From positions 360,001 through 392,000 of the forward strand of contig JACQJH010000002.1 in assembly GCA_016205145.1 (NCBI GenBank): a stretch of 32,000 nucleotides of DNA, given 5' to 3'. Each line of letters begins with the position of its first letter. Position 1 is the first letter of the stretch. Shown here one piece after another: positions 1 to 32,000 of this stretch. The notes under the pieces are model-generated. The model was not told the DNA's origin. It did not search any database and saw only the letters and a list, made by a program, of their open reading frames with translations. The position numbers and the translations under genes are program-made. The stretch is from Candidatus Iainarchaeum sp. (GTDB taxonomy: Archaea; Iainarchaeota; Iainarchaeia; Iainarchaeales; JACQJH01).

Positions 1-103
1 GGACGACAGCAAAACCATGAAAGCAATCGGCAAAATTCTTTTCGACAAAAACATCAGGAATCCTCCGGAACAAATTATTCCAATTTTGATGCAAATAAAA
101 TGA
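1..103 (+). CDS. 3' end of an unidentified CDS entering from the left edge (...DDSKTMKAIGKILFDKNIRNPPEQIIPILMQIK*)
   Basis: Frame 2 is open from the window edge to TGA at 101-103. It is too short to identify and absent from the ORF track because of its length. Confidence 0.25.
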   Translation, partial: DDSKTMKAIGKILFDKNIRNPPEQIIPILMQIK

Positions 104-177
104 ACCAAAAAAAAGAAAAGGGCGGAGGAAGGGAAAAAAAGCCTTCCAGCCAGCCTTTTTGGGATTGTGAGGTGTCC

Positions 178-205
178 AAAAAAGCAACCTATACATATAG
201 GCTGC
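178..205 (-). terminator. Hairpin plus U-run downstream of gatB
   Basis: The minus strand reads GCAGCCTATA-TG-TATAGGTTGC, a 10-bp stem with one G-U pair, followed by TTTTTT (plus-strand A-run 178-183). It lies about 60 nt after the gatB stop at 266. Confidence 0.5.
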
Positions 206-265
206 CGGGCGCTTATAAAGGAGTTTTGGTACAATTTATGCCCTGGTACAAAAACCGGAATTTGC

Positions 266-2122
266 CTATTTGAGCAGTTTGGCGAATTTTTCCCCGAGCT
301 GCTTTGCGTCGGCCTTTCCGCGCAGTTCGCGCATCGCCAATCCGACCAGGAAGTTCAAGGCCTTTTCCCCGCCATTTTTGTAGTCTGCCGCGGCGGCAGG
401 GTTTGCCGCGACAACCCTTGCTATTGCCGCATCAACATCCCCCGAGCCGGCGTCCTTCAGCAAATCGTTCTTTTTGAGGAAATCCAGCGGCTCGGCTTTT
501 TCATTGACGTACGCAATCATCGCTTCCTTGGCGTTCTTTTCTGAAACTTTTCCCTGTTCGAGCAGGCGCAGTAGCCCCGCAATCTTGGCTGGTTCAAGGT
601 TCAGCCGCTTCAGGTCTAGGCCCGAGCGGTTTGCGATTGCAAGAAGCTCGCGAGTCAGGAAAGAGGCTGCAAGCTTTGGCTCAACGCCTTTCGCTGTTTC
701 CTCGAACAGCCTTCCAAGCGTTGCGTCGGATGAAAGCACTTTTGCCGTATAATCGTCCAATCCGAATTCCCTGCCGAAGCGCCCCGCCTTATTGGAATGC
801 AGTTCCGGCAGGCCTTTCTTGATTTCATGCAGTTCCGCTTCCAAAACAACGGTTTTGACCAGGTCGGAATCAAAAATATAGCCGTAGTCGTCCTCGGTTT
901 CCTTCAGCCTCAGCCTTTTCGTCACAAGGCCTTTCTCGTCAAACGACCTTGTTTCCCTTTCAACTTTTTTCCCCGCTGACAGAACCTTTCTCTGCCTCGC
1001 AATCTCGAATTCTAGGGCCTTTTCGACAAACCGGAAGCCGGAAATGTTCTTGACTTCGACGCGCTCGGAACCCTCGATTGAGGCGTTCGAATCGACTTTC
1101 AAAGTGTTCTTTCCCTGCTCGAAAACTTCCAGGTATTCGAGCATTTTGAGCAGTTCGTCCAGGAATTCGCGCGTTTCCTCCGGCTTTCCGAAATCCGGTT
1201 CCGTGACAATCTCGCACAGCGGAATGCCGGAACGGTTGTAGTCGATAAGGGAATAGGCCGAGCCGTGAATGCCGCCCTCGTGCACCAATGCCGCGGGATC
1301 CTCTTCCAGGTGGATGCGCCTTATGCGGATGGTTTTGCCGGATGGCAGCTTTACACTGCCGTTCTCCCCGACCGGAATCTCGAACTGCGTTATCTGGTAG
1401 TCCTTCGCCAGGTCGGGATAAAAGTATGTCTTGCGGCTGAAAAAAAATTCATTGTTGACCCTGCAGCCCAGTGCAAGGCAAAGCTTCAATGCAAAGTCGA
1501 CGGCTTTCCTGTTCAGGACCGGCTTGCTGCCCGGCATGCCAAGACAGGTTTCACAGCAATGCGAATTCGGCTCAGCTTCGGCAGTGGAACAGCCGCAGAA
1601 AAGCTTTGACTGCGTGTCCAGCTGCACGTGCACTTCTAGGCCCATGACTGGCGCGGGCCCGGAAACCTGTTCAACCGAATAATTGTCAACTGCATTGAGC
1701 AGTTTTTGCGGCGCAATTATTATGCCCGCGGTTTCAATTCCGGCATTGAAGCTTATCTCATTGTTTGAAAACAATGGTTTGTCGAAAATTTTTTTCACGC
1801 CATCAATCACGGGCGGGACGAGGCCTACAACGCAGCCGGTGTGCTTTTCGACTTCCTCGGAACTTGCAAGCCGGACAAGCTTTGCATTCGCGATTTGCAC
1901 CAGCCTTTTCTCGTCAACGCTCCGGTCACCGGACAGGACAACCAGCAACGGCTTTCCGTCCACGATGTACAGCAGGGTCTTGGCAATCTGCCTGAGCTGC
2001 ACGCCCCTGACACGCGCACTGTCAACCGGTTTCCTGGCGGGCGCGTGCTCCAAAAACCTGAACTGCAGGCCTTTGCCTTCAAGCCAGCCTTTCACCCATG
2101 CGCCCTGCTTCTGCCCTTGCAT
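266..2122 (-). CDS. gatB: Asp/Glu-tRNA amidotransferase subunit B fused to an N-terminal YbaK/ProX-type aminoacyl-tRNA deacylase domain
   Basis: 618-aa ORF with ATG at 2120-2122. Residues ~160-618 are GatB: MGLEVHVQLDTQSKLFCGCS, and a YqeY-like tail NFLVGLAMRELRGKADAKQL. Residues 1-~155 look like the YbaK/INS editing fold: IAKTLLYIVDGKPLLVVLSGDRSVDEKRL and HTGCVVGLVPP. There is no stop codon between the two parts. Confidence 0.9.
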   Translation of the reverse strand: MQGQKQGAWVKGWLEGKGLQFRFLEHAPARKPVDSARVRGVQLRQIAKTLLYIVDGKPLLVVLSGDRSVDEKRLVQIANAKLVRLASSEEVEKHTGCVVGLVPPVIDGVKKIFDKPLFSNNEISFNAGIETAGIIIAPQKLLNAVDNYSVEQVSGPAPVMGLEVHVQLDTQSKLFCGCSTAEAEPNSHCCETCLGMPGSKPVLNRKAVDFALKLCLALGCRVNNEFFFSRKTYFYPDLAKDYQITQFEIPVGENGSVKLPSGKTIRIRRIHLEEDPAALVHEGGIHGSAYSLIDYNRSGIPLCEIVTEPDFGKPEETREFLDELLKMLEYLEVFEQGKNTLKVDSNASIEGSERVEVKNISGFRFVEKALEFEIARQRKVLSAGKKVERETRSFDEKGLVTKRLRLKETEDDYGYIFDSDLVKTVVLEAELHEIKKGLPELHSNKAGRFGREFGLDDYTAKVLSSDATLGRLFEETAKGVEPKLAASFLTRELLAIANRSGLDLKRLNLEPAKIAGLLRLLEQGKVSEKNAKEAMIAYVNEKAEPLDFLKKNDLLKDAGSGDVDAAIARVVAANPAAAADYKNGGEKALNFLVGLAMRELRGKADAKQLGEKFAKLLK

Positions 2123-2125
2123 AAA

Positions 2126-2908
2126 TCATCCCTTCAGGTCAAATTTTTTGTAAAACGCTTCAGTGACTTTCCCGTTCGACGCGAAAACAAAGCTGTCGCC
2201 AGGCTTCCACTCCAATCCTTTTTCGTTCAAGACCTTTCCGCCGGCTTCCCGCACAATGACGGCGGCCGCGCAGATGTCCCACGGCTTGAGGCCGAAGCAC
2301 CAGAAAAACTCGCTTTTCCCTTCCCCTACACTGCAGATGTCCAAGGCCGCGGAGCCAAGCACATGCAATGATGCAACCTCCGAATTGAATCTGCGAAAAT
2401 TTTCAGTGTTCTGTAACGGCTTTCCGTAGCGCCTTCCCGGAAAACCCGTGCGGGCAAATGCATCGCCCATGCGCGAAATTTCCGACACAAAAATCTTTTT
2501 CGAATTCAAAAAAGCGCCTTTCCCCTTTTCCGCCGTGAAAACCTTTCCAAGCTGGGGCGCGAGCACCACACCCAAAACCGGCCGGTACGCTTCAACAAGC
2601 GCGACGCAAATGCAATGATGTTCAAAACCGCGCGAAAAATTGTGCGTGCCGTCAATCGGATCCACAACCCAAACTTTGCCGGAAAAATCGTCGTGCTTTG
2701 ATGAAAACTCTTCTGCACAGAAAACCGCATGCGGAAAATCCTTTTTTATTACGGACATTATTTTCTTTTCAGCCTCAAGGTCTGCCTCGGTGACTATCTC
2801 CTTTTCGGTCTTCATGCGCGACACCGCGTTTCCAAAAAAATTTTTCACGATCTTTCCAGCTTCCTTCGCCGCCTTCAGCGCGGTTTTCATTTCAGTTGTA
2901 TAAGTCAC
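2126..2908 (-). CDS. Inositol monophosphatase / FBPase family protein
   Basis: Motifs WVVDPIDGTHNF and KPWDICAAAVIVREAGG. The upstream part of the 310-aa track ORF overlaps gatA and is rejected. The preferred start is GTG at 2906-2908, with GGAGG 7 nt upstream and a GTGA overlap with the gatA stop. The alternative start is ATG at 2890. Confidence 0.8.
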   Translation of the reverse strand: MTYTTEMKTALKAAKEAGKIVKNFFGNAVSRMKTEKEIVTEADLEAEKKIMSVIKKDFPHAVFCAEEFSSKHDDFSGKVWVVDPIDGTHNFSRGFEHHCICVALVEAYRPVLGVVLAPQLGKVFTAEKGKGAFLNSKKIFVSEISRMGDAFARTGFPGRRYGKPLQNTENFRRFNSEVASLHVLGSAALDICSVGEGKSEFFWCFGLKPWDICAAAVIVREAGGKVLNEKGLEWKPGDSFVFASNGKVTEAFYKKFDLKG

Positions 2909-4362
2909 TTTACCGCCTCCGCGCTTGAAGCAAGGCTGAAAAGCGTTTTTTCCTGCAGGTGATTTGCCATGAGCATCATGCCGACCGGCAGGCCATTTGA
3001 GAATCCGGCATTGACGGAAACGTGCGGTATGCCGGCCAGATTCGCGGGAACCGTGCACAGGTCCATGGCATAGTTTTGCATCGGAGACAATTTTTCGATT
3101 TCAGAAAACTTGGGCGCAATTACCGGCATTGTAGGGCAGAGCAGTGCGTCGAATTCCTTGAAGGATTTCTTGAATTCCGCAATCAGTCTGGTGCGCACCT
3201 TCATCGCCTTGAGGTAATAAGCATCGCGGTAGCCGGACATCCTGGCAAACGTTCCAAGGATTATGCGGCGCTTTGCCTCTTCTCCAAAATGTTTGCTCCG
3301 CACTTTCGAAAAATATTCGTCGAAGTTGCCTTCAAGGCTTTCCTGGCAGCCGTAGCGGATGCCGCAGTATTTTGCGAGGTTGGTCGAGGCCTCGGAAACC
3401 GCAATCAGGTAATACGTGGAAACTCCGAACTCCGAGTTCAACGGCAGTGAAACCTCGCCCACTTTCGCGCCGTTTTCCTTCAGCCGGTCAACGCCCTGCA
3501 TGACAACGGATTTGACTTTTTCGTCAATGCCTTTTCCGAAAAATTCCTTCACAAGCCCTACCTTCAATCCCTTCACGCTTTTTCCGGCGGCAGCCAAAAA
3601 ATTTTCCGCGGGCTCGTTCAGCGAAGTCGAATCGTTTTTGTCGTGGCCCGCAATGCATTCAAGCATCAGCGCGGCGTCTTCGACGGTTTTCGCCATGGGG
3701 CCGATTTTGTCAAGCGAATTCGCATAATCCAGCAGGCCGTACCTTGAAACCCTGCCATAGGTAGGGCAAAAGCCGACAACGCCGTTGAATGAAGCCGGTG
3801 CCTCAATGCTGCCGCCCGTGCTCTCGCCGATTGAAACGTGCGCATGCTCTGTCAGGGCAGTGAAGCCTCCGCTTCCGCCGCTGCTTCCGCCGCACGACCG
3901 CGTTTCGTCAAAAGGGTTTTTTGGAACTTCAAAGCCGAGGCCTGTGTTCACGCTGAAAGTGCCGAAACCGAATTCGTCCTGCACGGTCTTACCGATTATG
4001 ACTGCGCCTTCAACTTTCGCCCGCGCAATGCAGGCCGCGTCAAACAACGGCTTGTAGCCGGAAAGAATGCGGCTCCCCGCCCTAGTCTCAACGCCTTTCA
4101 CGCACAGGCAGTCCTTCACTGAAACCGGCAGGCCGAAAAGCTTTCCTTTGGCCCCGCCATCCTTTCGCGCCTTGTCAAGCAGTTTTGCCTGCTCCAAAGC
4201 CTCTTTTTCGGAGACAACGCAGAAATGGCGGAATTTTTTGTTCGATTTTTTTATTTCTTCGAGGATTTTGTGCGTGTGCTCTTCAACCGAAACATTGCCA
4301 CGCAAAGCGTCTGAAACGAATTCCCTTGCGGACTGCGGTTTCCTTGTTTTCAATCGCACCAC
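2905..4362 (-). CDS. gatA: Asp/Glu-tRNA amidotransferase subunit A (amidase signature family)
   Basis: 485 aa with GLPVSVKDCLCVKGVETRAGSRIL and the amidase signature CGGSSGGSGG. The start is GTG (4360-4362), and no upstream or nearby ATG exists in frame. Confidence 0.9.
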   Translation of the reverse strand: MVRLKTRKPQSAREFVSDALRGNVSVEEHTHKILEEIKKSNKKFRHFCVVSEKEALEQAKLLDKARKDGGAKGKLFGLPVSVKDCLCVKGVETRAGSRILSGYKPLFDAACIARAKVEGAVIIGKTVQDEFGFGTFSVNTGLGFEVPKNPFDETRSCGGSSGGSGGFTALTEHAHVSIGESTGGSIEAPASFNGVVGFCPTYGRVSRYGLLDYANSLDKIGPMAKTVEDAALMLECIAGHDKNDSTSLNEPAENFLAAAGKSVKGLKVGLVKEFFGKGIDEKVKSVVMQGVDRLKENGAKVGEVSLPLNSEFGVSTYYLIAVSEASTNLAKYCGIRYGCQESLEGNFDEYFSKVRSKHFGEEAKRRIILGTFARMSGYRDAYYLKAMKVRTRLIAEFKKSFKEFDALLCPTMPVIAPKFSEIEKLSPMQNYAMDLCTVPANLAGIPHVSVNAGFSNGLPVGMMLMANHLQEKTLFSLASSAEAVK

Positions 4363-4368
4363 GTTTGT

Positions 4369-4944
4369 TCAGCGGATTTTCGCCTTGAGGCCCTTCCACC
4401 ACACGCCGTCAGACTTCATTGCCTCTTTGAAGATTTTTTTCGCGCTATCCGTTTTGAGTTCCTTTCCCGCGCGCTCAAACCATTCCACGCATTTTTTGTA
4501 GCCGTTGTCGAAATACTCTTTTCCCTGCAATGCAACTTCCAGAAGGTCAGCGTCCTTTGCAATTATCGCCTCAGCCGTTTTCTGCGCATTGAATTCCCGG
4601 AATAGTGCAAGCAGTCCCGTGCCGATGTCCTCCGGCAATTGTTCCGACTGGTGCCTTGCCGCAAGGTCTTCGGCTTCGGTCGAATCAATGTAATGCTGTG
4701 CGACCTTATGCAGATCGGTTACCCTCGCCTCGGGCATGTCATGGAAAACGCTCATTGCCGCGGCCTTATCCGCATCTGCCCCTTCAAGCTTCGCCAAAAC
4801 GAATGCAATCAATGCCGTGCGGTGCGAGTGCTCGGCGATGCTTTCAGGATTGTCAATTCCGGCAACCCACCAGCCCGAGCGCTTCTTGTATTTCAAGGCG
4901 CCCGCCTCGAAAAAATAGTCCGCGATTTTTTTGTAGTCCGGCAA
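4369..4944 (-). CDS. HD-domain phosphohydrolase (YfbR-like 5'-nucleotidase family)
   Basis: 191 aa with ESIAEHSHRTALIAFVL and FHDMPEARVTDL (an H...HD...D pattern). The TTG start abuts the gatC stop (TGATTG). GGTG lies 6 nt upstream inside the gatC 3' end. Confidence 0.75.
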   Translation of the reverse strand: MPDYKKIADYFFEAGALKYKKRSGWWVAGIDNPESIAEHSHRTALIAFVLAKLEGADADKAAAMSVFHDMPEARVTDLHKVAQHYIDSTEAEDLAARHQSEQLPEDIGTGLLALFREFNAQKTAEAIIAKDADLLEVALQGKEYFDNGYKKCVEWFERAGKELKTDSAKKIFKEAMKSDGVWWKGLKAKIR

Positions 4945-5238
4945 TCACACCACCTTCGGGCCCCTGAAATAGCCGTCCTTTTTGTGCCTTGCGTTGGACA
5001 GCGCGTCTTCCTGTGAAAGGCTTTCCTCAACCTTGTCCTCGCGGAAAACGTTTTTAAGCGGCAAAGGCTGGAACGAAGGCTGCTCTTTTGAAACGTCGAG
5101 CGTGTCAAGCTTCGAGAATGCCTCAACGATTTCCTGCAGCTGGGGAAGGAATTTTTTCGCTTCCGCGGCGGTCAGGTTTAACCGCGCATTTTTTGCGACC
5201 TTCAGAAGAAGCGCATTGTCAACTTTCGGCTTTGGCAT
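4945..5238 (-). CDS. gatC: Asp/Glu-tRNA amidotransferase subunit C
   Basis: 97 aa: MPKPKVDNALLLKVAKNARLNLTAAEAKKF...NVFREDKV...GYFRGPKVV. ATG at 5236-5238; the track ORF starts 2 codons upstream at a TTG. Confidence 0.85.
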   Translation of the reverse strand: MPKPKVDNALLLKVAKNARLNLTAAEAKKFLPQLQEIVEAFSKLDTLDVSKEQPSFQPLPLKNVFREDKVEESLSQEDALSNARHKKDGYFRGPKVV

Positions 5239-5262
5239 AGACAAAAGTGTAGCTTGAAAATG

Positions 5263-5270
5263 TTTAAAAA
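5263..5270 (-). promoter_or_regulatory. TATA-like box (TTTTTAAA) upstream of gatC
   Basis: The minus strand reads GGTTTTTAAACA 25-32 nt upstream of the gatC ATG. The same TTTTTAAA motif recurs upstream of nop5 (21381-21388). Confidence 0.4.
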
Positions 5271-5280
5271 CCAGAAACAG

Positions 5281-7071
5281 TCAGGCCTTATCCTTTTTGC
5301 CCGGAAGGCCTTCTTCGAGGTCGAGCTTTATGCTCAGCTCTTTGAGTTGCCTTGCACTGACTTCGCTTGGCGCGTTGTCCATCATTGAAATGCAGGCCTT
5401 GTTTTTCGGAAAGGCTATCACTTCGCGGATGCTTTCGTTGCCTGTAACCATTGCAACCAGCCTGTCAAGGCCGAAGGCTATTCCACCATGCGGCGGGGCG
5501 CCGTATTTGAAGGCTTCCAGCAAAAAGCCGAATTTTTTCTGCGCATCCTCCCGCGATATTTTGAGGATGTCGAAGATTTTTGACTGCAGTTCCTGCGAGT
5601 AAATCCTGAAACTGCCGCCGCCGAGCTCGACGCCGTTCACTGCAAGGTCGTACGCCATTGCCTTTGCCTTTTCCGGAGACCTGTCAAGCAAAGCTATGTC
5701 CTCTTTTCTCGGCGAAGTGAAAGGGTGGTGCATGGCATTCCACCTCTGCTCTTCCTCGCTCCACTCGAACATCGGAAAATCGGTTATCCAGACGAATTTG
5801 AAGTCATCGGGTTTCACAAGCTTCAGTTCATCGCGCAAATGCAGCCTTAACGCGGACAATGAATCGGAAACGATTTTTTCCGGCCCCGCGACAATGAGCA
5901 GGAGGTCGCCTTCCTTTGCCTGCAGTTTTTGTGCGATTGCATCCAGGATTTTTTTGTCAAAAAACTTTGAAACCTGCGAGTCCAATCCTTCCCTGGTGAC
6001 CTTTGCAGTAACGAGGCCTTTTGCCTTGAAGACTTTCGCCGTTTCCTCGAGTGTTTTAAGCTGGGATTTTGAAAAGTTTGCGCAGCCGCTTGCATTGATG
6101 CCCTTCACTTTGCCGCCGTTGCGCAGAATGCTTTTGAATACCTCGAAATTGCCTTTGCCTGCTTCCTCTGAAATGTCCGCAAGCTCGAGGCCGAACCTTG
6201 TGTCCGGCTTATCGCTTCCAAACCTAGACATTGCCTCGTCAAAGGTCATGCGCGGGAAAGGCGTTTTCACGCCGATTCCGAGCGAGGTTTTCCAAACGGC
6301 TTTCACCATGCCTTCCATTATTGAAAAGAATTCCTCGCGCTCGGGAAACGACATTTCCAGGTCGATTTGCGTGAATTCCGGCTGCCTGTCCGCCCTCAAA
6401 TCCTCGTCGCGGAAGCATTTTGCGACCTGGAAATAGCGGTCGAAGCCTGCAACCATCGACAACTGCTTGAACAGCTGCGGACTCTGCGGCAGGGCAAAAA
6501 ACTTTCCGGCATGCACCCTGCTCGGAACAAGATAGTCGCGCGCTCCCTCCGGAGTCGACTTCGCCAGGACAGGGGTTTCGATTTCAATGAAGCCCAAAGC
6601 GTCAAAATAGTCCCTGACTGTTTTCACTACGCGGTGCCGCATAATGAGGTTTTTCTGCATTTCCGGCTTGCGCAAATCCAAATAGCGGTATTTCAGCCGC
6701 ATGTCCTCGTTGACAGGAATCCTTGACTCGATCGGAAAAGGCAGTGCCTCGCTTTCGTTCAGTATTTCAACGGTGTCGGCGACGATTTCAATGCGGCCCG
6801 TCGGAATTTTCGGGTTTTCCGTGCCATTCGGCCGCTCCGCGACCGTTCCCTGCACTGAAACGACAAACTCGTCTTTCAGCTTTGCCGCAACTTCATGCGC
6901 CTTTTTGTTCACTTCGGGATTGAAGACGACCTGCGTTGTCCCGTACCTGTCGCGCACGTCAACAAAAGTGAGGCTGCCGTGGTCGCGCCTCGTTGCAATC
7001 CAGCCGTTCAAAACGACCTTCTTGCCCACGCTTTTTTCGTCAAGCCCGCCGCAGGTATGCGTCCGTTTCAT
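5281..7071 (-). CDS. aspS: Aspartyl-tRNA synthetase, bacterial-type (with GAD insertion domain)
   Basis: 596 aa with FALPQSPQLFKQL, FRDEDLRADRQPEFTQID, SDKPDTRFG, FVWITDFPMFEW, HHPFTSP and GGIAFGLDRL. The length and the large insertion between motifs 2 and 3 are the bacterial architecture. Confidence 0.9.
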   Translation of the reverse strand: MKRTHTCGGLDEKSVGKKVVLNGWIATRRDHGSLTFVDVRDRYGTTQVVFNPEVNKKAHEVAAKLKDEFVVSVQGTVAERPNGTENPKIPTGRIEIVADTVEILNESEALPFPIESRIPVNEDMRLKYRYLDLRKPEMQKNLIMRHRVVKTVRDYFDALGFIEIETPVLAKSTPEGARDYLVPSRVHAGKFFALPQSPQLFKQLSMVAGFDRYFQVAKCFRDEDLRADRQPEFTQIDLEMSFPEREEFFSIMEGMVKAVWKTSLGIGVKTPFPRMTFDEAMSRFGSDKPDTRFGLELADISEEAGKGNFEVFKSILRNGGKVKGINASGCANFSKSQLKTLEETAKVFKAKGLVTAKVTREGLDSQVSKFFDKKILDAIAQKLQAKEGDLLLIVAGPEKIVSDSLSALRLHLRDELKLVKPDDFKFVWITDFPMFEWSEEEQRWNAMHHPFTSPRKEDIALLDRSPEKAKAMAYDLAVNGVELGGGSFRIYSQELQSKIFDILKISREDAQKKFGFLLEAFKYGAPPHGGIAFGLDRLVAMVTGNESIREVIAFPKNKACISMMDNAPSEVSARQLKELSIKLDLEEGLPGKKDKA

Positions 7072-7150
7072 GAAAATCCGACTACAATTTCTCGCAAAAA
7101 GGGCTTTTAAAGGTTTTCAGAGCGCGTGCCCGCGCGCACTAATGCCTGCG

Positions 7151-8149
7151 CTAAGCGAACTCCGCCATCGTCTTCTGGCCTTTCTTGGACAAGGGCCTTG
7201 CCGGAACCCCCAGCCGTCTTTGCACAAAGCCAGCGAATTCCTTTTCAAAGCCGTGCATTGTCAGAACGAGTTTCGGCGAGCATTGCTTCACGTATTCAAG
7301 CAAACCATTGAAGTCCGCGTGGTCGGACAACGGAAAAGTCTTGTCAAAAAAGCCCCTGTGCTGCCAGCCCGTGCAGAAAGCGGAAACCACTTTTTTGCCG
7401 GTTGAAAATTCCAGCGCCTGGAACAATTGCGGGCTTGCAAGCGAGGGCGGCAGGATCAGCACATTCGAGTCCTTGAGGTTGTGGTCAAGCTTCAGGTATT
7501 CACCGAGCTTGACGCCGCATTGCCCGTAAACCTCGTTGTTGCCGAAAACCGATTCGTGCACCAAAGGCGTCTGCTTCGAATAATTGTTCACGGTCGCAGT
7601 GAGTTCCTGCGCCTTGCCCGCCGCATACCCTGCCAGCACGACAAACCTGTTTTTTTCCGCGTTCTCGTCAACCCATTTTCCGATGTCCGCGTAAACCTTT
7701 TCCCTGTCGGGAAAAGAATACTGGGGCAGGCCGAAAGTCGTTTCCATCACCAGGACATCGGCCTTGAGCACTTCAGCGCCTTGCTGGATCAGGGAATCCT
7801 GAAATTTGAAATCGGATGTGAAGGCAATGCTTGAACCGTTTTCCATCAGCACCTGGCTTCCGCCGAGGATGTGGCCGGAGTTGTGCAGGCTCACTTCGAA
7901 GCCGTTTATGTCAAACTTTTTTTTGAAAGCCATTCCCTCAAGCCTTGCAGTGCCGGCTTTTTTGTAAATGTTTTTCACCAATGCAAGGGTTTCATTTGAC
8001 ATCAGGAAACGCGTTTTTTTGTTCAGGGAAACGTGGTCGGAATGGCAGTGTGAAATCACAGCCGTTTCCGTTTTCGGCGACCTGTGGGGGTCGATGACGA
8101 ATTCCTTTCCCGGTTCTATGGCTATGCCGTTGTCGAAAACAAGCTGCAT
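7151..8149 (-). CDS. Short-form metallo-beta-lactamase / beta-CASP nuclease
   Basis: 332 aa from ATG 8147-8149, with HCHSDH, GHILGGS, VMETTFG, LSDHAD and TMHGF motifs. The TTG at 8182 used by the track abuts a TATA-like CCTTTAAATT (8184-8192), so it is unlikely to be translated. Confidence 0.75.
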   Translation of the reverse strand: MQLVFDNGIAIEPGKEFVIDPHRSPKTETAVISHCHSDHVSLNKKTRFLMSNETLALVKNIYKKAGTARLEGMAFKKKFDINGFEVSLHNSGHILGGSQVLMENGSSIAFTSDFKFQDSLIQQGAEVLKADVLVMETTFGLPQYSFPDREKVYADIGKWVDENAEKNRFVVLAGYAAGKAQELTATVNNYSKQTPLVHESVFGNNEVYGQCGVKLGEYLKLDHNLKDSNVLILPPSLASPQLFQALEFSTGKKVVSAFCTGWQHRGFFDKTFPLSDHADFNGLLEYVKQCSPKLVLTMHGFEKEFAGFVQRRLGVPARPLSKKGQKTMAEFA

Positions 8150-8285
8150 GTTGGAAGGCCTGGAAAGAATAGGCGCTTCCAAAATTTAAAGGCGACGGGC
8201 AAGGCGAAAAAAAAGCCCCGGACCGGCAGGCGCAAGAATTTAAACCAAAAAAGGCATTATTGTAACCGCTTTTGCGGGTTTTTGC

Positions 8286-9416
8286 ATGGAATTACAGCTG
8301 TCAGAATTCGAGAACAGGCTTGTCGAAAAAATCAATGCTTTGCACGACGCAGTTTCATCCAAGGACTGGCGTTCCTTTGCCGCACAGGATTTTGCGCGCT
8401 CGCTCGGACATTCCGTTGCCGGCCTGCATGAACTGAAAAAAGTGTTCGAGGACACAGACTTTTATTTGAAGCACACGCAGAAGGACAGCATAGACTTTTC
8501 GCCGCTGTTTTTGGAGTTCGCGCGCACGGTTGGAGTGCTGGAGCGCAACCTCGAACTTGAAAGCAGGAAAAGCGAAATGCAAACCATTGTCAACGAGCTG
8601 GAAAAAAGCGGGGTGCCGGAACTTTACTCGTCAATGCAGGAAAAGGTTTTGACCATTCTCCTCAGGTGCCGCTATTTTGCGGAAAGGGTTTCAGTTGCGG
8701 CAAAAAAGGACGAACTGCCTGCGTTTCCCGGAAGGCAGACTTCCCAGCACCTGCTGGATTTGCTCAAAGCCAAGGAAACCGAATTGCAGGAAGTGAAGGA
8801 AAAGTTCGAAAGCATGCGCAAGAAAAGCTTTTTTGGAATGGTGCAGGAGGAAACTTCCGCGGACCTTGAAGCCGAAATCGCCGCGGTTGGAAGAAGGCTC
8901 GGCGTGCAGGCAAAAGAGCTTGAAACAGGCTTCAGGGAATTCAGGAAAAAGGTCGAGGCAATGCAGTTCGAGTTCACGGAGCTTGAAAGGAAGGCAAGCG
9001 TTTTGGATGAATCGACCGACGACTTCCTGGTGAAGCAATCCGACCTCATGACGCTACTGAAGAAGGAACGCGATTACGCGAAAAAAGTGATTGTCGACAT
9101 TGAACATGAAACCATGAAGCTGCGCTCGCAGTATTCAAGCGAACTCATCCATTTGCAGGAAAGCAAGCTTGCCGCGAAACGCGAGGCGGAGGAAAAATTG
9201 TCGCACACCATAAATTCCCTGATCGAGGAAGTCAAGGAAAAAGACGAACTGCTGAGGCATTTCAGGGGCATTGTGTCTGAAAGGGAAAAAATGCTTTCCG
9301 AATCGGAAAACAAGAACAAGCATTTGCACGCGCACTTCCAGGCGGAAAAGCAGAAGCTGGAGGAAAAAATCGAAAGCCTCAGGGAAAAGCGCGCGGGCAA
9401 AAAGGCGAAAAAATAA
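8286..9416 (+). CDS. Long coiled-coil protein of unknown function
   Basis: 376 aa, E/K/L-rich with heptad-like stretches over most of its length and a lysine-rich C-terminus. I see no Walker A, TM segment or recognisable catalytic motif. A TATA-like AATTTAAACC lies at 8237-8246. Confidence 0.7.
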   Translation: MELQLSEFENRLVEKINALHDAVSSKDWRSFAAQDFARSLGHSVAGLHELKKVFEDTDFYLKHTQKDSIDFSPLFLEFARTVGVLERNLELESRKSEMQTIVNELEKSGVPELYSSMQEKVLTILLRCRYFAERVSVAAKKDELPAFPGRQTSQHLLDLLKAKETELQEVKEKFESMRKKSFFGMVQEETSADLEAEIAAVGRRLGVQAKELETGFREFRKKVEAMQFEFTELERKASVLDESTDDFLVKQSDLMTLLKKERDYAKKVIVDIEHETMKLRSQYSSELIHLQESKLAAKREAEEKLSHTINSLIEEVKEKDELLRHFRGIVSEREKMLSESENKNKHLHAHFQAEKQKLEEKIESLREKRAGKKAKK

Positions 9417-9461
9417 ATGCTAGGAAAAGAATGAAATGAATATCAGACGGAGGGATGAAAA

Positions 9462-9734
9462 ATGCGCGAACCATCGGGAAGAAGGCCTTCTAGGCGACGC
9501 AGTGAAGGACAACCACCAGGCAGAAGTGGCGGCGATTCAGCAGGCAGAAAAGATTTGGCTAGGGCGTTTAGTATTGCTTTAGATGCTGGGTTTAACAGCA
9601 GGGATCCTTATTGGCGAGACAGATTCGCTGACAGGCTTGTGCAGTGGATTGCGAAGGGTACAATCACAATAAATGATATAAGCGAAATAGCCGATGAAGA
9701 TATGGCTGAAAGAGTAAGAAAACGTCAAAGATAA
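9462..9734 (+). CDS. Small hypothetical protein with an Arg/Gly/Ser-rich N-terminus
   Basis: 90 aa. A strong GGAGGG (9449-9454) lies 7 nt upstream of the ATG. Codon usage differs from its neighbours (Asp GAT 7 vs GAC 2; Ala GCT 5 of 9; Arg AGA 7 of 17). No family recognised. Confidence 0.45.
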   Translation: MREPSGRRPSRRRSEGQPPGRSGGDSAGRKDLARAFSIALDAGFNSRDPYWRDRFADRLVQWIAKGTITINDISEIADEDMAERVRKRQR

Positions 9735-9802
9735 CCCTGACAACTTTAATTGTTCGCCCAAAAGCAGCCAGTGTCAAGCGATTTTCCACGCCAAGCGATA
9801 AT

Positions 9803-11089
9803 TCAAAAAATTTTCTGCAAATCATCAAAACTGTCGCCTTTTCCCACAACTTTCGCCTTGCCTTTTTCCACGAAGATTTCTTTCGGCCTCGGCCTCAGGT
9901 TGTAAAGCGATGCCATTGCAAATCCGTACGCGCCCGCATTGAGGAAGGCAAGCGTCTGCCCTTCTTTCGGCACGGGCATTCTGCGCAGATGCTTTTTGCT
10001 TTCAGTGAAAACATCCGTCGACTCGCACAAATTGCCGGCGACCAAAAACTCTTTTGTTTCCGCAGAGTAAACGTTTTCGCACACCAGTAGCTCGTGGTAG
10101 CTGCCATACAATGCCGGTCTCGCCAGCGTATTGAAGCCGGCGTTGACGCCGATTATGGGAACGAATTTTTCCTCGACTGTATTGATTTCCGCCAAAAGAA
10201 TGCCGGCATCGCCGACAACATACCTGCCCGGCTCGATCTTGATGCCCGCGTCAAGCCCCGATTCCTTCATTTTGGAACACAGGCCTTTTGCATACTCTTC
10301 AATCGGAAACGCCTTGTCCTCTTTCCTGTATGGAATGCCCGGCCCGCCGCCGAAGTCGATGAATTCAAGCTTTGCCTTTGTTTCCTTTTCAATCTGCTTT
10401 GCAAGCGCAATCGTCTTGTCAACGCCCTTCAAGAATACGGGCAAATCATCGCCAAGCCAGCCGGAGCCGAGATGCTGGTGCAATCCCGCAATCTTCATTC
10501 CGCTTTCAGCCGCAAGCCTGTAGGCTTTCAAAACATTGTGTTCCGGCACGCCGAACTTTATGAATTTGCCCGCGGTTATCACGTTCGGATTCAGGCCGAT
10601 GCCCATTCCCTCGCCGGGATTCCACCTGCATGAAAACTTTCCCTTGTAGCCAAGCTTTGCCAGCCTGTGGATCTGCGAAACCGAGTCAACGTTAATTTGC
10701 ACGCCAGATTTGATGAGCTGGCTGAAATCGTCATCGGAAACCGAAGTGCCCGTGAACAAAACTTCTTCAGCCTTGAAGCCGGCATTCAATGCAAGCATTG
10801 CCTCCTGCGGGCTCGTCGCGTCAACCTTAGCGCCTTCCGCCTTCAGGAGTTTGAGGATTGAAAGGTTAGCATTCGCCTTCATCGCATAATGGATGTCGAA
10901 CTTCCCGTCGGAATGCTTTTCAAACGCTTTTTTGACGCGCAGGAAATTCTGCCTTATGCGCTCAGGATTGTAGGCATAAAGCGGGGTGCCGAACTCTGCG
11001 GCCAGGCCTGCTGCGTCAGCGCCCGCGAACAGGAGCCTGTTCGCCTTCACTTCCAAATGCCCTTCGCTTTCAAACCATTGCCTTTGCAT
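9803..11089 (-). CDS. lysA: Diaminopimelate decarboxylase
   Basis: 428 aa, Orn/DAP/Arg decarboxylase fold: TPLYAYNPERIRQN, YAMKANANLSILKLL, HQHLGSG, DFGGGPGIPY and LVAGNLCESTDVF. Its 5' end overlaps the dapF 3' end by 20 nt. Confidence 0.9.
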   Translation of the reverse strand: MQRQWFESEGHLEVKANRLLFAGADAAGLAAEFGTPLYAYNPERIRQNFLRVKKAFEKHSDGKFDIHYAMKANANLSILKLLKAEGAKVDATSPQEAMLALNAGFKAEEVLFTGTSVSDDDFSQLIKSGVQINVDSVSQIHRLAKLGYKGKFSCRWNPGEGMGIGLNPNVITAGKFIKFGVPEHNVLKAYRLAAESGMKIAGLHQHLGSGWLGDDLPVFLKGVDKTIALAKQIEKETKAKLEFIDFGGGPGIPYRKEDKAFPIEEYAKGLCSKMKESGLDAGIKIEPGRYVVGDAGILLAEINTVEEKFVPIIGVNAGFNTLARPALYGSYHELLVCENVYSAETKEFLVAGNLCESTDVFTESKKHLRRMPVPKEGQTLAFLNAGAYGFAMASLYNLRPRPKEIFVEKGKAKVVGKGDSFDDLQKIF

Positions 11090-11900
11090 CCAGCTCGCCC
11101 TCGAAAACCTTCTGCGCCGGGCCCTGCACCAGCACGTTCCCGTCCTTTCTGATCTTCAAATCCCCGCCCGGATTGCTCACTATTATCCAGTCACCCGCTT
11201 TCAGCGTTCCGGAGGCAATTCCCGCCAATACGATTGCAACGGAACCTGAGCCGCATGCAAGAGTTTCGCAGTCCCCGCGCTCGTGCACCCTCATCCTCAC
11301 GTGCCTGTCCGAAACAATGTTCACAAACTCCGTGTTCGTGCGGCCGGGCGCAAAGTTTTTGTGGTATTCAATCTTGTGGCCGATGCGCTCCAAATCGATT
11401 TTGTCGACCGGCTGTCTGGTGAATATTACGGCATGCGGGTTGCCGACATTGACGAAATCGTAATTGAACTTTTCGCCATCGATTTCAATTGCCGAGTCCT
11501 TTGCCTCAACCTTCATGTCCCCGAAGAATTCGGTCTGCACGATCGCCAGGTTTTCCGCCTTGTCAAACGATATTATCTTTGCCTTGACTGTTTTCGTGTC
11601 CGTTTCGATGGAAAACTCTTTCTTCCCTGAAACAAGGAAAAATTCAAGCGAAACGCAGCGCAGGCCGTTGAAGCATTCCTCGGCCCTGCTGCCGTCTGCA
11701 TTGAAAACCGTCATCCGGAAATCCGCCTTCTTCGACGGTCCCAGCACCAACACTCCATCAGAGCCGACGCCAAACTTTCTCTTCGAGAAAGCCTTGGAAA
11801 ACGCTGCCTTCATTTCGTCCGGCAGCGCCTTCGCCTTCAATTCGTTGAGGACAATGAAATCATTGCCGAGACCGTGGATTTTTGAAAACTTTACGCGCAT
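11070..11900 (-). CDS. dapF: Diaminopimelate epimerase
   Basis: 276 aa with KIHGLGNDFIVL, NADGSRAEECFNGLRC (first catalytic Cys region), NVGNPHAV and ERGDCETLACGSGS (second catalytic Cys). Confidence 0.9.
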   Translation of the reverse strand: MRVKFSKIHGLGNDFIVLNELKAKALPDEMKAAFSKAFSKRKFGVGSDGVLVLGPSKKADFRMTVFNADGSRAEECFNGLRCVSLEFFLVSGKKEFSIETDTKTVKAKIISFDKAENLAIVQTEFFGDMKVEAKDSAIEIDGEKFNYDFVNVGNPHAVIFTRQPVDKIDLERIGHKIEYHKNFAPGRTNTEFVNIVSDRHVRMRVHERGDCETLACGSGSVAIVLAGIASGTLKAGDWIIVSNPGGDLKIRKDGNVLVQGPAQKVFEGELDAKAMV

Positions 11901-11944
11901 TGTGAACCATTCATCCGCATTGCATCAGTTCCATGACAGACATT

Positions 11945-13138
11945 TTATTCCGAAAGCCTTTTTGCCGCTTCTCTCACCCTTTCAATCTGCGGAACCAGCG
12001 CAAACCTCGCCCTGTCCTTTCCCGGATTCACGCCGCCGACGGTTTCGCTTATCAGGTTGCCCGGCACGGAGTTTATGCCCTTTTCCATGAGCAGCCACTC
12101 GCAGAATTTCTGCGGCGAGGAAAAACGGGCTGGAATTTTTGCCCACAGGAAAAACGTTCCCTCAGGCATCATGAACTCGCAGCCGATCGCATTCAGCGCG
12201 GGCGCGATTATGTCAAGCCTTTCCTTGTAAATCTTTCTCATTTCAACCGGATGCCTTTCATCGGAAAATGCCGCGGCTGACGCCGCCTGGATGAAAGATG
12301 CCACGCCCTGCACTGACTTGTCCTGTATGCGCTTGAAGGCATTGAGCAGAACCGGATTCTTTGACGCAACAAAGCCCGTGGCATAGCCTGTCATCATGCT
12401 TCGCTTCGACAAAGAATTGAGCACGATTGCGCAATTTTCACTTCCTTTGATTTCAAATATGCTGTGAGGCGGCTCCCCAAAATACAGGTCGGAATAGCAT
12501 TCATCCGAGACAAGAACGATTTTGTTGTCGTTGCAGAAATCAACTGCTTCCTTCAGCTTTTCCTTTGCGTAGATTTTCGCCGTAGGGCTCTGCGGCGAGT
12601 TCAGGAACAAAATCTTCGACTTTTTCACGGCGCTTTGCGGAATGCTTTCGAAATCCGGCTCGAAATCGTTTTCGGGCAGGAGATTGTAATAGTGCGGGAT
12701 CCCGCCCGCGATAATCGTGCCTGACGAGTAAGGAGGATAACCCGGATTCGGCACTATCGCGTGCTCGCCTTTTCCCGCGTCAATGAACAGCCTCGGAACC
12801 ACAAAGCACGAATACTTGGCGCCATAAGTCGAAACAATCTCGTTGGCTGAAACGGAAACATTGAACCGCTTTTTGAGCCAGCCCGAAATGCTTTCGCGCA
12901 AATCGCCTGTTCCGGCAGTGACCGGATAGCCGGAACATTTTTCCTCGTCGACCGCCCTCTTGCAGGCATTGCGGACTATTTCAGGCGTGGCATCAGTGGG
13001 ATCGCCTACGCCGAAGTCTATCAAGAACTCCTTTCCGAATTTTTTCTGCGCGAGTTCCTTGCCTTCGTCGACCGCCTTGAAAGGATAGGGCGCCTCAAGC
13101 AGCCTTTTAGCGTTCGGGTTGAGCCTGTCCTCAAACAT
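11945..13138 (-). CDS. dapL: PLP aminotransferase class I/II, probable LL-diaminopimelate aminotransferase
   Basis: 397 aa from ATG 13136-13138; the track ORF starts 5 codons upstream at a TTG. Motifs FGVGDPTDATP, NPGYPPY and SLSKRSMMTGY (PLP lysine). The DapL assignment rests on its position next to dapF/lysA and the absence of dapD/dapE in the window, so it is inference. Confidence 0.65.
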   Translation of the reverse strand: MFEDRLNPNAKRLLEAPYPFKAVDEGKELAQKKFGKEFLIDFGVGDPTDATPEIVRNACKRAVDEEKCSGYPVTAGTGDLRESISGWLKKRFNVSVSANEIVSTYGAKYSCFVVPRLFIDAGKGEHAIVPNPGYPPYSSGTIIAGGIPHYYNLLPENDFEPDFESIPQSAVKKSKILFLNSPQSPTAKIYAKEKLKEAVDFCNDNKIVLVSDECYSDLYFGEPPHSIFEIKGSENCAIVLNSLSKRSMMTGYATGFVASKNPVLLNAFKRIQDKSVQGVASFIQAASAAAFSDERHPVEMRKIYKERLDIIAPALNAIGCEFMMPEGTFFLWAKIPARFSSPQKFCEWLLMEKGINSVPGNLISETVGGVNPGKDRARFALVPQIERVREAAKRLSE

Positions 13139-13257
13139 GAAAAAACATTCCAAAACCGGTTTTAAGGATAGGGCACGGAATTGTTTAAAAAACCGTTTTC
13201 GCCGATCGCAGGCAACTGAATAACAATTAAATAAGCTTCAGTGGAACACTTTTAGCA

Positions 13258-14553
13258 ATGGCAAACGGCACGATAAAAGTCGGCCTGATCGGCTTCGGCA
13301 CGGTCGGGGCAGGTGTATACAGGCTTCTCACTGAAAAGAACGCCAAGCTCTCCGAGAGGATCGGCACAGGGCTCGAAGTGAAAAGAGTCTGCGTGAAAAA
13401 CGGGTCGAAAAAGCGGCCGGTCGACATTCCAAAGGAACTGCTTTCAACCGATTTCAGGGAAATAATCTCCGACCCCGAAATCGACATTGTCGTCGAGGCG
13501 ATCGGCGGCACGACCGACGCGAAAAAAATCTTTGACGGCGCAATCGCGAACGGCAAGCACATCGTTACAGCCAACAAGGCGCTGCTTGCCGAACAGGGCT
13601 ACGGGATTTTCAGGAAGGCTAAGGAAAAAAACGTGCTCATAGGCTTTGAGGCGTCCGTCTGCGCCGCTGTTCCGATCATAAAGGTTTTGCGCGAAAGCCT
13701 TGTCGCAAACGACATTCAGTTCGTCCACACCATAGTCAACGGCACGTGCAATTACATTCTCACGAGAATGTCCGAGGACGGCATGGACTTTGCCCAGGCA
13801 CTGAAGCTGGCGCAGGAAAAAGGCTTTGCGGAAGCCGACCCGAAACTTGACATTGACGGAAGCGATTCCGCGCACAAGCTGGTGCTTTTGGCCCTCACAG
13901 CGTTCGGCGCGCACATCACGGAAAAAGACATCCTGAAGGAAGGCATCACGCAGATAACGGAAAGGGACATAGAGTACGCGAAAGAGCTTGGTTACACTAT
14001 AAAGCTATTGGCAATCCTGCACAACAACGCGGGAAAGCTTGAGGCGAGAGTGCATCCGACGCTTCTGCCGAAAGACCACATGCTTGCCGACATCCGCAAC
14101 GAGTTCAACGCCATTCAGGTGAAAGGAGATGCGTGCGGCAGCCTGCTGTTTTCCGGAAAAGGGGCGGGCATGATGCCGACAGCTTCCGCAATGGTTTCAG
14201 ACATAGTCGAAATAGCGAAAAAGATCGCACGGCATGCCGTGAGAAGCGAATCGATAAAGTTCGACTCGATGAAGCTTGAAGGGCTCGACGAAATGGAGAC
14301 AAGGCATTACCTTCGCTTTACGGTCGTGGACGTTCCGGGTGTCATGGCAAAAATCTCCAAAACCCTGGGCGACAGCGGCATAAGCATTGCATCTATAATC
14401 CAGAAGGAAAGGTACGGCGAAGGCGAAGTAGTGCCGGTAGTGCTGACAACGCATGCCGCAAGCGAGAAAAAAATAGGCGAGGCGCTCAGGCAGATCGACA
14501 GGCTCGACTGCATAAAGGCGAAAACATTCAGGATAAGAATGATAGAATCATAA
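13258..14553 (+). CDS. hom: Homoserine dehydrogenase with C-terminal ACT domain
   Basis: 431 aa with IKVGLIGFGTVGAGVYRLL, ANKALLA, GFAEADPKLDIDGSDSAHKL and a C-terminal ACT-like region (RFTVVDVPGVMAKISKTLG). Confidence 0.9.
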   Translation: MANGTIKVGLIGFGTVGAGVYRLLTEKNAKLSERIGTGLEVKRVCVKNGSKKRPVDIPKELLSTDFREIISDPEIDIVVEAIGGTTDAKKIFDGAIANGKHIVTANKALLAEQGYGIFRKAKEKNVLIGFEASVCAAVPIIKVLRESLVANDIQFVHTIVNGTCNYILTRMSEDGMDFAQALKLAQEKGFAEADPKLDIDGSDSAHKLVLLALTAFGAHITEKDILKEGITQITERDIEYAKELGYTIKLLAILHNNAGKLEARVHPTLLPKDHMLADIRNEFNAIQVKGDACGSLLFSGKGAGMMPTASAMVSDIVEIAKKIARHAVRSESIKFDSMKLEGLDEMETRHYLRFTVVDVPGVMAKISKTLGDSGISIASIIQKERYGEGEVVPVVLTTHAASEKKIGEALRQIDRLDCIKAKTFRIRMIES

Positions 14554-14555
14554 AA

Positions 14556-14654
14556 AGCCGGTTTCGTCCGGCTGGTCCGAAACCAAGGCTTATTGCCGAT
14601 GCAATAAGCCGGGTAAGGCAATAGGCCATAAAAGCGCGCTACGAGATTCGTAGC
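14556..14654 (+). repeat. Intergenic modular hairpin element, copy A (box + H1 + H2 + H3)
   Basis: AGCCGGTTTCGTCCGGCTGGT (14556-14576) is identical to 23884-23904. H1 is GGTTTCG (14560-66) / 11-nt loop / CGAAACC (14578-84). H2 is GGCTTATTGC (14587-96) / CGAT / GCAATAAGCC (14601-10). H3 is GCTACGA (14638-44) / GAT / TCGTAGC (14648-54), followed by an A6...T6 stretch. The element starts 3 nt after the hom stop. Confidence 0.8.
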
Positions 14655-14717
14655 AAAAAAGTAGTTTTTTAATGTTTTTCGTAAAGAGTATTTTGTGGTA
14701 AAATCGGGGTTGGTGCA

Positions 14718-15464
14718 ATGAACATAGCCATAGTCGGTTTCGGCAAAATGGGCCAGCTTATAGGCCAGAAGGCGGAAGAGCTCGGCATAAACGTGGTTTC
14801 CACAATCGACCCCTCCGCAAAAGGCGCAAAGTTCACGGAAATTTCCGCTGAAAGCGTGAAGGGCGCGGACGCCTGCATAGACTTTTCTGTGCCCCAGGCG
14901 GCATTGCAGAACATCACCAAGCTCGCATCGCTCAGGAAAAACATCGTCATGGGCACCACGGGGTGGTATGAGCACACGGCAGAGGCAAAAAAAATCGTGG
15001 AACAATCCGGCATTGGCATGGTTTACGCCGGCAATTTTTCCCTCGGCGTCAACGCATTTTACCGCATACTTGAAAAGGCCTGCAACACAATGGACGGCCT
15101 GGGCGAATACGACGTTTTCGCTTACGAAATACACCACAACAGGAAAAAGGACTCGCCTTCCGGCACGGCCGAGGAAATCGGCAGGATAATTTCAAAAAAC
15201 ATTGCGCGCAAAACCAGGATTGCCACGGAAAGGCTTGACCGCAAAATAGAGCCCGACGAACTGCACCTCGCATCGGTGAGGGGCGGCTTCGTGCCCGGCA
15301 CGCACACGGTCGTCTTCGACTCCGCATTCGATTCCATTGAATTGTCGCACATCGCAAGGACACGTGAGGGATTTGCCTTCGGCGCGCTCAAAGCCGCGCA
15401 ATGGATCCGGGGCAAAAAAGGATTCTACCACATCAGCGACTGGATGAAAGAAACGCTCAAATGA
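14718..15464 (+). CDS. dapB: 4-hydroxy-tetrahydrodipicolinate reductase
   Basis: 248 aa with MNIAIVGFGKMG and EIHHNRKKDSPSGTA (the DapB signature). Confidence 0.9.
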   Translation: MNIAIVGFGKMGQLIGQKAEELGINVVSTIDPSAKGAKFTEISAESVKGADACIDFSVPQAALQNITKLASLRKNIVMGTTGWYEHTAEAKKIVEQSGIGMVYAGNFSLGVNAFYRILEKACNTMDGLGEYDVFAYEIHHNRKKDSPSGTAEEIGRIISKNIARKTRIATERLDRKIEPDELHLASVRGGFVPGTHTVVFDSAFDSIELSHIARTREGFAFGALKAAQWIRGKKGFYHISDWMKETLK

Positions 15465-15544
15465 GGCGGCCGGCAAAAAAGCAAAGCAAAGAGATTTTCA
15501 AAAACAAAAGCAAAAAACAAAAAAGTTTTGAGGTGAAACAAATC

Positions 15545-16456
15545 ATGGCGAAAAAGCTCAAAGGCTGCTTTCCGGCGCTCATCACGCCGATGAAGGAAGA
15601 CGGGGACAGGCTCAACCACGCCATAAACTGGGACTGCCTGAAAGAACTGATAGCATACGTGACTGAAAACGGCGTCACGGGAGTCGTGCCGGCGGGCTGC
15701 ACGGGGCATGCCGCGGCAATGACGGTCGACGAGCAGGTCAGGCTCATAAAGTTTGCGCGCGAAAACACGCCTGAAAAATTCATGGTTTTGGCGGGCGACG
15801 GCAGCAACTGCACGCGCGAGGCAATCGAATTTGCGAAAAAAGTCGAAAGGGAAATCGGGCCGTGCATCCACATGCAGATTTCGCCTTACCAGAACAAGCC
15901 GACAATGGAAGGAATGTTCCAGCATTACGGAAAGATAGCGGAAGCAATCCAGGGCGAACTTGTGGTCTACAACGTTCCCGGCAGAACGGGCAAGAACATC
16001 GAGCCCGACACCACTGTCAGGCTGGCAAAAGAATATTCAAACATCATCGCAATCAAGGAAGCCTCCGGCAACATTGAGCAGATAAAAAAAATCATCGCCG
16101 AAACAAGCGACATGCCGTTCAGCGTCATTTCAGGCGACGACCCCCTGACGCTTGAAGTGATCAGGGCCGGGGGCACGGGCTGCATTTCGGTTGCCGCAAA
16201 CATCGCTCCCGGGCAGACAGCCGAATACATCAGGCTTGCCCTTGAAGGAAAGTTCGAAGAGGCGGAAGCAATCGAAAAAACCCTGCACGGACTGTTCAAG
16301 GCAATCTTCATCGAAACAAACCCCTGCCCCACGCACTATGCATTGCGCAAAATGGGCTATGGCGCAGGCATTCCACGATTGCCTTTGGTGGACATCACCG
16401 CCAAGTCGAAGGCCGAAATGGACAGGGTTCTGGCCGAACTCGGAATCGCAAAATAA
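15545..16456 (+). CDS. dapA: 4-hydroxy-tetrahydrodipicolinate synthase
   Basis: 303 aa from ATG 15545, with GAGGTG 10 nt upstream. Motifs ALITPM, GVVPAGCTGHAAAM, YNVPGRTG and IIAIKEASG (Schiff-base Lys). The 48-codon upstream extension in the track ORF overlaps dapB and is low-complexity K-rich, so it is rejected. Confidence 0.9.
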   Translation: MAKKLKGCFPALITPMKEDGDRLNHAINWDCLKELIAYVTENGVTGVVPAGCTGHAAAMTVDEQVRLIKFARENTPEKFMVLAGDGSNCTREAIEFAKKVEREIGPCIHMQISPYQNKPTMEGMFQHYGKIAEAIQGELVVYNVPGRTGKNIEPDTTVRLAKEYSNIIAIKEASGNIEQIKKIIAETSDMPFSVISGDDPLTLEVIRAGGTGCISVAANIAPGQTAEYIRLALEGKFEEAEAIEKTLHGLFKAIFIETNPCPTHYALRKMGYGAGIPRLPLVDITAKSKAEMDRVLAELGIAK

Positions 16457-16461
16457 GGGCA

Positions 16462-16499
16462 AAATGGGAAAGCCAATAAATTCCTTTTCTTTCCCATTT
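16462..16499 (+). terminator. Perfect 11-bp hairpin between dapA and the phosphatase gene
   Basis: AAATGGGAAAG (16462-72) / 16-nt loop / CTTTCCCATTT (16489-99). It lies 6 nt after the dapA stop and 6 nt before the next ATG. Its role (terminator, attenuator or processing site) is unknown. Confidence 0.4.
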
Positions 16500-16504
16500 A
16501 ATCT

Positions 16505-17077
16505 ATGATAATCGTCCTTGTGCGGCACGGCGAAACCGACTGGAACCTGCAGCACAGGATCCAGGGCCAGACGGACCTGCCGCTAAACCAAAACGGAATC
16601 ATTCAGGCAGGCAAACTTGCGGAAAAGCTCAGGCGTTTCAGGTTTGACGCCATTTTTTCCTCCGACATGCAAAGGGCGCTGCAAACAGCGCAGGAAATCG
16701 CAAAATTCCACAATGGCACGCCGCTCGTCGCTTCAAGGCTGCTCAGGGAAAAAAGCTATGGAAAAGGCGAGGGAAAAACCCGCGAGGAAAACATGCGGGA
16801 ATTTCCGGAATACTTCGCCCAATGCGAAAAAGACTATTCTTCGGCAAAGATGCCGGGCGGGGAATCTTTCGCGGAACTTGAATCAAGAGTGCGCGCCTTT
16901 TTTGACGGCACGGTAAACAACCAAAAACACGGGACGATTCTGGTGGTCTCGCATTCCGGCACCAGCAAGGCGATAAAGAAAATGTTCTTAGAAGGCCCGG
17001 TCGGACAGTCGGAACCGTTTCCGCAGGGAAGGGCATTTGAAATCGACACGATTGCCGGAAAAATCGCGGAAATTTAA
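16505..17077 (+). CDS. Histidine phosphatase superfamily protein (phosphoglycerate-mutase-like)
   Basis: 190 aa with the N-terminal LVRHGETDWN (RHG catalytic motif) and VVSHSGT. The substrate cannot be told from sequence. Confidence 0.8.
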   Translation: MIIVLVRHGETDWNLQHRIQGQTDLPLNQNGIIQAGKLAEKLRRFRFDAIFSSDMQRALQTAQEIAKFHNGTPLVASRLLREKSYGKGEGKTREENMREFPEYFAQCEKDYSSAKMPGGESFAELESRVRAFFDGTVNNQKHGTILVVSHSGTSKAIKKMFLEGPVGQSEPFPQGRAFEIDTIAGKIAEI

Positions 17078-17508
17078 ACCGCTTCGACCCAGAAGAAAAT
17101 TTCCTGCTCCTTTTTGCCGCCAGAAGCATAGGAAACCCTGACTGAAACCTTTTGCTTTCCGGCAGCGCCAAGCCTGATTGAAACAGGCTTTTCCTTTGAA
17201 CCTCCGGGCGCAACGGAAAAGGCGCCGAACTCCAGGATTTTGCCCTCGGATAGAACCTCAAAATCGTATTTGATGCTTTGGCCCTCGTGATTGTTTACCG
17301 CAAACGCAAACGAAAAATCTTCACCGGCATTAACCTTTTCCGGCAGGGAGTCAAGCCGGAAAAAAACCTCGGAAAAAGGCTCGCTGCCGCGCTGCTGGGC
17401 AAGCATGAAAACCAGGAAAGCCACGGAAAAAAGCAGGACAACGGTTACGACGGCAAAAACCGGCAACGCATCCGAATCCGCCAAGCCCACAGAATCGCCG
17501 TCCGCCAT
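17074..17508 (-). CDS. Small N-terminally membrane-anchored protein with one extracellular beta-sandwich-like domain
   Basis: 144 aa. ATG at 17508 with GGTG 5 nt upstream. One TM segment (LPVFAVVTVVLLFSVAFLVFML), then FSFAFAVNNHEGQSIKYDFEV. From memory this resembles the C-terminal module of archaeal DUF1616-type proteins; unverified. Its stop codon overlaps the convergent phosphatase stop (TTTAAA). Confidence 0.65.
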   Translation of the reverse strand: MADGDSVGLADSDALPVFAVVTVVLLFSVAFLVFMLAQQRGSEPFSEVFFRLDSLPEKVNAGEDFSFAFAVNNHEGQSIKYDFEVLSEGKILEFGAFSVAPGGSKEKPVSIRLGAAGKQKVSVRVSYASGGKKEQEIFFWVEAV

Positions 17509-17527
17509 GAGAACACCAAAAGCAAAA

Positions 17528-17565
17528 ACTTATTTAATAAGTAATCAGTTTTATTAGATTAAAAC
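17528..17565. promoter_or_regulatory. Two AT-rich palindromes in the divergent promoter region
   Basis: ACTTATT-T-AATAAGT (17528-17542) is a perfect 15-nt palindrome. GTTTTA-TTAGAT-TAAAAC (17548-17565) is a perfect 6-bp inverted repeat. They lie between divergent starts at 17508 and 17602 and may be TATA/BRE elements and/or regulator sites. Confidence 0.4.
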
Positions 17566-17601
17566 CTTTTTGTAGGGGCAGTCAAAGGCAATGGTGCGAA
17601 T

Positions 17602-19086
17602 ATGGCGGATTTTGACAGGTTTGAACAGCCAGCCTATTCGGATGACTTGGGCGGGCAGGAAGAGGGGCAAAAGCCGCTGGACATTGTGACGAAAAACCTC
17701 GGCAAAATCATTGCAATAATCGCCGTGCTCGCCATAGCCTATTTCGCCTACGATTTTTTCGCCGGCAGCATGAGAAACATCACCATAACCGCGGTCGACT
17801 CCGAAAAAAACATTGTCGAGCCGGACAGCATGCAGTTGTCCGATGAATCAGGAAAAGCGGTTCTGCCTGGCGCAGGACAGGGCAATTCCTTCCGCGTGCG
17901 CAAGGGAACTTACACAGTCGCAATAACGGCGCAGGGTTTCAAGCCATTCCGCGACACCATCTCAATCGAGAATGACGGCGAAATACAATTGGTTTTGCCA
18001 AAAGACATCAGGGTTTCAATCGAAAGCGTCCTGCTTGACGAGACAAGCATCCGGGCCGGCCAGACCGTCGCCGGAACAATTTCGCTGGAAAACAAAGGCG
18101 ACAAGCCCGCGGAAGTAGAGCTTTTGCTGCCGGAGCTTGACAAAAAGCCCATTGAAGGCGTCGAAATTTCAATCGAGCCTTCAAAGCTCTCCGTCCCCGC
18201 AAAAGGAAAAGCCGAAGCGGCAATTTCGATAACCATCTCGGATACAATCAAAATCAAGAACGCCGCTTCCGGCGACGACAAGCAAACTAAAATCCAGGTG
18301 CGGTTCACGAACTCAACCGCAACCCTCGCGTTCAAGGTTGTGCCCAAACTCAACATAGGTTTTGCAACGGCAAAAATCAGTTTCGGCAGGATGAGGGCAG
18401 GCGCGAACAGTTCAAAGGAAATCCAGATAAAGAACGGCAACAATTATCCCGCCAAAAACCTTTCGCTTTCGCTTGAAATCGCAGGCTCCGCGAACAGGGA
18501 TGCCGAAGGCTGGTTCACTTTCATAAAAGGCCAAAAAATCGATTCCATTGATTCGAAGGGCACTTACTCCGACCAGCTCAGGGTCGACGTGCCGATAACC
18601 GCCAAAAAGGAAACCATCAACGGCCTCATAGTGCTGAGCGGTGAAAGCCTCGACAGGCCCATCAAGGCCGAGCTCCTGATTGAAATTGCGGACGAAGCGA
18701 AAATCGATTTGGCGTATTCGATTCAGACAAGCGTATACAGTGTGAAATGGCTTGAAGCCCAGCAGAAATACGAGGAAAAAACCGCGAGCTTCAGCCTGAA
18801 GAACGACAGCGACCTGGACATCCAGAACATACAGGTTTTCGTCAAAAACCCCGGCGACTGCACAGTCGAATGGCTCAAGCTGACAGAACCGCTCATAACC
18901 GAAATCAAAAAGGGCGAGACTAAAACAGTTTACTTCACGGCAAGCGCGCCCACCGGAGTGAGGGGCACGATAGAGGAAGTCAACGGCCAGAACTGCAGGC
19001 TCGGCTACAAGTACGAGAATCCCCTGACGCACGCCGACGAAGAGGAAGAAATCGACAAGCTGGTGCAAATCAATCCAAGCGGGTGA
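17602..19086 (+). CDS. Membrane-anchored multi-domain surface protein (Ig-like / CARDB-like beta-sandwich repeats)
   Basis: 494 aa. ATG with GGTG 5 nt upstream. A short acidic cytoplasmic N-terminus precedes one TM segment (IIAIIAVLAIAYFAYDFFA). Several ~90-110-aa beta-rich modules follow, e.g. TVAGTISLENKGDKPAEVELLL and IQIKNGNNYPAKNLSLSLEI. No enzymatic motif is evident. Confidence 0.75.
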   Translation: MADFDRFEQPAYSDDLGGQEEGQKPLDIVTKNLGKIIAIIAVLAIAYFAYDFFAGSMRNITITAVDSEKNIVEPDSMQLSDESGKAVLPGAGQGNSFRVRKGTYTVAITAQGFKPFRDTISIENDGEIQLVLPKDIRVSIESVLLDETSIRAGQTVAGTISLENKGDKPAEVELLLPELDKKPIEGVEISIEPSKLSVPAKGKAEAAISITISDTIKIKNAASGDDKQTKIQVRFTNSTATLAFKVVPKLNIGFATAKISFGRMRAGANSSKEIQIKNGNNYPAKNLSLSLEIAGSANRDAEGWFTFIKGQKIDSIDSKGTYSDQLRVDVPITAKKETINGLIVLSGESLDRPIKAELLIEIADEAKIDLAYSIQTSVYSVKWLEAQQKYEEKTASFSLKNDSDLDIQNIQVFVKNPGDCTVEWLKLTEPLITEIKKGETKTVYFTASAPTGVRGTIEEVNGQNCRLGYKYENPLTHADEEEEIDKLVQINPSG

Positions 19087-19091
19087 AAGAC

Positions 19092-19484
19092 ATGCCTGAA
19101 GACATGAGAATCCATCTGCTCAACCTCATAAACTGGGAGCGCGGAAAACACGGTTTGCCGCCATTACAGTTGGATGAAGGGCTTGCGCACGCAGCAAAAG
19201 CCCATTCGGAACACGACATAGACCAGCCGGGACTCGCCCACGCGCCGGAACATCTCCGCCCAAACGTGCTCGAGAACGTCGCTTCGTATGAGTGGCGCGG
19301 ACCGCACAGTCAACCATTCGAGCCATGGCAGATAGCCGAAAAAATAGTCCAGCTGTGGATGGACAGCCCCAGCCACAGGGCAGCAATGCTTGACCCCCAC
19401 ATAACCCATGTCGGCGCCGACATCGCGCACAGGCACCTGGAAAACAACAAAAGAAAAATCCATGCAACCGCAAGATTCAGGTAA
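19092..19484 (+). CDS. CAP/SCP (YkwD-like) domain protein without an evident signal peptide
   Basis: 130 aa from ATG 19092, with GGTGA 5 nt upstream. The alternative start is GTG at 19083, which forms a GTGA overlap with the upstream stop. Motifs NLINWERGKHGLPPLQLDEGLAHAAKAHSEH and WMDSPSHRAAMLDP match the CAP-domain pattern. Confidence 0.7.
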   Translation: MPEDMRIHLLNLINWERGKHGLPPLQLDEGLAHAAKAHSEHDIDQPGLAHAPEHLRPNVLENVASYEWRGPHSQPFEPWQIAEKIVQLWMDSPSHRAAMLDPHITHVGADIAHRHLENNKRKIHATARFR

Positions 19485-19521
19485 AACAGACGCTTGACGT
19501 TTTATACAAAATAGATTACTC

Positions 19522-19572
19522 GGCGTATTGCAACTGCAATACGCCTTAGTTTCGCTCCACGCAGCCGAAACT
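19522..19572 (-). repeat. Intergenic modular hairpin element, copy B (H2 + H1, inverted relative to copy A)
   Basis: GGCGTATTGCA-AC-TGCAATACGCC (19522-45), TT, then AGTTTCG (19548-54) / 11-nt loop / CGAAACT (19566-72). Read on the minus strand it aligns with 14560-14616: same H1-AA-H2 order, same 11-nt H1 loop length, and stem differences that are paired. Confidence 0.75.
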
Positions 19573-19587
19573 GCGTAGCCGTTGCGA

Positions 19588-19609
19588 AGCCGTTTTTGCG
19601 GGCTTTTTT
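19588..19609 (+). terminator. Hairpin plus T6 downstream of the CAP-domain gene
   Basis: AGCCG-TTTTTG-CGGGCT (one bulged G) followed by TTTTTT. The arms resemble the AGCCG...CGGCT arms of the tRNA-flanking box. Confidence 0.45.
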
Positions 19610-19620
19610 CCAAAATCCTA

Positions 19621-19677
19621 AGGCAGATGGGTATTGCAATTGCAATACCCGTCGCGCACCAGCCGGGCGCGACGGCT
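19621..19677 (-). repeat. Intergenic modular element, copy C, abutting the 3' end of tRNA-Thr
   Basis: The minus strand reads AGCCG-TCGCGC-CCGGCTGGTGCGCG (plus 19653-19677). Next comes the perfect 22-nt palindrome GGGTATTGCAATTGCAATACCC (19629-19650), then A-TCTGCCT (19621-19627). An alternative 8-bp hairpin is CGTCGCGC / ACCAGCCGG / GCGCGACG (19650-19674). Confidence 0.8.
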
Positions 19678-19749
19678 AGCCCCGAGAGGGATTTGAACCC
19701 TCGGCCACTCGCTTACGAAGCGAGTGCTCTACCGCTGAGCTACCGGGGC
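19678..19749 (-). tRNA. tRNA-Thr (anticodon CGU)
   Basis: GCCCCGG-TA-GCTC-AGCGGTA-GAGC-A-CTCGC-TTCGTAA-GCGAG-TGGCC-GAGGG-TTCAAAT-CCCTC-TCGGGGC-T. All four stems pair (one G-U in the acceptor stem). 72 nt, no encoded CCA, no intron. Confidence 0.9.
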
Positions 19750-19801
19750 GGAAACTGCAGTTCCGTGAAAAAAGCTTTTGCGCGTCGCCTCTTTTCCAAG
19801 G

Positions 19802-19823
19802 TTTTTTTGCAATGGCAAAAAAA
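19802..19823. terminator. Perfect palindromic hairpin between glyS and tRNA-Thr
   Basis: TTTTTTTGC-AATG-GCAAAAAAA: a 9-bp stem flanked and built from T/A runs, so it reads as hairpin plus U-run on either strand. It lies about 30 nt downstream of the glyS stop. Confidence 0.45.
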
Positions 19824-19851
19824 GCTTGTGCGGAAAGGTTTAATTTGCTTT

Positions 19852-21348
19852 TTATATTTTGGAAAACCCGGCTTTGCCCGCTGAAAGCTTCCACAGCAGT
19901 TCCGGCAGGCTGTCAGCCTTGACGCGCTTCTGTTCCATTGAATCGCGTTCGCGCAAAGTTACGGTGTTGTCCTTCATCGTGTCGTAATCGATTGTTATTG
20001 CGTAAGGCACGCCGATTTCGTCTATGCGCGCGTAACGCTTGCCTATGCTGCCGCTTTCGTCGAACAGGATGTCGAATTCAAAGGCGTTGAGTTCGTTGAA
20101 GATTTCCCTCGCCTTTTCCAGCAGGCCGTCCTTTTTGACAAGCGGGAAAATGCCCAATGCGAAGGGGGCGATTTTTGCCGGCAGTTTCAAATAGATTCTT
20201 TCCTCCGGCCCGCGCTTTTCCTTCCTGAACGCCAGGTCGAGGCAAACGTAAAATGCCCTGTCAATTCCGGCGGAAAGCTCGAATACGTGCGGCAAAACTT
20301 CTTTGCCATCCTCTTTCACGCTAAGCGCCTGCCTGCTCTGCTTTGCATGGCCTTTCAAATCATAGTCGGTGCGGTAATTGCACGCCATGAGCTCAATCCA
20401 GCCCAAATCGGTTTCAACTTCGAAGTCCCAGGTTTCCTTTGCATAAAACGCCCTTTCATCGGCTTCAAGTTCGCGGAACCGCATTTTTTCAACCGGGATC
20501 CCGAGTTCGAAGTAAAATTGCTGGACCCTTGCAAGGTAATACGCAACAAGCTTTCCGGAAACGATTTTCTTTTCCGCCGCGTCCCTGCAGGAAATGGCGT
20601 GCGTTTTCCTGTCCTTTACAAGGCACAAATTGAGCTTGTAGCCTTCGGCCCCGGAAAAACCGTCAATGTCGTTTATTTTGTCGGGGTCGAAAAATATTTC
20701 GATTTCCATCTGGCCGAACTCGCGCGCCCTCAAAAGCGTGTTGCGCGGGGCAATCTCGTTCCTGAAAGATTTTCCGGCCTGGCCGATCCCGAGGGGGAGC
20801 CTGCCGCGCATTGTCTTGAACATTCTCGGAAAATCCAGGAAAATGCTCTGGCAGGTTTCAGGTCGCAGATAGCACGGATTGTCGCCTGTCGCGCCGATGT
20901 CGACTTTCATCATCATGTTGAATTTGCGGACCTGCGAAAACTCCCTGCTTTTGCATTTCGTGCATTCCACTGAATGCTTTTTTATGAGCGCGTCAAGCTC
21001 GGCGGTTGCAAGGCTTTCCGCGACCAGGCCGTTGATTGCTTCCGCGATAAGCCTGTCAGCCCTGAACAGCGAATTGCACTTTTTGCACTGCACTATGGGA
21101 TCGTTAAAACTTTCAAGGTGCCCCGATGCCTTGAAAACGTCTTCCGGCAGAATCTGCGAACCGTCGATTTCGAGAAAGCCTTCCTTTTGGACAAGGCGCT
21201 TTCTCCACAAATCGACTATTTTGCGCCTGATCGCAGCGCCGGTCGGGCCGAATTCCCAGAAGCCGCTTGGCGCGGAAGAGTAAATTTCAGCGGCCGGATA
21301 GAACAAAGAACGGCGCAATGCAAGGTTTACGAGTTCCTCTTTTGCCAT
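19852..21348 (-). CDS. glyS: Glycyl-tRNA synthetase, archaeal/eukaryal alpha2 type
   Basis: 498 aa from ATG 21346-21348; the track ORF starts 3 codons upstream at a TTG. Motifs FYPAAEIYSSAPSGFWEFGPTG, FRNEIAPRNTLLRAREFGQMEIE, a CxxC...CxxC insertion (CKKCNS...CTKCKS) and a C-terminal anticodon-binding domain. Confidence 0.9.
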   Translation of the reverse strand: MAKEELVNLALRRSLFYPAAEIYSSAPSGFWEFGPTGAAIRRKIVDLWRKRLVQKEGFLEIDGSQILPEDVFKASGHLESFNDPIVQCKKCNSLFRADRLIAEAINGLVAESLATAELDALIKKHSVECTKCKSREFSQVRKFNMMMKVDIGATGDNPCYLRPETCQSIFLDFPRMFKTMRGRLPLGIGQAGKSFRNEIAPRNTLLRAREFGQMEIEIFFDPDKINDIDGFSGAEGYKLNLCLVKDRKTHAISCRDAAEKKIVSGKLVAYYLARVQQFYFELGIPVEKMRFRELEADERAFYAKETWDFEVETDLGWIELMACNYRTDYDLKGHAKQSRQALSVKEDGKEVLPHVFELSAGIDRAFYVCLDLAFRKEKRGPEERIYLKLPAKIAPFALGIFPLVKKDGLLEKAREIFNELNAFEFDILFDESGSIGKRYARIDEIGVPYAITIDYDTMKDNTVTLRERDSMEQKRVKADSLPELLWKLSAGKAGFSKI

Positions 21349-21420
21349 GAAAACCAACGAGGAATTTTTGCTTAAAAGCCTTTTTAAACAATGCCTTCAA
21401 ATAGGTAGTAGGCTGGTTTC
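21349..21420. promoter_or_regulatory. Divergent glyS / nop5 promoter region
   Basis: This 72-nt spacer contains CTTAAAAG (21371-78; minus strand CTTTTAAG, 23-30 nt upstream of the glyS ATG) and TTTTTAAA (21381-88, 33-40 nt upstream of the nop5 ATG). Confidence 0.45.
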
Positions 21421-22500
21421 ATGGCAATCGAAGGCAGGCATGACAGGGTATCGCAGTTAAGGGACAGGCTTCTCAAGAAGACCAAAGGGCAGATCCAGGA
21501 AAGGTACGAGGAAAACGATATCCACATAATCAGGGCAATCGGCGCTGTCGAAGACCTGGAATCCATTTTCAACCTGCTTGCCGAAGACGCAAGGGAATGG
21601 TATGGTGTGCATTACCCGGAACTGGAGAGGCTGACCGGAAGCAACGCAGAATTTTTGAAGCTCGTCGCAGACCTCGGCGACAGGAAAAACTTCGATTTTA
21701 CGAAAGTGCTTGAAACCGTTGCCGAACAGGAGAAAGCAACCGAAATTTCGGAAAAAGCCAAGAACTCTATTGGCTCGGCGGTAAGCGGGGAAAAAATGGC
21801 CCTGATTTGCAGTTTCGCAAAAACCGCGCTTGAAACATTTGAAAGGAAAACCGGGCTTTCGGCTTTTGTAGAACAGCAGATGCAGGAAATGGCTCCGAAT
21901 TTTTCAAAAATCGCAACTCCCCTGCTGGGCGCAAAAATCCTCGCCGCGGCCGGTGGCATGAAAAAGCTCGCATTGATGTCGTCTTCGACAATCCAGGTCA
22001 TCGGCGCGGAAAAAGCATTGTTTGCGCACATCAAAACCGGGAGCCCTTCCCCCAAGCACGGCCTGATATTCAACCACCCGCTTGTACAGCAGACGCCGCG
22101 GGACAAGCGCGGAAAAATTGCCAGGGCTTTGGCCGGCAAGCTTTCGATTGCCGCGCGCATAGACTATTTCGGAAAAAGGCAGGCTTCAGCCGAACTGGAA
22201 AAAGACCTCGGGAAAAGGGCTAAGGAAATCGAACAGCTGAAGCCCAAGCAAAAGCCGGCCAAAAGCTTCAGCGAAAAGCCACGCGCTTTCGGTGACAGGC
22301 CGGCGGGGTTCGGCTCACGGCCAGGCGGATTCGGGCAAAGGCCGCGCGGGTTTGGCCCAGGAGGCGGCTTTGGCAGAAAGCCCGGCGGATTTTCAGGAAA
22401 GCCAGGAAGGTTCGGGAACAGGAATGCCGCAACACACGCAAGTTTTGGCGGAAGCTCATACGGACGCCCGCGCATGCGGCCGGCGAAAAAAAGCCGCTGA
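21421..22500 (+). CDS. nop5: Nop5 (Nop56/58) C/D box RNP core protein, N-terminally truncated form with a G/F/R-rich tail
   Basis: 359 aa with IIRAIGAVEDLESIFNLLAEDAREWYGVHYPELERL (start of the coiled coil) already at residues 36-71. The NOP domain is present: MAPNFSKIATPLLGAKILAAAGGMKKLALMSSSTIQVIGAEKALF, SPKHGLIFNHP and GKIARALAGKLSIAARIDYF. An in-frame TAG at 21409-21411 excludes a longer N-terminus. Confidence 0.85.
   Translation: MAIEGRHDRVSQLRDRLLKKTKGQIQERYEENDIHIIRAIGAVEDLESIFNLLAEDAREWYGVHYPELERLTGSNAEFLKLVADLGDRKNFDFTKVLETVAEQEKATEISEKAKNSIGSAVSGEKMALICSFAKTALETFERKTGLSAFVEQQMQEMAPNFSKIATPLLGAKILAAAGGMKKLALMSSSTIQVIGAEKALFAHIKTGSPSPKHGLIFNHPLVQQTPRDKRGKIARALAGKLSIAARIDYFGKRQASAELEKDLGKRAKEIEQLKPKQKPAKSFSEKPRAFGDRPAGFGSRPGGFGQRPRGFGPGGGFGRKPGGFSGKPGRFGNRNAATHASFGGSSYGRPRMRPAKKSR
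22276..22416 (+). repeat. In-frame 21-nt (heptad) tandem repeat encoding the (R/K)PxGFG tail of Nop5
   Basis: KPRAFG-DRPAGFG-SRPGGFG-QRPRGFG-PGGGFG-RKPGGFS-GKPGRFG, residues 286-332. Confidence 0.8.
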
Positions 22501-22518
22501 ATTTTCCTTAAACAAACC

Positions 22519-23199
22519 ATGCTTTTTTTGGTGGTTGCCTTGGATGAAATTTTTGAAGGCGTTTTCTCGGACAACAGGAAAATTTTCACCAAAACAATGG
22601 AGAGGGAAAGCGTTTACGGCGAAAGGCTCGTCGAAGACGGGGGGTGCGTTTACCGCGAATGGGTTCCGTTCAGGAGCAAGCTTGGGGCAGCGATAAAAAA
22701 CGGCCTCAAGGAACTGCCCGTCAAAGCCGGCTCGAACGTGCTTTACCTTGGAAGCTCCGAGGGCACGACGCCGAGCCATGTTTCAGACATCATAGGCGAA
22801 AAAGGCATTCTTGTGGGCGTTGAAATCAGCGAAAGGCCCATGAAAAAATTCATTGCAGTGTGCGAGTCAAGGCAGAACGTGCTTCCCGTGCTGGCGGACG
22901 CAAACAAGCCGCAGGATTACGCGGAATACCTTGAAGGCGTTCCCGTGGACGTGCTGTACCAGGACATTTCCCAGAAAAACCAGGCGGAAATATTCAACAA
23001 AAACGCGAAAGCATTCCTCGCAAAAGGAAAACACGGCCTCATTGCAATCAAGGCGCGCAGCATTTCGCAAAAGAACAGCGTGAAAAAAATTTTCGAGGAA
23101 CAGGTTTCCGAACTCAAAAACGAATTCGAAATAATCCAGGAAATCGCTCTCGAACCATTCGAAAAAGGGCACCTCATGGTTTTATGCAGGAAAAAGTGA
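22519..23199 (+). CDS. flpA: Fibrillarin-like rRNA/tRNA 2'-O-methyltransferase
   Basis: 226 aa with VYGERLV, REWVPFRSKLGAAI, VLYLGSSEGTTPSHVSDI, VEISERPM, ADANKP and VLYQDISQKNQAEI. It starts 18 nt after nop5. Confidence 0.9.
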   Translation: MLFLVVALDEIFEGVFSDNRKIFTKTMERESVYGERLVEDGGCVYREWVPFRSKLGAAIKNGLKELPVKAGSNVLYLGSSEGTTPSHVSDIIGEKGILVGVEISERPMKKFIAVCESRQNVLPVLADANKPQDYAEYLEGVPVDVLYQDISQKNQAEIFNKNAKAFLAKGKHGLIAIKARSISQKNSVKKIFEEQVSELKNEFEIIQEIALEPFEKGHLMVLCRKK

Positions 23200-23203
23200 T
23201 TCG

Positions 23204-23761
23204 ATGAAAGAATTGAGAAGGCAATTCCTGCATTTCGCTTTCGGCTCCGCAATCCTTGCATTGGTGCTGGTGGCCGGGACAAGCGTTGCGCTCCCGGCAA
23301 CAGCCACAATGCTTGCGGCAGGCATTGTCCTGTCATGGGTTGTCTCAAAGGGCGCGGATTATCCGCCCGCCAAGGTTTTCCTGAAACTTGCCGGCAGGAA
23401 AGCCGAAAAAAGCATGCCCGGAAAAGGGGCAATCTACCTCTTCCTGGGCGCAACGCTTTCAATGCTGCTTTTCTACTCGAACGAAAAAGCAGTCATCACC
23501 GGCCTGACCGTGCTTGTCTTCGGCGACTCCATTGCAACAGTCATAGGCAAAAGATTCGGCAAAACCCGCATAGCAAACAACCGCACACTCGAAGGAACAG
23601 TTGCCTGCATTGCGGTTTCATTCCTCGCCCTGCTGTCATTCCTCAATCCATTGCAAGCAGCGGTTGCAGGCATTGCAGGCGCAATCTCAGAATTTTTGCC
23701 GATAGACGACAACATCACAATGCCGGTTTTTGCGGCGGCAACAATAGCCTTTTTATTGTAA
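23204..23761 (+). CDS. Dolichol kinase / CTP-transferase family membrane protein
   Basis: 185 aa, multi-pass, with LVFGDSIATVIGKRFGKTRIANNRTLEGTVA, the characteristic GD..A...G...G......K(T/S)xEG motif of the dolichol/phytol kinase-CDS family. It starts 4 nt after flpA. Confidence 0.65.
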   Translation: MKELRRQFLHFAFGSAILALVLVAGTSVALPATATMLAAGIVLSWVVSKGADYPPAKVFLKLAGRKAEKSMPGKGAIYLFLGATLSMLLFYSNEKAVITGLTVLVFGDSIATVIGKRFGKTRIANNRTLEGTVACIAVSFLALLSFLNPLQAAVAGIAGAISEFLPIDDNITMPVFAAATIAFLL

Positions 23762-23807
23762 CGCGGGACAAAAACTTAAACCACCTTCACGTTGTCAAAC
23801 GGGTTTT

Positions 23808-23882
23808 GGGCGGGTAGCTCAGCTTGGATAGAGCAAGTGCCTCCTAAGCACTAGGTCGTGCGTTCGAATCGCACCCCGCTCG
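23808..23882 (+). tRNA. tRNA-Arg (anticodon CCU)
   Basis: GGGCGGG-TA-GCTC-AGCTTGGATA-GAGC-A-AGTGC-CTCCTAA-GCACT-AGGTC-GTGCG-TTCGAAT-CGCAC-CCCGCTC-G. 75 nt, no CCA, no intron. A TATA-like AAACTTAAACC lies about 26-37 nt upstream. Confidence 0.9.
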
Positions 23883-23883
23883 T

Positions 23884-23943
23884 AGCCGGTTTCGTCCGGC
23901 TGGTGCGCGTTGAGGGGCCTCGCTTTGCTCAGCCCCTCTGCCT
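23884..23943 (+). repeat. Intergenic modular element, copy D, 1 nt after the 3' end of tRNA-Arg
   Basis: AGCCG-GTTTCGT-CCGGCTGGTGCGCG (23884-23909), then hairpin GAGGGGC (23912-18) / 13-nt loop / GCCCCTC (23932-38), then TCTGCCT (23937-43, overlapping the stem end). The first 21 nt equal 14556-14576. The last 14 nt of the box equal the reverse complement of 19653-19666. Confidence 0.8.
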
Positions 23944-23996
23944 GCGGTTTGTGGATATTTCCAGCCACAAGCCCAAAAACGCCCATTTTATTCGTC

Positions 23997-24021
23997 AAAA
24001 GGCTGAAAAAAAGCCTTTTTT
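23997..24021 (+). terminator. Hairpin plus T-run
   Basis: AAAAGGC-TGAAAAAAA-GCCTTTT followed by TT. It could terminate the tRNA-Arg/trailer transcript. Confidence 0.45.
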
Positions 24022-24082
24022 CCGCGTTTTTCTACGCAATCAACGAAATCCTTTTTAACTGCTTCCGGCTTTTATAACTTTA

Positions 24083-24793
24083 ATGGAAAAACTTGCCACA
24101 GCAATCGCCGGCGAAATCTGCATGTCAAAGGACCCCGGCGGAAGCATGAAAAAATGGCGCGAAATCTTCGGGGTTTCACAGACCGAACTGGCACAGCACC
24201 TCAAAGTGAGCTCTTCCACGATTTCAGACTACGAGGGTGGCAGGCGGAAAAGCCCCGGCATAGGCGTGGTAAAGCGCCTGGTAGACTCCCTGATTGCCAT
24301 TGACAGGAACCGCGGCGCCAAGGTTTCAAGGCAGCTTGAAAAAGACTTTTCCCCGAAAGAAAGCCCTTTCGACACGCACGAATTCTTCGCGGCAGTGGAC
24401 GGAAAGGAATTCCAGAAAAAAATCGGCGGGGAATGCGCGGCAAACTCCCTTCGCCTCAAGGAAATGCAGATTTACGGTTATACTATCATCGACTCCATCA
24501 AGGTCATACTTGACGTGCCAGTGCACGAGTACATGCAATTGTACGGCAAAACTCCGGACAGGGCGCTCATTTTCGAGCACGTTGAAAGCGGCCGCTCTCC
24601 CCTGATTGCGGTCAAAATCGGCAGGTTCAGCACGGACATGAAACCGTCAATCGTGGTATTGCACGGAAACCTGACGCCGCAGACAGTCGACCCGATTGCA
24701 ATCAAAATCGCGGAAGCCGAAAAAATACCATTGCTGCTGACAAACAAGCCGATAGAGGAAATCAAGGCAGAACTGCAGAAATTCGAAAGCTGA
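24083..24793 (+). CDS. Archaeal XRE-type HTH regulator with a conserved uncharacterised C-terminal domain
   Basis: 236 aa with MKKWREIFGVSQTELAQHLKVSSSTISDYEGGRRKSPG (HTH_3-like). From memory this matches the pan-archaeal COG1709-type predicted regulator; unverified. Confidence 0.7.
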   Translation: MEKLATAIAGEICMSKDPGGSMKKWREIFGVSQTELAQHLKVSSSTISDYEGGRRKSPGIGVVKRLVDSLIAIDRNRGAKVSRQLEKDFSPKESPFDTHEFFAAVDGKEFQKKIGGECAANSLRLKEMQIYGYTIIDSIKVILDVPVHEYMQLYGKTPDRALIFEHVESGRSPLIAVKIGRFSTDMKPSIVVLHGNLTPQTVDPIAIKIAEAEKIPLLLTNKPIEEIKAELQKFES

Positions 24794-24796
24794 AAA

Positions 24797-25705
24797 TCAT
24801 CTGCCTGAATCCAGCAAGGACAGAAGGGCGTACACCGCCTCATTTTTCGGAACCTTGACGCCAAGCAATTCCGCCTTTTTCACTACAAAGCCCGAGAAAG
24901 CCTCGAACTCCAAACCCTTTCCGGCTTTCGCATCCTCAAACATCGATGTGCCCGCGCCTTTGAAATGCGGCTTGAAAACGAAAAAGCGGTCAAGCTCGCT
25001 TTCACGGATTTTCACTCCGCTTTTTGCCGCAACAGCAACTGTTTCAAGCATCAAATCGCGCACAAGCCCAATGGCAGCAGGATTTTCAAAAACCCCGTCA
25101 AGCGTCGCGCCTGACAGCGCGGTAACCTGGTTGAAGCCCGTGTTCCAGCAGAATTTCAGCCACTTGTCCTTTCGGATGTCCTTTGAAACCTCGAAAGCGA
25201 TGCCGGCTTTTTCAAAAACGCCTTTCACGAATCTGACGCGCTCAGATTCCTTTCCGTCAGGTTCGCCGAAAACCGGTTTTGCGGAACTGAAGCATTCAAT
25301 GCAGCCCGGCTCCGGAATGCGCGCGCCGATCCACGTGAAGGCCGGCAGGCATTTTCCCTTTCCGAGGACCTTTTCGATTTTTTGCCCGTTATCCAGGCCG
25401 TTCTGCAACGACAGGAAAACCGTTTGCCTGCCGACGAGGGGCTTTGCCTGCACTATCGCTTTTTCCGTTGCATGGCTTTTCACGCAAAACAAGACCAGGT
25501 CGCATTCGCCCACGCTTTTCGCGTCATCAGAAAAAACGCCTTTCGCGACAAAATCGCCGTAAATGCCCCTGACCTGCAGGCCATGCTTTTTCATCGCCCG
25601 CAAATGTTCGCCGCGGCAAATGAATGCGACGTCAAAACCCGCTTTTGCAAGCATTGCGCCGAAAAAGCCGCCCACAGCGCCCGCGCCGAAAACCCCGACC
25701 TTCAA
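24797..25705 (-). CDS. panE: 2-dehydropantoate 2-reductase (ketopantoate reductase family)
   Basis: 302 aa with KVGVFGAGAVGGFFGAMLAKAG (Rossmann), a mid-domain KWLKFCWNTGFNQVTAL and SMFEDAKAGKGLEFE. The start is TTG (25703-05) with GGTG 5 nt upstream. Confidence 0.75.
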   Translation of the reverse strand: MKVGVFGAGAVGGFFGAMLAKAGFDVAFICRGEHLRAMKKHGLQVRGIYGDFVAKGVFSDDAKSVGECDLVLFCVKSHATEKAIVQAKPLVGRQTVFLSLQNGLDNGQKIEKVLGKGKCLPAFTWIGARIPEPGCIECFSSAKPVFGEPDGKESERVRFVKGVFEKAGIAFEVSKDIRKDKWLKFCWNTGFNQVTALSGATLDGVFENPAAIGLVRDLMLETVAVAAKSGVKIRESELDRFFVFKPHFKGAGTSMFEDAKAGKGLEFEAFSGFVVKKAELLGVKVPKNEAVYALLSLLDSGR

Positions 25706-25746
25706 TTTAGCACCGCCGAAACCACAAATGCAAAAAAAAATTCCGT

Positions 25747-26448
25747 TCAGACGCGCACGCAGTAGGTCATGCGCTTTTTTTCCTTGCCCGTCTTGTCGAT
25801 GCCGACCAGCTTTGCGGCATGTGAGTAAGAGGAATTGAATTTTCGCGAAAGCGCCTCCGCAACTTTTTTCGCGGTTTTCTTCGAGCCGATCAGGAAATCC
25901 ACGCCGCCGCGCGCCTTTTTTATCGCGGCAATGCCGGCCAGCGGGGAATTGTCGGAGGCGACCAGGAACTGCACCAATGCAACAAGCTCCTGCTCTTCCT
26001 TTTCGGTTTTGCCGGAAAACCTGAGCTGCAAAATAGCCTCATGGTAGTTTGATGAAAGCTTCATGCACGAATCGCACATGGCATTCCTGAAAACAACCGG
26101 CACTGCCGACTCCAAAAACAGGGGCTGAGATTCAATGAAGCCTTTCACTGAAAACGACGCTTCCATTCCTTCCGCTGAAGGCTCGCCGAATCCAACCGAA
26201 ACAGCCGCCTTGTCAAGCCTGCCTGCCTTCGCCTTTCCCGCAATGAAATCCCTGAACGCAACGGATTGCAGGGAAATCCACCTGCCCTGCGCCAAGGCCA
26301 GGCCGCAGCGCTTGCATACCTCGACAATAAGCTCCTTCGGAAATTCGACTGCCTTGTTTTTTGACAGGAAACAGGTCCGGCAGAGGCTGCCGATGAAAGG
26401 CCCGGCCGTGCCGCCGCATTCCGGACAAAACCTCGAAGTTTTTAACAT
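25747..26448 (-). CDS. NMD3-family protein (archaeal homolog of the 60S export adaptor)
   Basis: 233 aa with N-terminal zinc-ribbon cysteines FCPECGG...CRTCF...CKRCG, then the NMD3-like body. Confidence 0.7.
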   Translation of the reverse strand: MLKTSRFCPECGGTAGPFIGSLCRTCFLSKNKAVEFPKELIVEVCKRCGLALAQGRWISLQSVAFRDFIAGKAKAGRLDKAAVSVGFGEPSAEGMEASFSVKGFIESQPLFLESAVPVVFRNAMCDSCMKLSSNYHEAILQLRFSGKTEKEEQELVALVQFLVASDNSPLAGIAAIKKARGGVDFLIGSKKTAKKVAEALSRKFNSSYSHAAKLVGIDKTGKEKKRMTYCVRV

Positions 26449-26452
26449 GCAA

Positions 26453-27331
26453 TCAGCCCTTGGATGTGCTTTCGCCCAACCCGAATTCCAGATAAAATAC
26501 GGGATTCAAAACAATGATATATGTTGCTGTAATGCCCGTCAAAAGCCTTGAAAGCACAAACAATGCAAGCGCTGCAGGGCTGCCCAGAAAAAACGCGAAA
26601 ACGTACGACAAAAGCGAAAGGCACAACTGCAAAAAGGCCGCCTTGGAAACATTGCCGATGTTTTTCCCCGAAAGAGAAACGCCGCGCCGGAGAATGCCAA
26701 AAACACCTTTTTCCTCAAAAACCGAAACCGGGCCGACAAGATAAAACGCCACAATCAGGCAAAACACGACAAGCATGGAAAGGCCGATGAAAAGCCATGC
26801 AAGCCAGGCATTCTGCAAAGCGATTGCAAAGGAAATGCCGGCAGAAAACGGGATGGCGAGAACCGCTGAAACCGCAACCGTGAAAAGGTTTGCCGAAACA
26901 ACCGGCAAAAGCCTCGGCCTGACCGCCTTGAACGCGGAAACAAAGGAAATTTCCCTGCCGGAAAAAAACATTTTCGCAAGCTCGGAGTACATTGCGCTGA
27001 CAACAATGTCGACCAGCAGGACAAAAAGCGAAAACGCAAGCAATGCAAGCAAGGCGGGAAAAACCGCGTTGATTTCGGTTTTCGGCAGTTCGCCGGACGC
27101 CACGGCCAAAAGCGTCTGCATCGCGGACACCGTGCCCAGAATCGAAACACCGTACAACGCCGAGACAACGAGCTTCGGCAAAAAAAGTTTTGGATGCAAA
27201 AACAGCAGCCGCAAAGAATCAATCATCACGTCGACAAAGCGCATGCCACGAGGCTTCGGAATCCCCTCATCAAGGACCGGGCGCACGCCAAGCGCGCGGC
27301 CCCGTTGTTTTGATAAAGCCCGTTTATCCAT
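26453..27331 (-). CDS. Multi-pass membrane protein, unknown function
   Basis: About 6-7 hydrophobic segments. The start is uncertain: ATG 27331 (given), ATG 27244, or TTG 27397, which overlaps the upstream gene by 16 nt. The stop lies 4 nt before the NMD3 start. Confidence 0.6.
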   Translation of the reverse strand: MDKRALSKQRGRALGVRPVLDEGIPKPRGMRFVDVMIDSLRLLFLHPKLFLPKLVVSALYGVSILGTVSAMQTLLAVASGELPKTEINAVFPALLALLAFSLFVLLVDIVVSAMYSELAKMFFSGREISFVSAFKAVRPRLLPVVSANLFTVAVSAVLAIPFSAGISFAIALQNAWLAWLFIGLSMLVVFCLIVAFYLVGPVSVFEEKGVFGILRRGVSLSGKNIGNVSKAAFLQLCLSLLSYVFAFFLGSPAALALFVLSRLLTGITATYIIVLNPVFYLEFGLGESTSKG

Positions 27332-27381
27332 AAAATCAAGCGCGTTGCGGCCAAAAAGACGGTCGTGCTGGTGGTGGCAAG

Positions 27382-28665
27382 TCAGCCGGTCAGGCAAATC
27401 TTTCTTCCAAGCTCCGGAATGATTGCTTCAATGCCCAGCTCGGACTCGATCTTTTCCTTGAAAACCGGCATCACTTTCTTGTCGCCGTGCACCAGAAGCA
27501 CTTTCTGCGGCGACCATTTCTTCAAGGCCTTCAGCATTTCAGACTGCGACGGGTGCGCGGAAAAATCGAACTTTTCAACCTTGCAGACCGCCTCCACAAG
27601 CTCGCCGTCAATCGGAATCCTGCCGGTTTCAAGCAGAATCCTGCCGGGCGTCTCCTCTACCTGGTAGCCCGTCAAAAAAATCTTGGAATTCTCGTCATTG
27701 ATCATTTTCGGCAGGTACTGGTAGACGGGGCCGCCCTGCATCATTCCGGCGGTGGTTACGACAACGCTCGGCTGCTTGAAAACGCGCTTGCGCCACGAAT
27801 CATTCTTAATCCACGTCGCCTTGTGCAGAGCCTTCTCCAAGGCCTTGTGCTCCTTCAGGTATTCTGCATGGCGCAGGTAAACCCTTGAAACTGTCTGGCA
27901 CATGCCGTCCAAAAAAACCGGAACCGCAACATTGTATTCCGCGAGAACGTCGATTATCTCCTGGCTCCTGCCCACCGCGAAAGCCGGAACGACCGCCCAA
28001 CCGCCGTGGTTGACGACATCGATGACGCCTTCAACAAAAGCCTTTTCCGTTTCCTTTCTCGGCGAATGCTCGCGGTCGCCGTAAGTCGATTCCGTGACAA
28101 CAAAATCCGCCTTGCCAACGCCTGCAACGTCAGCTCCGGCATGCAGCCTCATTTCGTCGACGCGGTAATCGCCGGTGTACAGGAACGACTTGCCGTTCGA
28201 AAACGAAAGCTTTGTCAGGGCGCTCCCGACAATGTGCCCTGCGTCAAAAAACTCCATTGAAACGTTCTTTGTGATGTCAAGCTTCCTGCCGTACTCCACG
28301 GAAAAAGTGTACCTTTCCGCCTGCCTGATTTCATCTTCCGTGAACTCCGCTTCCAGGGCCTCGGCATCCGCAATCTTCAAAGTGTCAAACCACAGAATGC
28401 GCGCAATGTCCAAGGTCGGGGGGGTCATGTAGGAAAGGCAGTTCGACTCCATGAAAAGCTTCGGTAAATGCCCCGAATGGTCCAAATGCGCATGGCTTAT
28501 GATTGCGGCATCAAGGTTGATTTCAACCGGCAAAGGGTATTCGACGCCATGCGGCGTAAGCTTGACTCCGCGGTCGAGCAGAATCTTGTCCCCCGCGTCA
28601 ACCAGAAGCGAACTCCTGCCAACTTCCTGGCACGCGCCAAGGCCCGTGAAAAAAATGTCGCGCAT
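27382..28665 (-). CDS. beta-CASP metallo-beta-lactamase RNase, aCPSF2-like (no KH domains)
   Basis: 427 aa from ATG 28663-65; the track ORF starts 4 codons upstream at a TTG. Motifs ISHAHLDHSGHLP, DAGHIVGSA, TESTYGDREH, FSAHPSQSEM and LLVHGD. Confidence 0.8.
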   Translation of the reverse strand: MRDIFFTGLGACQEVGRSSLLVDAGDKILLDRGVKLTPHGVEYPLPVEINLDAAIISHAHLDHSGHLPKLFMESNCLSYMTPPTLDIARILWFDTLKIADAEALEAEFTEDEIRQAERYTFSVEYGRKLDITKNVSMEFFDAGHIVGSALTKLSFSNGKSFLYTGDYRVDEMRLHAGADVAGVGKADFVVTESTYGDREHSPRKETEKAFVEGVIDVVNHGGWAVVPAFAVGRSQEIIDVLAEYNVAVPVFLDGMCQTVSRVYLRHAEYLKEHKALEKALHKATWIKNDSWRKRVFKQPSVVVTTAGMMQGGPVYQYLPKMINDENSKIFLTGYQVEETPGRILLETGRIPIDGELVEAVCKVEKFDFSAHPSQSEMLKALKKWSPQKVLLVHGDKKVMPVFKEKIESELGIEAIIPELGRKICLTG

Positions 28666-28761
28666 AATCAAAACCAAAAACCCCGCAAAACAAAAAAGAA
28701 TCGCATCAAAAAAGCACCGGAATCAAACAAATTAAAAAAGAAAAAAATAAAAATTGCCCGC

Positions 28762-29487
28762 TCACGCGCGGGCCTTAAGGAACGACTTTAGCGCCAGGGC
28801 CAAATCGTATTTTTTCTCGATCGTGACGGAATTTGAGACTTTGGAGTTGGTCAAAGCATCAAGCTTTGCCAGCACGGTCGTCATGACAACGAATGAGAAT
28901 GCTATGCCCAAGGCAAACACAGTCCTCTCAAATGCCACGATTGGAATCAATGCAACCCACTGCTGCGCCGTCATCGGCACGGTCCAGACCCAGATTGCCC
29001 CGCCGACAGCATGCGCCGTGAAAGTCGCGCCAAAGCTTTTCATCAGCAGATTGTTCGGGAAAAACTTCGCGATTATCGGGATTGCCCAGTACAGGCTGAA
29101 AAACCAGGCCTGCCTTCCGACAGGATGCAGCATGAACAAAGCCATTGCAATGATCGGCACTGCAACCGAAAGGTTCCGGAAAGCCTTTTTGCCGTGCGTC
29201 CCGAAATAATATGCGGCGAACAGCATGGGTGTCAGCCTGAGAACGTCAAGCAGGCCCCAGGCCTTTCCGAAAACAACGGCATTGCCGATTTCAGAAATCA
29301 GCACTGCGCCCGCGCCCACTATCGGGCCGAGAAAAGAGCCCGCAATCGGGCCGAACAACTGGAAAACCGTGAAAAACTGGTTCTGCGCGCCGACAAGCGC
29401 GGAAAAATTCACCTGCTGCGCAGCCAATGCGATTGCCGCGAACAGCAAAACAAACAAAACCTTGGATTTCAAAGAGCCACGAGACAA
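28762..29487 (-). CDS. Multi-pass membrane protein, possibly a transporter substrate-binding (ECF S-component-like) protein
   Basis: Hydrophobic throughout, with FGPIAGSFLGPIVGAGAVLISEIG. The functional guess is weak. The preferred start is TTG 29485-87, with GGGGGTGGG ending 3 nt upstream (its GGTG core 5 nt upstream) and a TATA-like TTTTTAATATTTAAG at 29534-49. The track start TTG 29523 abuts that TATA. Confidence 0.6.
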   Translation of the reverse strand: MSRGSLKSKVLFVLLFAAIALAAQQVNFSALVGAQNQFFTVFQLFGPIAGSFLGPIVGAGAVLISEIGNAVVFGKAWGLLDVLRLTPMLFAAYYFGTHGKKAFRNLSVAVPIIAMALFMLHPVGRQAWFFSLYWAIPIIAKFFPNNLLMKSFGATFTAHAVGGAIWVWTVPMTAQQWVALIPIVAFERTVFALGIAFSFVVMTTVLAKLDALTNSKVSNSVTIEKKYDLALALKSFLKARA

Positions 29488-29655
29488 AAACCCACCCCCG
29501 AAGAAAGGCCAGAATGAAAGCAATTGGGCGGCTTAAATATTAAAAAGCAATCGGTGGCCCCGTTCACTGGCCGCAAAAAGACACGACAAAGCAGAAATCT
29601 GCCATTCGCCGGCGCCCGTCCCGCAGCATTATGCCGGCCAATGCAGATGGAAGCC

Positions 29656-29979
29656 TTACCCGAAAGTCAAAATCCTGTCGGATTCCTCAACAAGCCTAAG
29701 CAAATCCTGCATTGTTGAAACCGGGCAGATTTTGCTTTCATTCTTTTGCCTCAATTTCAGGCAGGTTCCGCAGGCCAGTATTTTGCCGTTTCTTTTTTTG
29801 AATGCGTTAATCGTTCTCTGAACATCAAACCTGCGGTCTTGAATAGTTTCGCATTCCACGCCTTTGCCGAGAAGAAAAATTTTTGCATGGTGTTTGTTTT
29901 CCAGTGCTTCCACTCCCAACCTGAATGCGTTCCACGCCGTTTCCGGGTCGCTTGAATTCAGTATTATTGCGAGCTTCAT
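29656..29979 (-). CDS. DsrE/DsrF-like family protein
   Basis: 107 aa: MKLAIILNSSDPETAWNAFRLGVEAL...KIFLLGKGVEC...ILACGTCL. This is the typical small DsrE-like fold pattern with conserved Cys. It starts 6 nt after the DUF302 stop. Confidence 0.65.
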   Translation of the reverse strand: MKLAIILNSSDPETAWNAFRLGVEALENKHHAKIFLLGKGVECETIQDRRFDVQRTINAFKKRNGKILACGTCLKLRQKNESKICPVSTMQDLLRLVEESDRILTFG

Positions 29980-29985
29980 TTCAAA

Positions 29986-30375
29986 TCACTTTGAGTTGTC
30001 AACTATTTCCTTGATGTCCTGTTCTGCTTCAAGGGCGTCCTCTTCGCTTACGTCCGGAAAGAACCGTGAAATCATCGTTGGTTTCATGCCCGCGATTTTC
30101 ACTTTCCCTTTTTCCTCCAGAACATTTATCTTGCATGGCATGCAAAGAGAGACTAACCTGTTTTTGTTCAAAAATTTGTTTGCATGCTTGCCTGAACAAA
30201 TCTCGATGATTTTCAGTGGTTTTTGCTCAAATCCTTTTGCAGCCAGCCGCTCTTTCACGTCATACACCTGGAACAGTACCCAGCCTTTATGGTCAACCGC
30301 CTTCAAAACCGATACAACTGCCTCGTCAAAACCCTTGCCGGTTTCAACTACATATGCAAAATCCGCTAATTCCAT
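29986..30375 (-). CDS. DUF302 domain protein
   Basis: 129 aa with FDEAVVSVLKAVDHKGWVLFQVYDVKERLAAKGFEQKPLKIIEICSGKHANKFL and SLCMPCKINVLEEKGKVKI, which match the DUF302 pattern as I remember it. Confidence 0.65.
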   Translation of the reverse strand: MELADFAYVVETGKGFDEAVVSVLKAVDHKGWVLFQVYDVKERLAAKGFEQKPLKIIEICSGKHANKFLNKNRLVSLCMPCKINVLEEKGKVKIAGMKPTMISRFFPDVSEEDALEAEQDIKEIVDNSK

Positions 30376-30382
30376 TTTTCGT

Positions 30383-30391
30383 CCCCCCCCC
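30383..30391 (-). repeat. G9 homopolymer (C9 on the plus strand) at the ribosome-binding position of the DUF302 gene
   Basis: The minus strand reads GAGGGGGGGGGACGAAAAATG. The G-run ends 7 nt before the ATG. Confidence 0.9.
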
Positions 30392-30457
30392 TCGAACCCA
30401 AAACACTTTTTCGTTGGCCTGCTGGAAACTCAATTTTTTGCCGCCTATTCGCGGAAT

Positions 30458-30781
30458 TCATCTGGTTGCCGCCCTGAGAATTCTTCCAGTGTCTTCCAGC
30501 TGCTCCAGCAAAACCGCCCTTATCAGGTTGCAGGCCTTAATCATTTTCCTGTTGGCAACTTTGTAGCTGACCGTTGTGCCATGCTTTCTGGCAACAACAA
30601 CGTTTCTCTGCCTCAAAACAGCCAAATGCTGGGACAAATTCGCCTGCCTGATTTTCATTAAGCCCTCGAGCTCGGAAACCGTTTTTTCACCCTCGCTCAG
30701 CAGGCTCAGGATTTCCAGCCGCTTCGGGTCGGCAAGCGTCTTGCAAAGTTCGGCGTGCAGACCGAACAAATCAGCATTCAT
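30458..30781 (-). CDS. ArsR/SmtB-family winged-helix regulator
   Basis: 107 aa from ATG 30779-81, with LCKTLADPKRLEILSLLSEGEKTVSELEGLMKIRQANLSQHLAVLRQRNVVVARKHGTTVSY. The 12-codon upstream extension in the track ORF covers the TATA/operator region and is rejected. Confidence 0.85.
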   Translation of the reverse strand: MNADLFGLHAELCKTLADPKRLEILSLLSEGEKTVSELEGLMKIRQANLSQHLAVLRQRNVVVARKHGTTVSYKVANRKMIKACNLIRAVLLEQLEDTGRILRAATR

Positions 30782-30812
30782 ATATTCAAATATACGAATA
30801 TAACTTTTTAAA
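30781..30812 (-). promoter_or_regulatory. ArsR-gene promoter with operator-like inverted repeat
   Basis: TATATTC (30781-87) / 8 nt / GAATATA (30796-802) is a perfect 7-bp inverted repeat. On the minus strand it lies between a TATA-like TTTAAAAAGT (30803-12) and the ATG, which implies a leaderless or near-leaderless mRNA. Confidence 0.55.
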
Positions 30813-30832
30813 CGCATCCCAGGCCGCCACGC

Positions 30833-30898
30833 CCGGCCGGTGCGCGCCCGATTCCGCTGCGCTTCATCGGGCTGGCTCGCTTCGCTCGCAACTGCAAT
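30833..30898 (+). repeat. Degenerate copy (E) of the intergenic modular element
   Basis: CCGGCCGGTGCGCG (30833-46) matches the box core CCGGCTGGTGCGCG at 13 of 14 positions. A hairpin follows: GCCCGAT (30846-52) / 13-nt loop / ATCGGGC (30866-72). GCAACTGCAAT (30888-98) is identical to 19530-40 in copy B. Confidence 0.5.
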
Positions 30899-30907
30899 TT
30901 GCCAAAA

Positions 30908-32000
30908 TTACCTTGTAACCCCGCTTTCCCTTGCCGCCCGCGCAACCGCCTTTGCGATTTTCGGGACAACGCCCTTGTCCACGGCATTCGGCAGAATGTT
31001 TTCCCTTGAAGGCTTCCCCGCTGCCTTCGCCAGTGCCTTCGAGGCCGCCATTTTCATTTGCTCGTTGATTTCCGTTGCTTTCGCGTCAAGCGCGCCCCTG
31101 AACACGCCGGGAAAAGCGAGAACATTGTTTATCTGGTTTGGAAAATCACTTCTGCCAGTGCCGACAATGAAAGCGCCCGCCTTCAAAGCCTCATCAGGCA
31201 TTATTTCCGGAACAGGATTCGCCATCGCGAAAACAATCGGCTTTTCGTTCATGGACCGGATCATTGCAGGAGTCATCAGGCCCGCCCTTGAAACCCCGAT
31301 AAAAACATCCGCTCCCACAACCACTTCCGCAAGTCTTCCCTCGGCATTGTTCGGATTGGTCAGCTTTGCAAGCTCCCGCTTTGCGCCATTCAGGCCGGCC
31401 CTGCCATTGTGGATCGCCCCGACACTGTCAACCAGGATTATTTCCCTGACTGGAACGCAGACATTGTCATCCATTCCAGTACAATGAAGCCAGCGCGCGA
31501 TTGCGGTGCCCGCGGCTCCGGCACCATTGACCACAATTTTCAGGTCCTCAACCCTTTTGCCTGCAACCTTCGCCGCATTCAGCAACGCGGCATAAACGAC
31601 TATGGCTGTGCCGTGCTGGTCGTCATGCATGACCGGAATGCTGACACGCCTTTTAATTTCACGCTCGGCTTCAAAGCATTCCGGCGCTGCAATGTCTTCA
31701 AGGTTTATGCCGCCAAAAGTCGGCGCAATCGCAACTGCAACATCCGCAATTTCCTTCGCGGAAGAAGCATTCACAACAATCGGCACGGCATCAATGTTCG
31801 CAAACTCCTTGAACAGAACAGCCTTTCCCTCCATCACCGGCAGAGCCGCTTCCGGCCCGATGTCGCCAAGGCCCAGAACAGCCGAGCCGTCGCTCAAAAC
31901 CGCCACAGAGTTGCCCTTCCAGGTCAAATCAAAAATCGCTTTTTTGTCCAAGGCAATCTGCCTGCACGCCTCAGCCATGCCGGGAGTGTAGACAACGCTC
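30908..32000 (-). CDS. NAD(P)-dependent malic enzyme (short prokaryotic type), N-terminus beyond the window
   Basis: Motifs VLGLGDIGPEAALPVMEGKAVLFKEFANIDAVPI, GGINLEDIAAPECF, HDDQHGTAIV and VVNGAGAAGTA. The ORF is open to the right edge. Confidence 0.85.
   Translation of the reverse strand, partial: SVVYTPGMAEACRQIALDKKAIFDLTWKGNSVAVLSDGSAVLGLGDIGPEAALPVMEGKAVLFKEFANIDAVPIVVNASSAKEIADVAVAIAPTFGGINLEDIAAPECFEAEREIKRRVSIPVMHDDQHGTAIVVYAALLNAAKVAGKRVEDLKIVVNGAGAAGTAIARWLHCTGMDDNVCVPVREIILVDSVGAIHNGRAGLNGAKRELAKLTNPNNAEGRLAEVVVGADVFIGVSRAGLMTPAMIRSMNEKPIVFAMANPVPEIMPDEALKAGAFIVGTGRSDFPNQINNVLAFPGVFRGALDAKATEINEQMKMAASKALAKAAGKPSRENILPNAVDKGVVPKIAKAVARAARESGVTR

What the first reader, a model, noticed from the sequence alone, without database searches (positions are those of the whole stretch)
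266..2122. Complete YbaK/ProX-type aminoacyl-tRNA deacylase domain fused in frame to the N-terminus of GatB
**Seen in sequence:**
- One uninterrupted 618-aa ORF.
- Residues 1-~155 carry the hallmarks of the free-standing trans-editing family: the KTL-containing strand IAKTLLYIVDGKPLLVVLSGDRSVDEKRL and the glycine-rich HTGCVVGLVPP loop.
- The canonical GatB start (MGLEVHVQL) follows at residue 160 with no stop and essentially no linker.

**Established knowledge:** GatB positions the acceptor end of Asp-tRNA(Asn) or Glu-tRNA(Gln) for phosphorylation and amidation. YbaK-family domains hydrolyse mischarged aminoacyl-tRNAs in trans.

**Inference:** A covalent editing module on the amidotransferase would put a deacylase at the only step where a deliberately mischarged tRNA exists. 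It could clear unamidated or wrongly charged species, or act as an extra tRNA-binding handle. I do not recall this architecture being described.

**Additional observation:** The internal ATG at 1643-1645 could also yield a stand-alone GatB.
Basis: partly seen in the sequence, partly recalled or inferred. Interest (0 to 1): 0.7.

Follow-up and report, generated by a model that had tools for sequence, protein, structure and literature searches.

The report
GatB amidotransferase carrying a tRNA-editing module
An uncultured DPANN archaeon encodes a GatB subunit with a complete YbaK/ProX-type aminoacyl-tRNA deacylase domain fused to it, a conserved but undescribed design suggesting some archaea hydrolytically proofread the deliberately mischarged Asp-tRNA(Asn).

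Summary
Window 266-2122 (minus strand) is one 618-aa ORF: a tRNA_edit (YbaK/ProX) domain, a short linker, then a complete GatB. It is not an artefact: 32 of the 120 best database clusters (44-100% identical) have the same domain set, and an independent assembly reproduces the protein at 100%. It closes an aspS-gatC-HD-gatA-IMPase-gatB operon in an Iainarchaeota (Diapherotrites) archaeon.

New findings:
- The module occurs in two topologies, N-terminal (as here) or inserted inside GatB's four-Cys loop.
- GatB-linked modules form one clade with no confirmed free-living members.
- The module is as conserved as the GatB core and keeps the catalytic Lys and GXXXP loop.
- It is cleanly absent from close relatives (84-89% identical flanks).
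- Related editing domains are fused to AspRS, or to the GatB YqeY tail alone.

Best reading (inferred, about 0.45): a cis-acting deacylase that clears Asp-tRNA(Asn), or another wrong species on tRNAAsn/tRNAAsp, that escapes amidation.

No paper found describes the architecture. The idea of a conserved internal start is not supported. I rate it a new variant of a known kind, of moderately high interest.

The parts
266..2122 (-). Complete fused gene edit::gatB (618 aa plus stop)
   Evidence: ORF list; Pfam and NCBIfam; AF2 model with pLDDT 90.9
1646..2122 (-). N-terminal editing module plus linker (aa 1-159); the Pfam tRNA_edit match covers aa 26-142, i.e. nt 1697-2047
   Evidence: Pfam 81.5 bits; Foldseek TM 0.87 to 2Z0K, 2CX5 and 1WDV; 1WDV is the best PDB sequence match, E 1.3e-12
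1979..1981 (-). Codon of Lys48 (QIAK motif), the superfamily's invariant catalytic/positioning lysine
   Evidence: 100% conserved in the GatB-linked, AspRS-linked, edit-YqeY and free groups
1811..1825 (-). G100-L-V-P-P104, the GXXXP loop of the editing pocket
   Evidence: G100, V102, P103 and P104 are 100% conserved in the GatB-linked clade
1646..1669 (-). Short linker QVSGPAPV (aa 152-159) between the editing module and GatB strand beta1
   Evidence: Alignment; secondary structure of the model
839..1645 (-). GatB_N catalytic cradle domain (aa 160-428), beginning with MGLEVHVQL
   Evidence: Pfam E 4.5e-88; Foldseek to GatB chains of 3IP4, 3H0L, 3AL0 and 3KFU
1544..1597 (-). Four-Cys loop (C176, C178 ... 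C190, C193). In type B homologues the editing module is inserted between these two Cys pairs
   Evidence: Sequences; motif positions; invariant C190 and C193; invariant C26, C28, C213 and C216 in P0015
272..709 (-). GatB_Yqey tail domain (aa 472-617), the tRNA-binding tail
   Evidence: Pfam E 2.4e-32
183..206 (-). Terminator-like hairpin followed by a T-run, just downstream of the gatB stop (probable operon end)
2126..3058 (-). Inositol-monophosphatase-family gene immediately upstream (3-nt gap to the gatB ATG). The listed GTG start overlaps gatA, so the true start is probably further downstream
   Evidence: Pfam; the same gene is at this position in L002 and L005
2905..4362 (-). gatA (amidase subunit)
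   Evidence: Pfam Amidase E 1.2e-125
4369..4944 (-). HD-domain (HD_3/YfbR-like) gene inside the operon
   Evidence: Pfam; conserved in L002
4945..5244 (-). gatC
   Evidence: Pfam GatC E 3.4e-17
5281..7071 (-). aspS, a bacterial-type AspRS with a GAD domain; first gene of the cluster
   Evidence: Pfam; NCBIfam NF001750 at 849.5 bits against a cut-off of 443

Best explanation
**What it is.** This is a genuine, conserved variant of gatB from an Iainarchaeota (Diapherotrites, DPANN) archaeon. A YbaK/ProX-superfamily aminoacyl-tRNA editing module precedes a complete and apparently functional GatB. The module belongs to a clade found, among the proteins sampled here, only attached to GatB. The gene is the last in an aspS-gatC-HD-gatA-IMPase-gatB operon, which holds the full enzyme set for making Asn-tRNA(Asn) by the indirect route.

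**Most likely mechanism (inferred).** GatB's helical and YqeY tail domains hold tRNA(Asn). The Asp-charged CCA end normally enters the GatB cradle, where it is phosphorylated and amidated. The adjacent editing pocket (Lys48 and the G100-P104 loop) offers a second, hydrolytic destination. Asp-tRNA(Asn) that cannot be amidated, or another wrong aminoacyl/tRNA pair made by the relaxed AspRS, would then be deacylated in cis instead of being released to the elongation factor.

The module appears to be an optional fidelity add-on rather than part of the amidation chemistry, because very close relatives lack it.

**Shown:** the architecture, the fold, retention of the catalytic signature, strong purifying selection, monophyly of the GatB-linked modules, the two insertion topologies, and the genomic and fusion links to AspRS and to the GatB tail.

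**Inferred:** that the module is catalytically active, what its substrate is, and that the CCA end partitions between the two sites.
For: - **Architecture and fold:**
- **Recurrence:** 32 of the top 120 clusters carry PF04073 + PF02934 + PF02637 at 44-100% identity, named Ca. Diapherotrites or archaeon. Named genome hits are Ca. Iainarchaeum.
- **Two topologies with one homologous module:**. The type B model is confident (pLDDT 89.4), with beta1 at the N-terminus and a disordered return linker.
- **Single clade:** the 32 GatB-linked domains included in the tree form one clade with no outsiders. Scores drop sharply from 150-174 bits to 89 bits or less outside it.
- **Purifying selection:** mean pairwise identity is 58.2% for the module and 53.6% for the GatB core over 435 pairs, r = 0.60. 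K48, T95, the G100/P103/P104 loop, D114 and F125-N126-A127-G128 are at least 97% conserved, most of them 100%.
- **Pathway linkage:**
  - The operon with bacterial-type aspS and gatC/gatA is seen in the window, and the cluster recurs in L005 and, more loosely, in L003.
  - gatE is present on the P0009 contig, so GatCAB there most likely serves the Asn pathway.
  - Related tRNA_edit domains are fused to the C-terminus of an archaeal-type non-discriminating AspRS (P0141) and of bacterial-type AspRS (P0171, and 743/744-aa ORFs in L007 and L008). In L007 gatCAB lies downstream.
  - A related domain is encoded 40 bp downstream of aspS in a Patescibacteria genome.
  - The NJ sister group contains tRNA_edit + GatB_Yqey proteins that lack the cradle domain.
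- **Literature:** the YqeY domain acts as a cis tRNA-affinity enhancer (PMC1865053). Asp-tRNA(Asn) can leak into translation and is toxic (PMC3367201).
Against: - There is no biochemical evidence. Retained active-site residues are also needed for mere binding of the CCA end.
- A deacylase aimed at the pathway's own intermediate risks a futile cycle.
- The module is dispensable. P0004 (84% identical GatB, identical operon) and P0090 (89% identical to the type B protein P0019) lack it entirely.
- The nearest solved relatives have no established substrate: T. thermophilus ProX was crystallised with Ala- and Cys-adenylate analogues, and APE2540 is uncharacterised.
- JGI names relatives 'Ala-tRNA(Pro) deacylase'.
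- AspRS-linked domains are not the specific sister of the GatB-linked clade in the NJ tree.
- The edit-YqeY gene in L015 is not next to aspS or gatCAB.
Confidence: 0.45

Rival explanations
1. The module is a general ProX-type trans-editing factor, for example one that clears Ala- or Cys-tRNA(Pro) or another common mischarging product. It has merely been tethered to the AspRS/GatCAB machinery for co-expression or co-localisation in a small-genome archaeon, and has no role specific to the Asn pathway.
For: Relatives are annotated 'Ala-tRNA(Pro) deacylase' or 'YbaK/EbsC family', and a large free-standing family exists in DPANN and Patescibacteria. The closest solved structures are ProRS-associated ProX proteins. 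tRNA_edit domains also fuse to unrelated partners such as Redoxin, GNAT and GmrSD_N. The module is dispensable in close relatives.
Against: GatB-linked modules form their own clade, with clade-specific invariant residues (W9, I46, C97, K111, S124, G133) and no confirmed free-living member. Three different fusion partners all come from the same indirect-aminoacylation toolkit: whole GatB, the GatB tail, and AspRS. Insertion into the GatB cradle loop (type B) indicates structural integration rather than loose tethering.
Confidence: 0.25
2. The module is a non-hydrolytic acceptor-end or tRNA-binding domain. It acts as a holding site that captures or protects the aminoacylated CCA end during hand-over from AspRS to GatB, or sharpens discrimination of tRNA(Asn) from tRNA(Asp). 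In effect it would stabilise a transamidosome.
For: The conserved Lys and GXXXP loop serve substrate binding and positioning in this superfamily (established knowledge, recalled from memory). The YqeY module associated with related domains is a tRNA-affinity enhancer (PMC1865053). Transamidosomes depend on controlled hand-over (PMC3367201). Bacterial-type AspRS with a GAD domain is present in the same operon.
Against: The full catalytic signature is retained at essentially 100% over deep divergence, which is more than binding alone usually requires. No catalytically dead YbaK-family binding domain is known to me. Close relatives function without the module.
Confidence: 0.15
3. The module edits a non-canonical product of AspRS, such as D-Asp-tRNA(Asp) or another non-protein amino acid. 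That is, it proofreads AspRS itself rather than the Asp-tRNA(Asn) intermediate, and reaches GatB only because GatB and AspRS work as a complex.
For: Related domains are fused to or adjacent to AspRS in several phyla, including a Patescibacteria locus where no gatCAB was seen within the 10-kb locus examined. Other members of this superfamily edit non-protein amino acids (from memory).
Against: There is no direct evidence. The edit-YqeY and GatB fusions point to GatB-type tRNA recognition rather than to AspRS. No D-aminoacyl activity is known for this fold.
Confidence: 0.08
4. Assembly, frameshift or gene-calling artefact that joins two separate genes.
For: One relative (L001/L013) shows a 181-aa 'stand-alone' call overlapping a truncated gatB.
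Against: That relative is itself a broken copy of the fusion, with a roughly 45-aa deletion plus a frameshift. At least 32 clusters from different samples and assemblers carry the intact fusion, including a 100% identical copy on two other contigs. Composition is uniform across the junction, and both models are confident.
Confidence: 0.01

Closest known systems
GatB subunit of GatCAB (Asp-tRNA(Asn)/Glu-tRNA(Gln) amidotransferase); solved examples 3IP4, 3H0L, 3AL0, 3KFU, 4WJ3
   Same: Residues 160-618 are a complete GatB: cradle, helical and YqeY tail domains, conserved catalytic motifs, and an operon with gatC, gatA and aspS. NCBIfam equivalogs pass, and Foldseek gives TM 0.87.
   Different: It carries an extra domain of about 150 aa that is absent from every solved GatB and from most sequenced GatBs. 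In sister lineages the same domain is inserted between the two Cys pairs of the cradle loop.
Free-standing YbaK/ProX-family trans-editing proteins (T. thermophilus ProX 2CX5/2Z0K, A. pernix APE2540 1WDV, H. influenzae YbaK 1DBU)
   Same: Same fold (TM 0.83-0.87, rmsd 1.7-2.7 A), the same invariant Lys, and the same GXXXP loop.
   Different: It is covalently attached to GatB rather than free. It forms a separate clade with its own invariant residues. It fails the YbaK equivalog cut-off (44 bits against 153). Its substrate is unknown.
INS editing domain inserted in bacterial ProRS (for example 2J3L)
   Same: A YbaK-superfamily domain built in cis into an enzyme that handles the acceptor end of aminoacyl-tRNA. 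Type B homologues likewise carry it as an internal insertion.
   Different: The host enzyme is an amidotransferase, not a synthetase. Sequence identity is only about 20%.
Bacterial SepRS with an N-terminal tRNA-Thr-ED editing domain (PMC8762117)
   Same: An editing domain fused to an enzyme of an indirect aminoacylation pathway that deliberately makes a misacylated intermediate.
   Different: Different editing fold (ThrRS-type), different pathway (Sep/Cys), and fused to the synthetase rather than to the tRNA-dependent modifying enzyme.
D. radiodurans GlnRS-YqeY chimera (PMC1865053) and the AspRS-GatC bifunctional protein (NCBIfam NF009460)
   Same: Precedents for shuffling modules between the direct and indirect pathways. 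YqeY acts there as a cis tRNA-affinity enhancer, which is relevant to the tRNA_edit + GatB_Yqey proteins found here.
   Different: Neither of them involves a hydrolytic editing domain.
AspRS::tRNA_edit fusions found here (P0141, P0171, L007 2813-5044)
   Same: A related YbaK/ProX-type domain attached to the other enzyme of the same pathway, in DPANN archaea, with gatCAB nearby in L007.
   Different: The domain is C-terminal. It belongs to the large, mostly free-standing 'GAKAL ... PPFG ... FNAGxH' group rather than to the GatB-linked clade. I found no paper describing it either.

Membership tests
GatB (tRNA-dependent amidotransferase subunit B) | GatB_N cradle domain plus helical and GatB_Yqey tail domains, scoring above curated family thresholds | tested here: met
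   Pfam GatB_N 295.5 bits and GatB_Yqey 112.3 bits. NCBIfam NF004012 503.5 bits against 338, and TIGR00133 446 bits against 315.
GatB (tRNA-dependent amidotransferase subunit B) | Three-dimensional fold of solved GatB | tested here: met
   Foldseek TM (target-normalised) 0.83-0.89 to 3IP4_B, 3H0L_B and 2G5I_B.
GatB (tRNA-dependent amidotransferase subunit B) | Genomic association with gatA and gatC (and often aspS) | tested here: met
   aspS-gatC-HD-gatA-IMPase-gatB on the minus strand. The same layout is seen in L002 and L005, and a looser version of the cluster in L003.
GatB (tRNA-dependent amidotransferase subunit B) | Kinase/transamidase activity on Asp-tRNA(Asn) or Glu-tRNA(Gln) | not testable with these tools
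   Conserved motifs such as HLEEDP, EIVTEPD and EVKN are invariant in alignment A1, but activity needs an assay.
YbaK/ProX/INS superfamily (Pfam tRNA_edit PF04073) | Profile match above Pfam's gathering score | tested here: met
   81.5 bits against 25.5; profile positions 1-121 of 123 are covered.
YbaK/ProX/INS superfamily (Pfam tRNA_edit PF04073) | YbaK fold | tested here: met
   TM 0.87 and rmsd 1.7-1.9 A to 1WDV, 2CX5 and 2Z0K; TM 0.85 to 1DBU.
YbaK/ProX/INS superfamily (Pfam tRNA_edit PF04073) | Invariant catalytic/positioning Lys and the GXXXP loop | tested here: met
   K48 and G100...P104 are 100% conserved in the GatB-linked clade and in all comparison groups.
YbaK/ProX/INS superfamily (Pfam tRNA_edit PF04073) | Aminoacyl-tRNA deacylase activity | not testable with these tools
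   Requires in vitro deacylation assays.
YbaK proper (Cys-tRNA(Pro) deacylase, TIGR00011/NF007951) | Equivalog-level sequence match | tested here: not met
   TIGR00011 scores 44-48 bits against a cut-off of 153; NF007951 scores 17 bits against 243.
ProXp-ala (Ala-tRNA(Pro) deacylase, e.g. C. crescentus 1VJF) | Close structural and sequence similarity to characterised ProXp-ala | tested here: inconclusive
   Foldseek TM 0.71, rmsd 4.1 A and 16% identity to 1VJF, which is weaker than to ProX 2CX5 and APE2540. No curated ProXp-ala profile was available.
Free-standing trans-editing factor | Encoded as an autonomous single-domain protein | tested here: not met
   The domain is fused in frame. No confirmed free-living member of the GatB-linked clade was found. 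The one apparent example, P0001, is a broken fusion.
Intein or other mobile insertion (considered for type B) | Splice-junction residues (Cys/Ser/Thr at the start, His-Asn then Cys/Ser/Thr at the end), an endonuclease, or flanking repeats | tested here: not met
   By inspection, type B insert boundaries lack these residues. The insert is only a tRNA_edit domain plus a linker. No flanking direct repeats are present in the window.

The most novel reading that the evidence does not exclude
A dedicated clade of YbaK-type deacylases has evolved to police the obligatory mischarged intermediates of indirect aminoacylation, Asp-tRNA(Asn) and possibly Glu-tRNA(Gln). It borrows GatB's own tRNA-recognition modules, either as whole-GatB fusions in two topologies or as tail-only fusions. 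Some archaea would then back up channelling and elongation-factor discrimination with true hydrolytic proofreading built into the amidotransferase. That would be a fidelity checkpoint not previously known for this pathway.
Probability: 0.35. Interest if true: 0.85.

Novelty: new variant of a known kind. Interest (0 to 1): 0.68.

Why it matters
Indirect synthesis of Asn-tRNA and Gln-tRNA depends on making a mischarged tRNA on purpose. The accepted safeguards are substrate channelling in transamidosomes and rejection by elongation factors (PMC3367201). No hydrolytic editing step is known for this pathway.

A conserved, catalytically intact editing domain wired into GatB, together with related domains on AspRS and on the GatB tail alone, makes a concrete question testable: do some organisms hydrolyse Asp-tRNA(Asn) that escapes amidation?

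The family also offers a natural experiment in protein architecture. The same module is either N-terminal or inserted in a Cys loop, and it is present or absent between near-identical genes. It could assign a substrate to a branch of the YbaK superfamily that has none. The naturally occurring versions with and without the module are ready-made controls.

Tried and rejected
- **Assembly or frameshift artefact: rejected.** The architecture recurs in at least 32 clusters, an identical copy exists on other contigs, and composition is uniform.
- **The 'stand-alone' nearest relative P0001: rejected.** It proved to be a broken fusion, with a roughly 45-aa deletion and a frameshift.
- **The 151-aa and 168-aa 'free' YbaK calls in L007 and L008: rejected.** They are the C-terminal ends of 743/744-aa AspRS::tRNA_edit ORFs.
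- **Internal start at the ATG at 1643-1645: not supported as a conserved feature.** The equivalent residue is Ile or Val in 9 of the 10 other type A homologues, and nothing was found by the scan. That scan does not model archaeal promoters.
- **Intein or mobile-element explanation for the clean presence/absence: rejected.** There are no splice-junction residues, no endonuclease and no flanking repeats.
- **AspRS-linked domains as the specific sister of the GatB-linked clade: not supported.** The NJ tree does not place them together, and by raw distance they only tie with free-standing proteins. I therefore claim related domains, not the same clade.
- **Polarity of type A versus type B: unresolved.** The editing-domain tree nests most type A sequences among type B, while the GatB-core tree interleaves everything. 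NJ without support values is too weak to decide. MAFFT aligned the type B linker (DELIVE...) to the type A beta1 strand, but this is not significant evidence of homology.
- **Genome-collection scan: low yield.** The 17-sequence alignment failed, and the 4-sequence version found only 5 loci.
- **Distance between the two pockets: not measured.** Model coordinates are not exposed to the sandbox.
- **Literature: no description found.** Ten searches of PMC and bioRxiv found nothing on GatB-YbaK, AspRS-YbaK or YbaK-YqeY fusions, or on hydrolytic editing of Asp-tRNA(Asn). Subscription-only papers were not searchable.
Full report
**1.

Window 266-2122 on the minus strand is one uninterrupted 618-aa ORF. 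Pfam finds tRNA_edit (PF04073) at aa 26-142 (81.5 bits against a gathering score of 25.5), GatB_N at aa 159-428 and GatB_Yqey at aa 472-617. The NCBIfam GatB equivalogs pass their cut-offs. The two parts are joined by a short linker (QVSGPAPV), rather than none.

An AlphaFold2 model built on a 90-sequence alignment is confident throughout (pLDDT 90.9, pTM 0.81). Foldseek matches the C-terminal ~460 aa to solved GatB chains (TM 0.87). Separately, it matches the N-terminal ~150 aa to T. thermophilus ProX and A. pernix APE2540 (TM 0.87, rmsd 1.7-1.9 A) and to H. influenzae YbaK (TM 0.85). No PDB chain contains both parts.

**2. It is not an artefact, and it is not unique**

A full-length search returned a 100% identical protein on two other contigs. 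A further 31 clusters (at 90% identity) among the top 120 hits carry PF04073 + PF02934 + PF02637. They are 589-705 aa long and 44-61% identical to the window protein, and the sources that name them call them only 'GatB' from Ca. Diapherotrites or unclassified archaea. A genome scan names Ca. Iainarchaeum. GC content is uniform across the junction.

The one apparently stand-alone close relative (P0001, 181 aa) is a damaged copy of the same fusion. It has a roughly 45-aa deletion and a frameshift exactly at the junction.

**3. Context**

The window is archaeal: it encodes Nop5 and fibrillarin. The fused gene is the last in a minus-strand cluster:
- aspS, bacterial-type with a GAD domain (NF001750, 849 bits)
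- gatC
- an HD-domain gene
- gatA
- an IMPase-family gene
- edit::gatB, followed by a terminator-like hairpin

The aspS-gatC-gatA-IMPase-gatB core of this layout recurs in L005 (type A), and a looser version of the cluster (aspS and gatC-gatA-gatB, without the IMPase gene) in L003 (type B). The contig around L005 also encodes GatE, so GatCAB there most likely serves Asn-tRNA(Asn) formation, as is usual in archaea.

**4.

(a) *Two topologies.* In 12 clusters, including the window, the module precedes a complete GatB (type A). In 22 clusters GatB's first strand and first Cys pair (IGLEIHxQL...CxC) come first. The editing domain and an acidic linker follow, and GatB then resumes at PNSxxCxxCLGxPGSKP (type B). 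In type B the domain is therefore inserted between the two Cys pairs of the cradle loop. Alignment A6 shows beta1 and both Cys pairs invariant on either side of the insert. A type B model is confident (pLDDT 89.4, pTM 0.74): beta1 spans residues 8-17, the module spans 37-179, and a disordered return linker spans 193-205.

(b) *One clade.* The 32 GatB-linked modules included in the domain tree form a single clade with no outsiders. In an exhaustive search of 1.84 billion representative proteins, scores fall from 150-174 bits for GatB-linked proteins to 89 bits or less for everything else.

(c) *Strong constraint.* Over 435 pairs of fused proteins the module is 58.2% identical on average and the GatB core 53.6%, with r = 0.60. 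The superfamily's catalytic signature (Lys48, Thr95, the Gly100-Pro104 GXXXP loop, Asp114, and FNAG at 125-128) is essentially invariant. The clade also has its own invariant residues: W9, I46, C97, K111, S124 and G133.

(d) *Facultative presence.* In the GatB-core tree, types A and B and unfused proteins are interleaved. Three comparisons show how clean the difference is:
- The window's closest GatB (P0004, 84% identical) sits in the identical operon with no module at all.
- At the DNA level the flanks are about 80-85% identical and a block of roughly 460 nt is simply present or absent.
- The type B protein P0019 and the unfused P0090 are 89-96% identical on both sides of a clean 177-aa in-frame indel.

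(e) *Partners from the same pathway.* Related tRNA_edit domains are fused to the C-terminus of an archaeal-type non-discriminating AspRS (P0141; NF003483, 508 bits against 353). They are also fused to bacterial-type AspRS (P0171, and the 743/744-aa ORFs in Woesearchaeota L007 and Nanoarchaeota L008). In L007, gatC-gatA-gatB follows 2 kb downstream. In a Patescibacteria genome the domain is a separate gene 40 bp after aspS.

The NJ sister group of the GatB-linked clade contains ~300-aa proteins made of tRNA_edit plus GatB_Yqey, with no cradle domain. P0161 aligns to window aa 13-150 and again to aa 454-617. A partial tRNA_edit protein in the same sister group, P0231, is from a Nanohaloarchaea archaeon.

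**5. Mechanism (inferred)**

GatB's tail binds the tRNA body. YqeY-type domains have been shown to act as cis tRNA-affinity enhancers (PMC1865053). Mischarged Asp-tRNA(Asn) is known to leak into translation and to be toxic when it is not channelled (PMC3367201).

A catalytically intact YbaK-type pocket held next to the GatB cradle, in two different topologies, is most simply read as a second, hydrolytic destination for the acceptor end of the tRNA that GatB is holding. The existence of the same kind of domain on the GatB tail alone fits this reading. The module would clear Asp-tRNA(Asn) that cannot be amidated, or another wrong pair produced by the relaxed AspRS.

Its dispensability fits a fidelity accessory rather than a core catalytic part. 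I put this reading at about 0.45.

**6. Rivals**

- A generic ProX-type factor merely tethered to this machinery (0.25). This is favoured by the annotations, by the nearest solved relatives and by the promiscuous fusions of the domain to Redoxin, GNAT and GmrSD_N. It is disfavoured by the GatB-only clade, its private invariant residues and the repeated choice of partners from one pathway.
- A non-hydrolytic holding or discrimination domain (0.15).
- An editor of non-canonical AspRS products such as D-Asp (0.08).
- An artefact (0.01 or less).

**7. Comparison with what is known**

As a GatB the protein meets every sequence, fold and context criterion tested. As a member of the tRNA_edit superfamily it meets the profile, fold and motif criteria. 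It fails the YbaK equivalog threshold (44 bits against 153) and matches ProXp-ala only weakly (TM 0.71). It should therefore not be called YbaK or ProXp-ala.

The closest concepts are:
- the INS domain inserted in ProRS;
- the N-terminal editing domain of bacterial SepRS in another indirect pathway (PMC8762117);
- module shuffling, as in D. radiodurans GlnRS-YqeY (PMC1865053) and in the AspRS-GatC fusion proteins.

**8. Novelty and verdict**

Ten full-text searches found no description of a GatB-YbaK, AspRS-YbaK or YbaK-YqeY architecture, nor of hydrolytic editing of Asp-tRNA(Asn). The sequences are public but are annotated only as GatB.

I classify this as a new variant of a known kind. The architecture is real and well supported. 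The function is plausible and now backed by comparative genomics, but it is not shown.

Interest 0.68.

Noticed in passing
window 5281-7071 (-): A bacterial-type AspRS with a GAD insertion domain (NF001750, 849 bits) heads the gatCAB cluster in an archaeal genome. The same arrangement occurs in related Iainarchaeota loci, which suggests the whole aspS-gatCAB unit may be of bacterial origin.
   Followed up: partly
window 4369-4944 (-) and 2126-3058 (-): An HD-domain (YfbR-like) gene and an inositol-monophosphatase-family gene are interleaved with gatC, gatA and gatB. Both are conserved at these positions in L002, and the IMPase gene also in L005. Their role is unknown. The listed GTG start of the IMPase ORF overlaps gatA by about 150 nt and is probably too far upstream.
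   Followed up: partly
L001 / L013 (JAPLVT010000097.1), locus coordinates 2505-4251: A Ca. Iainarchaeum relative carries the same fusion, broken by a roughly 45-aa deletion that removes the end of the editing domain, GatB strand beta1 and the first Cys pair, plus a frameshift. It is either a pseudogene or an assembly error.
   Followed up: partly
L007 2813-5044 and L008 3273-5507: Uninterrupted 743/744-aa AspRS::tRNA_edit fusion ORFs in Woesearchaeota and Nanoarchaeota MAGs. The public gene calls record only the last 151 or 168 aa as 'YbaK/EbsC family protein'. In L007, gatC-gatA-gatB (unfused) lies about 2 kb downstream.
   Followed up: yes
P0161 (L015 8001-8936), P0181, P0229: Proteins of about 300 aa made of a tRNA_edit domain plus a GatB_Yqey tail, with no GatB catalytic domain. 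In L015 the gene is not next to aspS or gatCAB. They are apparently undescribed.
   Followed up: partly
P0183, P0242, P0255, P0257, P0265, P0268: Other unusual tRNA_edit architectures among distant relatives: three tandem editing domains (seen by inspecting the sequences), and fusions to GmrSD_N, Redoxin/AhpC, a GNAT acetyltransferase and a cupin/DUF6016 region (the last only below Pfam's cut-offs).
   Followed up: no
L011 (JAFCCG010000003.1): A contig encoding a close relative of the editing module (56% identical) is binned as 'Chloroflexi bacterium'. It is probably a mis-binned archaeal contig.
   Followed up: no
window 9803-16456: A cluster of lysine/threonine-branch genes: lysA-like decarboxylase, dapF, an aminotransferase, homoserine dehydrogenase with an ACT domain, and dapA. 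This is notable biosynthetic capacity for a DPANN archaeon.
   Followed up: no
window 19678-19749 (-), 23807-23883 (+), 19852-21357 (-): tRNA-Thr(CGU) and tRNA-Arg(CCU) genes, and a dimeric-type GlyRS. No tRNA(Asn), tRNA(Asp), AsnRS or ProRS lies in the window, so their status in this genome is unknown.
   Followed up: no
window 7151-8182 (-) and 27382-28677 (-): Two beta-CASP/metallo-beta-lactamase nuclease-like genes. The first resembles the ligase-associated exonuclease family but scores below its cut-off.
   Followed up: no

Follow-up and report, generated by a model that had tools for sequence, protein, structure and literature searches.

The 32,000-nucleotide stretch of DNA analyzed in this study, hereafter called the window, carries a real, non-random and neatly structured family of repeats of a broadly familiar nature. 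Three full copies (modules A, B and C) and one to two partial ones are found in ~34 kb, corresponding to the window and 2.3 kb of its left flank, which is the part of the genome covered by our copy census. We interpret these copies, with a probability of about one half, as members of one lineage-specific, REP/PATE/MITE-like family of small palindromic repeats, interspersed, non-coding and ~50 to 75 nt long each. The modules occur after genes and tRNAs but are missing from the same sites of relatives, and a REP/MITE-like element is therefore the most likely explanation for them. The genes of the window, including those for aNOP56, fibrillarin and a dimeric GlyRS, are archaeal, and the host is an uncultured DPANN archaeon.

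Organization of the modules

The module is composed of two overlapping 5' hairpins, H0 and H1, followed by a 3' hairpin, H2, built on TATTGC-N4-GCAATA, and by a tail, which is of two types, GRGTAA in A and B and TCTGCCT in C and R (Table 1). A previous sequence-only reading of this DNA had proposed the presence of two inverted copies, each with a 7-bp stem closing an 11-nt loop, an AA linker, a stem containing TATTGC...GCAATA and a final G(G/A)GTAA, and the direct reading of A and B confirmed this arrangement. In particular, the plus strand of A from 14560 to 14616 reads GGTTTCG tccggctggtc CGAAACC AA GGCTTATTGC cgat GCAATAAGCC GGGTAA, and the minus strand of B from 19572 to 19516 reads AGTTTCG gctgcgtggag CGAAACT AA GGCGTATTGC agtt GCAATACGCC GAGTAA. 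The two copies are inverted with respect to each other and align with 85% identity over 39 nt (E = 0.002), with all the differences in their stems compensated. H0 overlaps H1, the two being mutually exclusive, and corresponds to AGCCGG-TTTCGT-CCGGCT in A and to ACGCAG-TTTCGG-CTGCGT in B. In the window, TATTGC-N(0-8)-GCAATA occurs three times versus 0.00 expected, and GTTTCG-N(5-20)-CGAAAC occurs twice versus 0.11 expected.

Table 1. Coordinates of the modules and of associated features in the window. R1 is the covariance model built from modules A, B and C.
Feature	Position	Strand	R1 score (bits)	Description
Module A, complete	14556-14616	+	84.0	Starts 2 nt past the hom stop (14551-14553)
Parts of A	H0 14556-14573; H1 14560-14584; AA linker 14585-14586; H2 14587-14610; tail 14611-14616	+		Tail GGGTAA
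Extra H2 3' arm	14618-14627	+		GCAATAGGCC (compare GCAATAAGCC); 7 nt past H2 of A; direct reading
Spacer hairpin	14638-14654	+		GCTACGA-GAT-TCGTAGC, then A-run and T-run; not repeat; conserved in sister locus L054, which is without A
Module B, complete	19516-19576	-	84.7	Inverted with respect to A
Parts of B	H0 19576-19559; H1 19572-19548; AA linker 19547-19546; H2 19545-19522; tail 19521-19516	-		Tail GAGTAA
Module C, complete	19617-19677	-	56.2	Type 2
Parts of C	H1 equivalent 19675-19649; H2 19650-19629	-		H1 equivalent CCGTCGCGC ccggctggt GCGCGACGG; H2 is the 22-nt palindrome; tail ATCTGCCTTAGGA
tRNA-Thr (CGT)	19678-19749	-		3' end abutted by C
tRNA-Arg (CCT)	23808-23882	+		Followed by one base (T, 23883), then by R
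Module R, partial, mosaic	23884-23941	+	11.3	R1 E = 0.18
Candidate decayed copy	30826-30905	+	7.3	Convergent intergenic spacer; weak, E = 0.024 and 0.56

The sequence-only reading had also pointed out a third H2-type hairpin, the perfect 22-nt palindrome GGGTATTGCAATTGCAATACCC at 19629 to 19650. The palindrome is indeed present at this position, but, rather than standing alone, it is the H2 of the full module C, which on the minus strand begins with AGCCGTCGCGCCCGGCTGGTGCGCGACGGGTATTGCAATTGCAATACCC at the base right after the discriminator of tRNA-Thr. The stem of the first hairpin of C (CCGTCGCGC/GCGCGACGG) is wholly unlike that of A, and the core of its loop, CCGGCTGGT, is the same as in A. 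This core is common to A, C and the tRNA-Arg trailer, which makes the earlier description of the loops as poorly conserved only half true. Besides the third full copy, the link with tRNA 3' ends and the overlapping hairpin H0 are features that the sequence-only reading did not contain.

As for the boundaries, the element had been delimited to 14556 to 14654. The hairpin unit is real, and its start can be placed at 14556 (AGCCGG), 4 nt before 14560; the hairpin at 14638 to 14654, instead, lies outside the repeat and belongs to the ancestral spacer, because it is conserved in a sister genome lacking module A. The A-run and T-run sequence following this hairpin is probably a terminator and promoter region. 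The extra H2 3' arm located between A and the spacer hairpin could pair with the H2 5' arm of A via one G-T/G-U pair. Furthermore, an imperfect direct repeat of the form CATAAAA(A)GC, consisting of CATAAAAAGC (14549 to 14558) and CATAAAAGC (14627 to 14635), flanks A together with the extra H2 arm, and it may correspond to a target duplication, to microhomology or to chance.

The partial module R is a mosaic of the other copies. Its bases 23884 to 23904 are exactly the first 21 nt of A (AGCCGGTTTCGTCCGGCTGGT, 14556 to 14576), so that H0 is intact, and this 21-mer represents the longest exact repeat of the window (E = 5e-7). Past the 21-mer comes a C-like GCGCG, followed by a different 7-bp hairpin (GAGGGGC...GCCCCTC) and by the TCTGCCT tail in common with C; since R thus combines the H1 5' arm of A with the GCGCG segment of C, H1 cannot form in it. 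In the convergent spacer at 30826 to 30905, CGCCCGGCCGGTGCGCG is identical to C at 16/17 positions and is followed by a 7-bp hairpin and by GCAACTGCAAT, which corresponds to the H2 arm and loop of B; on the basis of this sequence resemblance, a decayed fifth copy is a possible, although weak, interpretation of this region. Overall, the copies diverge by paired changes or by changes of whole stems, and they are mosaic.

A perfect palindrome not assigned to the family, TTTTTTTGC-AATG-GCAAAAAAA at 19802 to 19823, lies between glyS and tRNA-Thr; it is scored as weakly H2-like by R1 (12.5 bits, E = 0.08) and looks like a bidirectional oligo-T terminator.

Covariation and predicted folding

When A, B and C are aligned, H1 and H2 together comprise 17 pairs, which are 100% Watson-Crick, with zero G-U pairs; five of them differ between copies at both partners, and no pair does so at one partner alone. 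Deriving from three sequences, these figures are descriptive counts and not statistics. When the pairing partners are slid by one to three columns in the same alignment, pairing falls to 24 to 46%. Between A and B, three of the six pairs of H0 are likewise changed on both sides. The earlier statements that the stem differences are paired and that structure, not sequence, is conserved are thus borne out, every stem difference being compensated, including those of H0. The 6+6 core of H2 is unchanged in all three full copies and, in C, is part of a perfect 22-bp palindrome. It is clear that the hairpin potential has been kept and that the stem sequence is free to vary.

The modules fold with z scores of -3.3 to -5.6, as RNA or as DNA and on both strands; in particular, as DNA the two strands fold equally well (z = -4.4 to -5.6). 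Minimum-energy folding of the sense strand favors H0 over H1 and extends H2 by 3 bp (ACC/GGT in A and ACT/AGT in B). A second partner is available to the C/T closing H1 (14584 in A and 19548 in B), namely, the G/A located past H2 (14612 in A and 19520 in B); this base therefore shows a covariation that fits two alternative helices. The extended H0 of B makes use of G-U pairs only on the sense strand of the element. The equal DNA folding of both strands, together with the lack of wobble pairs in H1 and H2, speaks for a hairpin at the DNA level, or for the correction of one arm from the other, and against a strand-specific RNA.

Genomic setting and empty sites in relatives

The copies are found in both orientations, placed in the short space that separates the 3' end of a gene or tRNA from its oligo-T terminator. 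Module A is located between the hom stop codon and the spacer hairpin with the T-rich terminator/promoter region upstream of dapB; dapB starts ~110 to 130 bp downstream of it, the two lying in a lysine/threonine biosynthesis cluster, and A is in the sense orientation in the hom 3' flank. Module B lies between the stop codon of a YkwD-like gene (19083 to 19484, plus strand) and its T-run, where it is antisense, and it is downstream of tRNA-Thr on the minus strand. C is found between tRNA-Thr and a TTTT run, and R between tRNA-Arg and a TTTT run. Of A, B, C and R, which are the four clear copies, two are at tRNA 3' ends, and a function linked to tRNAs could instead be considered. No transposase, integrase or Y1/HUH gene was recognized among the open reading frames of the window.

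In the sister genome, whose homoserine dehydrogenase is 88% identical, the hom-dapB spacer is without the ~50 nt of module A and keeps the TACGA...TCGTA hairpin, the T-rich region and the promoter region. In a relative, whose GlyRS is 75% identical, tRNA-Thr comes right after glyS, with TTTTT directly past the discriminator base, whereas at the same tRNA-Thr junction in the window 61 nt of C precede TTTT, C being followed by B. Since the T-run of the relative starts directly after the tRNA, an insertion ahead of the T-run must abut the tRNA, which partly explains the tRNA junctions. In the best-supported reading, the acquisition of the copies would postdate the divergence from the sister lineage.

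In the same relative, tRNA-Thr (CGT) (L057, 11547 to 11630) presents a ~12-nt intron beside the anticodon, and the tRNA-Thr of the window is intronless. At L057 6648 to 7782, a gene for a PemK-type toxin and small open reading frames are found between an HTH gene and the gene for a 184-aa protein, where the window has tRNA-Arg and R; this spacer is therefore variable between lineages.

Regarding the other genes of the window, the cluster containing hom comprises an aminotransferase gene, dapF, lysA, hom, dapB and dapA. The nearest non-self homologues of its homoserine dehydrogenase (13258 to 14553) are bacterial, with ~50 to 56% identity (NC10/Methylomirabilales, Omnitrophota and Deltaproteobacteria), and hom may have been horizontally acquired. 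The GatB/GatE-like amidotransferase subunit (266 to 2122, minus strand) has an N-terminal YbaK-type aminoacyl-tRNA editing domain (PF04073), which is missing from the orthologue of the sister (84% identical, 466 aa) and of many relatives. An exact 19-nt inverted repeat, TCGAAAATTTTTTTCACGC, is present at 1782 to 1800 and at 23078 to 23096, in the unrelated coding regions of the GatB-like gene and of fibrillarin; it is rich in A- and T-runs and probably compositional.

Searches for further copies

The search of the window with R1 recovered only the three training copies, R being scored as reported in Table 1, and no copy was found with R1 in ~47 kb of DNA from the sister, from the relative and from the flanks nor, in particular, in the 2318 bases to the left of the window. 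Pattern searches were extended to larger collections. In one genome per GTDB species, AAAC-N-AAGG-NN-TATTGC-N3-5-GCAATA gave seven matches, all attributable to chance, in unrelated bacteria and with no H1. In the JGI metagenomes, the pattern AGCCGGTTTCGNCCGGCTGG gave 40 matches, all of them in high-GC DNA and unlike the module beyond the pattern, and four patterns (H0, H2, the H1-H2 junction and the H0 loop) produced chance matches only in the IMG/VR viral contigs. When copy A was used as a BLAST query against phages and plasmids, no match was returned. These empty scans mean either that the family is confined to its lineage or that the genome is absent from the collections; for the GTDB scan, the alternative to such an absence is that no other copy keeps the exact pattern.

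With Rfam 15 at gathering scores, only the two tRNAs were identified in the window, and at E <= 5 no Rfam match started in, or was confined to, a module. A subthreshold match to YrlA (Y RNA-like) was observed at 23830 to 23934 (29.8 bits versus a gathering score of 69; E = 0.003), covering the 3' part of tRNA-Arg and the hairpins of R, and it is probably driven by the tRNA-like part.

Assembly breaks as a hint of additional copies

The window is reproduced without differences in the Logan assemblies of three sequencing runs, whose contigs are nonetheless broken at the modules. All three runs have contigs whose first base is 14556, where A begins, and contigs whose last base is 19547, which is base 30 of B when 19576 is counted as base 1; the opposite ends of the module-broken contigs vary from run to run. 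We take these assemblies to have been built with k = 31, and a 30-nt (k - 1) overlap of contig ends at 6373 to 6402 is in line with this value. In a graph with k = 31, contigs that start at the first base of an element or stop 30 bases into it are to be expected when the same element is present behind another 5' flank, and thus the breaks at the 5' boundary of the modules suggest the existence of further copies elsewhere. The contig on the hom side stops at 14569, a position for which this graph logic does not account. Moreover, the contigs of two runs (L064 and L065) end at one and the same base just past GGAGGGGGTGCCCCCCTCC, an in-gene G/C-run hairpin 2318 nt to the left of the window, which seems to stop short-read assembly as well. 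Because of these shared ends, the argument from assembly breaks is suggestive and not a proof, loss of coverage at hairpins being the alternative.

Alternative explanations

Among the three candidates put forward by the sequence-only reading, namely, a structured RNA, a REP/MITE-like element and a palindromic binding site, the REP/MITE-like element best fits the empty orthologous sites, the occurrence in both orientations, the mosaic copies and the breaks at the module borders. If the modules were functional RNAs, acting as stem-loops of 3' UTRs and tRNA trailers against 3' exonucleases or in 3'-end processing, with H0 and H1 as alternative conformers, one could understand why every copy precedes the first oligo-T that follows a stop codon or a tRNA, where transcription is to be expected, and why two copies directly follow tRNAs, with B in the sense orientation for read-through from tRNA-Thr; the strong predicted folds, the compensatory changes in H0, H1 and H2 and the sense-strand G-U pairs of B would also be consistent with this view. 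However, the orthologous sites of the sister and of the relative are without modules, and therefore there is no conserved requirement for them; B has the antisense orientation with respect to the mRNA bearing it in its 3' flank, H1 is broken in R, H1 and H2 lack G-U pairs and fold equally on both strands, and Rfam offers no match confined to the modules, even at the permissive threshold. The origin of the copies would remain unexplained too, although the later exaptation of a mobile repeat for an RNA function would be compatible with these data. As the primary reading, a structured RNA is thus unlikely. We consider very unlikely that H2 (TATTGC-N4-GCAATA) is the operator of a dimeric DNA-binding protein and that the neighboring hairpins are incidental. 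The constancy of the 6+6 core in three copies, the perfect palindrome of C and the position of A upstream of dapB in the lysine/threonine cluster are what an operator would predict, but a dimeric protein does not need the arms to be kept complementary outside the core by paired changes, nor does it explain H0 and H1, which covary without a conserved sequence; furthermore, B and C are downstream of genes and of a tRNA, not at promoter sites, and the gene cluster of the sister, which is the same, lacks the site.

The proximity to tRNAs also raises the question of whether the copies are remnants of the att sites of an integrative element or virus targeting tRNAs, considering that one of the two occurrences of the exact 21-bp direct repeat (14556 to 14576 and 23884 to 23904) is beside tRNA-Arg and that C abuts tRNA-Thr. 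This explanation is largely refuted and retains a minimal probability, as the repeat starts after the tRNA and includes no tRNA sequence, the tRNA is inside the 9.3-kb interval between the repeats instead of at its edge, the interval contains housekeeping genes (dapB, dapA, glyS, nop56 and fibrillarin), with glyS-nop-fibrillarin syntenic in the relative, and neither an integrase in the window nor a match in viral contigs, phages or plasmids was detected. Local template switching at quasi-palindromes, with correction from arm to arm and neither mobility nor function, would account for perfect Watson-Crick stems free of one-sided changes and for the extra tandem H2 3' arm of A. It leaves unexplained, however, the presence of near-identical modules at four or five loci, up to 16 kb apart and in both orientations, and the assembly breaks located exactly at the 5' boundary. 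Scarcely probable as an explanation of the whole, template switching can explain the perfection of the stems within the repeat-element reading, which it cannot replace.

Other candidates were examined and rejected. An integrated island bounded by the 21-bp repeat is ruled out by geometry, gene content and synteny. The copies do not represent a CRISPR array or a remnant of it, having no regular spacing (from 52 nt to 9 kb), being non-identical and occurring in both orientations. By eye, no C or D boxes, ACA boxes or pseudouridylation pocket of a C/D-box or H/ACA guide RNA are visible, and no T-run follows H2, as an intrinsic terminator would require.

Comparison with known repeat families

Small interspersed palindromic repeats have been much studied in bacteria and are scarcely described for archaea. 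REPs are present in tens to hundreds of copies per genome, and the gene for RAYT, a Y1 HUH enzyme, is flanked by REPs. The modules resemble the REP/BIME/REPIN-RAYT systems in being short extragenic palindromes that occur, in both orientations, between genes and their terminators, in having stems kept by paired changes and in their lineage-specific presence and associated assembly breaks. All the copies are intergenic, and H1 (25 nt) and H2 (24 nt) are within the range of the short (20 to 40 nt) extragenic palindromes of REPs. The definition of REPs includes a conserved unpaired GTAG (or CGTC) end tag and an organization in inverted pairs (PMC3733652). Different from REPs, the modules have no GTAG: G(G/A)GTAA follows H2 in A and B and is missing from C, and CGTC, rather than tagging an end, is internal to H0/H1 in A, C and R. 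The inverted pairs of like hairpins of REPINs and BIMEs are also absent, as H1 and H2 are unlike hairpins in tandem and B and C have the same orientation. Further differences are the overlapping alternative hairpins H0/H1, the archaeal host and the lack of a RAYT among the open reading frames of the window.

PATEs and MITEs derived from IS200/IS605 have been described in haloarchaea (PMC3119063). Similar to PATEs, the modules are archaeal and non-coding, lack terminal inverted repeats and a clear target duplication (none is seen for B and C, and A has the imperfect CATAAAA(A)GC repeat at its flanks) and have hairpins at both ends; recognition as single-stranded DNA hairpins would explain why the stems are perfect on both strands. 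Different from PATEs, no conserved target tetranucleotide can be recognized, the left flanks being GGCT for B, GGCT for C, TCGT for R and AAAA for A. The modules are also shorter than the described PATEs known to us, and no TnpA or TnpB is known for the host genome. A classical MITE with terminal inverted repeats does not correspond to them either, since AGCCGG... at one end of the module is not complementary to ...GRGTAA or ...TCTGCCT at the other. Interchangeable submodules and stable stem-loops scattered intergenically are found in the pneumococcal BOX elements (boxA-boxB-boxC) and in the RPEs of Rickettsia as well, which, unlike the modules, are bacterial, unrelated in sequence and present in tens to hundreds of copies; we know of no mobilizing enzyme for BOX elements and RPEs. 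With two distinctive traits of REPs lacking and those of PATEs not being decisive, we assign the family to the broad class of small interspersed palindromic repeats and to neither REPs nor PATEs.

Possible mechanism and significance

We infer that the copies spread as DNA. By analogy with known systems, the most plausible route would be the recognition of single-stranded DNA hairpins by an enzyme acting in trans, for example, a HUH/Y1 transposase encoded elsewhere in the genome. The Watson-Crick stems would stay perfect either because the enzyme recognizes the hairpin or because hairpin-templated repair fixes one arm from the other. The surviving copies would then mark places where one more stable hairpin does no harm: the trailers of tRNAs would be cut off by RNase Z, and a 3' UTR may tolerate, or even profit from, a protective stem-loop.

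In the literature searched, we found no report of a small interspersed palindromic repeat in DPANN archaea. It is possible to hypothesize, albeit as a distinctly unlikely case, an undescribed archaeal element inserting precisely at the 3' ends of tRNA genes or transcription units, before the oligo-T, in which H0 and H1, mutually exclusive and covarying independently, would be a conformational switch, used for mobilization or to free a small RNA processed from the trailer of a tRNA or mRNA; such an element would represent a new class of mobile elements or RNAs in DPANN archaea with reduced genomes. If, instead, the element is an ordinary one, the practical value of its identification is modest, and the modules should be annotated as repeats, not as riboswitches or operators.

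The replacement of entire Watson-Crick stems, together with the two overlapping hairpins that both covary, would offer a clean test case for distinguishing selection from hairpin-templated repair. A repeat family of this kind would also account for the recurrent breaks in the short-read assemblies of the host organism. Finally, the presence or absence of the modules between close relatives, in a small and streamlined genome, would suggest that a mobilizing activity is, or has recently been, active in this archaeon.

Follow-up and report, generated by a model that had tools for sequence, protein, structure and literature searches.

This locus raises the question of why one short sequence box stands directly 3' of two tRNA genes and is partly repeated downstream of hom. 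DPANN genomes are tiny and tightly packed and their non-coding DNA is scarce; therefore, a folded repeat that lands at gene boundaries is unexpected in them. We have analyzed the whole stretch of DNA of 32 kb in which the box occurs (hereafter, the window) together with related archaeal loci. The window has an archaeal gene content, including aNop56, fibrillarin, and an archaeal-type GlyRS, and the named homologues of this GlyRS at 62-74% identity are from Candidatus Iainarchaeum or a Diapherotrites archaeon; the window is therefore assigned to the Iainarchaeota, within the DPANN archaea. The initial annotation had offered four options for the box: a shared tRNA 3'-trailer processing or termination signal, a trailer RNA released by RNase Z, a tRNA-like minihelix, or the end of a small mobile element that targets the 3' ends of genes. 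The last of these is closest to the evidence. With slightly better than even confidence, we regard the box as the conserved 5' module of an insertion element that is structured, modular, and specific to the Iainarchaeota/Diapherotrites lineage.

Copies of the element in the window

The element spans about 55-100 nt and consists of a box, one or more hairpins of variable sequence, and a tail. The box has the consensus (U)AGCCG-UCACGC-CCGGCUGGU-GCGRG and accommodates two overlapping helices, S1 (AGCCG/CGGCU) and S2 (CACGC/GCGRG), the latter around a near-invariant 9-nt loop, C-CGGCU-GGU. The tail reads GCUCGCUUCGCUCGC or GGCUUCGC, and UGCCUGC in the lineage of the window. In the DNA of the archaeal contigs, these modules appear as AGCCGTCACGCCCGGCTGGTGCG(A/G)G, a copy-specific hairpin stem, and then a tail, GCTCGCTTCGCTCGC or GGCTTCGC.

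The window contains four copies per 32 kb (Table 1). The inventory of three copies in the initial annotation was incomplete, as it had overlooked copy D. This copy sits between a malic-enzyme gene and an ArsR-type regulator gene, antisense to both, and has a hairpin, CCCGAT..ATCGGG, and a canonical tail, GGCTCGCTTCGCTCGC. It is more canonical than the other copies in the window, and an A-U pair of its S1 is changed to G-C.

Table 1. Coordinates of the element copies and of the tRNA genes and hairpin near them in the window
Feature	Position	Strand	Remarks
Copy A, box	14556-14584	+	2 nt after hom stop; S1 AGCCGG/CCGGCT; 29.1 bits
Copy A, hairpin 2	14587-14610	+	GGCTTATTGC-CGAT-GCAATAAGCC; TATTGC type
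Solitary hairpin	19522-19545		GGCGTATTGC-AACT-GCAATACGCC; TATTGC type
Copy C, hairpin 2	19621-19650	-	GGGTATTGC-AATT-GCAATACCC, then A and tail TCTGCCT
Copy C, box	19649-19677	-	directly after tRNA-Thr discriminator; 38.9 bits
tRNA-Thr(CGU)	19678-19749	-	no CCA encoded
tRNA-Arg(CCU)	23808-23882	+	edges 23807/8 and 23882/3 depending on caller; no CCA encoded
Copy B, box	23884-23909	+	after tRNA-Arg(CCU); 27.1 bits
Copy B, hairpin 2	23912-23947	+	GAGGGGC-CTCGCTTTGCTCA-GCCCCTC and tail TGCCTGCGG
Copy D	30822-30889	+	fourth copy; box GGCCGCCACGCCCGGCCGGTGCGCG; 38.8 bits

The description of the two tRNA-linked boxes was borne out. Just past the discriminator of tRNA-Thr, the minus strand reads AGCCGTCGCGCCCGGCTGGTGCGCGACGG as quoted (copy C), and copy B begins with AGCCGGTTTCGTCCGGCTGGTGCGCG at 0 nt (ARAGORN) or 1 nt (Rfam) past tRNA-Arg. 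In both copies, a perfect hairpin of unrelated sequence follows the box, and then the heptamer TCTGCCT, at 19621-19627 in copy C and at 23937-23943 in copy B. Positions 14556-14576, in copy A downstream of hom, are identical to the first 21 nt of copy B, as had been noted; the offset of 3 nt given for copy A has to be corrected to 2 nt after the TAA codon (14551-14553). This 21-mer, AGCCGGTTTCGTCCGGCTGGT, occurs at 14556 and 23884, against 0.00 occurrences expected from 100 shuffles. A 14-mer, CCGGCTGGTGCGCG, has two exact occurrences in the window, and allowing up to three mismatches it gives 13 matches, a number that no shuffle reached (shuffle mean 5.5). The exact repeats of 14 and 21 nt in the window are not expected by chance.

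The initial annotation had also proposed an alternative stem whose arms differ between copies and stay complementary. This holds for copies A and C: S2 is GGTTTCG/CGAAACC in copy A, enclosing the loop CCGGCTGGT, and CCGTCGCGC/GCGCGACGG in copy C, presenting the same loop. The stem in copy C has 9 bp rather than the 7 bp that had been counted, and an S2 of 9 bp is also reached in the copy of locus L202. Copy B is chimeric, with the 5' 21 nt of copy A and a 3' arm, GCGCG, of copies C and D. Its S1 is intact and its S2 is broken, because the 5' arm is of the hom type and the 3' arm is of the Thr type. The closest counterpart of its hairpin and tail is found in L198, the element most like copy B, where GAGGGTTC..GAACCCTC is followed by the tail TGCCTGCC. 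The TATTGC hairpin type of copy A recurs in the elements of L215 and L218.

Distribution and RNA structure of the family

We gathered about 31 copies with the box-hairpin-tail layout by pattern scans of GTDB genomes and JGI metagenomes and then by looser searches inside the loci found; they are spread over 25 archaeal contigs that belong to several MAGs and metagenomes. The pattern scans also gave many chance matches in GC-rich bacteria. Some of the contigs are labelled as Chloroflexi, Chloroflexota, or Thaumarchaeota; these labels are wrong because the contigs carry archaeal genes (PorA_Arch, NcsA, aIF2, and AGOG), and one of them, L085, probably encodes a GlyRS 73% identical to that of the window. 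The family is specific to Iainarchaeota/Diapherotrites (DPANN) archaea. Its copies are multiple and interspersed, and related genomes differ in whether a copy is present. The number of copies in a genome seems modest: the strict box pattern occurs once on the 457-kb contig Ga0315291_10000004, and three unbiased 20-kb loci hold 0-1 copies each.

The family appears to be undescribed. Rfam matched only the tRNAs, both at the gathering threshold and at E<=10. In viral contigs, a loose box pattern gave 71 matches, all of them chance matches in GC-rich coding DNA, and blastn of the canonical element against phage and plasmid collections gave none. Literature searches by sequence string and by topic returned nothing relevant.

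The two helices of the box were evaluated in 30 copies. In S1 and S2 together, 97.8% of cells were paired and double changes were found in four of the nine pairs; the covariation score was matched by none of 500 shuffles, and slid controls collapsed. The arms of S2 occur as CGC/GCG, CTG/CAG, CAG/CTG, and CGT/ACG, and the A-U pair of S1 is changed to C-G in L215. In the stem of hairpin 2, compensatory changes were found at five of the seven pairs. Between two orthologous copies that adjoin tRNA-Ile (L116 and L215), S1, S2, and the inner stem all show compensatory differences. These results show that S1, S2, and the stem of hairpin 2 are maintained by compensatory change. The 9-nt loop hardly varies between genomes in which the rest of the intergenic DNA cannot be aligned. 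S1 and S2 may form a pseudoknot or a two-state switch. RNAfold favours a pairing between the tail and the 3' arm of S2, but this pairing was rejected, covarying in only one of the four arm variants; the 5' arm of S2 covaries with the 3' arm in four of four. The segment UGGUGCG is complementary to a tRNA end of the type ...CGCACCA and was considered as a primer-binding site, an idea that we rejected because this segment covaries with an internal arm.

The conservation of the element starts sharply at (U)AGCCG, and the sequence upstream is arbitrary. A T is enriched at position -1 of the box (17 of 32 copies), and the other preceding bases vary. The 3' ends are AT-rich and ragged and are not poly(A). 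In folding energy, the antisense strand is better by 1.3 kcal/mol on average, which is weak as strand evidence, and no sense-strand signal was seen.

Genomic contexts and evidence of insertion

Copies are located on the same strand 0-2 nt past the 3' ends of tRNA genes (tRNA-Thr and tRNA-Arg of the window and tRNA-Arg of L218) and on the opposite strand 1 nt from tRNA 5' ends (tRNA-Ile in L116 and L215; tRNA-Gly in L195 and L197). In L202, a copy lies in sense at the start of an intron of about 110 nt at position 37/38 of tRNA-Pro(UGG); this intron is closed by a helix-bulge-helix-like pairing between exon and intron, with a 3-nt bulge, using extra intron sequence. Elsewhere, some copies overlap or just follow stop codons, often as T-AG-CCG, and some adjoin the start codons of divergent genes. 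In about 11 copies, the 5' edge of the box coincides with a tRNA discriminator or a stop codon. The orientation is unbiased, with about eight copies co-directional with both neighbours and about nine antisense to both; the latter, about one third of all copies, lack the space for a separate promoter. The neighbours are housekeeping genes, including those for radical SAM, NUDIX, aldolase, and P5CR proteins, and no mobilising gene was found among them. In about 220 kb of loci, no longer parent element or transposase adjoined any copy. Accordingly, the proposed targeting of gene 3' ends describes some of the copies, but gene starts, tRNA 5' ends, and a tRNA intron are occupied as well.

The association with tRNA genes was examined from both sides. 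Among the independent sites, 6 of 28 lie at a tRNA boundary, against about 4% expected by our own estimate (binomial P ~7e-4); therefore, the tRNA link is real but not exclusive. No hairpin upstream of the insertion point was found as a general target besides the tRNAs themselves. Among the 3' flanks of about 22 tRNA genes in the archaeal loci, the box was present only at tRNA-Thr (window) and tRNA-Arg(CCU) (window, L218, and, in degenerate form, L217). It was absent from tRNA-Leu, Ser, Val, Ala, and Pro, from tRNA-Thr of three relatives, and from tRNA-Arg of two relatives. Most tRNA genes in these loci have T-runs directly 3' and no copy.

Comparison of orthologous sites shows the element to be inserted as a discrete unit at the boundaries of genes and tRNAs. 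In L220, the closest relative (Hom 88% identical), the hom-dapB spacer aligns on both sides and is without the copy A element of about 55 nt. The 3' site of tRNA-Thr downstream of GlyRS is empty in L217, L218, and L219; L223 and L224, the closest GlyRS relatives, are uninformative at this site, having no tRNA-Thr beside GlyRS. At the 3' site of tRNA-Arg(CCU), the window and L218 each have a copy, and these two differ in hairpin and tail; L217 has a degenerate copy, and L219 and L085 have none. Sites that are occupied in more than one genome include the 3' ends of tRNA-Arg and of the thermosome gene and the 5' flank of tRNA-Ile, and some occupied sites are common to genomes that differ by about 27% in GlyRS.

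Direct duplications of 12-29 nt flank 6-7 of the 31 copies (22, 29, 23, and 22 nt, and two of 12-16 nt), far above shuffled controls; no flanking repeat was detected at the other 24 of the 31 copies, among them the four of the window. Direct tandem arrays with repeated hairpin modules are present in L078, L127, and L203. Two loci of one MAG have a block of 112 nt in common with a single mismatch, which runs from 12 nt before the box to about 46 nt past the tail. In this pair, copying extended beyond the conserved element. The empty sites, duplications, and tandem arrays, with the box as the 5' module of a multi-copy element, agree with the mobile-element part of the initial annotation.

Nature of the element

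The box element is a structured interspersed repeat, a kind that is already known, and this family appears to be new. Modular structured intergenic repeats of bacteria include the pneumococcal BOX element (boxA-boxB(n)-boxC), ERIC, and the Correia elements of Neisseria. Like these, the archaeal element is small, non-coding, multi-copy, lineage-specific, and strongly folded, with variable presence between strains or species, and it is built from a conserved module at its end, a hairpin module that can be repeated, and a tail; it lies in either orientation in the short spacers beside genes. On the other hand, it resides in DPANN archaea, has neither terminal inverted repeats nor a fixed TA-type duplication, carries a 5' module of two overlapping covarying helices with a near-invariant 9-nt loop, and shows a marked association with tRNA boundaries, including one copy in a tRNA intron. 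It resembles REP/REPIN sequences, which RAYT proteins (Y1 transposases of the IS200/IS605 type) mobilise, in being a short extragenic hairpin repeat under compensatory change that is sometimes clustered. However, its clusters are direct tandems rather than inverted pairs, a GTAG-type 5' tetranucleotide is absent, and some archaeal copies have flanking duplications of 12-29 nt, which REPs do not have. A REP/REPIN-RAYT system was rejected on the direct arrays and on the sole Y1_Tnp gene seen, which is in the related genome L219: its flanking hairpins are unrelated and carry no box, and the 18-kb locus has no copy. A MITE was rejected as well, since the ends share at most 4 nt (AGCC...GGCT) in one subfamily only, GCTCGCTTCGCTCGC-type tails are not matched by any inverted sequence, and the duplications, found in 6-7 of 31 copies, vary within 12-29 nt instead of having a fixed target length. 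Against a PATE derived from IS200/IS605, there is no fixed preceding tetra- or pentanucleotide, and some copies have long duplications. With SINE-like retroposons, the element shares a sharp structured 5' end, a ragged AT-rich 3' end, variable-length duplications in a subset of copies, flanks co-copied in one recent pair, and the association with tRNA transcription units, but it lacks a poly(A) or simple-repeat tail and a tRNA-derived promoter region, and no reverse transcriptase or other partner gene is known for it or turned up in the loci analyzed.

In the explanation that we favour, the element would multiply by duplicative insertion, and its folded, single-stranded box may be recognised by a copying or processing machinery. 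Insertion would occur, or be tolerated, right at the ends of well-expressed genes, those for tRNAs included, and the boundary copies would be carried passively in trailers, leaders, introns, and spacers. Copying may proceed from a transcript or another imprecise template rather than by the cut-and-paste action of a transposase on defined ends; we lean to this because of the irregular duplications, the co-copied flanks, and the sharp 5' and ragged 3' ends, and it is the least secure step of the proposal. A more far-reaching reading, to which we give only a small chance, is that the element is a new archaeal structured RNA, a pseudoknot or switch that presents CCGGCUGGU, serves as a processing signal, and is spread by retro-like copying in DPANN archaea. 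As variants of this signal, it could be self-cleaving, or it could be a tRNA mimic that recruits RNase P/Z and defines transcript ends.

The serious rival to the insertion element is a structured RNA family or cis-acting RNA module with a host function that is not primarily mobile, which we consider possible though rather unlikely. The box might be bound by a protein or enzyme, for example in the definition or protection of 3' ends or as a tRNA mimic recognised by RNase P/Z, and the module might be expressed on tRNA or other highly expressed transcripts and released by RNase Z, RNase P, or the splicing endonuclease. The compensatory changes in S1, S2, and hairpin 2, also between orthologous copies, speak for such a function, as do the near-invariant loop amid unalignable intergenic DNA, the recurrent occupancy of the tRNA-Arg, thermosome, and tRNA-Ile sites, the sense-oriented copy with helix-bulge-helix-like pairing in the tRNA-Pro intron, and the roughly 11 copies whose 5' edge is a tRNA discriminator or stop codon. 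The occupancy of shared sites across about 27% GlyRS divergence, together with compensatory change, suggests host selection and not mere selfish spread. However, about one third of the copies are antisense to both neighbours without room for a promoter, sites are empty in close relatives, copy B of the window has lost S2, folding energies give no sense-strand signal, and the flanking duplications and tandem arrays indicate insertion events. The insertion and host-RNA readings could both hold. A general tRNA 3'-trailer processing or termination signal is the least probable of all the readings and is contradicted by the data: both tRNA genes of the window carry the box at their 3' ends and the association with tRNA-Arg recurs in L218 and L217, but about 22 of the 28 independent sites touch no tRNA, most other tRNAs have T-runs instead of the box, and four copies abut tRNA 5' ends on the opposite strand. 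We do not favour a trailer RNA released by RNase Z or a tRNA-like minihelix, as the copies show no preferred orientation and have no 5' acceptor strand.

Two readings involve the junction at the 5' edge or the core of the box. A novel self-cleaving ribozyme, or a ribozyme-like module, could cut at its own 5' edge, trim tRNA trailers, and resolve tandem units. HDV-like 'theta' ribozymes occur downstream of phage tRNAs, and theta and hatchet ribozymes cleave at their own 5' edge. The element is similar to them in its position directly 3' of tRNAs in some copies (0-2 nt), in conservation that lies entirely downstream of the junction, beginning abruptly at (U)AGCCG behind arbitrary sequence, and in a compact pseudoknot-like fold with both helices covarying; its head-to-tail tandem units would also fit. 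We nevertheless regard a ribozyme as very unlikely. No Rfam ribozyme family matched even at E<=10, including the RF00094 type, and manual threading onto the HDV fold fails because only 6-7 nt lie between the P1-like strands, with no room for P2, P3, and L3. The helix order is incompatible with a nested double pseudoknot, many contexts are antisense or away from tRNAs, and tRNA 3' processing is already explained by RNase Z. Pistol and hammerhead readings, like those of H/ACA and C/D RNAs, were dismissed because the helix order did not fit or boxes were lacking. Still a little less probable is a site-specific recombination site of the att or attC type with the core CCGGCTGG and exchangeable inverted arms, of which copy B would be a recombination product. 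Copy B does join the left arm of the hom copy to the right arm of the Thr copy around the core, and elements follow stop codons as attC sites do. However, inspection of the sequence gave no R'/R'' signature of integron attC sites (GTTRRRY/RYYYAAC), core genes rather than cassettes stand next to the copies, no integrase gene is nearby, the reciprocal chimera is missing from the window, and the complementarity of the arms in other genomes is more simply explained by helix S2.

The box family is a tractable system for studying how insertions find their targets, and are tolerated, in minimal genomes. It is also a candidate new structured RNA in which both helices of the box are supported by covariation. 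Unusual tRNA flanks and spurious ORF calls in these MAGs are accounted for by the element, as are, possibly, assembly breaks. Transcript-based copying, or a role of the box as a processing signal, would if true be a mechanism new to Archaea; if the retro-like reading of a new RNA were true, no SINE-like or retrozyme-like system would have been described in Archaea before it. We give a minority chance to a new archaeal system of the RNA-processing or retro type.

Some other known RNA classes were compared with the element. Neither ARAGORN nor the Rfam tRNA model calls anything besides the true tRNAs, and the loop of S1 is UCACGCC, which speaks against a tRNA or tRNA-like minihelix; the element has no 5' acceptor strand because its upstream sequence is arbitrary. 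The copy in L202 resembles those archaeal tRNA introns that contain small RNAs or change position, forming the 5' part of the tRNA-Pro(UGG) intron, but all other copies lie outside tRNAs. Bulge-helix-bulge-like pairing is confined to L202, and the other copies are probably not self-contained bulge-helix-bulge introns because their ends do not pair with the flanks, which are not complementary. C/D or H/ACA guide sRNAs were rejected, with no match in Rfam and only a partial GAUGA in some hairpins; the internal loops have 3+3 nt, and ACA after the hairpin is frequent, not universal, in our reading of the sequences. Lastly, the solitary TATTGC-type hairpin of the window (Table 1) may be a hairpin module of the family that has no box, and hairpin modules without a box are also present 3' of tRNA-Val (L195) and tRNA-Ala (L127).

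Hairpin modules with and without the box

Hairpins of the type NNTATTGC-N4-GCAATANN recur three times in the window, where two form hairpin 2 of box elements and the third is solitary. The same motif is present in the element hairpins of two related loci, L215 and L218, and in the tRNA-Gly intron of a third (L195). In addition, modules resembling hairpin 2 but having no box were found 3' of tRNA-Val and tRNA-Ala in relatives, with the stems GTGCCATT...AATGGCAC and CCCATT...AATGGG. These box-less cases suggest that a hairpin module is able to exist, or to be retained, independently of the box.

Logan contig L001/L216, which derives from short-read assemblies made independently for the organism of the window, ends at window positions 19547 and 29032, and the former break directly adjoins the solitary hairpin. 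In these assemblies, a 55-aa ORF is called across the tRNA-Arg element, and we consider this ORF to be probably spurious.

Coordinates of the features in the window and in loci of relatives
Feature	Location
NNTATTGC-N4-GCAATANN hairpins in box elements	window 14587-14610, 19629-19650
Solitary NNTATTGC-N4-GCAATANN hairpin	window 19522-19545
Box-less hairpin-2-like modules, 3' of tRNA-Val and tRNA-Ala	L195:2550-2630, L127:746-790
Intron-bearing tRNA regions	L217:~6350-7260, L219:2890-3110, L195:530-670, L202:4937-5107, L215:~4800-4875
Region with the tRNA-Ala 3' repeat	L127:746-833
LAGLIDADG ORF	L218:11180-12202
Toxin-antitoxin/Fic genes and Y1 transposase region	L219:3509-3976 and 5831-8990
Homoserine dehydrogenase gene (hom)	window 13258-14553
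GatB/GatE-type amidotransferase subunit	window 266-2122

tRNA genes and neighbouring genes of relatives

Several tRNA genes of related archaea, namely tRNA-Arg(CCU), tRNA-Gly(GCC), tRNA-Pro(UGG) and tRNA-Ile(UAU), contain unusually long introns (~70-130 nt) and are missed by ARAGORN; the tRNA-Thr of L217, which was called '???', has a 12-nt intron. In L127, a 14-nt repeat of the tRNA-Ala 3' part (TTCAATTCCCGCAG) lies 75 nt downstream of the intact tRNA-Ala and immediately upstream of a box array, and this duplicate may be a relic of insertion into the tRNA 3' region. In L218, an ORF with a LAGLIDADG domain is located just downstream of tRNA-Thr, which is the site of the box element in the window.

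The conserved GlyRS-Nop56-fibrillarin cluster is split in L219 by toxin-antitoxin (ParE, MNT/HepT) and Fic genes, with an IS200-type Y1 transposase nearby; the box was absent from the flanks of this transposase.

Gene origin and taxonomic labels

The homoserine dehydrogenase of the window has a single close relative, in L220 (88% identical). Its remaining source-named homologues are all bacterial (NC10, Omnitrophica and Deltaproteobacteria; ~49-56% identity). The hom gene probably entered this archaeon from a bacterial source.

The MAGs JAFCCG01 (L085/L137/L152), DAOWAC01 (L109/L127) and JAFCCH01 (L110), whose records bear the names Chloroflexi, Chloroflexota or Thaumarchaeota, contain genes of the archaeal DPANN type (PorA_Arch, NcsA and AGOG), and a GlyRS 73% identical to that of the window lies on what is apparently the contig of L085. 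These labels look wrong.

The GatB/GatE-type amidotransferase subunit of the window has an apparent N-terminal extension of ~150 aa, which by eye looks like a YbaK/deacylase domain.
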